Under the pieces are notes generated by a model, which worked only from the letters and a program-made list of their open reading frames with translations, had not been told where the DNA came from and searched no databases. A DNA stretch of 64,000 nt from Macrostomum lignano (Eukaryota), in contig NIVC01000924.1 in assembly GCA_002269645.1 (NCBI GenBank), positions 96,970 to 160,969 of the forward strand, read 5' to 3'. Positions 1 to 64,000 of the stretch are shown here, piece after piece (position 1 is the first letter of the stretch; every line of letters starts with the position of its first letter). The translations under genes were made by a program, and so were the position numbers.

Positions 1-120
1 CTTAGTGTCTGTCTGTCTGTCTTAGTGTCTGTCTGTCTGTCTTAGTGTCTGTCTGTCTGTCTTAGTGTCTGTCTTAGTGTCTGTCTGGCTGTCTGTCTGT
101 CTGTCTGTCAGCCGGTCTGT
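1..120. repeat. (TCTG)n microsatellite with CTTAGTG interruptions, in an RGS intron
   Basis: Direct reading of the sequence. Confidence 0.95.
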
Positions 121-138
121 CACCTGAGACTAACTCAC

Positions 139-387
139 CGCCTAGCCAGTGCCTGCCGCAGTTTGTCAGCCTTCGCGGCTGGCTCACACGGCTCCACGGG
201 ACTGAGCCGGCCGCTCGGTATGGGGAAGGTGGCGGGCCTGGTGGCCACCTTCTTTGGCCGTTTAGCCCGGCACAGCTTGCGCATGTCGACCTCCGTGGCC
301 ACGACTGCGCCAGGCGGCGGCCTGTAGAGCAGCCAGAAGCCGCGCTCCTGACTCTCCAGCACCATGCGCTCGAGCCGTTCCAGCTTC
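139..387 (-). CDS. RGS7: RGS7-like coding exon 3; the gene continues beyond the window start
   Basis: RKLERLERMVLESQERGFWLLYRPPPG resembles RGS7 [23 protein letters not shown]. Phase matches exon 2; donor CG|GTGAGT at 138. Confidence 0.9.
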
Positions 388-429
388 CTGCACAGGTTGA
401 GAGTGGCGGATAGAATGATTAATTAGCGT

Positions 430-1560
430 GTCTGTGGTGGTGTCTTTTGCAGTATCCGTTGTAGTGTCTGTGGTTGTGTCTGTGGTAGTGTCTAGTAGTG
501 TCTGTGGTAGTGTCTGGTAGTGTCTGGTAGTGTCTGGTAGTGTCTGTTGTAGTGTCTGTTGTAGTGCCTGTGGTAGTGTCTGCTGTAGTGTCTGTGGTAG
601 TGTATGTTGTAGTGCCTGTGGTAGTGTCTGGTAGTGTCTGTGGTAGTGTCTGGTAGTGTCTGTGGTAGTGTCTGGTAGTGTCTGTTGTAGTGTCTGTTGT
701 AGTGCTTGTGGTAGAGTCTGTGGTAGTGTCTGGTAGTGTCTGTTGTAGTGTCTGTGGTAGTGTCTGTTGTAGTGCTTGTGGTAGTGTCTGGTAGTGTCTG
801 TGGTAGTGTCTGTGGTAGTGTCTGTGGTAGTGTCTGGTAGTGCCTGTGGTAGTGCCTGTGGTAGTGTCTGTGGTAGTGTCTGTGGTAGTGTCTGTTGTAG
901 TGTCTGTTGTAGTGCCTGTGCTAGTGCCTGTAGTAGTGTCTGTGGTAGTGTCTGTGGTAGTGTCTGTGGTAGTGTCTGTGGTAGTGTCTGTTGTAGTGTC
1001 TGTTGTAGTGCCTGTGGTAGTGTCTGTTGTAGTGCCTGTGGTAGTGTCTGTGGTAGTGTCTGTGGTAGTGTCTGGTAGTGCCTGTGGTAGTGCCTGTGGT
1101 AGTGTCTGTGGTAGTGTCTGTTGTAGTGCCTGTGCTAGTGTCTGTTGCAGTGCCTGTTGTAGTGTCTTTGGTAGTGTCTGTTGTAGTGCCTGTGGTAGTG
1201 TCTGTTGTAGTGTCTGTGGTAGTGTCTGGTAGTGCCTGTGGTAGTGCCTGTGGTAGTGTCTGTGGTAGTGTCTGTTGTAGTGCCTGTGCTAGTGTCTGTT
1301 GCAGTGCCTGTTGTAGTGTCTTTGGTAGTGTCTGTTGTAGTGCCTGTGGTAGTGTCTGTTGTAGTGTCTGTGGTAGTGTCTGGTAGTGTCTGTTGTAGTG
1401 TCTGTTCTAGTGTCTGGTAGTGTCTGTTGTAGTGCTTGTGGTAGTGCCTGTGGTAGTATCTGTGGTAGTGTCTGGTAGTGTCTGTGGTAGTGTCTGGTAG
1501 TGCCTGTGGTTGTGTCTGTTGCAGTGTCTGTTGTAGTGCCTCTTGGTGTCTGTTGTGTGT
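430..1560. repeat. Minisatellite, ~12-bp unit GTAGTGTCTGTG with 9-bp variants
   Basis: Tandem copies in RGS intron 2; source of the spurious VVSV/CGSV ORFs. Confidence 0.95.
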
Positions 1561-2114
1561 CCTAGTGTGTTTCAGTGTCAAACTTGTTGTCTGTGAATGT
1601 CGCTATGTATTAACAATATAATCCACGTGGTATATTTGCAATTGAACACCGAAACACACACATACGCAATTTGCACTTTAGTCGCCCTAACTAAAGAGAA
1701 ATAAAGGAAGTTACTCTAAAAAATTCAAACTAATATCTCTGCCACATTTGCTTGACAGACGAAAATCCTCTACTAAAAAATTTACAGACCGCTCGTAAGC
1801 AGAACAGAGGGCACTAAAAGCACAGCTGCTACCCGTAAATGCACAGAACAATTTTATGTATTTAGGAATTAGAAAATTATTTTCAAAGCTGTCCGCTGCG
1901 TGACTAACGGGCCGGTCCATTGTTCCGGACTGCTGGCCCATGATAAGCGCAGAGGCGCCGCTGTCTCTCTTGCAACCCAAACTGCCAACTCCGATGCGAC
2001 ACTGTGAGAACTGCTGTCAATATCAGAGCTCAACTGGGTGCGAATATGCCTCTGATGTCTGCATATTGAGCAGCTGGAGGCGCAACTACTGATAATGTAA
2101 GCTGAGTGGCTGCT

Positions 2115-3180
2115 GCACCTGGGTCTGGGAGGGCGGTGGCTGAGCCTGGGATTTGGGAGGGCGGTGGCTGAGCCTGGGGTCTGGGAGGGCGGTGGCTGAG
2201 CCTGGGATTAGGGAGGGCGGTGGCTGAGCCTGGGGTCTGGGAGGGCGGTGGCTGAGCCTGGGATTTGGGAGGGCGGTGGCTGAGCCTGGGGTCTGGGAGG
2301 GCGGTGGCTGAGCCTGGGGTCTGGGAGGGCGGTGGCTGAGCCTGGGGTCTGTGAGGGCGGTGGCTGAGCCTGGGAGGGTAGTGGCTGAGCCTTGAGTCTG
2401 GGAGGGCGGTGGCTGAGCCTTGGGTCTGGGAGGGCGGTGGCTGAGCCTTGGGTCTGGGAGGGCGGTGGCTGAGCCTTGAGTCTGGGAGGGTGGTGGTTGA
2501 GCCTGGGGTCTGGGAGGGCGGTGGCTGAGCCTTGGGTCTGGGAGGGCAGTGGCTGAGCCTGGGAGGGTAGTGGCTGAGCCTTGAGTCTGGGAGGGCGGTG
2601 GCTGAGCCTGGGAGGGTAGTGGCTGAGCCTTGAGTCTGGGAGGGCGGTGGCTGAGCCTGGGAGGGTAGTGGCTGAGCCTTGAGTCTGGGAGGGCGGTGGC
2701 TGAGCCTTGGGTCTGGGAGGGTGGTGGCTGAGCCTTGAGTCTGGGAGGGCAGTGGCTGAGCCTGGGAGGGTAGTGGCTGAGCCTTGAGTCTGGGAGGGTG
2801 GTGGTTGAGCCTGGGGTCTGGGAGGGCGGTGGCTGAGCCTTGGGTCTGGGAGGGCGGTGGCTGAGCCTGGGGTCTGGGAGGGCGGTGGCTGAGCCTGGGG
2901 TCTGGGAGGGTGGTGGCTGAGCCTTGGGTCTGGGAGGGTGGTGGCTGAGCCTTGGGTCTGAGAGGGCGGTGGCTGAGCCTGGGAGGGTAGTGGCTGAGCC
3001 TTGAGTCTGGGAGGGCGGTGGCTGAGCCTGGGGTCTGGGAGGGCGGTGGCTGAGCCTGGGGTCTGGGAGGGCGGTGGCTGAGCCTGGGAGGGTAGTGGCT
3101 GAGCCTTGGGTCTGGGAGGGCGGTGGCTGAGCCTGGGGTCTGGGAGGGCGGTGGCTAAGCCTGGAGTCTGGGACGGTGGC
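2115..3180. repeat. G-rich minisatellite, 28-bp unit GCTGAGCCTGGGGTCTGGGAGGGCGGTG with 21-bp variants
   Basis: Period 28 (TGAGCC at 2281 and 2309); located in RGS intron 2. Confidence 0.95.
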
Positions 3181-3290
3181 GGTGGCCCAATAATTTGGCC
3201 TCATTTACGTGGAACTAAGATGATAGAGCTTGGTAATTCTACAATCCAAAAGATCCATTGTAACAAAAATAAAGCCGAAATCAGCTTTAC

Positions 3291-3601
3291 CTATCAACCT
3301 TAGCCTCGGCCTCCGCCTGCAGGTAGATAAACTCCCATTTGTGAGACAGTAGGCGCTGCAGCCTGGCCAAATTCTCAGCCTCATAATTGGCCAATTCCAA
3401 TCGCTGCTTATTGAGCAGTGTTCGCTTGCACAGGTAGACAGCATAGTCAGTGTTGTCCAGCCGATCTGGTGATTTACTGGGCCACAGGCAGGGCGTTTGA
3501 AATCGATAATAGGAAGAATCGTTGCGTACAACCAGAGCCGTGCCTTCGACTGGGATGATGTAACCGTGAGCTGCCAGCATGCTGGCCACGTGACAGGCCT
3601 C
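3291..3601 (-). CDS. RGS7: RGS7-like coding exon 2 (DEP/DHEX)
   Basis: EACHVASMLAAHGYIIP...YYRFQTPCLWP...NTDYAVYLCKRTL.NKQRLELANYEAENLARLQR...KWEFIYLQAEAEAKVD is the RGS7 signature. Acceptor CCGCAG; phase-2 donor AG|GTAAAG. Confidence 0.93.
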
Positions 3602-3789
3602 CTGCGGTAATGGTCGGATCGGATAGTCATTAGTTAGCTAGTAGCTCGCATGTGTTTAGCAAATTGAATAAAAATTGACTGCTGCTACTGGTAGTAGCAC
3701 TACCTACCTAGCCCAAGGCACTACCAACACTAATATTACTAAAACTACAACAAATATTACTACTAATAGTCCAAGTAATACTGCTAATA

Positions 3790-3824
3790 GTACACTACTA
3801 GCACTACTACTACTGCTACTACTG

Positions 3825-3862
<38 letters not shown>

Positions 3863-4990
3863 GTCTCCAAGTGAGAGGGAGTGAGAGGGAGTGAGAGGAA
3901 GCGAGAGTGAGAGAGTGAGAGGAAGCGAGAGTGAGAGAGTGAGAGGAAGCGAGAGTGAGAGGGACTGAGAGGAATCGAGAGGGAGTGACGGAGAGAGTGA
4001 GGGAGTGACGGAGAGTGAGAGAGAGTGACGGAGAGTGAGAGGGAGTGACGGAGAGTGAGAGGGAGTGACGGAGAGTGAGAGGGAGTGACGGAGAGTGAGA
4101 GGGAGTGACGGAGAGTGAGAGGGAGTGACGGAGAGTGAGAGGGAGTGAGAGGAAGCGAGAGGGAGTGAGATGGAGTGAGAGGAAGCGAGAGTGAGAGGGA
4201 GTGAGAGGGAGTGAGATGGAGTGAGAGGAAGCGAGAGTGAGAGGGAGTGAGAGGAAGCGAGAGGGAGTGAGAGGAAGCGAGAGGGAGTGAGATGGAGTGA
4301 GAGGAAGCGAGAGGGAGTGAGAGGGAGTGAGAGGAAGCGAGAGTGAGAGGGAGTGAGAGGAAGCGAGAGGGAGTGAGATGGAGTGAGAGGAAGCGAGAGT
4401 GAGAGGGAGTGAGAGGAAGCGAGAGGGAGTGAGATGGAGTGAGAGGAAGCGAGAGGGAGTGAGAGGGAGTGAGAGGAAGCGAGAGTGAGAGGGAGTGAGA
4501 GGAAGCGAGAGTGAGAGGGAGTGAGAGGAAGCGAGAGTGAGAGGGAGTGAGAGGAAGCGAGAGGGAGTGAGATGGAGTGAGAGGAAGCGAGAGGGAGTGA
4601 GAGGAAGCGAGAGTGAGAGAGAGTGAGAGGAAGCGAGAGGGAGTGAAAGTGAGAGGAAGCGAGAGGGAGTGAGAGGGAGTGAGAGGAAGCGAGAGGGAGT
4701 GAGAGGGAGTGAGAGGAAGCGAGAGTGAGAGAGAGTGAGAGGAAGCGAGAGTGAGAGAGAGTGAGAGGAAGCGAGAGGGAGTGACGGAGAGTGAGAGGGA
4801 GTGAGAGGAAGCGATCGAGGGAGTGAGAGGAAGCGAGAGGGAGTGAGAGGAAGCGAGAGTGAGAGAGAGTGAGAGGAAGCGAGAGTGAGAGAGAGTGAGA
4901 GGAAGCGAGAGGGAGTGACGGAGAGTGAGAGGGAGTGAGAGGAAGCGATCGAGGGAGTGAGAGGAAGCGAGAGGGAGTGACGGAGAGCGT
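3790..4990. repeat. (CTA)n tract followed by a ~1.1-kb purine-rich GAGTGAGAGG/GAAGCGA repeat
   Basis: Direct reading; RGS intron 1. Confidence 0.95.
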
Positions 4991-5017
4991 AGAGGGAAAG
5001 ACTCGATATGCCCTAAC

Positions 5018-5347
5018 CTGAGCATCCTCTGCATCGGTGTTACGCAGAAGCCAGCCGCACAGCTCCGACCCAGTGAAACAAGACGGCTGACAGGACATAA
5101 AGGATTTAACAGTGCGCACAGAGATGCCTGCGTCTTCCTGTTGTAGCCGTTCTAATAGTCGCTCTAGTCGGGACCATTGGTAAGCGTTGGGATGCGGCGG
5201 GCGGCCAGCCTCAGTGGTGACTGGTGCTGTTTTTGCTTTAGCGTGTCTGGCGTGGTGTCGCATTACTGAGGTGGATGTTGCACTGCTGCTGCTGCTGCTG
5301 CCAGCACTGCCGGAGCTGCAGGCAGCCTGAGTCTGTTGCTGCTGCAT
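5018..5347 (-). CDS. RGS7: R7-family regulator of G-protein signalling (RGS6/7, EGL-10/EAT-16-like), coding exon 1 (start of DEP domain)
   Basis: WSRLERLLERLQQEDAGISVRTVKSFMSCQPSCFTGSELCGWLL matches the RGS7 DEP start ([40 protein letters not shown]). ATG at 5347; phase-0 donor CAG|GTTAGG at 5017. Confidence 0.88.
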
Positions 5348-5629
5348 ATAGCAACAAGCAGTTGCCTTACGCTTTCAGGTCACTATCTATACTATTATTA
5401 TTGTTCTCAAACTGATATATTCTTGGTGCAGGAACTCACTAGTGGTGACCAAGTGTAGAAATTATCAATTTTTATAGCTGAAACTAAGATTATTGATGAC
5501 AAATATAGGCAAATATTTATTTCAGCTTAGAATGAAATATAGCAAAAAAACATAATCTTTCATCAAACATATGAAACCTTAAAACTTAGTTTTAACATTT
5601 TTTAATTGAAATTGGTCAAATAATAGAGG

Positions 5630-5997
5630 TCCTGTTGGAAAAGTTATGCACCTGCATTGGCATAAAAGGTGAGCAAGGTGCACAAAAGAGACAATTTAGT
5701 GGCCTATTTTGGGTGTGTTTTGGAAATGCACCTGAGCGCACCTTTTATGCATAAATGTCACTAATATTTTGAAAAGAGGCATGAAAAGTGCACAATCAGT
5801 GAAGTGGTCAGACATTGGGGGAATTGTCAAGTTTGATTGGTTGCGGAAATATGGGCATTAGAGGTGCATAAGGTGTATATGTATGGTGTAAATCTATGCA
5901 TTTCCAAAATATGCACAAAATAGGCCATTAAAATGCCTCTTTTGTGCACCTTGCTCACCTTTTATGCCTACGCAGTTGAATAACTTTTCTAATGGGA
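5630..5997. mobile_element. MITE-like element with ~80-bp terminal inverted repeats
   Basis: 5630-5711 (…GAAAAGTTATGCACCTGCATTGGCATAAAAGGTGAGCAAGGTGCACAAAAGAG…) is the near reverse complement of 5916-5997. Confidence 0.75.
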
Positions 5998-7556
5998 ATT
6001 AATAATAAAAAATTAACTAACAGCTACATACTTATATATTGCAACCACAGATTGAACATAGAAAAAGCTTTATTTACATCCATACTAATTGCTGCTATCC
6101 CTTTCCTGATTCTGGCAAACCATGAAAGTAAACATTCCCTATACTGATAAGTTCCAATGACTTTCAACAACTGAGGAAAAGTTCCAAAAAGTGGTGAAAA
6201 GTTTTGTATTAGTGAGGAAAAGTAGAGAAGAACTTTCGCAAGTTAGAATGCCCCTTGCAGTGCCCACTGTGCACCTTTTGTTCAACTTTTGTGCCTCTAA
6301 TGCACACTGTACATCTTTTATGCACTTTCACTGTGGCACAACTTTTGTTCACCTTTCACTCTACCAATACCCCAATTCCTACTTTATTCACCTTTTGTGC
6401 TTCTAATGCACACTGTGCACTTTCAATACACCTAATTCCTCTATGACATCTATGCCCCTATCAACTATTTTGTGCCTTAAATTCACCTTTTGACCCTACA
6501 GAAGCACTCAGGTAAACACACACTGCACAAATAGAACAAAATAGGCATAAGAAAGGCAAAAGTAGGGTAGAATTTACTACCCTACTACCCTATTTACTTT
6601 TGTGTACAAGGTACAAAACTCTTTACCTTTTATGCCTACCTTAAAAAAATCAAAATCCAATGGGGGTCACTAAACTTTTTGTACATGTATTTGTTAGCAC
6701 TTTTGTAGGCCAGTGCATTTTGCCTATTTTATACTTTGAAAATAGTTTTTATAACAAATATTTAAAGAGAAATTCAATTCTAGGGGGCTTAAAGCACAAT
6801 GGAACTCAAAATAATATTTTTGCTACTTTTCTAGTGGCTAACTTTGTTTCAAATTTATTTTTTCTATTTGGAGTAAAGTAATGACAATATAGTTATAATA
6901 CTAAATGGAAAAAATTGTTTTTTTGGCTAAGAAAAACAAAGAAAACCTATTGAAAAAAGTAAAGAGAATAGAAGTTTATTTTAAATTTGAAATATATATA
7001 AAATGAAAAATGAAAAATAGCCTAACCAAATATATTGGCTAATTAGCATAGCATTTTAAATGACTTTTGGCAATCCTTCTATATACCCTTGCTCTAAAAA
7101 TTCCAAATGCAATTTTTTCAACTAAAAATGATTTTTTAAAGTAAATTTAAGGTATAATCCCTTATTTTAAAATACAATTAGTTAATTGTATAATACAATA
7201 ATTTATAATTTTAATTAATTTATTATTACTTATTTAATTTTTCTAAAAATATATGCAAACATTATGTTTCAAAAATATACAAAAAAGCTTTAAAAAATTT
7301 ATAACCACAGGCATAAAATTAAATAGCATTAAATTATATGAGGTAGGCCTTGTGCTTTAGAAATGTTTTTTAGAAAGTATTGTATTTGAAAGTATGCTAA
7401 TTTGTTTAAATGCATATAATATTAAAAATATTCATACATGTGCAAACCTCCAAAATTTGGTTGGCCATGTGACAGATCTAACAAAAATGTGACATAGTTT
7501 TTGGCCAAAAATGTGACTTACATGTAAAAAACTTGAAGCAAAATTAATGCAACTTT

Positions 7557-7619
7557 GGGTAAACGGCGGGAGTAACTATGACTGTCCTATTAAATCAAAA
7601 TGCCTCATCAGCTACTTAG
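7557..7619 (+). pseudogene. Degenerate 28S (LSU) rRNA fragment covering the R2/I-PpoI target region; not a functional rRNA gene
   Basis: GGGTAAACGGCGGGAGTAACTATGACT is a 27-nt exact match to the conserved LSU sequence. The next 36 nt align without gaps to CTCTTAAGGTAGCCAAATGCCTCGTCATCTAATTAG. Confidence 0.9.
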
Positions 7620-8059
7620 AAATACTACTTGGGGTTTTGGGTGGGCATTTTTGCAACTTACCTAGTTGGCCACCAAATCAATCAGCCGGATTGGCCGACT
7701 TGGCCGACTGTTGCGCATGTATGTAAATATAAAAAATACTATAAAATTTTTTTGTTTAAAATCATACTGAAAAGGTCTATAAATACACAAGCAGCTAGCA
7801 AGAGAGGAATCAACTTGCTTTGTGCTTAAGACTTGTTCCATTCAAAACCTTGGGCAATACTACTTACTGACTTAGTTATTTAGAAGCATCAAAGCCCCAA
7901 GATTGGGAGAATTAGATCTGTTCTAAGAGAACTATATATCTAGATTCAGAATCTAAGAAGTTGCCTTAGAAGGCAGAAATTCTACCACAGAATAGAGTAA
8001 TCTAGATTAATGAGTCTAAAAAACTTGCCTCAGGGCAAAATACCTAGCAAGTAAGCTGT

Positions 8060-11000
8060 CCCTATGAAAAATTGGCCCGAATTTTCGCCCGAAAACATAT
8101 GAAATTGGGCCCGGAACTTTAAATTTGCGGGTGAAAACTAAAAAGCAGTCGATTCACCCGGAAAGCACGCCAACAAAACAGTTGAAACTAAATCGGGCGA
8201 AAAAGTGGGGCTTTTGCCCAGAAAGTGGGGAAAGCAGAAACCCAGACGTGCGGGTCTCTAGCCCGTTTTTTTCTAAAAGCGTGTCCTGAGGGACTTTGAC
8301 GTGACGATGCAGATTAAAAATGGGTTTAAATCAATATAGATAAACGAGTAGGAAGCTAGGTGCCCAGGTTTCAAGATTCAACCGTACATGTATGTTTATT
8401 ATTTTAAAAAGTACTATTATAGGAGTTTATATATCGATCACAAATGGTGGGAAATAATGTGTCGAAATCATTTACAATTGCTTACTATAAATACCTGTTT
8501 CTGAATAAGCTATTCACAGGCTAAAATCTATTTTTATTAAGTATTTGCTGTGCTTTTCACTCTTTCATTGCGCTGACCAATGTGAAAAAAGCTAGGAAAC
8601 TATTTTGTTTGTTTTTTGTTACTTGAAAATTATTTAAATTTCAGACGCCACATTTTCAGAACTTCGATATTTTATGTGCTAGCTAGTGAAGCGTGTTTTG
8701 TTTCTTTTGTATTAATTTATCATAATCTAACAGACAAAGTTTATTAAACTTCAAAAATAGTCAATGGGAAGTATTTCACTAAATGAGTCAATAGCAAGGA
8801 CTGACCCCCTGCCCCTGCCCTGGTTCAGGAATTGGCAGTCACATAGTAAATTATAATTTAATTAAGTCCAGTAATTAGCCTATTTATTTCTTTCTTAAAG
8901 TTAGTAAAAATTGAAAATAATTTAGAAAACTTATCCTGATTAATATTTCACCTATAATAAAGATAGTATTGTATATGAGCACAGAGAGCTTGCTGAATGG
9001 TAAAAAGTTTTAGAACATAAGTAACAAATCAATTTAAAAAATCATTTATAAAGTCCAAATATAGCTCGTAAAACTCTGAGTAGCATTAATATAATTTTTG
9101 CTTTTTCAAGTTTGTATAGTCTATATAGTACTTTTTAGAAAGCTATGTATTCACATTATTTTTTAATGTGTATGCTTTTGTATTTTATTTAATATAATTT
9201 TGATAACTTATTATATTCTAAGGGAACCTAAAGCCTAGAACTGAGCATTTTTCAAGGAAGCTAATAACTTGAAAAAGTTTTGCAATTTAACATATTCCCA
9301 GAGATAAAGGCCCTTTAAATCTTATAAATAAGCCTTCTTTTTTCTCTTATATGAATGTTTTAGATCTAATAATCTGAATATGTTTTGTAGAATAAACATT
9401 TACCATCGGATTTAACATTCCAAGCACTGTACTTATACCATTATAATTAAAGAAAAATTATTAATAATCAATTTAGTTGCCTTTTAATTTAGGTTTAGAT
9501 TTTATTGATCAATAAACAGAATTTTAGCATCATCATACCATGCTCCTAAGTCATTTATGCTATGTATACATGCCCTTCAGCCAAGTTTTCCTCTGGCCAT
9601 TAATGTCTGATGACATTGGACTGCTAAGCGTCGTCGCCGGGACTATGCTGTGCGCTACAGGACTGGTGTTGGGCGACATACTCCAGCCCAAACAGTCTAT
9701 TTTAAAGTCATGTAAAATCACAAGATCTGAGCTGCAGCGTGCCTACTCCCGATGCCGAGAGGGCCAACTACCGAGAAAGACCAGCGTCGCTAGAAAGGCG
9801 ACGAAGACCAAACCAGGTGATGTTTTCATTTTTTTGTATTGTAGTGTTGTTTAAAACATTATTGACACTTTTCTGCAACTGCGCCCCCTTCTACTCCAGG
9901 TGCGCTGCTTCGAGTAGCTGGCCAGCAAGCCAGCCTAACTGGTGCTGCAGCATCTCAGCTGCCAGAATCTGCTGTTACGCCACCCAGTACCAGGCTCATG
10001 ACCAGTGACACCGCTGACATGTTCAATCAAGCGCAGTATCGCATCCTGTCGCTCGCTGAGTTATAAATCTATACTTAAACTTTGAACTTATGAATTTCTA
10101 TCGCATTTGCTTTTGTTCTAGCTACACTGATTTGTTTTTTTCATTGCTTCGTAATGTGGCTGCGACGAAGGGATCTCGAAGTCACCTTAATTTACACCAG
10201 ACCCCATTACTGATCTTGGTTCTTCCTATCCTTCCGAATGTTGCTATTTCCCCCTCACATCGTTTCTCTCCTTTCTCCGTGGTCGCGCTAATACTTTCCC
10301 TATCTTAGCTATTTCACATATGCATTCTGTGTGCACCCCTCTCCTTGCACTCTGTGCCTTAGATCTACCTCTTTTCAGTCGCAAACGTACTGGTATATTT
10401 GGTTATTTCTTAGCTGCAAATGCCCTATAAATTCAGTTAGTTATTTCTCCTTTTTATGGTTTTCTGCAGCATTTCTCTACGTCTAGCCCCTTCATGTTAT
10501 CTTCTTTACAACTTTGTTTGTTTCTGTTTCGATTCTTTTCTTAACCCTCCTTTGCTTTTATTACTTTTATGCTATAATGCTTTTGCTTACTGAACATATT
10601 GAATGCATTCATTAAATATTTAAATAAACTATCACACACACTTTTTCTTATTATGTGACCAAGTATTTATACATTTCTATCTAAATTTCTTATTGAATCC
10701 CTCCAGAATTGCCTTATTTTTCTTCTCGATACATGTAGCTCTCTTGGAGGGGGTCATTTAGCTCGTACATGCAAAATCTTCCTATTCAACTAGATACAAG
10801 TTTTATTGCAGTATGAAAAGTAGCAGTCATCGTAAAGTTTATGCCTATGCCCTCTAAAAACGTACTATAATATCGTGCACTATCACTAAGACCAAAAGCA
10901 GGAAATATGACCAGCTCTTCGGGCCGGATTTGCAAGCAAAATATCGGTTAACTGGCCCGGATTTTTCGGCGCAAAATAATTCTGGGTGAATTGCCTGTAA

Positions 11001-11161
11001 ATATTCGGGTAAAAATGCGGGTGCATGCACGGGTGCATCACCCGAAAAACGAACTTTTCGTAACGATTCCGGGCCAGTAGCCCGGCAATTTTTACACCCG
11101 CAAAGTGCTGACGATTTTGGGTAAAGAGTAGGGTGAAAATTTGGGCCAATTTTTCATAGGG
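8060..11161. mobile_element. Non-autonomous TIR DNA transposon, CCC…GGG termini, 2-bp TSD (GT), CMC/EnSpm-like
   Basis: TIR CCCTATGAAAAATTGGCCC(G/A)AATTTTC at both ends, with GCCCG/CGGGC subterminal repeats. A paralogous empty site (AAGCTATGACCCTCTGATCC at ~12424-12443) matches the joined flanks AAGCTGT+GACCCTCTAATCC. Confidence 0.85.
9603..10066 (+). CDS. Putative two-exon orphan gene (9603-9816, 9900-10066; 126 aa) inside the TIR element
   Basis: GC-rich island in AT-rich element. An 83-bp GT-AG intron (CCAG|GTGATG…CTCCAG|GT) joins two open frames in phase, ending TAA at 10066. No homology recognised. Confidence 0.5.
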
Positions 11162-11291
11162 GTGACCCTCTAATCCAGGGAATGCCTAGGACTGAGAATA
11201 AAACTCCTTAAATGAGTATAAGGATAGACTACACAGTGCCATAAGACCACTCAGGCTAGAAGTATAGTACATATATATATATATACACTAC

Positions 11292-11889
11292 TAGTACCAG
11301 GGTCAGGATTGTGTACCGCTGTACGCTGGAACAAAAATTGCTTCCGTAGCTCATGCATGCCAATGTATGCCAAGGAACTTTTTATTGCATACAAAAATAT
11401 GCCAAAATAAAAATTACAAATTACAACTAATATTAAAAGCTTGCAAAATTTTAATATTCAAACAACCTATGCTTTAAAACTGAAAATCTTTTTACTAAAC
11501 TATAGAAAACAGTTAATTTTAATATTTTTGTTTTATTGTCACTTTCTTGAAAAAGTTAAACCCAGTTTTTTTATTTAGTTTTACATTTCTTTTTGTTAAG
11601 GGCCGGCTATTCTTTCTGATCAAAATTTTGCTACTCTAACTATATACATAGAAACTATGCCAAATGCAAACTTAATCATTTTTGTATGCTAATTATATAG
11701 ATTGATTGTTGGGACTTGGAACTTTTGGTCCCACCTGCTGGTCTCGGCAATCTCTATATGCCAAGCTGTACGCCAAGAGGGCATGCCAGGCGCCTTTGTA
11801 TGCCAAGTTGTATGCCAATGTGTAATCTAGGTCCCTCTGTATGCCAGAAAATTCCAGCATACATGTATATCATCTGAAGTCTGGTACTA
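11292..11889. mobile_element. MITE-like element
   Basis: TAGTACCAG…CTGGTACTA termini with imperfect inner inverted repeats and GTATGCCA/GTACGCC subterminal motifs. Confidence 0.45.
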
Positions 11890-14800
11890 ATAGATAAATT
11901 CATGTTTTACTAATAACATATACATATAAGAAATTATCAATAAAAGTAATTATCAATAGAAATTATTAGAAATTATTAAGAAATTATCAATAAAAGTACA
12001 AGCACTATATGAGGAAGGGCTCTTGTAATACAATATAAATGCTTTTGTTTCTACATTTTGTTTCTTAGAAAACTCTCTTTCAAATTCGCACAAAAATATG
12101 ATTACTTTGTTTAAATGTTGTGAGTTATGAAAATATTCTCAAGATTTATTTTTGTTAAAAATTGTATCGAATCTTAGTATAAATAGAAGCCCTGGGTGGG
12201 CCAAGAAGACCAACTCATTTGTGTGCTCTAGCAATAGCTAAAACTTGATAAGAAAATTGTTCAAAGTGACTTATTCATTTCTATAGTAAAAACCCCTATA
12301 TTGGGAGAGTTCCAGACCACTAATAGCAAGAAATCGCCTCAGGGCAGTAATTGTAAATTTGCTTCAGGGTAGGAGAACCGCCTCATAGCGAGAGAAGATT
12401 GTCTCAGGGCAGGGAAAGTATAAAGCTATGACCCTCTGATCCTAGGAATGCCAGGACTGAGAGATATAAGAGTAGACAATGCCAATAGACTGCTCAGGCA
12501 AAAGGTACAGTACATTTACAACTGCTACCATTAGATAAGTAGACGCTATCAATATAAGTAGATAAGTAGATGCTACCAATATTAGTAGTACATTTATGAA
12601 AAAGTACATTAAGTAGAGAGACAGAATTAACAGACTTGCAACAACTTTGGTGGCAGCAACACAAGAATAATTAAGAGCCTTGGGACAGCTTTTGGTGGCA
12701 TTTAGTGGGATTAAAATTGATAAAGCAGGAAGGAACACCACTAACACAGCTTGGTATCTTAGCGGTGAGATTCTCAGTATACAGGGAACACCACTAGCAC
12801 ATATAGGAGCTATAGCACAACCTTTGTGGCAGTTTGTGAGATTTCCTAGTGTATAGGAAACATGCCTATAACAACTTGGTGACAGCTATAGAATCATTTA
12901 TAAAGACAGAAGAAAACCTTAGTTACATATATTACAAATACTTTGGTATAAAATATTTTTTTGTAAAAATAAACAAGATAAAGTAGATTTACAAGTATTT
13001 TCAAAAAAAATTATTATAATTATACTATACCATATTCTATGCTATCAAGCTATTCTATAGCAACTTATGCCATTATGCTATATACCTAAATGCACATTGA
13101 TATATCCATTTTTGGCCAAACAAAAATGCATGTATCATTTTTTGGCAGATGTATGCCAGAATTGTCTAGCATGATATATACCTTGTAGAGTATAATATAA
13201 TGATGAAAATAAAAGGAAAAACTGTCTTTTAGTATAGTAGATATAATCTTGAGCTAGTAACTAACTTTGTATACTATCAAATTTAAATATGATAATATCA
13301 TAGTTATCAATATTCACATAGTAACAAATCTTGAACTTTTTAAGATCTTATAACCAAGATTAAGGTTTAAAAAGTGCCAAGATCTTGATGATCAAGATCA
13401 AGATCTTATTTGACTCCTGGGTCGTTCGCAAATTCTAGGAGGAGCAAAAATTTTAACAATTTTCCGAACATTTACTATTGTTACTGCCATATTGAAAATA
13501 ATAGGACACTTTTATCTGTGAATAAAGATAATTTTTGGGTTAAACTTTATCATGCAAAAGTGTTTTTTAATCATCTGGCGGTATTAAGCGATAATTAGCG
13601 ATGAAAAAATTCAAATTCAATCATTTCACCGATGTTAATTTTTGGTACTACAAGATGTCTGTAGCTAAAAAAAAGTTGTTGTTGTGTTGAAACCTTGCTA
13701 TATTACATTTAAAATTAAAGCTTATATAAATTTAATTTAAGATTTTTTTAAAGCTCAATAAACTGCACTATAAATGATTTTATAGACGCTTAACTGTACG
13801 CCTAGCATTTCTGGTGGGATAGCCTCTTTGCGTCTCACAAAATGTATTTTTTCAGCTGACGTCTAGAATGTGCGCTTAAAATGATACATTTTGATGCAGA
13901 TAATTAGAAAAACATGTCTTTTTATCTTTTTGTAAAAAATTGTTATGAAATAGAGCACTATTGTTGATAAAAATAATTAAAAGCAACCATGCATCGCAAT
14001 AAACTCCTACTTTGAAGCACAAAATAAATATCCTGTAACCACACTAGCATTCTCCATGGAGCACCTTTTGAGCTGAAATTTTAAACAGATATTCAGTAAA
14101 GTAAACTGAGCAAATGATTTTTTTTGTTTTTGAAAATACTTCAATTTGGCTATGTATCAGTTAGTACATTGGACATATTTATTATATTTTTATTAAAATC
14201 CTTGTAACCAAGCTACAGAGAAACATGTGCAAAACTGGACCTTGAAATTTGACCTGAATGATCAGCAAATGTGTATCTCGAAATGATTTTTTTTGTTTTC
14301 ATCAAGTCATTCTATGCTAATTTTTTCTGAAGGTAAAGATACCATATATTTAGAGTCAATAGGGGAAGCATTTAGACTTATTCAATAGTCATTAAAATTG
14401 CAACTATATTATTATAATATAGTAATAATATTATACATGTATTATATAGTAATATTAACTTCTAAGATGCCCTTATAAATTTAAGTAAAGACAACAGGCC
14501 TTAATTAATTAATCAGCATTTTGAAGAAACTGACCTTATACAGATGGGCCCCAAGCTAAGAAATGAATGTAGAGCTTATTTCGTGTAAGGTATAAAAATC
14601 AATTTATTAAAATATTAAATACTTCTAATAAATTGGTTAAATTAGTTATTTACCTTGAATTAATTTAATTTTAATAATTAAATATATAAATTTGTTTCAC
14701 TTCTTACTGCATTTAAATAGAGTACCTCTCTACTATACTATAGAAGTATAGTAAAAGTACATGGTAAAAAAGTATAGTAAAAAATTTTCTTTGGTTTAAT

Positions 14801-17362
14801 CCCAGCTTGCCTCAGTTTTTTAGTCTTAATACGAGCTAGATAGTAAGTGTTGATTAATTTGCTCCATCACCTTTTGCCACGGAAACAGCACATGTCGGAC
14901 ATGCAACACTCTTCCTGATCCCTGGATTCAAGATGACTGCTTCTGCTTCTTCAATGCTTGAAAACTGAGCTCATGGAGCTTTAGGTTATGCTGTCAGAGT
15001 GCTGCTGCCGGTGCTGTGTGTGTATGTGTGTGTCTTCTGCGGGTAGGTTCCATGTCCCTCAGTTTAGCCACTGTTGTGGGCTAACTGGAGGAATTGCCGT
15101 TGTCGGTGCTGCAGGTGGCACTGCATGGTAGTATTGACGCTGTCAGTGACGCTGGCAAAGGCTTGGACGAAGCTAGGTGCCGTCATTGTCAGAAGGACAT
15201 GCGTGTGCTGCTTAGACCAGTGCGCACATTCGACTGGACTCGTATCTGGTGCAGTCTGGTGTATTCACTGAGATTGTGTGGATCTGCCTCCTCGCATCAC
15301 CTCAACCAGGCTCAATTTCTTTTGTAGAATTTTCGTGCGCTGCTTAACTGCATCTTGTGCCTGCTGAGTGATGCCAAGAATTGTGCCACACAATAATTTG
15401 GCCCATAAACTACTCATATATTATACATATGTATGCACAGCACACACACACGCAGTTCATTCATATTAAATGTACTAGTTAATGGAATTCTCATCTCATG
15501 AGCTCTAGTCTATGGACAAACCTGAAATTACTAGAATATCTAGATAGATCTAAACTTCTTTGAGCAGCGCGTTGCGCTGCGAGCAAAATACATGTAGATT
15601 CCTTAGCGCAACTAATTAATAGTGTAGTACAGTCTACAGCCTGAAGTAGCCTGTGTAAGATGCGGAGGGATGATTTTTGCATAGGAAGCCACTACGGTAA
15701 GGTTGATGGAACTATGGGGAGGTGAGAGATTCAAAGCGAGGGACGGAAGCCATGCATAGTTCGATCATAAGTTTGATTATTCCATGAGTCTGGGGATGCA
15801 TTAACGAGAGGCGGACGAGAGCTTAGAAATAAAGCGGGCTAAATATATTAATACACAAAATTACATGTACTAGCTAGTAATTTCAGAATGGTCAGCGACT
15901 CCTCCGATTTGTATCCGCGACCGCGTGCCCACAAATCCCCCGGCAGACCCTGTCGCAGTTGGTGGTTGTGCACAGAATACAATGTTAATTTTCGAGCTTC
16001 TCTGCAAAAAATGCGTGATGCACTCAAGATGCGTGCTATAGTCTACTTCTTTGATTGATGGCTGGGTTTTGCCTTTTCGCTTGTGATCATCAAAAGCTTG
16101 GGCGTCATTGCTACTGGTGTTTCAGTGTGCGCATTATGTCTGGTTATCATATTATGTGCATGTGCAGTGTCTTTTACCTACATTTTTGTTTGTCTCTGTT
16201 TCCTGCATGCTCTTTCGCATTTTTACACCTCGCACACCCTCATTTTTCTCAATTAACAAGTGAAATCTTTTTTTAAAGACTAACTGCTATTTTAGTTAAG
16301 CTAGTAGGTTTTTGGTAATTAAATAATTCAATTTTGTCTATTTTCCAAAAAGTTTCAAAAAATGAATTGATTAAAATAAATTTGAATTATTTTAAGTTAA
16401 TTGGAGTAAAATGTCTAATAAGTAACTATAATTTTTTATTTTAAGTACATGCAGCTTTGGTATAAGTATTAATGTAATAAGTACTTAAAGTAAAATCAAG
16501 CAAGTTATAGTTTTCAGAAATTATGCTACAAATAATCAAATATATACTAGAATCCGAATTCCTTTATTAAGGAACATGCAGTTGATATTAAATCCACAAT
16601 GTGCTTTTTGGTGTTCAAGGATAGTTCCCTGACTTTTTCTATTATTAGTTAGATTTTATTATATTTAATGTAAAAATGAACAATTCTATTCACCGTAAAA
16701 ATGAACATTCTTTATTTGTCGAATCATCTTGACTTTGAAAAGATACATAGTGAAAACTTGATTTTTAATTCAACTTTTCAAGACTTATTTAGACTTCTTA
16801 ATTCAGTGATTAGTTAAACTGATCGAAGTCCTTTCGAGTGCATGCTATAATAATTTCGCACTTTTTCGCACACGATAATTTTAAATGTCTGGGATTTAGA
16901 GCAGAGTAACAAAATGCTGTGCTCAAAAACATTTCCTTTGTCAATTTCTTGTTCTTTTATTTTTGCAAAAGAAATTTAACTGCATATTTAAAATAAAAAT
17001 AGAAGAAAATTTTATTTTCTCTTTAATATTTTTGTCGTTTATTTTCCGCAACAAAGAATAACAAATAGCCTTGATTTCTTCTCAATTTCAAGTTTTCTTG
17101 TGGTTTTAGTAGCAGCTTCTTACAGAAATTGTCGAAATAATTTTTTTTGTACGATTATTGGTCGATGTATAAACTTTTTTTGCAATAACAAAAAGTTGTG
17201 ACCTAGCTTTGAGAACGACCCTCCTACCTGACTCTTTATTTGACTCCTAACAAGGTTAGGCTATAGTAACAAGGTTGACAATGCACAAAATAGGCCTAGT
17301 CTAGGCCTAGGGTTTATTATAGCATGGTTTTCTAATTAGTTATAACTATAATAAGCTATATA

Positions 17363-17849
17363 CCATATTGCAGAAGGTTTTCTATGTACGGCGGACACAT
17401 TTTCATTGAATTTTTAATTATACGCCAACAAATTTTAAATGTATGCCAACTAATGTGCGCCAAAAAAACAAAAAAAGAAACTAAATATAACCAGAAGTCA
17501 GAATCAGAACAATGTATTATAATTATAAATGGTTTAATAGTATAAAATCAATGAATATTTAAATTTAAATTTAAATTACAAAAAATTGATAATAAAATGA
17601 CTAATGTCATGACAATTTCAATAATTAAAATGATTAGTAAATGAGAAAATAGTAGCAGAAAAAAAGGTTTTTGAAATAACTTAACACAGAAAAATGCACA
17701 AAAAATTCTTTAATATTAATTTGTACGCTAGTCATGTATGCCACACTGTACACCACTATACACAGACAAGAAATGTACGCCAGTGTATGCCACAGAACTC
17801 AAGTGTACGCCGGAAAATTCCAGCCTATACCCCTCCTTCTGCAATATGG
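17363..17849. mobile_element. MITE-like element related to the one at 11292-11889
   Basis: TIR CCATATTGCAGAAGG…CCTTCTGCAATATGG; shares the GTA(C/T)GCC(G/A)GAAAATTCCAGC motif. Confidence 0.55.
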
Positions 17850-20260
17850 GCTATACAAATTATAATTTATTCTTTAGTTGGTTATTACCATATAGGATAA
17901 AAAAATTGCATTCCAAATTTACTTTTAATTCATTTAATCTTTATAAGCAAAAAATATTTCTTAATTTAATTGATAGGCCTACAACTTAACTTACAATACA
18001 TTTTTGTGTTTAATTTTAAAATATATAGGCCTAGAAATTTCTAGGCCTTCACCTAAGTCTATTTTGTAAATAAACCCTTCTTTGTTTAATAAAATGATCT
18101 ATAAAACTACTAAAGACTAAAGTACAAGGCCTAAGCCTAAGGCTACCTAAAAGGCTAAAATCTGCTTGACACTTTGGGTTAGGGGCCTAGTTAGTAGTTT
18201 TTTAGTTTAGGTCATGATAGGTAGGCCTAATTTCCTAAATGAAATGCTGCTGAATTGCAACTCAAAAAATTATATCTGATGCACACTAAAACTAAGGTAA
18301 AAACTTCACACTGCCTAGAAAATAAAGTGACTTGTAAGACATTAGAAATGTAAGATGTATCGAGCCCTTTGTGTCTATCGACTCGGGAGTCGAGTTGTCA
18401 AAAAAAAAGAATTTTGCAAAAACCTAGCCAGTAGCCTAGCCCGCCAGTCATACCTTAGCCAAGGACCTTGACCTTAGCCTTAAATTTTATTTCAAGATTT
18501 ACTTCTTTTAAAACCATGAAATTCAATACTACTAATACGACTGAGGCGCTGATTTATCACTATTTATTTATTTATTGTTTATCGTACGTACCAGTCACAT
18601 TAATTACAAAGTTGATTATTTGAATAATAGAAAAAAAAATAAAAAACGGTCGAAAAGTTAAAAGTAAATAAATTCTGTCTAAATTATTGAGTTAAAACAA
18701 ATCTTTAAAGTAAAATAAAAAAATGTATCATCAAGCAAAACTTTTGCTCAAAAATGTAAAAAAAAAACCTGACGAAATTATTAATTTTAAAAAATATTTG
18801 CGGTGCACCTATTTTGCCTTGAAGGCACCCGTCCGCCTGTTGGAAAAAATGAACTCAATACTCAAGCGTTATGAAGTATATCCTACACTTTGAACATCTC
18901 CTCAGTCCTCACGTGAACTTTCAACTAGCTATTGAAGCAAAACTTTTTTCTATGTATAAGAGGTTTTTTCTTAAGTTTATTTAGTCTAATCTAAAGTAAT
19001 TAAAGTCTATATTCGCGTCGATAAGCCAAACGTTCTTTACATGCAAGTTATTGTTTAGATTTTTTCCAATTTTCAGTAAAGTGAACATTTTAATCTATTA
19101 GCGAAAAAAGTGCAAAATAATAGCGCGTCAGTCATACAGTTTACACCAAAATAAAGAATGTTACAAAAATTATAACCCTATGGTTAAGTCTATAAGCGTC
19201 TAGGTGGACTTTCTGGCAATGTTCGTTGTTACATGAGCCCGGAGCCGGAGCGGAAAGCGAAGTTTTTCCCCGTAGCGGACGAATAACTAGTGCAATTTTG
19301 AAAACCACCGATCTGTGTATCTTCTTGACAGTTTCTTGTCATCCACATAACTTAATCCCGGATTCGGAACATACTGAAAATCTGTGTGCATATGTAAACT
19401 ATAGTCTCCGTCTGTTTACTTTTAGCAATACATTTTAGTACATGTATATGAGAACCACTACTAATCGATGTCAACATCACCTAAGCGGATTTGAAATGCA
19501 ATACCGAGAATTACGAGCGTATTATCAATTAATCAAACAGCTTATTGCATGCATCAGGAAAATAAGTGTAAAATGTGTTAAAAAAGAACACTTGTAGTTT
19601 AATAATTAAAAGCGATGGGCTGCTATGTCGGCTAGATATTGGTAACACACGGCTGAATTAGTTGATCCCGTTGTATTTGTTAGAATTTGAAAATTGGTTG
19701 TAAAAAATAACACAGAAATATTGATGTTGACAGTTTAGTGAGTAAAAAAGACTACGCACAGTGAATGCAAAGTGCAGGATTTCCATATGTTCGATAGTAT
19801 ATGGTTAAATAAATACCAAATACCAAACCGGCAAAAAAGCTGAGTGTAGTCATGCGACTTGTAAAAACATAAATTAACTTACCAGAAAAGTAGTCTAAAA
19901 TAATAAATAAATAAATACCAAAAGCAAACAACTAATTAGGAACATTAAAATTGTGTAGTGCGTACGATACGACAATTTTTATAAACATATAATGCGTGAG
20001 AGTTATGATATAGTCAGGTAATTAAATAGAAAAAATAAATATTAGTAAAACAATAACAAAAAACCGAGCACGAAAGCTTTAATTTAAGTAATTGTCCGGA
20101 TATTAGAATACGGAGCCAACTTCACAAAAAAATAATAATGCATTTTAGAAACACGCACAGACACAAACTCACGATTGCACAACACTTTTCAATTAAATAA
20201 TCACTTTTTAATATTTGTCCAGTTTTTAACATCAAGTCCGTTATGAGTTTCAGTTCAGTT

Positions 20261-21536
20261 TAGGGGTGTTCGGGGTTCGGGGTCGGGTCGGGTTTCGGGT
20301 CGGGTTTTGGTACCGGGTTCGGGGTTCGGGGTAGGTGTTCCGGGTCGGGTTCGGGGTTCGGGGTAGGGGTACCGGGTTCGGGGTTCGGGTCGGGTTTGGC
20401 CACCGGGTTTTCGGGGTTTTCGGGGTTTTGAACAATTATCATTCTCAAGAATATTTTCAAGCACTTTTTACTCCTTATGCAAAATCCACAATACGAAAGA
20501 TATGCATTGAGTTTCAGGTACAACTTAAGTTATATTTTACATACAATTTGAAACGGAAATAGCAGATAGAACCATGGATTCATTTACACTTTCTGGTAAA
20601 TAACGATTGTAGTTTTTCGACCCATTCAGTCTTGCAGTTGATGATTTAAAAAATTACGTTCAGTAATAATTTTGCATGTGCTACGTGTAACATGGTCTGA
20701 ACTTCTGGATTGGATGAGGAAGCTTAAAATGTATAAATACACTATTATTCTCCACGCATCAGTCGCCAATCAATTATCACAATGATTACCTACTCATATC
20801 AGCATACAATTTTATGTAAAGACGTCACTTTAGTTTTTACATAGCAATTCTGTTATACCACTACTGACTTACTGTTAACTGTAGTCAAAAGTAAAAATAA
20901 ATAAATATTTGTGATTAAGTCTCCTGTTTCATTGTATCATTGTTTTATCTGTGCTATCTCTATCGCTCTAGTTCTATCTCTACTGATATCTACACTACAG
21001 GGTATAATCTAATTTTATTGTACTCTATTTTTGCAGCTTAAATAAGCTCATAGATGTAATATTACTATGAAAGCAATTTCGTTGTAAGTATAGGTACGAA
21101 ATGGTCCTGATTTTAGTTGTGAACTTTCATGTATCTTACTATTAGATCTTGGGTCTTGGTATTCCTTCCATCTCAATCCCAATCCCATTGCAAGAAGTGT
21201 TTCATATTTCTTTTCCTAGTTGTAGAGTAGCTAAGGGAAATAAAACCACAAGGCTAAGTGGTTGAAGCTGTTAAGGCACATCTCAATATATAAAACTGAA
21301 TTTAAAACTGAAATTCAAAACTAAAAACTGAAAAATTGAAAACTGAAAACTGAATTTATTAAAATGATTGACCAAAATAAGCGTGAAAATGTTCGGGGTC
21401 GGGTCGGGTTTTGGTACCGGGTTCGGGGTTCGGGGTTGGAAGAAATGTTCGGGACGGGGTTCGGGGTTCGGGGTAGGGGTACCGGGTTCGGGGTAAACCC
21501 CGAACCCCGAAAAAATGGCCGACCCGAACACCCCTA
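20261..21536. mobile_element. Non-autonomous hAT element (1276 bp)
   Basis: TIR TAGGGGTGTTCGGG; perfect 8-bp TSD GTTCAGTT at 20253-20260 and 21537-21544; GGGTTCGGG subterminal arrays at both ends. Confidence 0.92.
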
Positions 21537-21553
21537 GTTCAGTTCAAACTCTC

Positions 21554-21625
21554 TCAGTTTTTATCCTTCTCAGGCTCTCCCTGCTCGCCAGACTCAGCAG
21601 CCTGTTCCGACTCCGACGTCCATAG
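21554..21625 (-). CDS. 14-3-3: 14-3-3 protein, exon 4 (C-terminus; full protein 265 aa)
   Basis: LWTSESEQAAESGEQGEPEKDKN* after TTCAG acceptor; LT|LWTS is the canonical 14-3-3 junction. Confidence 0.93.
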   Translation of the reverse strand, partial: LWTSESEQAAESGEQGEPEKDKN

Positions 21626-21824
21626 CTGAAGTTTGAAAGTTTTTTATGACATATGGGCAACATGACGAGCGTGCACCCTGACGCACTTTAAGCGACATTG
21701 TCACACAACCGGCGAGAGGCATTACTGCCCATTCGCCGACTCCCCTGAGCAGGCACACAAGCACGCGGATACGTACGCAGTCATACGCACAGGCACACAC
21801 TCACACAGGAGTGTACAGCGGCCC

Positions 21825-22009
21825 TAACTTTATTTATCGTTAGGCATGTACACTTCACTGTGCCTTGGGGGTTGGGCCTCAAGGGCATTAACTGCACGAG
21901 CAGAGTCAAGCCGAGATTCTAATTTAGCCTCAAATTAATGTGACTGCACTTGGAATCGAGCCTGGGCCGCCGGCACACCAGAGCCTGCGCTACCGCTGGG
22001 CTACGGCCC
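21825..22009 (-). mobile_element. tRNA-derived SINE-like element in 14-3-3 intron 3
   Basis: Minus strand GGGCCGTAGCCCAGCGGTAGCGC (A box)…GGCTCGATTCC (B box), with an AATAAA-containing tail. Confidence 0.55.
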
Positions 22010-22084
22010 GTCTGGCAACTGATAAGCTCTGTCCAATGCCAGCATCCTGCAGCAATTATTTTCTATCTGCTTCTGCCCTCCTTC

Positions 22085-22780
<696 letters not shown>

Positions 22781-22837
22781 GCCTACCAATTGATCGACTG
22801 TCCATCAATCTAGAATTATAATACAATCGCCACTCAC

Positions 22838-22933
22838 AGTGAGATTGTCGCGAAGCAGCTGCATAATAAGAGTCGAGTCTTTGTACGAGTCCTCGGCAAG
22901 CTCGTCCAGGGCAGCGATAGCGTCGTCGAATGC
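22838..22933 (-). CDS. 14-3-3: 14-3-3 protein, exon 3
   Basis: [32 protein letters not shown]; AAG acceptor, GTGAGT donor. Confidence 0.96.
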
Positions 22934-23037
22934 CTTGCAGTAGCAGTAAAATTAAAACAAAGGTAACAACCAGATTAAGAATCAGCTGATTAAAAAAGCC
23001 CAGAAGCCAACAGGTAAACAAAGGTAAACAAACCAAC

Positions 23038-23325
23038 CTTTTTAGCCAGCGCGCAAGCAGTTGTTGGCGAATTACGAATCTCGTAGAAGAACACGGAATA
23101 ATTGAGAGCCAGGCCGAGTCGAATTGGGTGAGTAGTAGCCAGTTCGCTCTCAGCGTAGCCAGTGGCGGCTTTGTAAGCCTGCTCAGAGCTGTCAACAACC
23201 GCGTCTCGTTCAACCCCGGAGGCCACCTCGGCTAGGTAGCGAAAATAGTCGCCCTTCATCTTGTAGTAGAACACCTTGGACTCGGGACTGGACGCGTTGG
23301 CAATGAGAAAGTCGTCAAGCAGGGT
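23038..23325 (-). CDS. 14-3-3: 14-3-3 protein, exon 2
   Basis: [34 protein letters not shown]…[19 protein letters not shown]; 288 bp, phase 0 at both ends. Confidence 0.97.
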
Positions 23326-24209
23326 CTGGCGGCGGTTGGTTGAGTTAAAAATTAATGAAAGTAACAGAAAGTAACTAGATCTGATGGATGACTTCGCGCT
23401 AGAGCAATCAATAATAAAAGGACTTGGTAAATAATTAATTTATTAGCATCAGGAAAAGCGAGCCTCAATAGTCAACAAGAAGACTTAAGACCAGGTAACA
23501 AACTGGATACAAGGGAGGTTGAGGTTTACAGCAAACAAGACCATATGGCAATTTATTGAATAATATGATAGCTCATACACTGATAACTCGTACACTGGCT
23601 TTAAACTATTGAAGGTCACAAGGAGCTCAGTTTATTAAATGTTAAGGTCATATGGAGCTGAGTTCACTAAATAAACATGGAGCTAGTGATGGATTGAAAT
23701 TAAATTTTGAAGTCGATATTTGAGCCTTATTTTGAATGGAAATAATTTTGATTTTGGTTTTGAATTTTGGCACTTTTCATTAAGAATCATTTCAAATTTT
23801 TATTTATGTTAAACAAAAAGTTAGTGTTAGGAAAATTCAGATTTCCATCCCCCATTTTGTTAGACTGTACTTGCATGCGTGTCATTATTTTCTAATAATC
23901 TTGATCACCTACAGCATGACTAGGGTGGATTGAAATTAGGAAAGCTAATTACAACATACATATGGCAAGACTGCATTGTTCGCACATTAGGCAACACGCT
24001 AATAGCTAAGCTGCCTCAAACATTCAATAATGAGTGCAATAGGCCAATGGGTTTATGGATGTCTATAGGGTAAGTTGGGCATTTAAATTTGCACTCATCC
24101 AGGAAGCCCATTGGCTGAACTCATCAGGTTTTAATAATTGGCTAAAGACCTAGTCTTAATGAAATTGATCTTTATAGATCTCCAATTTAAACAATGGTAA
24201 ATTTAAACA

Positions 24210-25465
24210 ACAGCAATAAGATTGCATCATAAGGCCAAGATCCCAAGAAAGCCCTTAAATAGTGGCATGATCCTTTATCTTAAGAATCATCACAGTGGTC
24301 TGGAGTCTGTGCTGTGCATCTGCAAACCAAAGACACTAATTGCAAGTGGCAATTGGAAGAAGCTGATAGCACCCGCATGCAGGAATGCAAGTTGCAGCCA
24401 ACACTAGAAGAGTTTTCTGTTTGACAGCAGAAATGGTCAGATGATGACACAAAGACACAAGAATTGACATGCACTATTGGTTTGTCATATTGTATTTCTT
24501 TTAATTATTTTATATACTACATATTTTGAATATGCTTTCTAATTTGATTCTTTTTAACTTTAATAAAATTCAAACTTAAATGCCTTTAATGAAGATGATT
24601 GCAATCAATTTTTAGCCTTTCTTAGTCGTGGAACACCCTGGCTTTCTGCAGCTTATGGCAAAAGCTTTGCCAAAATACAGAGTGCCTGGCCAAATTTTTT
24701 TTGCTGAAAAAGTTATCCTGGACATCTACTGCAAAGTCTGTCAGCATGTACACAAGAGCCACTTGATGAGGCTAAATACATTGCCACTGCCAGTACAAGT
24801 GCTGAATAGATATCCATGAAGAGAAAAAGGTCAGTAGTTAGTTTAATTGCTTACTTTATGATCAACTTCTCAATTCAGAGTGTAGTGTTGCTATGCAATG
24901 CACCTATTGAAAGAGTATCAACTAGTGTAAACATTGCTAAGGCCCTTAATGAAGCCATTGACCAGTTCAATGTATGCCAGAAGATTGTCACCATCACAAC
25001 AGATAAGTGATCAATATCATAAATGTGAATAGCTCTTCAGGAACTGGAAGTTCCAAGGCAGTCTTGTGTCATTCACAAATTGCAAAACTGCATCCAGGAC
25101 AGTATTCTAGATGATGCTAAGACATCACCTGCTTAGCATTCCATTAAAGATGCAATTGGCAAATGTTGTTTAATTGTGTATCACTTTTTTTACTTCTCTA
25201 AAGGCTCATCAAGAGTGGCCAGAGCTCTGCATTGAACTTGGTGCTAAGTCAATGAAGTCCCTCATTTAAGATTTGTAGACATGCTGGGACTCCTAGCTTG
25301 CCATGCTTGAGTTGTTTTGCAACCAAAATCTTGTTGTCTAAATGTGCTAGAAACAGTGCTAGATATTACTTGCTAGTAGCACTTAATCAAGCAGACTAGG
25401 ATCTTATTGATGCTATTATCTATAGCCTGAAGTCTTTCAAGGATATTGCAACTGCCATCTCCAAT
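24210..25465 (+). pseudogene. Decayed hAT (ZBED/Ac-like) transposase in 14-3-3 intron 1
   Basis: BED-like …NSGMILYLKNHH; GFLQLM…PKYRVPG..FF; SLIAYF…SVVLLC…NIAKAL…KIVTITTD; DL*TCWDS*LAMLE (DVxTRWNSTxxML motif). Many stops and frameshifts. Confidence 0.85.
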
Positions 25466-26568
25466 GTTATCTACAAGGGGTGTCCAAAAAGTAGTAGGAA
25501 TTTTCAATGTAGTTCATACCTAGAGTCAGATATATAAATGGCATTGACATTTCATGAAAGCGGCTTTATCTATCTATGCAAAACATTTTGAATTATGTTA
25601 ATATCTACTGGCATTTAAAAGTTATGAGCAATTTAGTGCAGTTCCCAAGGTTATAACTTACAAAAAATGTCTTTGCCTAGGTTTTAAGCTTCACTTTATA
25701 CTTTTGACACACCATGTTTATGTGAAGATGCCAACAGATATGGTAACACATGCCTATGGGCTGAATACCAAAACTATGAATATATGTAGCATAATTATCA
25801 AAGCCAGGCAATGCTAAGCTTTATATGGATAGCACAGCTCAACCAGACATCTTGTCAGCTTGCGCTTCTGAAGCAACCAAGTTTGTACCAACATGTCAAA
25901 TATCCACTCAAAAGAGGGGCAGCACCGTGTCATTTTTACTCTATGGAGCCTTGGACTTAATGGATTGGAGATTTTAAGTAAACTATAACACATCCATCAT
26001 CCATAGACAGCATGTAGTGAGCAAAAGCACGGTTTACTAGTGGATTGAGGATGTTGTCATGCTTTGTTTTTATGACTACCTGTTAAAAGTTTCTATAAGT
26101 TATACCCTAGAGAACTGCACTAAATTGCTCACAACTCTTGAATGCCTTCTATACACTACTTTGCATCTTGGACTCTGGCTTACTATAATAGAACTAGGAT
26201 TTACCTAGTCATGATCATTATTATAAACAAAGAGATTAATTAGGCATTTATTTATTTAGGCAAATCATACATGTACAACCCCCTGATTTACACTGGCCAT
26301 GCAATTTACTTTTTGACCAAAAATGCAACTTACCTATGAAAGAAACCCTGAAGCAAATTATGTTACCCTTGCCACTGTGTTGGTGGTAAGGGCGTTTAAA
26401 CTGCAAGGGGAGGGGCTCGCTTGGCTGGGGCGGGTGCGTGCAGGGTGGCGTGTGCTGCGGGGGGCGGGGGGTCGCGGGGGTGCTAGCTTGATTTCTATTT
26501 AGTCCGGTCCTTTGCTTGTTCGCCGTGCGTTCGTGTTTGCTCAGATTTTTTTCTCAGCCACAATCAAT

Positions 26569-27654
26569 ATGGCCACCTCTAGTCAGCTGCAATCAGTCAC
26601 CAATCTGAGCGTGCCTCAACTAAAGACGGCATTGCAAGCGCGCAAATTACCAACAAAAGGTAGCAAGGCTGCCCTACGTACTTGTCTGTGCGACGCGATT
26701 CTCAACAAGCGTCTAGCTGCTGACACCGCGAACAGGACTTCCCACAGGGAGCCACCGTGGGATTCTGACGGCTCGTCCAATGGAGGGAGCAGCCGGCGGT
26801 CCAAGGGGGGTGGCACCTCTTTGGGTGGCGCGGCTCTGGATGAGGAGATCCAGCTCACCCGATGGCGCATTGAACTGCTAAGGCTGCAGAAAGAAGAGGC
26901 GGAGCTGCAACGGTCGGTGGATAAGGCACCAGATAATCGCGGTAAGCTACCAGAATTTTTGAGCCAGTCTGCTTGCGCTGAGTCTGATAGGTGGTCCAAT
27001 GATAGTGAACTTGATGCTGCTATTTTTGCTCCAAGCAACGCTAGAGTTATATCCGGGTGGCTGCTTCGTATTTGCGACTTCATTGATGCCCCTGGCCAGG
27101 CTGACGAGCTTCTTGCGCAGGGTGAGACAGCCAAGCAGAATCTCAAGAGCAGTAGACCAAAATCTGTAGACTCTGTGACAGTCGGCCAATGGATTTCTGC
27201 CAATGCTAAAATTATGTATGCCATGCTGCAATCCGGACAGCTAGCGTCTCACGACACCGATAGTGAGCCAAAAAGTCTCTTGGACTACTTGCAGCACGTT
27301 ATCCACATCGGCGATTTGCTTGATGGGGGGTACGACTGGCAAGTCCTTCTTCGTTATGATGACGACCTGCATAAGTTCCAGCATGCAAACGCCTCCAAGT
27401 GGTCCCAGCCGCCTTTGTCTTTGATTTGTAAGCACCTTATGGCCCCAAAGAACCTTCATAGTCGGCAAGCCAGCCAGACTGGCCGCGGAGGCCGCCAACA
27501 ATTCGCTTCGCGAGGCCAAGCGGTCTGTGGACTGTTTAACAGCGCTACCGGATGTCAGAGAGACACCTGCAACTATCTGCACTGCTGTCGGATTTGTGGT
27601 GGCTCACATGCTGCTGCTAGCCACACCAACCATGCTAATCAAGCAAAAAACTGA
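26569..27654 (+). CDS. Gag-like ORF1 (361 aa) with N-terminal SAP domain and C-terminal Cys/His finger
   Basis: LSVPQLKTALQARKLPTKGSKAAL (SAP); YDWQVLLRYDDDLH…W; CGLFNSATGCQRDTCNYLHCCRICGGSH, typical of Ngaro/DIRS gag. Confidence 0.8.
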   Translation: MATSSQLQSVTNLSVPQLKTALQARKLPTKGSKAALRTCLCDAILNKRLAADTANRTSHREPPWDSDGSSNGGSSRRSKGGGTSLGGAALDEEIQLTRWRIELLRLQKEEAELQRSVDKAPDNRGKLPEFLSQSACAESDRWSNDSELDAAIFAPSNARVISGWLLRICDFIDAPGQADELLAQGETAKQNLKSSRPKSVDSVTVGQWISANAKIMYAMLQSGQLASHDTDSEPKSLLDYLQHVIHIGDLLDGGYDWQVLLRYDDDLHKFQHANASKWSQPPLSLICKHLMAPKNLHSRQASQTGRGGRQQFASRGQAVCGLFNSATGCQRDTCNYLHCCRICGGSHAAASHTNHANQAKN

Positions 27655-28196
27655 GAGAAGCGTCGCATGCAGATTCCATCGCCTGCGACGCCTTCTCTTT
27701 TAACTTCCTGCCTGCCCGCGACATCGCCCAACCTGCCTGCCTGCCTGCCTCCGACGTCGTTCAACCTGCCTGCCTGCCTGCCTCCGACGTCGCTCAACCT
27801 GCCTGCCTGCCTGCCTCCAATGTCGCTCAACCTGCCTGCCTGCCTGCCTCCGACGTCGCTCAACCTGCCTGCCTGCCTGCCTCCAACGTCGCTCAACCTG
27901 CCTGCCTGCCTGCCTCCAACGTCGCTCAACCTGTCTGCCTGACTGCCTCCGACGTCGCTCAACCTGCCTGCCTGACTGCCTCCAATGTCACTCAACCTGC
28001 CTGCCTGCCTGGCTCCGATGCTACCAAACCTGCCTGCTTGTCGGCCTCCGTCATCGACCCTGCCTACTGGCTAGCTAACGACTGTCCTCCGGTCAATCCC
28101 CGTCAGTGCAGCGACCTCGTCGTGGCTGTCTGGGAGGAGCGTCTTTGTGGAGATCCGGATAAGAATTTCCTTGTTGACAGTCTTCGTGCTAGTTTT
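27645..28196 (+). pseudogene. Start of pol (RT) ORF2, in the -1 frame to gag, containing a 33-bp repeat (PACLPASDVAQ)n
   Basis: Frame open from 27639 to 28196 and ends VWEERLCGDPDKNFLVDSLRASF, resembling the DIRS/Ngaro pre-RT motif (WxxxLxxHPDxxFLLxGLxxGF). Confidence 0.65.
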
Positions 28197-28221
28197 TGAA
28201 GCAAATTAACACAATTTTTGA

Positions 28222-28283
28222 TAAACAGCAGGAGTACCTATAACCTTATTATAAAGGGCTAAATGCCTTGTCATCTAATTAGT
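28222..28283 (+). pseudogene. Second degenerate 28S rRNA fragment (same region as 7557-7619)
   Basis: TAAACAGCAGGAGTACCTATAAC…GCTAAATGCCTTGTCATCTAATTAGT aligns to the LSU R2-site sequence. Confidence 0.82.
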
Positions 28284-28780
28284 ACTACATCTGTATTCTT
28301 TGGGGTGGGAATTTTTGCGACTTATCCCTGGTCTACCACAATTTACAATGGCCAAGTTGGCTAGCAGTTGCACATGGGGAAATCCAAAAATCGGGGGCAA
28401 GTTTTATGAAAATTCGTTTTTTGGCAATTTGAAAGCAATAAAGCTATAAAATAAATTTATTCAAGTTTTTAAAAAGTAAAAAAGTCTATTAAAGCACAAA
28501 TTATTTTCGTATAGCTTTATTTTTAATAAAATGATTTGTTAAAACGGTAAGTTTAATTACGACCTAAAATGAGTCTAATGAAAATGATTGAAAAGCTATA
28601 ATAATGTATTTTATTAACTTTAACTATATTATAATGTTACACTCTATAATTCTACAACATATTTAACATTATTTTAAGGTTTTATTTGTTTATCACTTTC
28701 GTTACTCTTGACAACGTGTATTTTGTAGAGTTCGTTTGCAATAAATTGTATTCAACGTAAGTTTATTATTTAAACATACA

Positions 28781-29482
28781 AATTCCCGTAAGGGTCGGAA
28801 AATTGCATTTTACTCAGCTTCTACTGAAGCGATTTGGAAAATTCTTTTTTTCCTGCATACACGCCGCGATGATACATGTTTTAGTGTAATTTCATTGTTC
28901 TTCGTCGCTTAATAAGCATACAGTAAGCATCTGATTTGGAAGCCGGGTAACACATTGGAATTCCCATAAGGATTGGAAAATTGCATTTTACTCAGCTTCT
29001 ACTGAAGTGATTTGGAAAATTCTTTTTTTCCTGCATACACGCCGCGATGATACATGTTTTAGTGTAATTTCATTGTTCTTCGTCGCTTAATAAGCATACA
29101 GTAAGCATCTGATTTGGAAGCCGGGTAACACATTGGAATTCCCATAAGGATTGGAAAATTGCATTTTACTCAGCTTCTACTGAAGCGATTTGGAAAATTC
29201 TTTTTTTCCTGCATACACGCCGCGATGATACATGTTTTAGTGTAATTTCATTGTTCTTCGTCGCTTAATAAGCATACAGTAAGCATCTGATTTGGAAGCC
29301 GGGTAACACATTGGAATTCCCATAAGGATTGGAAAATTGCATTTTACTCAGCTTCTACTGAAGCGATTTAGAAAATTCTTTTTTTCCTGCATACACGCCG
29401 CGATGATACATGTTTTAGTGTAATTTCATTGTTCTTCGTCGCTTAATGAGCATACAGTAAGCATCTGATTTGGATGCCGGGT
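28781..29482. repeat. 178-bp tandem repeat, ~3.9 near-identical copies
   Basis: GGAAAATTGCATTTTACTCAGC recurs at 28797, 28975, 29153 and 29331. Confidence 0.95.
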
Positions 29483-30457
29483 TCACATTTTGTGGTACCA
29501 TTTTTTACCCAAAAATTTTAAGTCTAAATATAGGCATATTACAAATACTAATGCTATGCAAGTTGATATTTAAATGAAAGAAAACAACTTAAAGATTATT
29601 TTGCAACAAGGAATTAGCGATATATTTACTTTTAGAAAAAGATGTTTGCTGGCAAACTTTGCACTTTATATTAGTATGAATTTTTGCGAGTTTATATGGT
29701 TTTAGAAAAACTTTAAAATCCTTAGAAATACTTCATCTTTTTGAATTGAATAAAAAGTAAAACACAGATTACTTTCTGTTTTGTAAGTAGTAAAAAAATT
29801 AGCCTTCTCTAAGGCCTACAAGTCTTAAAATTAATTGTTTAATAATGAAAAAAAGTGAAACAAAAAATTGCAAATCGGTCAACTCGGACTTTCAAAATGC
29901 TTTTTTGTGGTTTTTTCTTGTTTATTCAACAATATAAAGCATGAAAACAATAGTTTTTATCCAGAACTATTTTCTAAAGACCTATCTATCTTTCAAAAAC
30001 CTTTTTTAGATACATTACTTTCCATCGAATGTCCGCAGATTTGTTTTACCGTTTTATCCCACGTTTTTGGATTTCGCCACATATATAAGGCAAATTCAAA
30101 TACATTCATAATGTTGTAACTTCTCTTTAGACTTATATTTTTGTTCTTTCTTTGCATCTTTGGTCATTGACATTGCCATTAATGTTAGGCCTAACAATGA
30201 ATTTGTCATTAGGCCTAGGCCTAACTCAATAAAATTTTAACACAAAATTGTTATCTATAACTTCAAAAAATCTTAATGGCAGTCCATTAAAGGTCTGTTA
30301 ACATTAATGAAAAATCTTAACACTTATTAATGGATTAATGCTTATTAACAGACTGGTGCCTAATGCTGCCTATCAGTAGGCCTATCACTATTCACTATCA
30401 ACATTATCATTGATTAATTTAATTAAAATGCCCCTAAAAATTAAAAAATTGACCTAC

Positions 30458-30799
30458 CAGAACTTCCTTGCAGATCTTCTGAAGCTCGCTCTCAATCTTA
30501 AGACGATATTCTTTTCCCATGGCAAGTTTGGCGTTGGACTTGTCATTTGCACTCTCACTCTTGCTTTCAATGCTGGAAATTACTCTCCAGGATGAACGAC
30601 GAGCTCCAACGACATTTTTGTAAGCAACGGAGAGAAGGTTTCGTTCTTCGTTGCCAAGCTCTTGGCCCTTCTCGGTAACGGACTTCATAGCTTCTGCCAT
30701 GTCATCGTACCTTTCAGCTTGTTCAGCTAACTTTGCAATATGAACAAGATCATCGCGAGAATAAGAACCAGAATTCAGCCATTCAGTAAAAGAAGCCAT
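30458..30799 (-). CDS. 14-3-3: 14-3-3 protein, exon 1
   Basis: [13 protein letters not shown]…[28 protein letters not shown]; phase-0 donor CTG|GTAGGT. Confidence 0.97.
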
Positions 30800-31944
30800 T
30801 GCAGGACAAAATTTTAAATAATAGGATTATGAATTTATGCACAAATTTCCGCTTGTTAAAGCGCAATCAATCCAGAGATCAATAATTTTGATTCTAGCAA
30901 GTCGCAACGCTCTCAATGTTAAAGGAGATGATGATTGATTGATGATGTAGACAACAAATATTTCTTCCTTTATTTTAAATTTTTGCTACAATGAGTAGTA
31001 TAACAATTTCAACGCAGATAATCATAAAATTTGCACAGACTTCAAAATTAATTACTTCTGATATTCGTTTTTATTGTTCTTAATTTATTGATTACTTTTT
31101 AAGAAAAAAGTTACTGTATCTTTGAGTATATAGGACCCATGTACAAATTTAAAGAAGACATCTTTGCAAATTTTTCGCCTGCACGCGTGCGTGATTATAT
31201 TTGCTTTTGAAGAATGCGTGATTGTGATCGTATCGAAAAATCAGCAACTGTTTGTTTTTTCCTTACAATCAAGATTACCGTTACACTATGACTCTATGAG
31301 TCCATTAACTATAAATTATCGAAGTGTACTGCTAACGGGATGATGGGAGCATTTACTTCTGGTTTAGTTGTCTACTATACAAACAATACAACAAGCTTAA
31401 ACAGTAGATACTACCATAAAAAACATCAATGTAGTGAAATCAAACCTAGCCTAGATCCAACTTTTAGTAAATATTTATCTGATTTTTTAAAACAATCAGT
31501 CACACGCGTTCTAGAGCAGAAGCATGGCTCTGGCCATCCGTCCATCAGCTCATAACAGTCCCGAAAAATCGCTGTTGCACAGTGAATTCAAAGCAAATTC
31601 ATGAGTTTTTGCAGTTAATTGGCCCTTTTTTATTTTATTTTAGGCTGCTCCTCGATAATAACGCCTCGATCTAATTATTCCAATATTAATTCATTATTGT
31701 TTAGTGAGTACAGAAGACATTCAAGAGTTCACACCTATTCCTTGGAACAAAAATATTTGTGTCACAAATATCGGTGTCTTAGGATTTATTTTCCAGCTTT
31801 ATTGTCTTTTTATTCTTTTCTCTTTTTGGTGTCAAGTTTTGTATATTGAAAAAAGGTGATATACACATCACAACTTAGGTAATTCAACTAAATACTATCA
31901 CTCAACAAAAAACAAATTCTATTCAAGCTCATTCTGGACACGAA

Positions 31945-33785
<1,841 letters not shown>

Positions 33786-33916
33786 CTGCTTAACTTGGGA
33801 ATTTTGTAAAGATTGTTATATCCAGCTCAGTTTGCTTTCTGAAAAATTCATTTTGATGACTTGCAGATTAGCTGCATCCTAAATGGAAATCTGCTTAGAT
33901 ATTCTGAGTGATAACT

Positions 33917-34972
33917 CCCCCTAGAGTGTGATGGCGCCCTCCCCTAGAGTAAGAGCCCCTCCCCCTAGAGTGTGATGGCGCCCTCCCCTAGAGTAAGAGC
34001 CCCTCCCCTAGAGTGTGATGGCGCCCTCCCCTAGAGTAAGAGCCCCTCCCCCTAGAGTGTGATGGCGCCCTCCCCTAGAGTAAGAGCCCCTCCCCCTAGA
34101 GTGTGAGGGCGCCCTCCCCTAGAGTAAGAGCCCCTCCCCCTAGAGTGTGAGGGCGCCCTCCCTAGAGTAAGAGCCCCTCCCCCTAGAGTGTGAGGGCGCC
34201 CTCCCCTAGAGTAAGAGCCCCTCCCCTAGAGTGTGAGGGCGCCCTCCCCTAGAGTAAGAGCCCCTCCCCCTAGAGTGTGATGGCGCCCTCCCCTAGAGTA
34301 AAAGCCCCTCCCCCTAGAGTGTGATGGCGCCCTCCCCTAGAGTAAGAGCCCCTCCCCCTAGAGTGTGATGGCGCCCTCCCCTAGAGTAAGAGCCCCTCCC
34401 CCTAGAGTGTGAGGGCGCCCTCCCCTAGAGTAAGAGCCCCTCCCCCTAGAGTGTGAGGGCGCCCTCCCCTAGAGTAAGAGCCCCTCCCCTAGAGTGTGAT
34501 GGCGCCCTCCCCTAGAGTAAGAGCCCCTCCCCCTAGAGTGTGAGGGCGCCCTCCCCTAGAGTAAGAGCCCCTCCCCCTAGAGTGTGATGGCGCCCTCCCC
34601 TAGAGTAAGAGCCCCTCCCCCTAGAGTGTGAGGGCGCCCTCCCCTAGAGTAAGAGCCCCTCCCCCTAGAGTGTGATGGCGCCCTCCCCTAGAGTAAGAGC
34701 CCCTCCCCTAGAGTGTGATGGCGCCCTCCCCTAGAGTAAGAGCCCCTCCCCTAGAGTGTGATGGCGCCCTCCCCTAGAGTAAGAGCCCCTCCCCTAGAGT
34801 GTGATGGCGCCCTCCCCTAGAGTAAGAGCCCCTCCCCCTAGAGTGTGATGGCGCCCTCCCCTAGAGTAAGAGCCCCTCCCTAGAGTGTGATGGCGCCCTC
34901 CCCTAGAGTAAGAGCCCCTCCCCTAGAGTGTGATGGCGCCCTCCCCTAGAGTAAGAGCCCCTCCCCTAGAGG
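33917..34972. repeat. 43-44-bp dimeric minisatellite (CCCCTAGAGTGTGATGGCGCCCT + CCCCTAGAGTAAGAGCCCCT), ~24 copies
   Basis: Period 44 (33921, 33965). Confidence 0.96.
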
Positions 34973-35482
34973 ACAGGAACGAAAGAGCCCCCCCCCCTAG
35001 AGTGTGATGGCGCACCCCTGTGTGATGCCAACAAATGAGAATTTGTGTACATGTAGTACTCAACCAAATTATAAGTTAATATCATTGATGGTATATCTGC
35101 ATTATATTGTTATTGCTTGTAGCAGTTATTAATTTAATCCATCCTTTTTCAAGTTGTGTTTCTGCCTATGCACTCGATCTAGATTATGTCCAGCTGTACT
35201 AAAATGGATTTTCTGAATTGTTATAAAAATATACCCCGCGTATATAAAGCATTCAGATTTATTTGCAAACTTATTATCAGTTTCCTTAACAGAACTTTCT
35301 CAGTGGCTTTTGGCTGACAGGAATTTGAATTGATTTGAATTTGAATAGAAGCAGAAACGGCGTGCTGAAATTCCAAAGTGACTCAAGCTTTTTTTTCAAA
35401 GAGCAACTCTTTCCAGATGTCTGCACAGTGTCTTGGAGCCGGCAGGGTGTCTTCGGGTCTTCAGGGTGTATAAGGGTCTTCA

Positions 35483-37345
35483 TGGTGTCTTAGGGGTCTG
35501 CAGGGTGTCCTAGGGTCTGCAGGGTGTCTTTGGGTCTTCATGGTGTCTTAGGGGTCTGCAGGTTGTCTTAGGGTCTGCAGGGTGTCTTAGGGGGTCTGCA
35601 GGGTGTCTTAGGGGTCTGCAGGGTGTCTTAGGGTCTGCAGGGTGTCTTAGGGTCTGCAGGGTGTCTTAGGGTCTTCATGGTGTCTTAGGGTCTGCAAGGT
35701 GTCTTAGGGTCTGCAAGGTGTCTTAGGGTCTGCAAGGTGTCTTAGGGTCTGCAGGGTGTCTTAGGGTCTGCAGGGTGTCTTAGGGTCTGCAGGGTGTCTT
35801 AGGGTCTGCAGGGTGTCTTTGGGTCTGCAGGGTGTCTTTGGGTCTTCATGGTGTCTTAGGATCTTCATGCGGTGTGTCTTAGGGTCTGCAGGGTGTCTTA
35901 GGGTCTGCAGGGTGACTTAGGGTCTACAGGGTGTCTTAAGGTCTACAGGGTGTCTTAGGGTCTTCATGGTGTCTTAGGATCTTCATGCGGTGTGTCTTAG
36001 GGTCTACAGGGTGTCTTAAGGTCTACAGGGTGTCTTAGGGTCTTCATGGTGTCTTAGGGTCTGCAGGGTGACTTAGGGTCTGCAGGGTGACTTAGGGTCT
36101 ACAGGGTGTCTTAGGGTCTGCAGGGTGTCTTAGGGTCTTCATGGTGTCTTAATGACGTCTTAAGGTCTTCAGGGTGTATTAGGGTCTTCATGGTGTCTTA
36201 GGATCTTCATGCGGTGTGTCTTAGGGTCTGCAGGGTGTCTTAGGGTTTACAGGGTGTCTTAAGGTCTGCAGGGTGTCTTAGGGTCTTCATGGTGTCTTAG
36301 GGTCTGCAGGGTGTCTTAGGGTCTGCAGGGTGACTTAGGGGTCTACAGGGTGTCTTAGGATCTTCATGCGGTGTGTCTTAGGGTCTGCAGGGTGACTTAG
36401 GGGTCTACAGGGTGTCTTAGGATCTTCATGCGGTGTGTCTTAGGGTCTGCAGGGTGTCTTAGGGTTTACAGGGTGTCTTAGGGTCTGCAGAGTGTATTAG
36501 GGTCTTCATGGTGTCTTAGGATCTTCATGCGGTGTGTCTTAGGGTCTGCAGGGTGTCTTAGGGTTTACAGGGTGTCTTAAGGTCTGCAGGGTGTCTTAGG
36601 GTCTTCATGGTGTCTTAGGATCTTCATGCGGTGTGTCTTAGGGTCTGCAGGGTGACTTAGGGTCTACAGGGTGTCTTAGGGTCTGCAGGGTGTCTTAGGG
36701 TCTTCATGCGGTGTGTCTTAGGGTCTGCAGGGTGTCTTAGGGTTTACAGGGTGTCTTAAGGTCTGCAGGGTGTCTTAGGGTCTTCATGGTGTCTTAGGGT
36801 CTGCAGGGTGACTTAGGGTCTGCAGGGTGACTTAGGGTCTACAGGGTGTCTTAGGGTCTGCAGGGTGTCTTAGGGTCTTCATGGTGTCTTAATGATGTCT
36901 TAAGGTCTTCAGGGTGTATTAGGGTCTTCATGGTGTCTTAGGATCTTCATGCGGTGTGTCTTAGGGTCTGCAGGGTGTCTTAGGGTTTTCATGGTGTCTT
37001 AGGGTCTGCAGGGTGACTTAGGGTCTGCAGGGTGACTTAGGGTCTTCATGGTGTCTTAATGATGTCTTAAGGTCTTCAGGGTGTATTAGGGTCTTCATGG
37101 TGTCTTAGGATCTTCATGCGGTGTGTCTTAGGGTCTGCAGGGTGTCTTAGGGTTTACAGGGTATCTTAAGGTCTGCAGGGTGTCTTAGGGTCTTCATGGT
37201 GTCTTAGGGTCTGCAGGGTGACTTAGGGTCTGCAGGGTGTCTTAGGGTCTTCATGGTGTCTTAATGATGTCTTAAGGTCTGCAGGGTGACTTAGGGTCTA
37301 CAGGGTGTTTTAGAGTCTACAGGGTGTCTTAGAGTCTGCAGGGTG
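35483..37345. repeat. 19-bp minisatellite TTAGGGTCTGCAGGGTGTC with higher-order variants
   Basis: Period 19 at 35761/35780; CTTCATG and CTACAG variants recur in blocks. Confidence 0.96.
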
Positions 37346-38531
37346 TTTTAGAGTTTTTGTATTTATAAAATGTAATAATTTTCACACACAAATTTCAGGC
37401 AAAGTTCTGAAAGGGGTTTCAGGCAAAATTTTGATAAATATTGTCATTCTTCGAAAGTCGGTACTTTTTCATCTGGTTTTTGGGTCTCCAACTGTATTGA
37501 GAATACTGAAAATTTATAATATTAACTGTTATTTTAATTTAACCAGCCATTTTGCTAATTACTAATTACTTATTACATTTTGATAATTTATGCAGTTGAG
37601 ACATTGGTCAATACTCGATGGCAAAGAATAATAAGTAATTGGCAAATAATGGACTCGATAAAGTTTTGATTATGATCTGAGCATTATAGTTCTCTAGTGA
37701 ACTGCTCTAGTACAGAGCCGCAGGAGCAGCAAACAAAAAAGGGAAGAATTACACGTAGAAGCACGTAACATCGTAGATTTTCGATCAACCTCGTAGAATA
37801 AGCGTCGCTACTGTTTGATGCTTCCGAATTGAAAGCCACCGACAGGCAGACAGACAGGCAGAGACAGCCATTTCAACTTCAAATGATGTTTCCGAAAAAA
37901 TCTACTGCGTCGAAAGAGTAGCTAATAAAAGAAACAAATTTATTGTTTGCTTTTTCTGCAAATCGGAATTCACTTTTCAGCCACGCTACAGAGATTCAGG
38001 GAGTTCCAAACAGAAGTCTGGAGCTAATTTGCTCGTAACTTGTACACCTTCAGAAACCTTTGAATTTGCTTAAATTCATAAATACATGTAATTAGAATCC
38101 GACTTTCTGAGTCCCTAGATATAATCTTGCTCAGGATGCACAGATAACCAGACTTCCGTATCAACAGACATGTACACTCTCCATGTGCCTTGGAGCTTTG
38201 GCCCTCATGAACGCGCCAAAGGTTTAATACGAACACAAACTGGCGATTTTTTAAAGATATTTTTCTGCAATTTTTATTTGCAAGCTAGTAAAATTCAATC
38301 CTGAGCTACCAGCTTCTAATCCAGAGCTCTAACCCGAGTCGTCCATGGATGTTCTTTTAGATCAAACGCAGCGCACCGACAAGCAAAACGGGCCGAAAGG
38401 CTTTCTCTTTTTCCAGAAGAGAGCAATTGTTGCTGCCGAACTAATTGTCTAGACCGTCTATAAAATCAGTTAATTTGTTTGTCGTCGGCGCTGCATCAGG
38501 GCGCGATAAAGAGTGCTAGCGAGCTCTAGCG

Positions 38532-39278
38532 ATGGGTTGCTGCCGAACCAGCCTTCTGACACTTTTAGCCCTCCTATTGCTGGCTAAACTGTCAACGGCT
38601 CTTGACTGCCCACCTCCGTACGCCATCGAGGCTGGCAAGTGTATTTATACTAGACGAAACGATATCTACACCTGGTGCCAGGCGAACGAAATCTGCCAGT
38701 CGATGGATGGCGAACTCATCAACCAGTACGAATCGTTGAAGGTGCTCGACAACATGCCCAGTGCAGTGTGTGCTGGCTGCAGGCTGTGGTACGGAGTCAG
38801 CGACCTGGCGGACGAGAGAGACACCCTTAAGGGCGGCTGGCAGCGGATCAACGACTATGGAAATGTACCCTACAACACCTCCCTGTGGTACATGGGTATG
38901 CCTAGTAGCCTTGGCAACCAGGACTGCATATCTAGCTCAACTGCCACTGTGCAGTTCATTGACACCGAGTGCTCAAACCTTCGCGGATTCATGTGCGAAT
39001 ACGTCGCCCCCAAGTCAACTGTTCCGGCTTTCAAGCTGGCCGTCTGGAAACGGACCCAGTTCAAACGGACCAGCTACAACTACGACGCTAACTACTGCTT
39101 CAAGGACGTCGAAGTGGACAGCGTGATTGAATGCGCCGCCGCTGCAACCAGCGAGGGCAGCACCAGGCGGGCTCTGTTAAACACGATGACTAAGAAGTGC
39201 CGTCTGCTGCAGTTCACGGATGCCCAGGTTGATGAATGGATTGAGACTGGCGCCAACTGGGTCAAGTTCAGCGTCTGA
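38532..39278 (+). CDS. Secreted C-type lectin-domain protein with a C-terminal PAN/apple-like module (248 aa, intronless)
   Basis: Signal peptide; CP…GKCIY…WCQANEIC….GEL; WYGVSD…G.WQ; DC…DTECSNLRGFMCE; then C…VDSVIECAAA…N…KKCRL. Confidence 0.85.
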   Translation: MGCCRTSLLTLLALLLLAKLSTALDCPPPYAIEAGKCIYTRRNDIYTWCQANEICQSMDGELINQYESLKVLDNMPSAVCAGCRLWYGVSDLADERDTLKGGWQRINDYGNVPYNTSLWYMGMPSSLGNQDCISSSTATVQFIDTECSNLRGFMCEYVAPKSTVPAFKLAVWKRTQFKRTSYNYDANYCFKDVEVDSVIECAAAATSEGSTRRALLNTMTKKCRLLQFTDAQVDEWIETGANWVKFSV

Positions 39279-39524
39279 AGATCTACCTGAATATGAGCAG
39301 GAATCGATCAAAAACATTAACTCTTTTTAAGCAGCAGAATTTTAATCAACACAAATATAACCAACTAGCCTATAAAAACGATTTTCGTTTGCAATAACAA
39401 CCCGACGAGTTTAGAGTTTTTCAAAAATAAAGTTAAGATTGTTAGCTATACTACTTTAAAGCGTAAATATCAGACCTGAGGATTATTGGTTGTTCCTCAA
39501 TCTATCAGATCTATCAATCTATGA

Positions 39525-39878
<354 letters not shown>

Positions 39879-40810
39879 TGAGCTACTAGCTTTATTACTC
39901 AATCCGCTAATCCTTGGCAATCACGGGAAGCTGATGCTGCAGAGAGATCCGGTGGTGCCAGTGTCCGCAGCGCGTTCCTCCCCCTCGAGTTCAGGAGGTG
40001 GATGGTTGCTCTCTCGGTAGCCCTTCGGTAACAGACGAGCTGGCAGAGCTGGCAGAGATTCTGGGGCCTGAAAAAGTCTGGAGAGGTCCGGGTTTTTTGG
40101 GCCAAGGCAGTCACAGATGCAGTGCTACAAATTCTCAAGAGCGGAGAGACAGAATGGTCATTCCTTAATTTGAGGATTTTTCCGTGAAGGTAGCGATGCC
40201 TGGCAAAAGCGGTGTAATTTCCTATTTGAAACAATTATTAAATCTGCTTTTCCGAGAGCCAGACAAATTTTACATCTATTCAAGCCTACAAACTCCCTAG
40301 CTAACCTAACAACAAACATATTACCTTGGCACACACTACTAACACGTTTAAACCCCAGAGAGAATTATCTCCGTAGATCTACAATACAACTAAAAAATAG
40401 ACGCTCGTATATTGCATAATTTTCACTGAACAATATGTGATGAATGATTTCAGAAAGCAATAAAAAATTTAAACTTTTCAGTAAGTTAAAACTAATTATT
40501 AATGCGCATACGATGCCGTAATTGTGCATTTCAAAATTTTATAAAGTCGTACCTCTTGGAGATAAAATAATATTTTTTAGAGTTTCAGTTGTTTTTTAAG
40601 TTGACCATGAGCACCATTTATGTGCAGATTCCCTGCAGTTGTCATCGATCCTTGACATCAGAAGGTAGTCTGCCATCTTTGTCAGGAGCACACTTCCGAT
40701 TGTAGAATTCTTCACTTAAAGAAGTAGGCATTGCGTTTGAAGTTGCCTGATATTTATCAACAATTTCCTAAACTTTAATACGGCTTAAAAGTAAATACTC
40801 GACAGAGAAT

Positions 40811-41238
<428 letters not shown>

Positions 41239-41380
41239 TGTCTGTCTACTCCCATCTTGGAAGGATAAATTTTCAATAACTGGAAGTGGAACGGACCTGG
41301 GCACACTGTAAATAAGTTTCCATACTGTTGGCATTGGTAAACGGCCGGATCGCAGGTGTCTATCAGCTCTCTGCAGCCTG

Positions 41381-41749
41381 TTAATTTTCGCCGCGCACCG
41401 CAGCCCAGCCGATGGTGTCAACAATTTCAGCTAAACTGGGCACTCGACCGTCGAATATGCCGAACTTGTACCGACGATGCCCGCCAATAATGTACACGTC
41501 GAATATGTTGGTGTCGAATTCCGTACCCGAGGCCAACACAGGCGTGAAGGTCACCGGGAATGGGAAGAATTCGTATTCAGTAAGTCGCTGCCGGATTTGG
41601 GCCATGCGATCGGCATAGTTGTGCATGTCGGTGTAGTGAACGTACACGTGTACCGGGAAGAATACGCGATGCACAGAGATGGCCTGCTGGGCAGCGGAAG
41701 AGGCTGTGAAGTCCATTGTAGGCAAGGGGGCCTTTTTGGATTCGGACAA
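41381..41749 (-). CDS. 122-aa intronless ORF, probable Rdx-family (SelW/MIEN1-like) thioredoxin fold without the CxxU/C motif
   Basis: GC-rich coding-like island. VYVHYTDMHNY…L.. and FDVYIIG…GRVPSLAEIVDTI parallel SelW VRVVYCGAUGY…L and Rdx FEV.V.G…G.FP…EI…I. Confidence 0.6.
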   Translation of the reverse strand: MSESKKAPLPTMDFTASSAAQQAISVHRVFFPVHVYVHYTDMHNYADRMAQIRQRLTEYEFFPFPVTFTPVLASGTEFDTNIFDVYIIGGHRRYKFGIFDGRVPSLAEIVDTIGWAAVRGEN

Positions 41750-41887
41750 AACTTTTAGATAAGTTTAGTGTCTGCCATCCTACCTTATAGCGACTATTTT
41801 TAGTCTATGCCATAGACAGCGATGTACACAGTTAAGTAATTTGAATGAGAATCTCCGTGGGGTAATTAATACACCAAATGTTTGTCA

Positions 41888-42222
<335 letters not shown>

Positions 42223-43719
42223 TAAAAATTATTCTGCCCGTAAATACGCGCGAAGTTTTGAAAACTATATATACGCATGCCTAAATCTTTTAAGTATGTT
42301 GAAACGCTACGATTCCTGGTTGCAAGTAGGAAGCTCCGCAAGTGGATCTTGGATTCCCGATATGAGTATCTGATCTTGACTACTGCCGTCTCCTTACACT
42401 TAGGAAAGCGACAAGGTCTGTACAATATCCTAGCGCAGATATTTGTGGTAAATCCCTTTTTACTGTGTACTCCCTGTGAAACAGGCTGTGAAACAAATTA
42501 GGTCGTCGATGTTTTCTTAGAAATTCGAAGCTCTCCCAGCGCGTCCACATCATCGGATTCAGGCTCACCTGGCGTGAATACCATAGAAAGTGAAGACAAG
42601 ATTGCAGCTTCTCGTCTCGTCAGTCGTACAATCACAGAATACCACAGAATGCTCAATGGATTCAAGTAGAATGCGTCTCGAATTAAAACACCATAGATGC
42701 TACTCTTCCTGTGAAGATTTATAAGTAGTTGTAATTAATTGATAACATTAAAGTAGCAGTTTACTGCTTGTGCGAGCTCCTAGAGCAGCCGATGTAATTG
42801 GAATTATGCGATTGTTATAAAACTTAAGTGGCAAGATCTTATGGTGGTTAACAATCACTCAACCAGTATTGGATTCCATACCGCATAAGCAAAAAACTGT
42901 AAACAATTTGACTTAAGAACAATAAAAGGTTCATCAGTAGAAAGAATGTATAGTACACTTCTGCAGCGTTTAAGTAAACAAATTCAAAATTGAAAACAAT
43001 GTACTTGGGGATAAGGTTGAGGATCGTGAAGCGCAGCAGAAGCAGGACTGCAAGGGTCTGGCCGTGCTGACACTCTTCGAACTAACGGTGGCTTTTGTTT
43101 TCGTTCAACCGAGGAGCGTCCTTGTAAAAGTTCAATGCAGGATATGCACTGCTTAAAAGGCGCGTTCCCGGCTCGCGACGTTGATTTGGGCAGGTGTACA
43201 AATCATCCCTGAAGTGTTAACTGCACACAACCGCTCTCTTCCATTTGTGTTAGTTTGCTTTTCCCAGGAGGTCAGCTCGAAACAATCGCCGAGCCCAGTC
43301 TTCGCACCTGAAAGATGCAAGAGTTTGAACACTAAAGTGATTCTAAAATCAAAAAAGAAAACTCATACCACAGGAGTCAACTATGTGTTCTCTGAACTAC
43401 ATACCTTGCACTGTCTCCAGAAGGAAATGCATGAAATCGCGTCAAATGCGGGCACTTGTAGGCATAGGAATTGCAGCCATAAGCTGCGCACTGGGCTCGA
43501 GATTTTGTCATGATAGCACCGCACTGCTCTTCGCCTCAGAATAAAATAATGTTGTTGATCTACGACGTATGATTATTAAAAAAACAAAAGACAAAAATCA
43601 CAAGCCCATGCGAGTGATATCGTCTATGGTGATTCTTCTCCATACTACTTTCCCACAGCTTCACAGGAAGAGTAGCACAAAGCGAAAATTCCATTGAGAT
43701 TTTTTCTTCAGGGTGGCTG

Positions 43720-44017
43720 AAGTATACATTCTCCTCCTTTTCCCAGTGTGGCTATGGAAAAGTAAGTCCGAGGATGCATTTCTCAGGCCGAGGCTTCTGG
43801 CATTGCTACCTGCGTTTTTTTTGTAGATAGTGATAAACCGATTGAGGGTGAATGTACACTGGGGTGAGGGGTGAGTGTACATTCACCCTCAATCGGTTTA
43901 TCACTATCTACAAAAAAAAACGCAGGTAGCAATGCCAGAAGCCGAGGCCTTGAGAATATCATCCGAGGACTTTCTTTTCCATAGACATATTTGGAAAAAG
44001 GAGGAGAATGTATACTT
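43720..44017. repeat. Long palindrome (~140-bp arms, 13-nt spacer) upstream of the recombinase ORF
   Basis: Inner ~69 bp are a perfect inverted repeat apart from T8 vs A9; spacer GGGGTGAGGGGTG at 43861-43873. Confidence 0.95.
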
Positions 44018-44161
44018 AACCTACTGAAAGCAAAATACGCATCAATATCCAGTACAGTAAGTCTATGGCACAAGCTATGTGACTGACTGGCTAAAGTGTT
44101 ATAAATCGTTTACCTAGATGGAGCACTGAGCAGTCCATCCATTTGCATATATAATAGAACC

Positions 44162-45418
44162 ATGGAAGACGACTTAGATCTAGTGCTACGATATTTTGAA
44201 AGTAAAGAATCCGCTGCAACGAATCCTGCTGCTGGTAGTGATCGATTCGCTACGCTCTCGACTGACGAAATACAAGGGAAGCTGGACGCTGCTATCCCAC
44301 CAAATACGCGAAGGAAGGAACTATGGGCTGTAAGAATTTTTGACCAGTGGTTTGAGCAGCGACACAATCGAATTCTACATGGTGATACAACTGGCCTTCT
44401 CGTGTTGAAGGAGCGTCATGAATGGAACGCTTGCGATTGGAACTATCTATTAAAGATGTTCATTCTCGAGGTGCGAAAAGTCGATGGCACTAAATACAAT
44501 GCTACGACCCTTAGGGACATATTTTCCATGATGCAACACTATCTGCAGTACACGCTCAAGAAAGAACTGAATCTCTGGAAGGACGCTGCGTGCAGGGATG
44601 CAAGAATGGCATTGGATGCTGCCATGAAAGAAGCTACTAGAGAGGGCCTAGTTCCGGGGACAAATGCGTCTAGCCCAATTCCCGCAACTCTGGAGGAGGA
44701 GTTGTGGCAGAAAGGACGTCTTGCAACAACGTCGCCGAAATTACTGCTGTTTACGCTTGTGTTCTACCTTGGCAAGCAGTTCGCTTTGCGTGGAGGCACG
44801 GAGCTGCATGGTCTGAGATATAGCTGTGAGATCCAGTTGCAGCATGAAGACGGTCAAGAACTTCTAGTTTACTGTGAGAACAGAGCCACGAAGACCAACA
44901 ACGCTGGCATAAAGCGATGTTTTGTTCCATTGAAAACCGTTAAAGCATCTCATACTGCTGATCATGATAGATGTCTACCCTGCATCTACAAGCTGTATGT
45001 GGACAAAAGACCGGAAAACTGTACGGTTCAGAATTTGTTCCTGGCTTGGATGCGTAGCGATGCCAGCATCCAGCAAGGCAGGTGGTACCAAAACGCACCC
45101 GTCGGCCGGCACAGCTTCGACGGTATTGTTCGTGAATTAACGGCTCCCCTAACTGGAGTGACTGAGAGGTACACTAATCAGTCTCTACGCAAGACTTGCG
45201 CAAGTACTCTACACCGTGCTGGCTTTGCTAGAGAGGACATCGCTCGTGTTACAGGACACTCTTCGACAGCTATTGAGCGCTATATTCAGTTTGACGTACA
45301 AGACCATGTTAAAGTATCGCATGCTCTTCAATCTGGTGGTCAGTCATCAAGTCTGTCTATTGACACCGAGCCTGAACGCTCTGTTGAAGCTATGGAACAA
45401 AGTAACGTAGACTGCTAA
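44162..45418 (+). CDS. Crypton-type tyrosine recombinase (DUF3504/ZMYM-KCTD1-QRICH1-like), open 418-aa ORF
   Basis: FALRGGTELHGL (R), TKTNNAG (K), TNQSLR (H/QxxR), VTGHSS (H/W), IERY (Y); W…P.G motif WYQNAPVG. Confidence 0.9.
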   Translation: MEDDLDLVLRYFESKESAATNPAAGSDRFATLSTDEIQGKLDAAIPPNTRRKELWAVRIFDQWFEQRHNRILHGDTTGLLVLKERHEWNACDWNYLLKMFILEVRKVDGTKYNATTLRDIFSMMQHYLQYTLKKELNLWKDAACRDARMALDAAMKEATREGLVPGTNASSPIPATLEEELWQKGRLATTSPKLLLFTLVFYLGKQFALRGGTELHGLRYSCEIQLQHEDGQELLVYCENRATKTNNAGIKRCFVPLKTVKASHTADHDRCLPCIYKLYVDKRPENCTVQNLFLAWMRSDASIQQGRWYQNAPVGRHSFDGIVRELTAPLTGVTERYTNQSLRKTCASTLHRAGFAREDIARVTGHSSTAIERYIQFDVQDHVKVSHALQSGGQSSSLSIDTEPERSVEAMEQSNVDC

Positions 45419-45566
45419 TCCTGCAAAGAAAATGAGGCTTAACATCAATGGTAACACCAACACCGTTGAAATCGTTTTCGAGTGAGTGCTTACAAGACGC
45501 TTCTAAATCTTACTATTTGAACTTCCTGTTGTTGGTTTACATATGTTAAATACAACTGTTTATAGC

Positions 45567-45624
45567 AGGACTGAGAACCATTTCTCAGGCCTCGTTTGGG
45601 GACTGAGAAATGGTTCTCAGTCCT
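45567..45624. repeat. 22-bp-arm palindrome downstream of the recombinase ORF
   Basis: AGGACTGAGAACCATTTCTCAG [14 nt] CTGAGAAATGGTTCTCAGTCCT. Confidence 0.95.
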
Positions 45625-46056
45625 CCTACAACCGATAAATTACCATAGAAAAATATATCTATTATATTATACTATTATACGTATGTATATTGAGAATTTT
45701 TTCCAATGCTCGACCAATGCCTTACGCAATGCCAGATTTTTGCGCTCAGGCACCGAACTGAGACTTAAAACGGAGTTACAAGTATACAATTATCTGTGAA
45801 TAAGTAAAATTAACAGTTCACTACGGAAAGACTGGACTTGGTTAAATTAAAAACGTTCAATAAGACAAAGTTTATAGTTCTACTGAGATCTTAAACAGAG
45901 GGTAAATATAATTGGTGTTATATTTTTGTAAAACTGCTGATCAAGTCAATAGTTTTGCCATCAGGAGTCCGAGTTCAGAGTGAGTTGTCGTCAGTGCCAG
46001 CGAGTCTCAAGCTTTGATGAAGCGAGTTGGGTCTGAGATGTGGCTGCGGTTTACAT

Positions 46057-46251
46057 TTAACCAAGCCTAACCCTGACCCTAGCCCTGATGAACTTCTTGG
46101 CGTTGTGAACGGCCTCCTCCGACATGCTGGACTCGTCCACGTTGGACAGAGCCTCCAGATCGGCCATGGCCTCAGCCTTCTCCTCCTGGGTGGGCTCGGC
46201 GACAGCCAGGGCTGCGCACAGCAAAAGTCCGAGAGCGAGTTGCCACTTCAT
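46057..46251 (-). CDS. 64-aa secreted prepropeptide (signal, acidic pro-region, KK, FIRARVRVRL-G)
   Basis: MKWQLALGLLLCAALAVA signal; GC-rich coding-like composition; dibasic site; terminal Gly then stop. Confidence 0.72.
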   Translation of the reverse strand: MKWQLALGLLLCAALAVAEPTQEEKAEAMADLEALSNVDESSMSEEAVHNAKKFIRARVRVRLG

Positions 46252-47308
46252 AATTGCTTGAGTAGGATTGATATTCGAGTGTTTGAGCTAAGTCGAGTCT
46301 GGAGCTTGTTATCTTGAGCAGTTGGCAGATGCGAATTTATGCGCATCGGATTGGCACGTGTTTCCGCGGTCGGAGCAGCGGCGTTGGCTGAGTTGAAAGC
46401 GTTCGTGTGAGCAGGGCGGAGCAGAGACTGTACGGCTTGTCTATATGTTTAACAGGCAGAATTTGTTTGCTAGATGACCTATGCAATCAAATGGTATCTT
46501 GAGTTTTCTTATAACTCTTTATGACTTTTATTGACACTTCGCATGCATAGTAAATTTGAATGACAGTCGCTCAGGCAGTTGCACAGAATTAGGATGTCAG
46601 TAAAACCGTGACTTCAATTGTGACGTAACAACCCTTGAGTTGTCAGGGGTATTCTTGAACTCCACTCCCAGACTCCCAGCTGTGGAGACATTCTTGAGAC
46701 TTCTTGACATTTCTAACTTGCATTTTAAGCTTGTAAAGCAACACTTTGCGATGAAACGTCAGATTTATTCTCCAAAAATAACGAGCATGAAGTCATGTAA
46801 CATACTACAACAACACAAACTTCGTGGTTTTTCGTAAACTACAAAGCGTTGCTTTACGCTCAAATTTGTCACAGACAAAATGTTCTGCTTTGCCCATAGG
46901 GTCAACAGTCTGAAAGGGGGGATCCTCATGTTTTTGGCGTATTCCCAGCTACAGCCTTTTGAAATTAGAACCTGTCTCTTTTTGATAGTAGTATTTGAAG
47001 TTGCTGTTTTATATACTGGCATTCCTCAAGGTCAAAAGCCTACGAGCGACTCTCTGTCTGGGAAGATCCACAGGACTATAACAAATGCTCTAAAAATAGT
47101 AACAGTCTCCTGTGCAAACTGTCTATGGCCGCTGGCTTAGGTAATTTTGATTGAAAATCGAAGTCTGTGTCCCTCAGCTAAGCCGTACAGTGCCACATCA
47201 CATCAAGCCGAGCGAAAACAAGCCTCGAGCAACGCCGAAATTTCAATCGAAAACTTAGAAATCATCAATTGCACTTTAGCTAACCAAAGCAATTCATAGT
47301 TCGACACA

Positions 47309-50300
47309 ATGTCTGAAGAAGTGAGCACTCCCGGTAGCACTACTGATCGACTAATGCGAATGCAGCTGTCCCCATCGGCTCCAACCGCAGCCAATGTCGG
47401 AGAGTCTCCAGCACCCGAGGCCGAAGATCTCGACGAGTTAATCGCGCAAATAGTCAGCAACGATCCGCCGACGCGATTTTTTGGCATACAAAATCTGCGC
47501 CGACGTGTCTGCGACGATCGCGAAAGCTCCTATGCCAGACTGTTGCGCAGCCCCGCTTTCGATGTGATTCTTGAAGGCCTGGGCAATAGTCAGCTACCGG
47601 ACATGCAGTACGAATGCGCCTGGGTGCTGACCAATCTGCTGTCTGGCCGACAGGAGAAGTTCGACCTGCTAGCCCGAGGAGGTCTCTGCCAGCCGTTGGT
47701 GAAGCTGCTGGACGCTGGCGCTTCAGCCGATCGAACTCGTGAACAAGCTTGCTGGGCTCTTGCCAACATTGTCGGCGAATGTGCCGAATGGCGCGACCAA
47801 ACTTTGGTCTGCGGCCTCCTGCCAGCGCTGACCTCGCTGCTGGACTCTCGACCATCGTCCGGCGTGTTGGATGCCACTTCGCTGCTGCTAGTGAATCTGT
47901 TCCGCGATCACGAGCCGCGAGTCAGCTTTGAAGTGGCCAAGACTTTGGTGCCCTACCTGATGCAGCTGATGGATCATCCGCATAGGTAAGCTGAGATCAG
48001 TGGTGTACGCTGGTAGTTGCAGGCCGAAACCCTCAGGGAGCCAACAATAGGTGCGTGTTTGGAGGGGCCAGCCGTCTCTTGGTGTGTGTGGGTGTCCCTG
48101 TCTCTTAATGTTGGGTGTCCCTGTCTCTTAATGTTGAGTGTCCCTGTCTCTTAATGTTGGGTGTCTCTGTCTCTTAATGTTGGGTGTCCCTGTCTCTTAA
48201 TGTTGGGTGTCCCTGTCTCTTAATATTGGGTGTCCCTGTCTCTTAATGTTGGGTGTCCCTGTCTCTTAATATTGGGTGTCCCTGTCTCTTGATGAGTAGG
48301 CGTCCCTGTCTTTTGGTGTGTAGGCGTCCCTGTCTTTTGGTGTGTAGGCGTCCCTGTCTTTTGGTGTGTAGGCGTCCATGTCTTTTGGTGTGTATAGGTG
48401 TCCCTGTCTCTTAATGTTGGGTGTCCCTGTCTCTTAATGTTGGGTGTCCCCGTCTCTTAATGTTGGGTGTCCCTGTCTCTTAATGTTGGGTGTCCCCGTC
48501 TCTTAATGTTGGGTGTCCCTGTCTCTTAATGTTGGGTGTCCCTGTCTCTTAATGTTGGGTGTCCCTGTCTCTTAATGTTGGGTGTCCCCGTCTCTTAATG
48601 TTGGGTGTCCCTGTCTCTTAATGTTGGGTGTCCCTGTCTCTTGTTGTGTTGGAGTCCCTATCTCTTGTTGTGATGGAGTCTCTGTCTCTTGTTGTGGTAG
48701 AATCCCTGTCTCTTGTTGTGGTGGAGTCTCTGTCTCTTGTTGTGGTAGAATCCCTGTCTCTTGTTGTGGTGGAGTCCCTGTCTCTTGTTGTGGTAGAATC
48801 CCTGTCTTTTGTTGTGGTGGAGTCCCTGTCTCTTGTTGTGGTAGAATCCCTGTCTTTTGTTGTGGTGGAGTCTCTGTCTCTTGTTGGGTGGGTGCCATTG
48901 TCTTTTCGGTATTCGGAGGTTCGTCTTATTTCAGATGGAGAACTAACACACAAAAGCCAACAGCCAACTATAACACAGACTCTCCAGACACCTTAGTGCC
49001 ATCAATACGCACATGTCGTCACGAATACAAATCTTAATAATAGGCCTGGCTTTCTTTCTAAATGGTCGAATACGAATGACAGTTACACTTTGAAAGCCAG
49101 GCAGTAAAACTTCGATTGACTTTTAGAAGATCTGTATATCAAAAAGTCTCCGTGCATTTCAAAAGCTCAAATGCCCACCTCAACTCTCAGGTCTCTCGTT
49201 CCTCACCTACTTTGGGCAATGTCCTACCTCATCGAAGATAGCGAGCCAAGAGCCAGCCTCCTACTCAGGGAAGATGTGCTTCATCATTTGCGACGCTGTT
49301 TAACAAGCGGAGACGACAACGAGTTAATACCTGCTCTGCGAGTGTTTGGCAATTTCGCCTCGTCCATGACTCTGCTGCCAAACTGCGTGCTGGCAGACAA
49401 TCTGCTAGCCAAGATGAGACCTCTGCTTGACCATTCGGACGCCAAGGTTCGCCTGCAGGTGCTGTTCTTCACCAGCATCGCGTCGGACGGACCGGACACC
49501 TTCCTGGACCAGATCGCCGATGCTGGTTTCCTGCCTCGCGTTGGCCAAATTCTATTAGAAGCTGACGAGCGCGAGAAACGCGAAGCCTTCTGGATTGTAC
49601 CGAACTTTGTCATCACTAGGGGCAACAAGTTTGTAAGCTATTTGCAAGGTTAAACGAACATGTTTAAACTAGCCGATTTAAATTATTATTTATTTTGCAA
49701 CTAAAATATTTTATAAATTGCATAATCCCGCATCCTGCGGCTTCCACTCAATTGTACACGAATCACGTGACACCTATCCAGGAATCCAGGAAATGGCACC
49801 TATTTACGACTCAAAGTCGCACCTATCCACCAATCACTCATCGCACCTATCCACCAATCACTCATCGCACCTATCCACCAATCACTCATCGCACCTATCC
49901 ACCAATCACTCATCGCACCTATCCACCAATCACTCATCGCACCTATCCACCAATCACTCATCGCACCTATCCACCAATCACTCATCGCACCTATCCACCA
50001 ATCACTCATCGCACCTATCCACCAATCACTCATCGCACCTATCCACCAATCACTCATCGCACCTATCCACCAATCACTCATCGCACCTATTCACCAATCG
50101 CACGTCTCACCTACTCACACTCCGTTGTCTTTCACAGAAAAATCTCGTCGTCGAGAACTGTCTGGAAGGCTTCCTGGAGACGCTGACCCTGTCGGACACC
50201 GAGCTCACCCACTGCGTGCTGCTAAGCGTTCGCGAACTTCTAATCAGCGCTGCCAGACGCAAATCCGAAGACAGCGGTCAAAGTTTCGAATCGTTGCGCA

Positions 50301-51376
50301 AACAAATCGAACACTGCGGCGGATTAAAAAAGATCGAATTGGTGCAGAATTTGGCCGACAACGATTTGGCTCAGATGAGTCGACAGATTATTGACGACTT
50401 TTTCGTTCACAATGGAGCGCTTTATGAGACCAACTCCGCTGCCGGTCTGGATGAAGGAGCGAACCCTGGTTCTGAGCCAGCTGCAGATGTAGGAGAGGTG
50501 GGGGCTGAGGCTGCTGGTGAGACTGCCAATGAAGCTATCAACCAAGCTACAAATGAAGGTACCAACGAAACTACAAATGAAGGTAACAACCAAGCTACCA
50601 ACCAAGCTACAAATGAAGGTACCAATGAAACTACCAATGAAGGTACTAACCAAGCTACCAACCAAGCTACAAATGAAGGTACCAACGAATCTACCAACCA
50701 AGCTACAAACGAAACTACCAACGAAGCCACAAACCAAGCTACCAACGAAGCTACCAACCAAACTACAAATGAAGGTACCAACGAAGCTACCAACGAAGCT
50801 ACCAACCAAGCTACAAACGAAGGTACCAACCAAGCTACAAACGAAGGTACCAACCAAGCTACAAACGAAGGTACCAACCAAGCTACAAACGAAGGTACCA
50901 ACCAAGCTACAAACGAAGGTACCAACCAAGCTACAAACGAAGGTACCAACCAAGCTACAAACGAAGGTACCAACCAAGCTACAAACGAAGGTACCAACCA
51001 AGCTACAAACGAAAGTACCAACCAAGCTACAAACGAAGGTAGCAACCAAGCTACCAACCAAGCTACCAACCAAGCTACCAACCAAGCTACAAATGAAGGT
51101 ACCAACGAAGCTACCAACCAAGCTACAAACGAAGCTACCAACCAAGCTACAAACGAAGGTACCAACCAAGCTACCAATGAAGGTACCAACGAAGCTACGA
51201 ACGAAACTACCAACGAAGCTACGAATCAAGCTACCAATCAAACTACCAATAAGGCTACGAATGAGGCTACCAACGAAACTGCAAATGAATTTACTAACGA
51301 AGTCGGAATGGAGACAGTAAACAGGATTGCGCAGCCAACGCTCGAGGTGGCCAATGAAAAGATTGCTAGCGAATGA
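47309..51376 (+). CDS. Divergent importin-alpha (ARM repeats); exons 47309-47985, 49191-49632, 50138-51376; ~785 aa
   Basis: QYECAWVLTNLLSG, EQACWALANIVGE, LLWAMSYL, PALRVFGNF, KREAFWIVPN, IEHCGGLKKIELVQ are importin-alpha ARM motifs. GT-AG junctions are in phase. Confidence 0.85.
48085..48895. repeat. 21-bp minisatellite GGGTGTCCCTGTCTCTTAATG(TT) and derivatives in importin intron 1
   Basis: Direct reading. Confidence 0.93.
49818..50097. repeat. 24-bp minisatellite CACCTATCCACCAATCACTCATCG, ~11.5 copies, in importin intron 2
   Basis: Direct reading. Confidence 0.96.
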
Positions 51377-52129
51377 TAACGCTAAAAAATAACAAGTGAC
51401 GGTTTTATTAGCCGTTGTCGTTAAAAAGTCGCTAGCAGAGAAACAAAGCGGGGAATTAAGTTTGCATATAGGAACAATTTATTTGTTTAAATCGTTTCGC
51501 AAATAAGGCAATTCAACCAGATGAGCAAATGCAATTCTGCCAAAATCTTCATTTAAATTTCTCTGCCCACGTAGCAATGAGCAATGTAAAAATATCTTCC
51601 GCTTTGAAATGACAAAACTATTGCAAATAAAGCTGGACTCTCCTGGCCAACTTCATTAACCTAATAGCTGGTTATTCTCCTTGCTTGGGAATTCTTTTTA
51701 TTCAAAACAGGTGAGGAGCAGGGAAAGAAGGGAGAATCTAGCTAGAGGCAAGAGTGGAGAATAGATGGAGAGAGAGAGAGAGGACATAGTGGAGAGAGAG
51801 AATAAATAAGATGAGAGGGGAGAGGAGATAAAAGAAGACGAACCTTACGAACCGAACCGTACTGCTGTTGTGAAGTTCCCAAGGACCCAACGGCCGGATA
51901 GAGAGGCTTCGCTAGCCGGAGTTTGTCGACCCCCTGTTGTTCAACCTAAAAGCTGCATGCAGAATTTTGACTAAATCGCATGTCTCTGTGACGACAGGGG
52001 GAACTGCACTTTAACTCTTCATCTTGAAATTACGAAATGATCTTTATACAGGAAATACATGTCCGAGCGTACATGAACATTATATTACAATTTAATTCAC
52101 CCAGAGTTATATAAATGAGCCATCTCATC

Positions 52130-53267
52130 GGGAACCAGTTAATTCGGCGACAGGTTGACTCGGCGACAGCCAATTCGGCGACAGGTTGACTCGGCGACAG
52201 CCAATTCGGCGACAGTCAGTTCGGTGTCATTTTGTCATCCATTGCGTTGAGTTTGAGTTTGCATGTTTACTCGGATTTCAAAATCAACATCGTATCGCAT
52301 GTACATTACATGCACAATGAACTGCGTTCCACTCAAAAGCTCATTCACAATCGCTATCAAATGAGCTATCAAATCACACGACTGCTGTATACAAAGTATA
52401 ATGAATAAAGGGAACACAAAGTTAAGTTAGCTTTTAAAATATACAAAGCGAAGATCGAAAGTAAAAATGAGCTACGTATTTTGAGTGTGCGGTCTTTGCC
52501 CGTCTTAGCATGTACATCATTTGGATTCAATCGATTGATTTTTTGTCTATTATGTGGTGATGGATATTAGCTCGTAAATGCGCGACAACTCAGAATGGGT
52601 AGAGTAGAAATTGAATTTGCAATAATTGTAACAAATGGACAGTATGGACCACTGCATTGTATGCAAGAAGACTGTCACCAATGACGCTGCCGCCATTGAC
52701 TGTGATGTATGTCACAAGTGGCAAATAGAATGTAATTCCGGTAAGTATTTGTACATGTACCACTGAAATACCAAAGTAATTTGGTGCTGGTAGAATACAT
52801 GAAATACAGTTAACGTATGGTATACAATGTACATGTACAGTGATACGAGTGTCAGTTCTATTCTGTGTGCAGGCATCTCTAAAATACTCTATACTCGTCT
52901 TAAGTCTGTTGATTCATTCGACTGGAAGTGCAAGAGTGCAAGCAATGCAATCAACGAATACAGGCAGCAAAAAGAGGTAGAAAAAAAGCAGCCCGTGTCA
53001 CAGTCCCAGAAAAGTCTGCTGAGCTACACTGCTCAGCTGATGCTGCTGCTGCCCGTGTCTCTACTGCAGTGCAAGAAGAAATAATTAATGCGTTAAAATG
53101 GTTAAAACAAACCTTTATTTAAATGGCAAGGACAAATGGCAATATGTTAAATTTCGTTTTCTAGTTTCGTAGCTTTCGTAGCATTCGCCGAATTGGCTGT
53201 CGCCGAACTGACTTGTCGCCGAATTGGTTTTCGCCGAATTAGCTTGTCGCCGAATTAACTGGAAGCC
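52130..53267. mobile_element. Non-autonomous TIR element (MULE/hAT-like) with TCGGCGAC subterminal arrays
   Basis: CCAGTTAATTCGGCGACA…TGTCGCCGAATTAACTGG; flanking duplication of (AGCC)ATCTCATC, 8-12 bp. Confidence 0.75.
52635..53084 (+). pseudogene. Decayed two-exon PHD-finger gene fragment inside the element (52635-52740, 52873 onward)
   Basis: CIVCKK…IDCDVCHKWQIECNS|GIS…Y…FDWKC. The conserved His codon is missing and the frame shifts after the WKC. Confidence 0.65.
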
Positions 53268-54862
53268 ATCTCATCAGTGTCCTCAGCTGCCCTACCGGCG
53301 AGGACAGGTGCAGGCTGATGTCGCGGCTCCGAGGTCGAGGCGGCACCCTGTGGACTCTGATGTATTTGTGAACTATAACAGCGTTTTTTTTGTTGCTGTC
53401 ATTTGTAACATGTACTACAGTAAAAGCGAATAGTTTCAGTTAGTACTATTCCTGTGAGAATAATTCAATTGCTGCCTGATCGCCACCTTCCATCACCTCT
53501 GCTGCTGTCGCCGCCGCTGGCGGTGGTATATTTAGTATAAAGGATGTGTAGTTTATCCACTACTTCTGTCTCTACAACAACAAAGAATGGAACACAAAAA
53601 ACCGGTTTTAAATGCCTGGGGGTAATTTTTTTGGTAGCCAAAAGCCTACTGCCAAGCCAGGCCAGTAGTGGAAAGGTCGGTGCATGCATGGAGTCTCATA
53701 TCAAACTGATGCGCGAGTCGAGTACGAGCTTATATTTAACTTTTCAAATTAAAGAGAGAGAGAATTCATGAAAGCTGGTCTTCGCTTGCGTTCTATTTAC
53801 TGTCCTCGCCTTCTATAGGGCAAGGGGGTAGCAGTGATGCGGTTCGATCGCACGTACGTATCAAAGCTGCCACGCAGCGGGCCTGTGCCGCACTTTTAAT
53901 GCGCGACCAACACGAGAGTCGATCATTTGTGCAGGCCGCGTGGCCTAAACAGCGTTGAACGCTGAGATAGACTGCAGATTTCAATATAGAAACGATCACT
54001 GTACTAGTTCAATAAAAAGATGATCGAAAGACTGGTAAAGTTTGCATGTCCAGAAATCTTACAGTGCATTCTTCGCGCAAACCAAATTCTCAAAATTAAT
54101 GATGTTAATTCAATTTCTATCCCTCGCCCAGTTGCATCAAGGACTATACTCAAGTAAGACTGGAAACTACGTTTCTTGGAAAATTTTAGGAAGCAGGGTT
54201 TTTTCCGAAAAAATACACTACGGAGACACGGATACACTATGGAAGTTTTCTTTTCAGCACAAAAATTGTTATTGTTTTCGATTTTCGATAGGAGGCAGAC
54301 CCACGGCACATGTTTATCTTTCGATATGTTTTGCCTTTTTTCGAACACAATCAGTCTTCTGTATGGTATTTTTTGTACTGAGCTTTTTTGAATAGTTAAT
54401 ACCAATGAAAATAAATACCCTCAGAACGTTTCTTAAGTGATGCTTTTGTTTTAATCTCTGAACGTGTAATCTCAGTCAATCCTTGCCGCACTTTTTTAAA
54501 TGAAGACCTGCTTGAATTGCGAACTATTGCGGCCTTTAACCGTAAGGCAAGATGCTTTGAGCCTGACCAGAGTAATAATGTTTGAATAAATATTGTACGT
54601 GTCTCCCTAAGTAAGGATACGCAAGACTATATTGAAGAATAAAAGCTTATATGATATTCTATATACAAAATGTAGTAGTAATTAGGCCCACTAGCTAGTA
54701 CTACTATTACTATTACTAGTACTATGCCAAAAGTCATATAATAGCCCCTAATTTTTCGGCATCTACAAAATATCTAACATAGGAATCGTAGCATAACTGT
54801 AAAAACAAAAAAGGCACATTCTTTGACTGTATGCAGGAGTCTAATTACTGATAATAGTGATT

Positions 54863-54976
54863 GGCTATCCTGTAGTAGTTTCGCACGTTAAATTATTTTA
54901 CGGAATTATTTTGCCCTCTATTCAAGGGTGGTGGGGGTGGGGGTAATAATTTAACGTGCGAAACTACAGGATAGCC
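54863..54976. repeat. Small hairpin/MITE-like inverted repeat
   Basis: GGCTATCCTGTAG(TAG)TTTCGCACGTTAAATTATT…AATAATTTAACGTGCGAAACTACAGGATAGCC. Confidence 0.8.
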
Positions 54977-55029
54977 TAGTGATTTAATTGCAGTGATTTT
55001 TCACCTTTTAAACTTTGTCTGACTGGGAA

Positions 55030-56110
55030 TATTCCAACCATTGTGATTGTTCCAACATGTAATGCAGTTAAATAGTTCTTTTCAGCACTGGACAAACAAC
55101 AAGATATGAATATTACTGGGTAACCATCTTGTGTGACAACACTGGCAAGTGCACCTTTGGAGGTATCAGTTGTGAGCAATAACTCCTTTTCTAGCAAATA
55201 TGGTTGGACCACGGGTGCTGACAAGATTTCCTTTTTTAATGCTATAAAAGCTTTATCACACTTGGCTAACTAAAAAAATATAGAGTCATCACACTAAAGG
55301 TTATGCAGGCATTTTGTTTTGCTAGCAAGTTTGAAACCAGCCAGCCAAAGAAATTAGCTAGATTGAGAAATTGCTTCAGTTCCTTGTGGTTTGAAGGCGT
55401 AGCTATGTCCAAGATCTTGACAAGTTTATTGTCCAGTCAAATTCTAAAAGCTGAGAAGCAGAGTCTCAAAAACCTAGAAATGATATTTCGTCACACTCCA
55501 TAATGCATTATTTATCCTTGTTGATAACTTGACATTCTTTTTGCGCAATCTCATCTTCATGGCATGTAGCCATTTGCTAAATGAAGATAAGTTCTTGGCA
55601 AAAATAAGCACATTGTCTTGGTAAATGAGCATGCCCTTAAGGTCATAAAGGATGTTTTCTATTGCTTATTAGAAAATGAAGGATGAATTTTTCATGCCTA
55701 TTTGAAAGCTGTTGACTTGAAACAAGCCCTTTGATACATTGATAGGTCCTGAGTATTCTTGTCAAGTTTGATTTGCCAGTAAGCAAATCGCAAATTGATA
55801 GCAGATAGAGGCAAATTTCTTTGCATTCTTTAGTTTTGAAAATAGCCTAGGCACTCAACATTTGGGATAGGCCTAGGGTACACATTAGGTTTTATCTGGG
55901 CATTGACATGGATGCTGTAGTCAAGGCACATTCTGAGTGACCTATCCTTTTTCTTTACCCAAACAATAGGCAATGTGTTACTTACAGGGCCCTCAATAGG
56001 TTCAATGATGCCTAGAGCTTGCAATCTTTCCAGCTTATAATTTACTGCAGTCTCCATACCAATGGGAACTGGGCAGGCCTGGCAGAATCTGGGCTGAGTA
56101 CTATCAACTA
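55030..56110 (-). mobile_element. Gypsy LTR-retrotransposon pol remnant (RT and RNase H)
   Basis: LERLQALGIIEPI…PIVWVKKKDRSLRMCLDY (RT start); degenerate YQQG* at the YQDD position; LTTDTSKGALASVVTQDGYPVIFIS..LSSAEKNY (RNase H). Confidence 0.88.
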
Positions 56111-56271
56111 GTAGCATAGTTGCCTTCACACCCTTGATTGTAAGTAGACATGTCGGTGGTGGCATTGGTGCTAGATTGGGCTGACACACTGTAGAGGTAC
56201 AATGCAGTGCATTTGGAGCTTTCATATTGTCATATCATACTTCATATGTCTATCATATTCTATTTATTTAT

Positions 56272-56456
56272 AGGATCTAGAGTATCATATCAATAAATTA
56301 ATAGAAGGTGCAGCAGTTGGAAGTCTTAGTATATTACAAGTAAGGCCAAGATATTGATATTGAGATTTAGGTCAAGATATCTTGGCCTTACTTGTAGTAC
56401 ACTAAAACTTCCAACTGCATCTTCTATTACTTTATTGATATGATATTCTAGATCCT
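56272..56456. mobile_element. Palindromic MITE-like element (~80-bp arms)
   Basis: AGGATCTAGAGTATCATATCAATAA…AAGTAAGGCCAAGATAT is inverted as ATATCTTGGCCTTACTT…TTATTGATATGATATTCTAGATCCT. Confidence 0.8.
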
Positions 56457-56489
56457 GCAAAAATATATAGGCCACTATCCTTCCTATAT

Positions 56490-58054
56490 ACTAGAAATCC
56501 TATATACTAGTGAGTTGTCTGTATCTATCTATCTAGCTATGTGATAGATTTCAGAAAAATTGGCTCAACCAATTTTCTTCAAGCTTTTACCATTCGATCA
56601 GAAATTTTTCTAGGATGGTACATGCATCTTGGCTAAGAAATTACTCAATGTTAAAGGGATTAAATATTCGAAAAACATGCTTTTTTGCAAAGGTCAAGCA
56701 AAATTTTCGACTTGAAATTCATTGTAAGAATGCTAAAGAAAAAACTGACTGGCTGAATTTCAATTCTGATAAAGATTGCATCATAACAAGGTGAAAACAG
56801 TGCCAGAGAAACGCATACAAGACTTGATTAAAATTGCGTAACCATATTGCTAACTTAAATTAAGACTGATACTGGCTGACTGAGAAATTGATTATGTCAT
56901 AAATTTTTACTCTAACTGACTTGCTATAAGTATTGAATTATAAGGGCCACAATTCATGTGCTCCAATTGAAAAAAGATAGCCTAGATGTAAACAGACTGG
57001 ACTGCTAATGTAGCAACCTGGGTTTGAATCTTGGTAGCGCAAAATGATTTTTTTATTAAAACACCTTAAAAACAAAAAACTGCTAAACATAAAAGAAGCG
57101 CAATGTCAAACATAAAAGAGCCACCATTTCGAACATAAAAGAGTTACCATTAAGAACATTAAAGAGCCACCATGTCGAAACATTAAAGAGCCACCATGTC
57201 AAACATTAAAGAGCCACAATGTCAAACATTAAAGAGCCACCATGTCAAACATTAAAGAGCCACCATGTCAAACATAAAAGAGCCACCTTTTTGAACATTA
57301 AAGAGCCACCATTTCGAACATTAAAGAGCCACCATGTCAAACATAATAGAGCCACCATGTCAAATATTAAAAAGCCACTTTGTCAAACATAGAAGAGCCC
57401 CCATGTCAAACATAGAAGAGCCCCCATGTCAAACATAGAAGAGCCCCCATGTCAAACATAGAAGAGCCACCATGTCAGACATTGAAAAGCCACCGTATCA
57501 AACATAAAAAAGTTACCATGTACAAGCGTAGAACATAAAAGAGCCACCCTGTTAAACATAAAAGATATACAATTTCAAACGTAAAAGTAAGCGAATTTTA
57601 AAGGAGCCGCTATAATGCTAAGGAAATTGTTGCACTAGCTACTTATTGTCTGGTGGATGCTTGCTACTTGGGTGATGCTTGCTATCTGGGGGATGCTTGC
57701 TATCTGGGGGATGCTTGCTATCTGGGGGATGCTTGCTATCTTGGGGATGCTTGCTATCTGGGGGATGCTTGCTATCTGGGGGATGCTTGCTATCTAGGGA
57801 ATGCTTGCTATCTGGGGATGCTTGCTATCTTAGGGATGCTTGCTATCTGGGGGATGCTTGCGGTCTTGGGATGATTTCTTTTTGCAATGCACTTCATTTG
57901 AGCAGTTTGTCTGTTGTCTTTGTCAAGGATTTTTGGCTATCTTTGTCAAGGATTTTTGGCTGTCTTTGTCAAGGATTTTTGGCTGTCTTTTTGTTACTTG
58001 TAGAGAACAGAGATTCTATCTAGATGTCCCCCATCGGGGGGTGAAGATTGCTAG
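56490..58054 (+). mobile_element. Non-autonomous Helitron-like element 1 with internal 22-, 18- and ~21-bp minisatellites
   Basis: 5' block shared with 58117 onward; 3' hairpin CCCCCATCGGGGGG then GATTGCTAG|T. The 5' boundary is approximate. Confidence 0.6.
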
Positions 58055-58116
58055 TATATACTAGAAATGATACTCTACTAGATATAACTAGATATACTTA
58101 TATATATATATCATAT

Positions 58117-61101
58117 TCTATATATATATCCAATATACTAAAAATGGTCTGTCTGTGTCTATCTATCTATCTATGTGATCGATTAGAGAAAAAATGGCTG
58201 GACGGATTTTGTTCGAACTTGCACTGTTCGATCAGAAATTTTCCCGTGACTGTACATGCATCGTGGCTAAGAAATTGCTCGATGCTAAAGGCATTAAATA
58301 TTCGAAAAACATGCTTTTTTGCAAAGGTCAAGCAAACTTTTCGACTTGAAATGCATTGTAAGAATGCTAGAGAAAAAACTGACTGGTTGAATTCTGATTC
58401 TGAAATAGATTGCATCATAACTGAATTGTAACTCCGACTTGAATTGAAAATGCAGTTTGGAAGCGTAGCACCAGACTTGATTTAAATTGCGTAACCATGC
58501 ATATTGTTAACTGATACTGACTGACTGAGAAATTGATTATGTCATAACTGCTTTGTGTGATTTACTCTATGCTTGGATTTTAAAGTGTTGAATTATATAA
58601 GTGCAAAATTTGATGAGAGCTAGCCTAGAGGTGAACAAACTGAACTGCTAAATGCAGCGACGATGGTTCGAATTTTCATAGAGTATAATTTTTTTATTAA
58701 AGCTTTTCAACGTCAGGAAAACTAAAAGACTTTTTAAAAAGAAGCGTCATGTAAAAAATCATAGAAGCGTCATATAAAAAATCATAGAAGCGTCATGTAA
58801 AAATCATAGAAGCGTCATGTAAAAAATCATAGAAGCGTCATATAAAAAATCATAGAAGCGTCATTTAAAAAATCATAGAAACGTCATGTAAAAATCATAG
58901 AAGCGTCATGTAAAGAATCATAGAAGCGTCATGTAAAAAATCGTAAAAACGTCATATAAAAATCATAGAAGCGTCATGTAAACAATCATAGAAACGTCAT
59001 GTAAACAATGATAGAAGCGTCATGTAAACAATCATAGAAGCGTCATGTAAAGAATCGTAGAAGCGTCATGTAAAAAATCATAGAAGCGTCATGTAAAAAA
59101 TCGTAGAAGCGTCATATAAAAATCATAGAAGCGTCATTTAAAAAATCATAGAAGCATCATGTAAAAAATCATAGAAGCGTCATGTAAAGAATCGTAGAAG
59201 CGTCATGTAAAAAATCATAGAAGCGTCATGTAAACAATCATAGAAGCGTCATGTAAAAAAGTCATAGAAGCGTCATGTAAACAATCGTAGAAGCGTCATA
59301 TAAAAAATCATAGAAGCGTCATGTAAAAAATCGTAAAAGCGTCATATAAAAATCATAGAAGCGTCATGTAAACAATCATAGAAGCGTCATGTAAAAAATC
59401 ATACAAGCGTCATGTAAACAATCATAGAAGCGTCATGTAAACAATCATAGAAGCGTCATGTAAAGAATCGTAGAAGCGTCATGTAAAGAATCGTAGAAGC
59501 GTCATGTAAAGAATCGTAGAAGCGTCATGTAAAAAATCATAGAAGTGTCATGTAAAAAAGTCATAGAAGCGTCATATAAAAATCATAGAAGCGTCATTTA
59601 AAAAATCATAAGAGCGTCATGTAAAAAATCATAGAAGTGTCATGTAAAGAATCGTAGAAGCGTCATATAAAAATCATAGAAGCGTCATGTAAACAATCGT
59701 AGAAGCGTCATGTAAACAATCGTAGAAGCGTCATATAAAAATCATAGAAGCGTCATGTAAACAATCATAGAAGCGTCATGTAAAAAATCATAGAAGCGTC
59801 ATGTAAAAAAGTCATAGAAGCGTCATGTAAACAATCGTAGAAGCGTCATATAAAAATCATAGAAGCGTCATTTAAAAAACCATAGAAGCGTCATGTAAAC
59901 AATCATAGAAGCGTCATGTAAACAATCATAGAAGCGTCATGTAAACAATCATAGAAGCGTCATGTAGAAATCCAAAGAAGCGTCATGTCAGACATTGAAG
60001 GTGTCATGTAAAAATTGAATGAAGCTATAGTACAGTGCTGTGCTGGGGAGAATTACTGAGACGTCAAGGCTCACAGAGAATAACTGAGATTACAGGTGGG
60101 GGGGGTTTCTGAGATGTCAAAGCAAAAGTCAGAAGCTACTTCAAAGTTCATGTACTTTACTCAATTTTTTATTGCATTCTTTGTTGGCTCGCCACGGGGG
60201 GTGCTGATAGAAGCAGAGTCATGTAAAAAATAAAAGTAGCACTACGTATACATAAAAGAAAAGTCATGTCGAAGTTAAAATATTCATTTGGGAATTGCTA
60301 CAATGTCAAAGCTTGGTGGAAATCGTTATAGTGCTTGATTCTTAAAGAAGGAATCACTAAAATGTCAAGGCTTAGGGGAGAAGAATTGCTGAGATTTCAA
60401 GGCTTTAGGTTGGGTTAAAGTTAGGTTTAGGTCAGGTGTGGGTTGAGGGTTATATTTTATCGGGTTTCAAGGTTAACAGAATAACAGGGGATTTTTTAGA
60501 TTTCAAGGTTTATGGGGGCCATCGCTGACATGTTAAGGCTTACGGGGGGAATAGCTGAGATGTCAAGGCTCACGGGGTATAAATGAGATTTCAAGGCTAA
60601 AGTCAGAAGCTACATGTAGTTTATTGAAAACTTTTTATTACATTATTTGATGCCTCCTCAGGGGAGGGATTGCTGATAGAAAAAGCGTAATGTAAAAAAT
60701 AAAAGAAGCTTCATGTCGAAGTTAAGAGATTCATTTGGGAATCCCTACGATGTCGAGGCTTGCAGGGAATCGCTATAATGCTGTAGTAGTGCTATAATGA
60801 CTCAGAATTACTGAAATTTCAATGTTTTAGGGTAAGGTTAGGGTTAGGGTTAGGGTTAGGCTAGGGTTAGGGTTAGAAGGTTAACAGATATTTTTAGATT
60901 TCCAAGGCTTATTGGGAGCATTGCTGAGATGTCAAGGGGGGAAGTTGATATGTTAAAGCTTGTGGGGGGGGGGAATTACTGACATGTCCAGGCTTACAAG
61001 GTTTGACAAGAGATTTTTTAAGATTTCAAGGATACATGTAGCTTATTAAAAAAACGTGTATTGCATTTCTTTGGCTCCCCAACGGGGGCGTAGATTGCTA
61101 G
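58117..61101 (+). mobile_element. Non-autonomous Helitron-like element 2 with a ~1.25-kb 21-22-bp minisatellite (GAAGCGTCATGTAAAAAATCATA; 58738-59990)
   Basis: 5' TCTATATATATA…GTCTGTCTG…ATGGCTGGACGGATTT; 3' CCCCAACGGGGG then GATTGCTAG|T. Confidence 0.65.
60827..60876 (+). repeat. Short interstitial (TTAGGG)n tract inside Helitron-like element 2
   Basis: About 8 imperfect hexamers. Confidence 0.85.
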
Positions 61102-61108
61102 TATATAA

Positions 61109-61518
61109 TAAAAAATATAATTAAAAGCAAAATACCCTGTCCTTAGTCTAGACTTGGAAATCTAGAAATTTTCTATAATTGTACCTATATGGCATATGGG
61201 GAGTCTAATGATTTTATTCTGGTCTAGATAGCCTTAGTATATATATAAATATTATATTATATTATATTATAGATATTGATATATAAATATATCTGCTAAT
61301 ATAAATATTAGCCGATTTTTTTAATTTTTAATTTTTTAATTTTTTTAATTTTTTAAATTATAAATATATTTGCTAGGCCTAATATATATATACTAAGGCT
61401 ATCTAGACCAGAATAAAATCATTAGACTCCCTATATGCCATATGGGTACAATTACAGAAAATTTCTAGATTTCCAAGTTTAGACTATGGACAGGCTATTT
61501 TGCTTTTAATTATTTTTT
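61109..61518. mobile_element. MITE with ~130-bp terminal inverted repeats
   Basis: TTAAAAGCAAAATA…CTGGTCTAGATAGCCTTAGTATATA is inverted at 61381-61518. Confidence 0.85.
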
Positions 61519-63187
61519 GATAATTAGGCCCCTATCTCATAGACTTTTGGCCATAATAAAAATCATCAGTTAAGCATCAGTATAACAATTCGTGGATGAC
61601 TTTTTCATCCAAAGTTAAAGAGTTGTTTGCAAAAAATTTTTGGCGACTCTTTTTCATATCATCATTTTCAATAGGTTAAGATTGACATGAGCTACATATA
61701 TTTATAGATACCATTGACATCTAGAATGGACTTTGGAAGACACATTTTCATGGAAATAATGGTCAATCATTTGCATACTTCTTATAGTAGGAAGTCAAGA
61801 ATCTTACTAAAGATTGTATACAAGTACTACTTTGATATGAAAGTAATAAAGATATTGTTAATGGAAAGTATACCATGACAAAGCCAAAGAATAATACTCT
61901 TGCGATTTTTTTCCTTATCTCTTTTGTCTTAATCCCCAGATATCTAGAGATATCTGAATCTAAAAATCTATTTATAGATTTTTGTTTGTTACCACAATAT
62001 TTTATGATATTTTTTGTAACTGCATATATACATACAAAAATATCATAAAATATTGTGGTAACAAAAATCTGTAAAATAACACTTTAAACACTAAAATCTA
62101 TTATGAAATAAAAAAGTTATAGACATTTTACTGCAAAAAACTTGCTTTTTGCCCAAAAATGGCACAGTTTTTAGTGTATTTGAGATAGGGAACAAACACC
62201 ATTTTTTTGAAACAAAAAACTTTATAACTTTATTACTTGATTTTTCAAAAGTTTGGTGTCATTTCACTCATAAAATACAGGGCTACAACATGACATAGTT
62301 TAAATTTGGAATTCAAAAACATTTTTTTTCTCACTTGACCCCCTATTCCTATGTAGCCTATATCTCTACATATAAAAATCAAAACTGTCTGTCTGTGTGT
62401 GAACAATTTTGATTGCTTTGGACTCCCAAACCACTCAGCCAAACTACACCAAACAGTGGCGGCGCAGGACCTCCAGCTGGGGGGGGGGTGGTGTTGGGTG
62501 GTCACCCCCCGGCTGGGTGGTCACCCCCAGAAAAAATTATCAAAAAATTATCATTAAAGTTGATCTAAAATCCTTAACTCTTCAATAATTAAATGTAATT
62601 ATGTAAATACTTTCAAGCACATAGTAAAAATACTTTACAGACAATCAAATACCTTCAGTCTTCAGATGACCCAATGATTGTCCTACAGGTTCCATCGTAT
62701 GATCTTCATGCCCTCAGTTGAGGCGGTTCTATGGGCCATGGCCAGTGCTGGGCAAGTTAATCAATTTTTTTAACTCGTTAAAAGTTAAAAAGTTAATTTA
62801 ATTGCTCCAAAAAAATTAACTGTAACTAGTTAATTATTTAACTTTTGCCCAAAATTTAACTTCTGAAAAGTTAAAAGTTAAAGTTAATAATTCCCTAACA
62901 GTAAAAGTGACATTTTCCTGGACATGTGTTCACTGTGTTTTTTAAATTTCAGGTCGGCGCGGCGCGGCTGTGGCCAGGTCGCGGCGCCCTGGGGAGCTTG
63001 TCAGGGAATACTCCCCTGGGAATTAGACCGGGGACCCTGGGGAGAAAAAAAGCATTTTTAACTAAATTTTTGCCATTTAAATAAGAAAATCATTCACAGA
63101 AAGCTGATTGAAACTCTGTCTATGCTTTTTTTACCACAAAACTGCTTATTTCAATGTATTATTTCAAACACAACACACGTTTGAATG

Positions 63188-63360
63188 GGGGGGGGGGGGT
63201 TCAGAAGACTGAAATTTCACAACGCCGAAACACCATACTTCACAAGACCGAAACTTCATAAGACCAAAATTTCACATTGTAGAAAACTTTACAATAAGGA
63301 TTGTATTGCATGTAGAATTTTCGGCGTTGTGAAATTTCGGTCTTATGAAATTAGCGACCC
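63188..63360. mobile_element. Small MITE
   Basis: TCAGAAGACTGAAATTTCACAACGCCGAAA…TTTCGGCGTTGTGAAATTTCGGTCTTATGA; TTGAATG on both flanks. Confidence 0.55.
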
Positions 63361-63414
63361 GTTGAATGTTTTTTTTCACTATGAGTCTTTATACAAATAA
63401 AAACAAAGTTTTTT

Positions 63415-64000
63415 ATACAAATCTTAATAATAGGCCTGGCTTTCTTTCTAAATGGTCGAATACGAATGACAGTTACACTTTGAAAGCCAGGCAGTAAAAC
63501 TTCGATTGACTTTTAGAAGATCTGTATATCAAAAAGTCTCCGTGCATTTCAAAAGCTCAAATGCCCACCTCAACTCTCAGGTCTCTCGTTCCTCACCTAC
63601 TTTGGGCAATGTCCTACCTCATCGAAGATAGCGAGCCAAGAGCCAGCCTCCTACTCAGGGAAGATGTGCTTCATCATTTGCGACGCTGTTTAACAAGCGG
63701 AGACGACAACGAGTTAATACCTGCTCTGCGAGTGTTTGGCATTTCGCCTCGTCCATGACTCTGCTGCCAACTGCGTGCTGGCAGACAATCTGCTAGCCAA
63801 GATGAGACCTCTGCTTGACCATTCGGACGCCAAGGTTCGCCTGCAGGTGCTGTTCTTCACCAGCATCGCGTCGGACGGACCGGACACCTTCCTGGACCAG
63901 ATCGCCGATGCTGGTTTCCTGCCTCGCGTTGGCCAAATTCTATTAGAAGCTGACGAGCGCGAGAAACGCGAAGCCTTCTGGATTGTACCGAACTTTGTCA
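63415..64000 (+). pseudogene. Near-identical duplicate of importin-alpha intron 1 end and exon 2 (copy of 49025-49612) with two 1-nt deletions
   Basis: Offset 14390 bp; single A missing at ~63741 and ~63770, giving a stop at 63758. Runs to the window end. Confidence 0.9.

Follow-up and report, generated by a model that had tools for sequence, protein, structure and literature searches.

The minus strand of a 64,000-nt stretch of contig NIVC01000924.1 of Macrostomum lignano (the window analysed here) carries an expressed, intronless gene that most likely, with a probability of roughly 0.55, encodes a secreted, membrane-active host-defence (antimicrobial) effector. The ORF, the family to which it belongs, the conserved processing signals and promoter, a coupling of charges within the precursors and the unspliced transcript-derived models are observed directly. 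The superfamily combines a fixed prepro region and promoter with a swapped cationic end-piece, a layout that resembles the one typical of antimicrobial host-defence families, of which flatworms have so far yielded no described example; the family is new, but its kind is known. Host defence is favoured because the cationic payloads are hypervariable, the pro-pieces are charge-matched, the genes lie in tandem arrays and a machine-learning screen calls longer members as antimicrobial peptides (AMPs).

Structure of the precursor and its locus

The ORF extends from 46251 to 46057 (ATG at 46251–46249, TAA at 46059–46057), at around 143,026–143,220 of the contig, and translates to a 64-aa precursor, MKWQLALGLLLCAALAVAEPTQEEKAEAMADLEALSNVDESSMSEEAVHNAKKFIRARVRVRLG*, that is organised as MKWQLALGLLLCAALAVA / 33-aa acidic pro-piece / KK / FIRARVRVRL / G / stop. 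This matches exactly the design given in the initial annotation (an 18-aa signal peptide, a 33-aa acidic pro-region, KK and FIRARVRVRL-G-stop), to which we add the strand. The signal peptide (residues 1–18, MKWQLALGLLLCAALAVA; 46198–46251), as read from the sequence, consists of an n-region with K2, a 14-residue hydrophobic core and A-V-A at positions −3/−1, after which the cut is predicted. It is followed by the acidic pro-piece (residues 19–51; 46099–46197), which has a net charge of −9 and carries the conserved motif LEALSN-DESS-SEE, and by the dibasic processing site K52-K53 (46093–46098), which is invariant in 12/12 sequences of alignment A1. The predicted mature peptide FIRARVRVRL (46063–46092) is encoded by AGG-GYN hexamer repeats and would have a charge of +5 if amidated. 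Gly64, the putative amide donor, and the TAA stop occupy 46057–46062, where GGT TA[A/G] AT is invariant in 11 copies. An AlphaFold2 model of the precursor had helices throughout and was uninformative (pLDDT 66, pTM 0.35).

The 12 kb surrounding the peptide gene overlap with 58 ORFs of 50 aa or more, so that a 64-codon ORF is by itself weak evidence; what lifts this one above chance is conservation, namely 28 intact copies, one promoter block per copy and a near-identical syntenic unit. This transcription unit of 700 nt shows 0–2 differences between three syntenic copies, with diverged flanks. No further family copies were found in the 64-kb window, and the sole additional tblastn match was a telomere-like tract at ~60.8 kb. 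The secreted C-type lectin that the initial annotation placed near the gene is a genuine ORF (38532–39278; Lectin_C of Pfam at 27.8 bits, cut-off 22.6), but it lies 6.8 kb away and nothing ties it to the peptide gene.

The hydrophobic moment of FIRARVRVRL is 1.41 at 180°, the period of a β-strand, as opposed to 0.17 at 100°. This value is the maximum for the composition and was matched by 3.6% of shuffles. All short peptides of the family have their moment peak at 160–180°, and the paralogue peptides step by one hexamer, with lengths of 6, 8 or 10 residues; FVRVRVRL- and WLRVRARVRI-amide are among the predicted sister peptides. As had been pointed out earlier, the codons (AGG GCT AGG GTC AGG GTT AGG CTT) are telomere-like, with 21 of the best 24 bases matching (TTAGGG)n, and a telomere-like tract also lies elsewhere in the window (60826–60877). 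The match is 19–21/24 in the subfamily of the window gene and 9–15/24 in a sister subfamily that maintains the same pattern through CGT, CAT and CGC codons. We considered whether the payload arose by capture of a telomere repeat; this is not supported, since only the window gene's subfamily is telomere-like, and slippage of AGG-GYN units explains the resemblance equally well.

Transcript models and promoter

In assembly GCA_002269645.1, the annotation of which derives from RNA-seq transcripts and TransDecoder ORF calls (PMC5730564), the gene model at the locus is transcript-derived and consists of one unspliced 195-nt exon, which bears out the unspliced reading of the initial annotation. The annotation has single-exon genes for this identical protein on three contigs, and the models of paralogues finish at the same Gly-stop. 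These models argue against the concern that the gene might be spliced at AGG|GT into a longer protein. Splicing within the RVRAR codons occurs only in P0005, an older record that is presumably ab initio in origin and that carries the UniRef name ‘SERPIN domain-containing’; we rejected it as a mis-spliced, mis-named model. P0002 (85 aa) was likewise rejected as a chimeric model that fuses two tandem copies. Reads from near-identical paralogues multi-map, so that transcript support is firmer for the family than for the window locus.

Upstream of the gene lies a family-specific promoter block, GGAAACACGTGCCAATCCGATGCGCATAAATTCG (46332–46365, minus strand; in short form GGAAACACGTGCCAAT…CATAAAT), that contains the E-box CACGTG (46360–46355), CCAAT (46354–46350) and CATAAAT (46341–46335). 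The last of these had been noted as a TATA-like motif ~90 bp upstream; it is situated 90 nt before the A of the ATG, inside this strongly conserved block. Across 11 copies from two subfamilies, 31/34 columns are invariant. The block (33–34 nt) occurs once in the window and in none of 100 window shuffles, and loci L001–L007 have exactly one per gene copy. All cationic subfamilies possess it; the divergent subfamilies and L008 retain it in recognisable form, in several cases with a canonical TATAAAT. A distal, E-box-like upstream element with a putative function, CAGTCTCTGCTC...CTCAC[A/G][C/T]G (46398–46430, minus strand), is partly conserved among the paralogues (alignment A2) and is degenerate in the window copy (CTCACACG).

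The putative start of transcription and 5′ UTR (46252–46311, minus strand) are based on the start of P0004, a 5′-partial, transcript-derived and genome-collinear model that begins ~51 nt upstream of the ATG and ~30–36 nt past the TATA-like box; some paralogue models run upstream through the TATA-like block, which makes the transcription start uncertain. On the other side of the gene, the 3′ UTR region (45852–46056) contains a TGATCAG...TTTTACAAAAATATAACA stretch ~110–150 nt after the stop that is partly conserved among paralogues, and the region exhibits 0–2 differences across the three syntenic copies.

A multigene superfamily

The peptide gene had been described as an orphan; it is instead a member of a large multigene superfamily with dozens of tandem duplicates, comprising about 28 clusters at 90% identity and ~70 protein sequences, all lacking annotation. 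Every copy inspected in the fetched loci (28/28) is intact and intronless, and most are arranged in tandem arrays with a spacing of ~2.8 kb. A homologue search recovered 11 close paralogues with the KK…G* design foreseen in the initial annotation, each consisting of KK, an (R/H-hydrophobic)n peptide and G-stop. Profile searches brought in further members, in which this prepro region precedes Arg/Trp-rich, Pro/Arg-rich, Cys-loop or His-alternating payloads. The dibasic KK is present in 10/11 subfamilies, the odd one out having E-K. A C-terminal G or G-K amidation signal is found in 28/34 distinct precursors, a count that overstates the evidence because the relatives are not independent; judging from these signals, the mature peptide is probably amidated.

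The superfamily appears, from the sequence searches, to be restricted to Macrostomum. A profile search of 1.84 billion representative proteins and two word-indexed searches retrieved no relatives beyond the superfamily members, and no orthologues in other flatworms or lophotrochozoans. All source-checked matches were from M. lignano, except for one short contig (929 bp) of unknown origin. A third homologue search, with P0016 as the query, added nothing new, and cross-species conservation consequently rests on this one 929-bp contig. A Pfam scan of 13 members gave no match above threshold. The match of the window protein to PF22991 (Lock_Gag1-like), at 14.1 bits with a gathering threshold of 27, was judged a chance match to an acidic helix; only the chimeric P0002, in which the acidic segment is duplicated, attains 27.1 bits.

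The family is undescribed, as had been proposed: every member is a ‘hypothetical protein’, and the peptides and gene IDs, including 12 family gene IDs that were looked up, are absent from the paper texts searched. Six family gene IDs did not occur in the supplements of PMC12896417, PMC5730564, PMC5816591 and PMC5946080, nor did an overlapping set of six in those of PMC12732829. The gene IDs were thus found in no accessible expression table, so that no tissue or condition of expression was found. A literature search by peptide sequence gave no match, and the literature on Macrostomum neuropeptides, antimicrobial peptides, single-cell analysis and immunity contained nothing on the superfamily.

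Evolution along the gene and charge coupling

Constraint is graded along the gene. The signal peptide is the most constrained part, with almost all columns invariant and a pN/pS of 0.16 between subfamilies. The pro-piece is approximately neutral at the residue level (pN/pS about 1), with an invariant S-x-E motif (S44, E46) in alignment A1, and the mature part is the fastest to diverge (pS 0.59, pN 0.34), its alternating pattern being retained. The C-terminal peptides are hypervariable, ranging from short (Arg/His-hydrophobic)n amides to long Arg/Trp-rich, Pro/Arg-rich and Cys-loop forms. At a near-constant length of 31–38 aa, the charge of the pro-piece varies from −4 to −12 and that of the payload from +1 to +14, with −9 and +5, respectively, in the window gene. 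The two charges are negatively correlated (rho = −0.67 over sequences and −0.95 over 11 subfamilies), although the non-independence of the relatives means that these coefficients overstate the evidence.

Proposed role in host defence

On the proposed route to a host-defence peptide, the signal peptide would be removed after Ala18, the acidic pro-piece would neutralise the cationic C-terminus and escort it along the regulated secretory pathway, and a prohormone convertase would cleave after K52-K53. The amidating enzymes PHM/PAL would then turn the C-terminal Gly into an amide, yielding FIRARVRVRL-NH2, a ten-residue peptide with a charge of +5. As a β-strand, this peptide would display Arg on one face and hydrophobic side chains on the opposite face. 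Across the superfamily, one promoter, signal peptide and pro-piece would serve hypervariable cationic payloads that are tandemly amplified and lineage-restricted. We infer the cleavage, the amidation, the secreting cell type and the antimicrobial activity; the enzymes themselves, PC2 and PHM/PAL, are documented in flatworms (PMC9042389).

The gene has the features expected of a host-defence precursor, with a signal peptide, an anionic charge-balancing pro-piece, a multigene cluster with conserved prepro region and hypervariable payload, and an amphipathic cationic peptide. It also has those of the amidated, convertase-processed class, with a dibasic site abutting the peptide and a C-terminal Gly before the stop. 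Membrane disruption is the means by which bacteria are killed by designed (hydrophobic-cationic)n amides, for example IRIKIRIK (PMC4330034), and Arg/Val-alternating hairpin gels are bactericidal on contact (PMC8442837). FIRARVRVRL resembles these designed amphiphiles, (X1Y1X2Y2)n-NH2 peptides such as IRIKIRIK-NH2 and the PEP6R gel (VKVRVRVRV-pP-TRVRVRVKV), in its alternation of hydrophobic and Arg or Lys residues, in having 8–12 residues per strand and in its predicted C-terminal amide. Unlike the synthetic peptides, it is natural, begins with two hydrophobic residues and contains Ala. The histidine-bearing paralogue peptides FIHIHF-, GFHVHFH- and FHLHLP-amide would be approximately uncharged at sea-water pH, which makes them a poor match for a simple electrostatic mode of antimicrobial action. 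Against such activity also stand the weakening effect of salt on short cationic peptides in general and the culture of M. lignano in sea water (PMC5730564).

In the portion of supplementary list S5 available to us, the independent machine-learning screen of helminth AMP-like peptides by Irvine et al. 2023 includes three superfamily members, BOX15_Mlig024774g1, g2 and Mlig001477g4, with high predictor agreement; the last-column scores of the entries are 100 and 82, which we read as the percentage of predictors agreeing (PMC10414684). The entries there do not form one family, being split into a two-member ‘same genome’ group and an ‘ungrouped’ item, and the cleavage products predicted by that pipeline differ from those proposed here. 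The short RVRV, His-type and window members are absent among the S5 entries listed in this portion, and the peptides that the accessible part of the study reports as tested include no superfamily members (PMC10414684).

Alternative explanations

The same precursor might encode a neuropeptide or peptide hormone, in which 6–10-residue amides (-RLamide, -RIamide, -RFamide and -HFamide) would act on receptors or peptide-gated channels in the manner of FMRFamide-like peptides. Helminth neuropeptide precursors canonically combine a signal peptide with a dibasic site and a C-terminal Gly, and the flatworm FMRFamide-like and other amidated neuropeptides share with the family a short product and an R-hydrophobic-amide end (PMC9042389). 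A length of 6–10 residues ending in R-[LIF]-amide is equally a typical neuropeptide feature, and a -VRF-Gly ending occurs in several paralogues (FVRVHVRF, IFRVHVRF). We nevertheless consider this reading unlikely. The window peptide ends in R-L-Gly and the C-terminus of its paralogues is L, I, F, H or P, in contrast to the conserved R-F-amide of RFamides and to neuropeptide families in general, which normally keep their C-terminus. Behind the same prepro region and promoter there are, in addition, hypervariable peptides of 18–33 residues and +7 to +14 that are unlike neuropeptides, and dozens of tandem copies encode a single peptide per precursor. The 1.84 billion representative proteins contained no further members, the source-checked matches being M. 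lignano except for one contig, and the scaling of pro-piece with payload charge points to neutralisation of a toxic cargo. Another secreted role, as a cytolytic toxin or deterrent aimed at prey or predators, as a seminal-fluid peptide or with the pro-piece as the functional product, has in our view a slim chance. Venom and reproductive proteins are also typically fast-evolving, lineage-restricted and tandemly amplified; a membrane-active toxin and an antimicrobial peptide share a mechanism, so that the toxin reading is partly a question of which target is named. The conserved residues of the pro-piece, among them the invariant S-x-E, would fit a functional product, but its residues evolve almost neutrally and its charge follows that of the payload, not the reverse.

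By analogy with designed peptides, the products could instead be self-assembling secretory peptides that form cross-β fibrils or gels on release into salty sea water of pH 8 and that might contribute to mucus, rhabdites or adhesive, act as a granule-storage amyloid or, in the His forms, make up a metal-binding material, with microbe killing as a side effect or absent. The β-strand period of the hydrophobic moment in all short peptides and the sea-water habitat of the worm are in keeping with this, and the acidic pro-piece would hold the peptides soluble before cleavage. VRVRVRV-type strands gel when triggered by salt (PMC8442837), and FIHIHF-, GFHVHFH- and FHLHLP-amide are close in hydrophobic/His alternation, length and C-terminal amide to the catalytic-amyloid heptapeptides acetyl-IHIHIQI-amide and acetyl-LHLHLRL-amide, which are Zn-binding amyloids at pH 8 (PMC10008563). 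This likeness concerns the paralogues and not the Arg peptide of the window. The basis is purely analogical, the natural N-terminus is free, the +5 charge of FIRARVRVRL would oppose assembly, and the scheme has no place for the long helical, Pro-rich and Cys-loop members; we regard the self-assembly reading as improbable. A long shot that combines several of these elements is a natural library of ultrashort (6–10-residue) amidated β-strand amphiphiles, (Arg-hydrophobic)n and (His-hydrophobic)n, which would be kept soluble by the charge-matched pro-piece and form a functional cross-β antimicrobial or adhesive gel in sea water; its His forms might bind metal or even be catalytic like IHIHIQI/LHLHLRL, and the payload might have been diversified by slippage of telomere-like hexanucleotides. 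A chance ORF, pseudogene or annotation artefact, whether a short ORF generated by telomere-like AGGGTT repeats or the initial exon of a longer, spliced gene, is barely credible and is already largely refuted. The 21/24 bases of the mature region that resemble (TTAGGG)n, the presence of such tracts in the window and the possible AGG|GT donor used in P0005 speak for it. Opposed to this are the shared architecture of the 28/28 intact copies, the graded constraint, the conserved promoter, the single-exon transcript-derived models and the retention of the pattern in the sister subfamily with codons that are not telomere-like.

Significance

A phylum-wide survey in 2023 called the flatworm AMP repertoire undescribed and reported flatworms to be without the classical lophotrochozoan AMP groups (PMC10414684). 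If the superfamily members are host-defence effectors, they would constitute the first large, genomically defined family of this kind in a flatworm, and an independent, convergent case of the frog-skin design in which a secretory cassette carries a charge-balanced, hypervariable payload. If their role is neural or structural instead, they would still provide an unusually clear example of rapid payload turnover behind a fixed prepro/promoter cassette. Transgenesis and RNAi are available in M. lignano, a transparent model species (PMC5730564), and the invariant, compact promoter block could readily be used to report on the producing cell type and on immune induction. The family is also a source of natural peptides of very small size (Arg/Val, Arg/Trp, Pro/Arg and His-alternating) that would be cheap to synthesise and test.

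Comparison with known precursor families

The precursors of frog-skin AMPs (temporin/brevinin/palustrin and dermaseptin-type) have the same succession of conserved signal, acidic pro-piece, dibasic site and hypervariable cationic C-terminus, and are likewise encoded at multi-copy loci. Temporins are 8–14 residues long and are amidated through a G or GK signal. The frog temporin/brevinin precursors also exhibit the same negative relation between pro-piece and mature charge (PMC7106915). The resemblance is one of analogy and not of homology, as judged from sequence comparison, and the frog FSAP_sig_propep profile of Pfam had no match at E ≤ 1 among 13 family members. The frog peptides belong to another phylum and are released at KR rather than KK, the short payloads of the flatworm family have a β-strand instead of a helical periodicity, and their antimicrobial activity is putative.

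Cathelicidins (bactenecin, indolicidin and the PR-39/Bac5-type) similarly combine a conserved pro-region with diverse cationic payloads, which in both cases include Pro/Arg-rich repeats (P0016, FLRVRLPRVRMPRVRLPRVRLPRLRVRFRW) and short Arg/Val-rich peptides. They differ from the present family in their cathelin domain, to which no Pfam match was obtained here, and the pro-piece of the flatworm precursors is only 31–38 aa long (33 in the window gene). Cathelicidins are vertebrate proteins with an elastase-type release, whereas the flatworm peptides are predicted to be released at the KK site and then amidated.

Identification of the peptide gene

The minus strand of the window, a strand assignment absent from the initial annotation, translates from 46251 to 46057 as MKWQLALGLLLCAALAVAEPTQEEKAEAMADLEALSNVDESSMSEEAVHNAKKFIRARVRVRLG-stop. 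Re-reading of this strand recovered the parts described before, namely a signal-like segment of 18 residues ending A-V-A, a pro-piece of 33 residues with a net charge of -9, the dibasic pair Lys52-Lys53, the mature peptide FIRARVRVRL and the amide donor Gly64, followed by TAA. The AlphaFold model of the precursor (pLDDT 66) was uninformative. An ORF of this length is unremarkable by itself, since 58 ORFs of 50 aa or longer overlap the 12-kb neighbourhood, and the argument for a real gene at 46251–46057, as against an artefact, which we consider very improbable, depends on comparative evidence.

A first search revealed 11 M. lignano paralogues (67–89% identity) that keep the same signal peptide, acidic pro-piece, KK and short alternating peptide with Gly-stop; their peptides include FVRVRVRL, FVRVRARIRL, WLRVRARVRI, IFRVRARIHI, FVRVHVRF, IFRVRVRI and FIHIHF. 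An S-x-E (S44, E46) in the acidic pro-piece (window 46111–46122, precursor residues 44–46) is invariant in all paralogues. It fits the consensus of Fam20C, a secretory-pathway kinase, and phosphorylation at this site would make the pro-piece more negative.

A conserved prepro region with diverse payloads

A profile compared with 1.84 billion representative proteins and a search with a diverse alignment extended the family to ~28 clusters at 90% identity (~70 protein sequences), while a third homologue search added no new members. With 11 paralogues and this wider superfamily, the precursor can no longer be called an orphan. All entries are M. lignano 'hypothetical proteins' except P0005 and P0016, the latter lying on a 929-bp genomic contig of run SRR31628392 (L008), where positions 541–813 encode the sole member of the family that does not come from the reference assembly. 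Behind the common prepro region, the payload may be GFHVHFH-G, FHLHLP-GK, FRIRIRWGRVARNVLRLL-GK, WRIRFRRIRIRWRRVYRVVRTAYRIYRHLPFP-GK, WRIKSACKIFRRLLHLARKCYAKK-G, WRRRRRFRWRKAIRVAGKVAKAVL, the Pro/Arg-rich FLRVRLPRVRMPRVRLPRVRLPRLRVRFRWSKK or, as one non-cationic type, AVYKPNYYKD. An amidation signal (Gly or Gly-Lys) ends 28 of 34 distinct precursors, and KK is found in 10 of 11 subfamilies. One record, P0032 (contig NIVC01000181.1), carries WLRVRARVRV-G-SRRRSRSG, that is, the RV type plus eight residues to a new Gly-stop; it looks like a stop-loss variant, which would be a further route of payload diversification.

The prepropeptide design itself, a conserved secretory cassette with a hypervariable cationic payload, is well known. 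No family member reached any threshold in Pfam scans, which detected no homology to any known family, and a marginal Lock_Gag1-like match was rejected as chance. Paper texts searchable by gene ID or peptide sequence contained no mention of the family, and it is unannotated, in agreement with its earlier description as undescribed; the flatworm AMP repertoire has itself recently been called undescribed (PMC10414684).

The promoter module

The CATAAAT motif previously placed ~90 bp upstream lies at 46341–46335, 90 nt before the ATG, and falls within a block found 5' of every copy, GGAAACACGTGCCAATC-N-R-ATG-Y-GCATAAATTC. In 11 copies from two subfamilies, 31 of the 34 columns of this block are invariant, a degree of conservation above that of the coding sequence. 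The window has a single occurrence and 100 shuffles have none, and in L001–L007 (seven fetched loci) the block is present exactly once per gene copy and nowhere else. The divergent subfamilies and L008 retain CCGGAAA[A/C]ACGTGCC, ~12 nt and then [C/T]ATAAAT, ending 80–117 nt before the ATG, with the canonical TATAAAT in several copies; in L008 the block is recognisable 117 nt upstream. The TATA-like motif is therefore real and part of an E-box/CCAAT/TATA module common to the whole family, implying one regulatory programme. One 5'-partial gene model starts ~51 nt before the ATG, ~30–36 nt downstream of the TATA, where we infer the transcription start to lie. A few models in dense arrays run through the block, perhaps as read-through. 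Loss of the TATA-like box is confined to the non-cationic, non-amidated AVYKPNYYKD member (L014, 6001–6198), in which the signal peptide and GGAAAAACGTGCC persist; this copy may be decaying or have been re-purposed.

Genomic copies and transcript models

Three contigs of M. lignano assembly GCA_002269645.1 each carry a single-exon gene model for the identical protein. The window (NIVC01000924.1) is 100% identical to L001, and the remaining two contigs are its syntenic counterparts, with flanks diverged by substitutions and many indels. Across a 700-nt island (window 45852–46551), which extends from ~300 nt before the ATG to ~200 nt beyond the stop, the three copies show 0–2 differences. The Mlig_3_7 annotation derives from RNA-seq transcripts (StringTie/TACO and de novo assembly), with new transcripts below 0.5 RPKM dropped and ORFs called by TransDecoder (PMC5730564). 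The gene models are thus indirect evidence for transcription and for an unspliced ORF, evidence that is stronger at family level than for the window locus because reads of near-identical paralogues multi-map.

Six-frame scanning of the fetched loci placed the family copies chiefly in tandem arrays, with two copies 2.8 kb apart in each of L004 and L005, five within 20 kb in L006 and five within 17 kb in L012. Every copy (28/28, a count that takes in the window locus three times as L001–L003 and the single L008 copy) is an intact intronless ORF of 60–90 codons with the same architecture. Splicing inside the Arg/Val codons, a possibility raised by the initial annotation for RVRVR, occurs among the models in P0005 only, within its RVRAR codons. 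This record exists only in UniRef and MetaClust, we infer it to be an older ab initio model, and the transcript-derived model of its gene group reads through these codons, which answers the concern. Its UniRef name, 'SERPIN domain-containing protein', was rejected as an annotation artefact, as was P0002 (85 aa; L005, 10001–12935) as one spliced protein, being a chimera of two adjacent tandem copies. In another public-record artefact, P0028 begins with an antisense-derived extension.

Payload evolution and charge coupling

Between the two RV subfamilies, the signal peptide is most constrained (pN/pS 0.16), the pro-piece is about neutral (1.00) and the mature part has the highest divergence (pS 0.59, pN 0.34; pN/pS 0.57), with the hydrophobic/basic alternation kept throughout. 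Payload length varies by single-hexanucleotide steps (6, 8 or 10 residues), and the P0016 payload repeats a 15-nt unit, CCG AGG GTC CGT CTG, encoding PRVRL. The hydrophobic moment of all short payloads peaks at 160–180°, the β-strand period; for FIRARVRVRL it is 1.41 at 180° versus 0.17 at 100°.

The Arg/Val codons of FIRARVRVRL (AGG GCT AGG GTC AGG GTT AGG CTT) had been described as telomere-like. This holds for the window's subfamily, in which 19–21 of the 24 best bases match (TTAGGG)n, but not for the sister subfamily, in which CGT, CAT and CGC codons give the same peptide pattern and only 9–15 of 24 bases match. Slippage of AGG-GYN units is enough to explain the resemblance, and an origin of the payload from telomere repeat is possible but unsupported. 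An interstitial telomere-like tract at 60826–60877 (~8 TTAGGG units with a few variants) reads RVRVRV in one frame and so matches the mature peptide in tblastn.

The pro-piece is nearly constant in length (31–38 residues), and its net charge (-4 to -12) mirrors that of the payload (+1 to +14), with a Spearman rho of -0.67 over sequences and -0.95 over 11 subfamily means, values that are descriptive rather than a strict test because the sequences are mutually related. Frog temporin/brevinin/palustrin genes are organised alike, with a conserved signal, an acidic pro-piece and a hypervariable peptide, and show the same negative charge relationship, read there as coordinated evolution (PMC7106915).

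Proposed processing and function

Given that the gene and its family are established, with conserved processing signals, coupled charges, a common promoter and transcript-derived models that are unspliced, a maturation route can be proposed on the pattern of the known secretory-peptide pathway. Signal peptidase would cleave after Ala18 and a prohormone convertase after KK, and PHM/PAL would convert Gly64 to the amide, giving a predicted FIRARVRVRL-NH2 of charge +5. Flatworms are documented to have PC2, PHM and PAL (PMC9042389). To a host-defence, membrane-active role together with this processing model we give a probability of roughly 55%, because hypervariable cationic payloads, charge-matched anionic pro-pieces, tandem amplification and restriction to one lineage form the signature of an antimicrobial family. 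The longer members resemble classical Arg/Trp-rich, Pro/Arg-rich and Cys-loop antimicrobial peptides, and an independent machine-learning screen scored three of them as AMP-like, the family going unrecognised (PMC10414684 S5). Designed peptides with the same alternation as FIRARVRVRL are bactericidal (PMC4330034; PMC8442837). The paper supplements searched contained no expression data for the family. Short cationic peptides are weakened by salt. M. lignano is cultured in sea water (PMC5730564), which in combination counts against a host-defence role, as do the His-only sister peptides, which would be almost uncharged at sea-water pH.

A neuropeptide role would fit the size of the peptides and their R-hydrophobic-amide endings, but it is made unlikely by the C-terminus, which varies, by the long members of charge +7 to +14 that have the same promoter, by the number of copies and by the lack of relatives in other flatworms in the profile search of 1.84 billion representative proteins. 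The strict β-periodicity of the short payloads could instead point to a self-assembling secretory peptide, and the His paralogues are close to designed heptapeptides that bind Zn and assemble into catalytic amyloids at pH 8 (PMC10008563); by this analogy such a role is conceivable, with a low probability, and a natural library of self-assembling β-strand amides is a more doubtful proposal. Some other secreted role, as a toxin, reproductive peptide or active pro-piece, seems improbable.

Neighbouring features

The secreted C-type lectin said to lie nearby is present as an ORF at 38532–39278 (+; 248 aa, signal-like N-terminus, Pfam 27.8 bits versus a cut-off of 22.6), but it is 6.8 kb from the peptide gene and no link was found. 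At 44162–45418 (+) lies a Crypton-type element, or a domesticated derivative of one: an intact ORF of 418 aa that carries DUF3504 (8.7e-20) and a QRICH1-like domain and weakly matches phage integrase (tyrosine recombinase). It converges on the peptide gene, with 640 nt between its end and the stop codon of that gene, and is also found in the syntenic copy L002. Either side of it are two hairpin elements, a near-perfect 136-nt palindrome at 43800–43935 (46-nt and 23-nt arms, 100% complementary), which appears from a blastn alignment break to be missing from L002, and an inverted repeat at 45560–45631 (32-nt arms, 8-nt loop). These hairpins could represent insertions of the foldback or MITE-like kind, or else termini of the Crypton-like element.

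Divergent from the peptide gene, ~1 kb ATG to ATG, lies a multi-exon armadillo/HEAT-repeat gene (47309–51376, +), interrupted or extended by long low-complexity repeats, (HLSTNHSS)n and ~60 NEGTNQAT-like octapeptide units, and annotated at 552–574 aa in the syntenic loci. A 380-aa ORF at 26512–27654 (+), which has a SAP domain (5.3e-07) at its N-terminus and a C-terminus rich in Cys and His, CQRDTCNYLHCCRICGGSH, is possibly of mobile-element origin. Very long micro-/minisatellite tracts, known only from repetitive translations in ORF lists, lie at 3704–5347 (-), 21940–23213, 32626–33776, 39490–40020, 41840–42425 and 48250–49040; they translate as (SLSVCL)n, (SIYL)n, a run of ~130 serine codons and TDRQ/PQQET-type repeats, and one adjoins a weak DEP-domain match. 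These tracts explain why several 2-kb bins show strong GC and AT skews.
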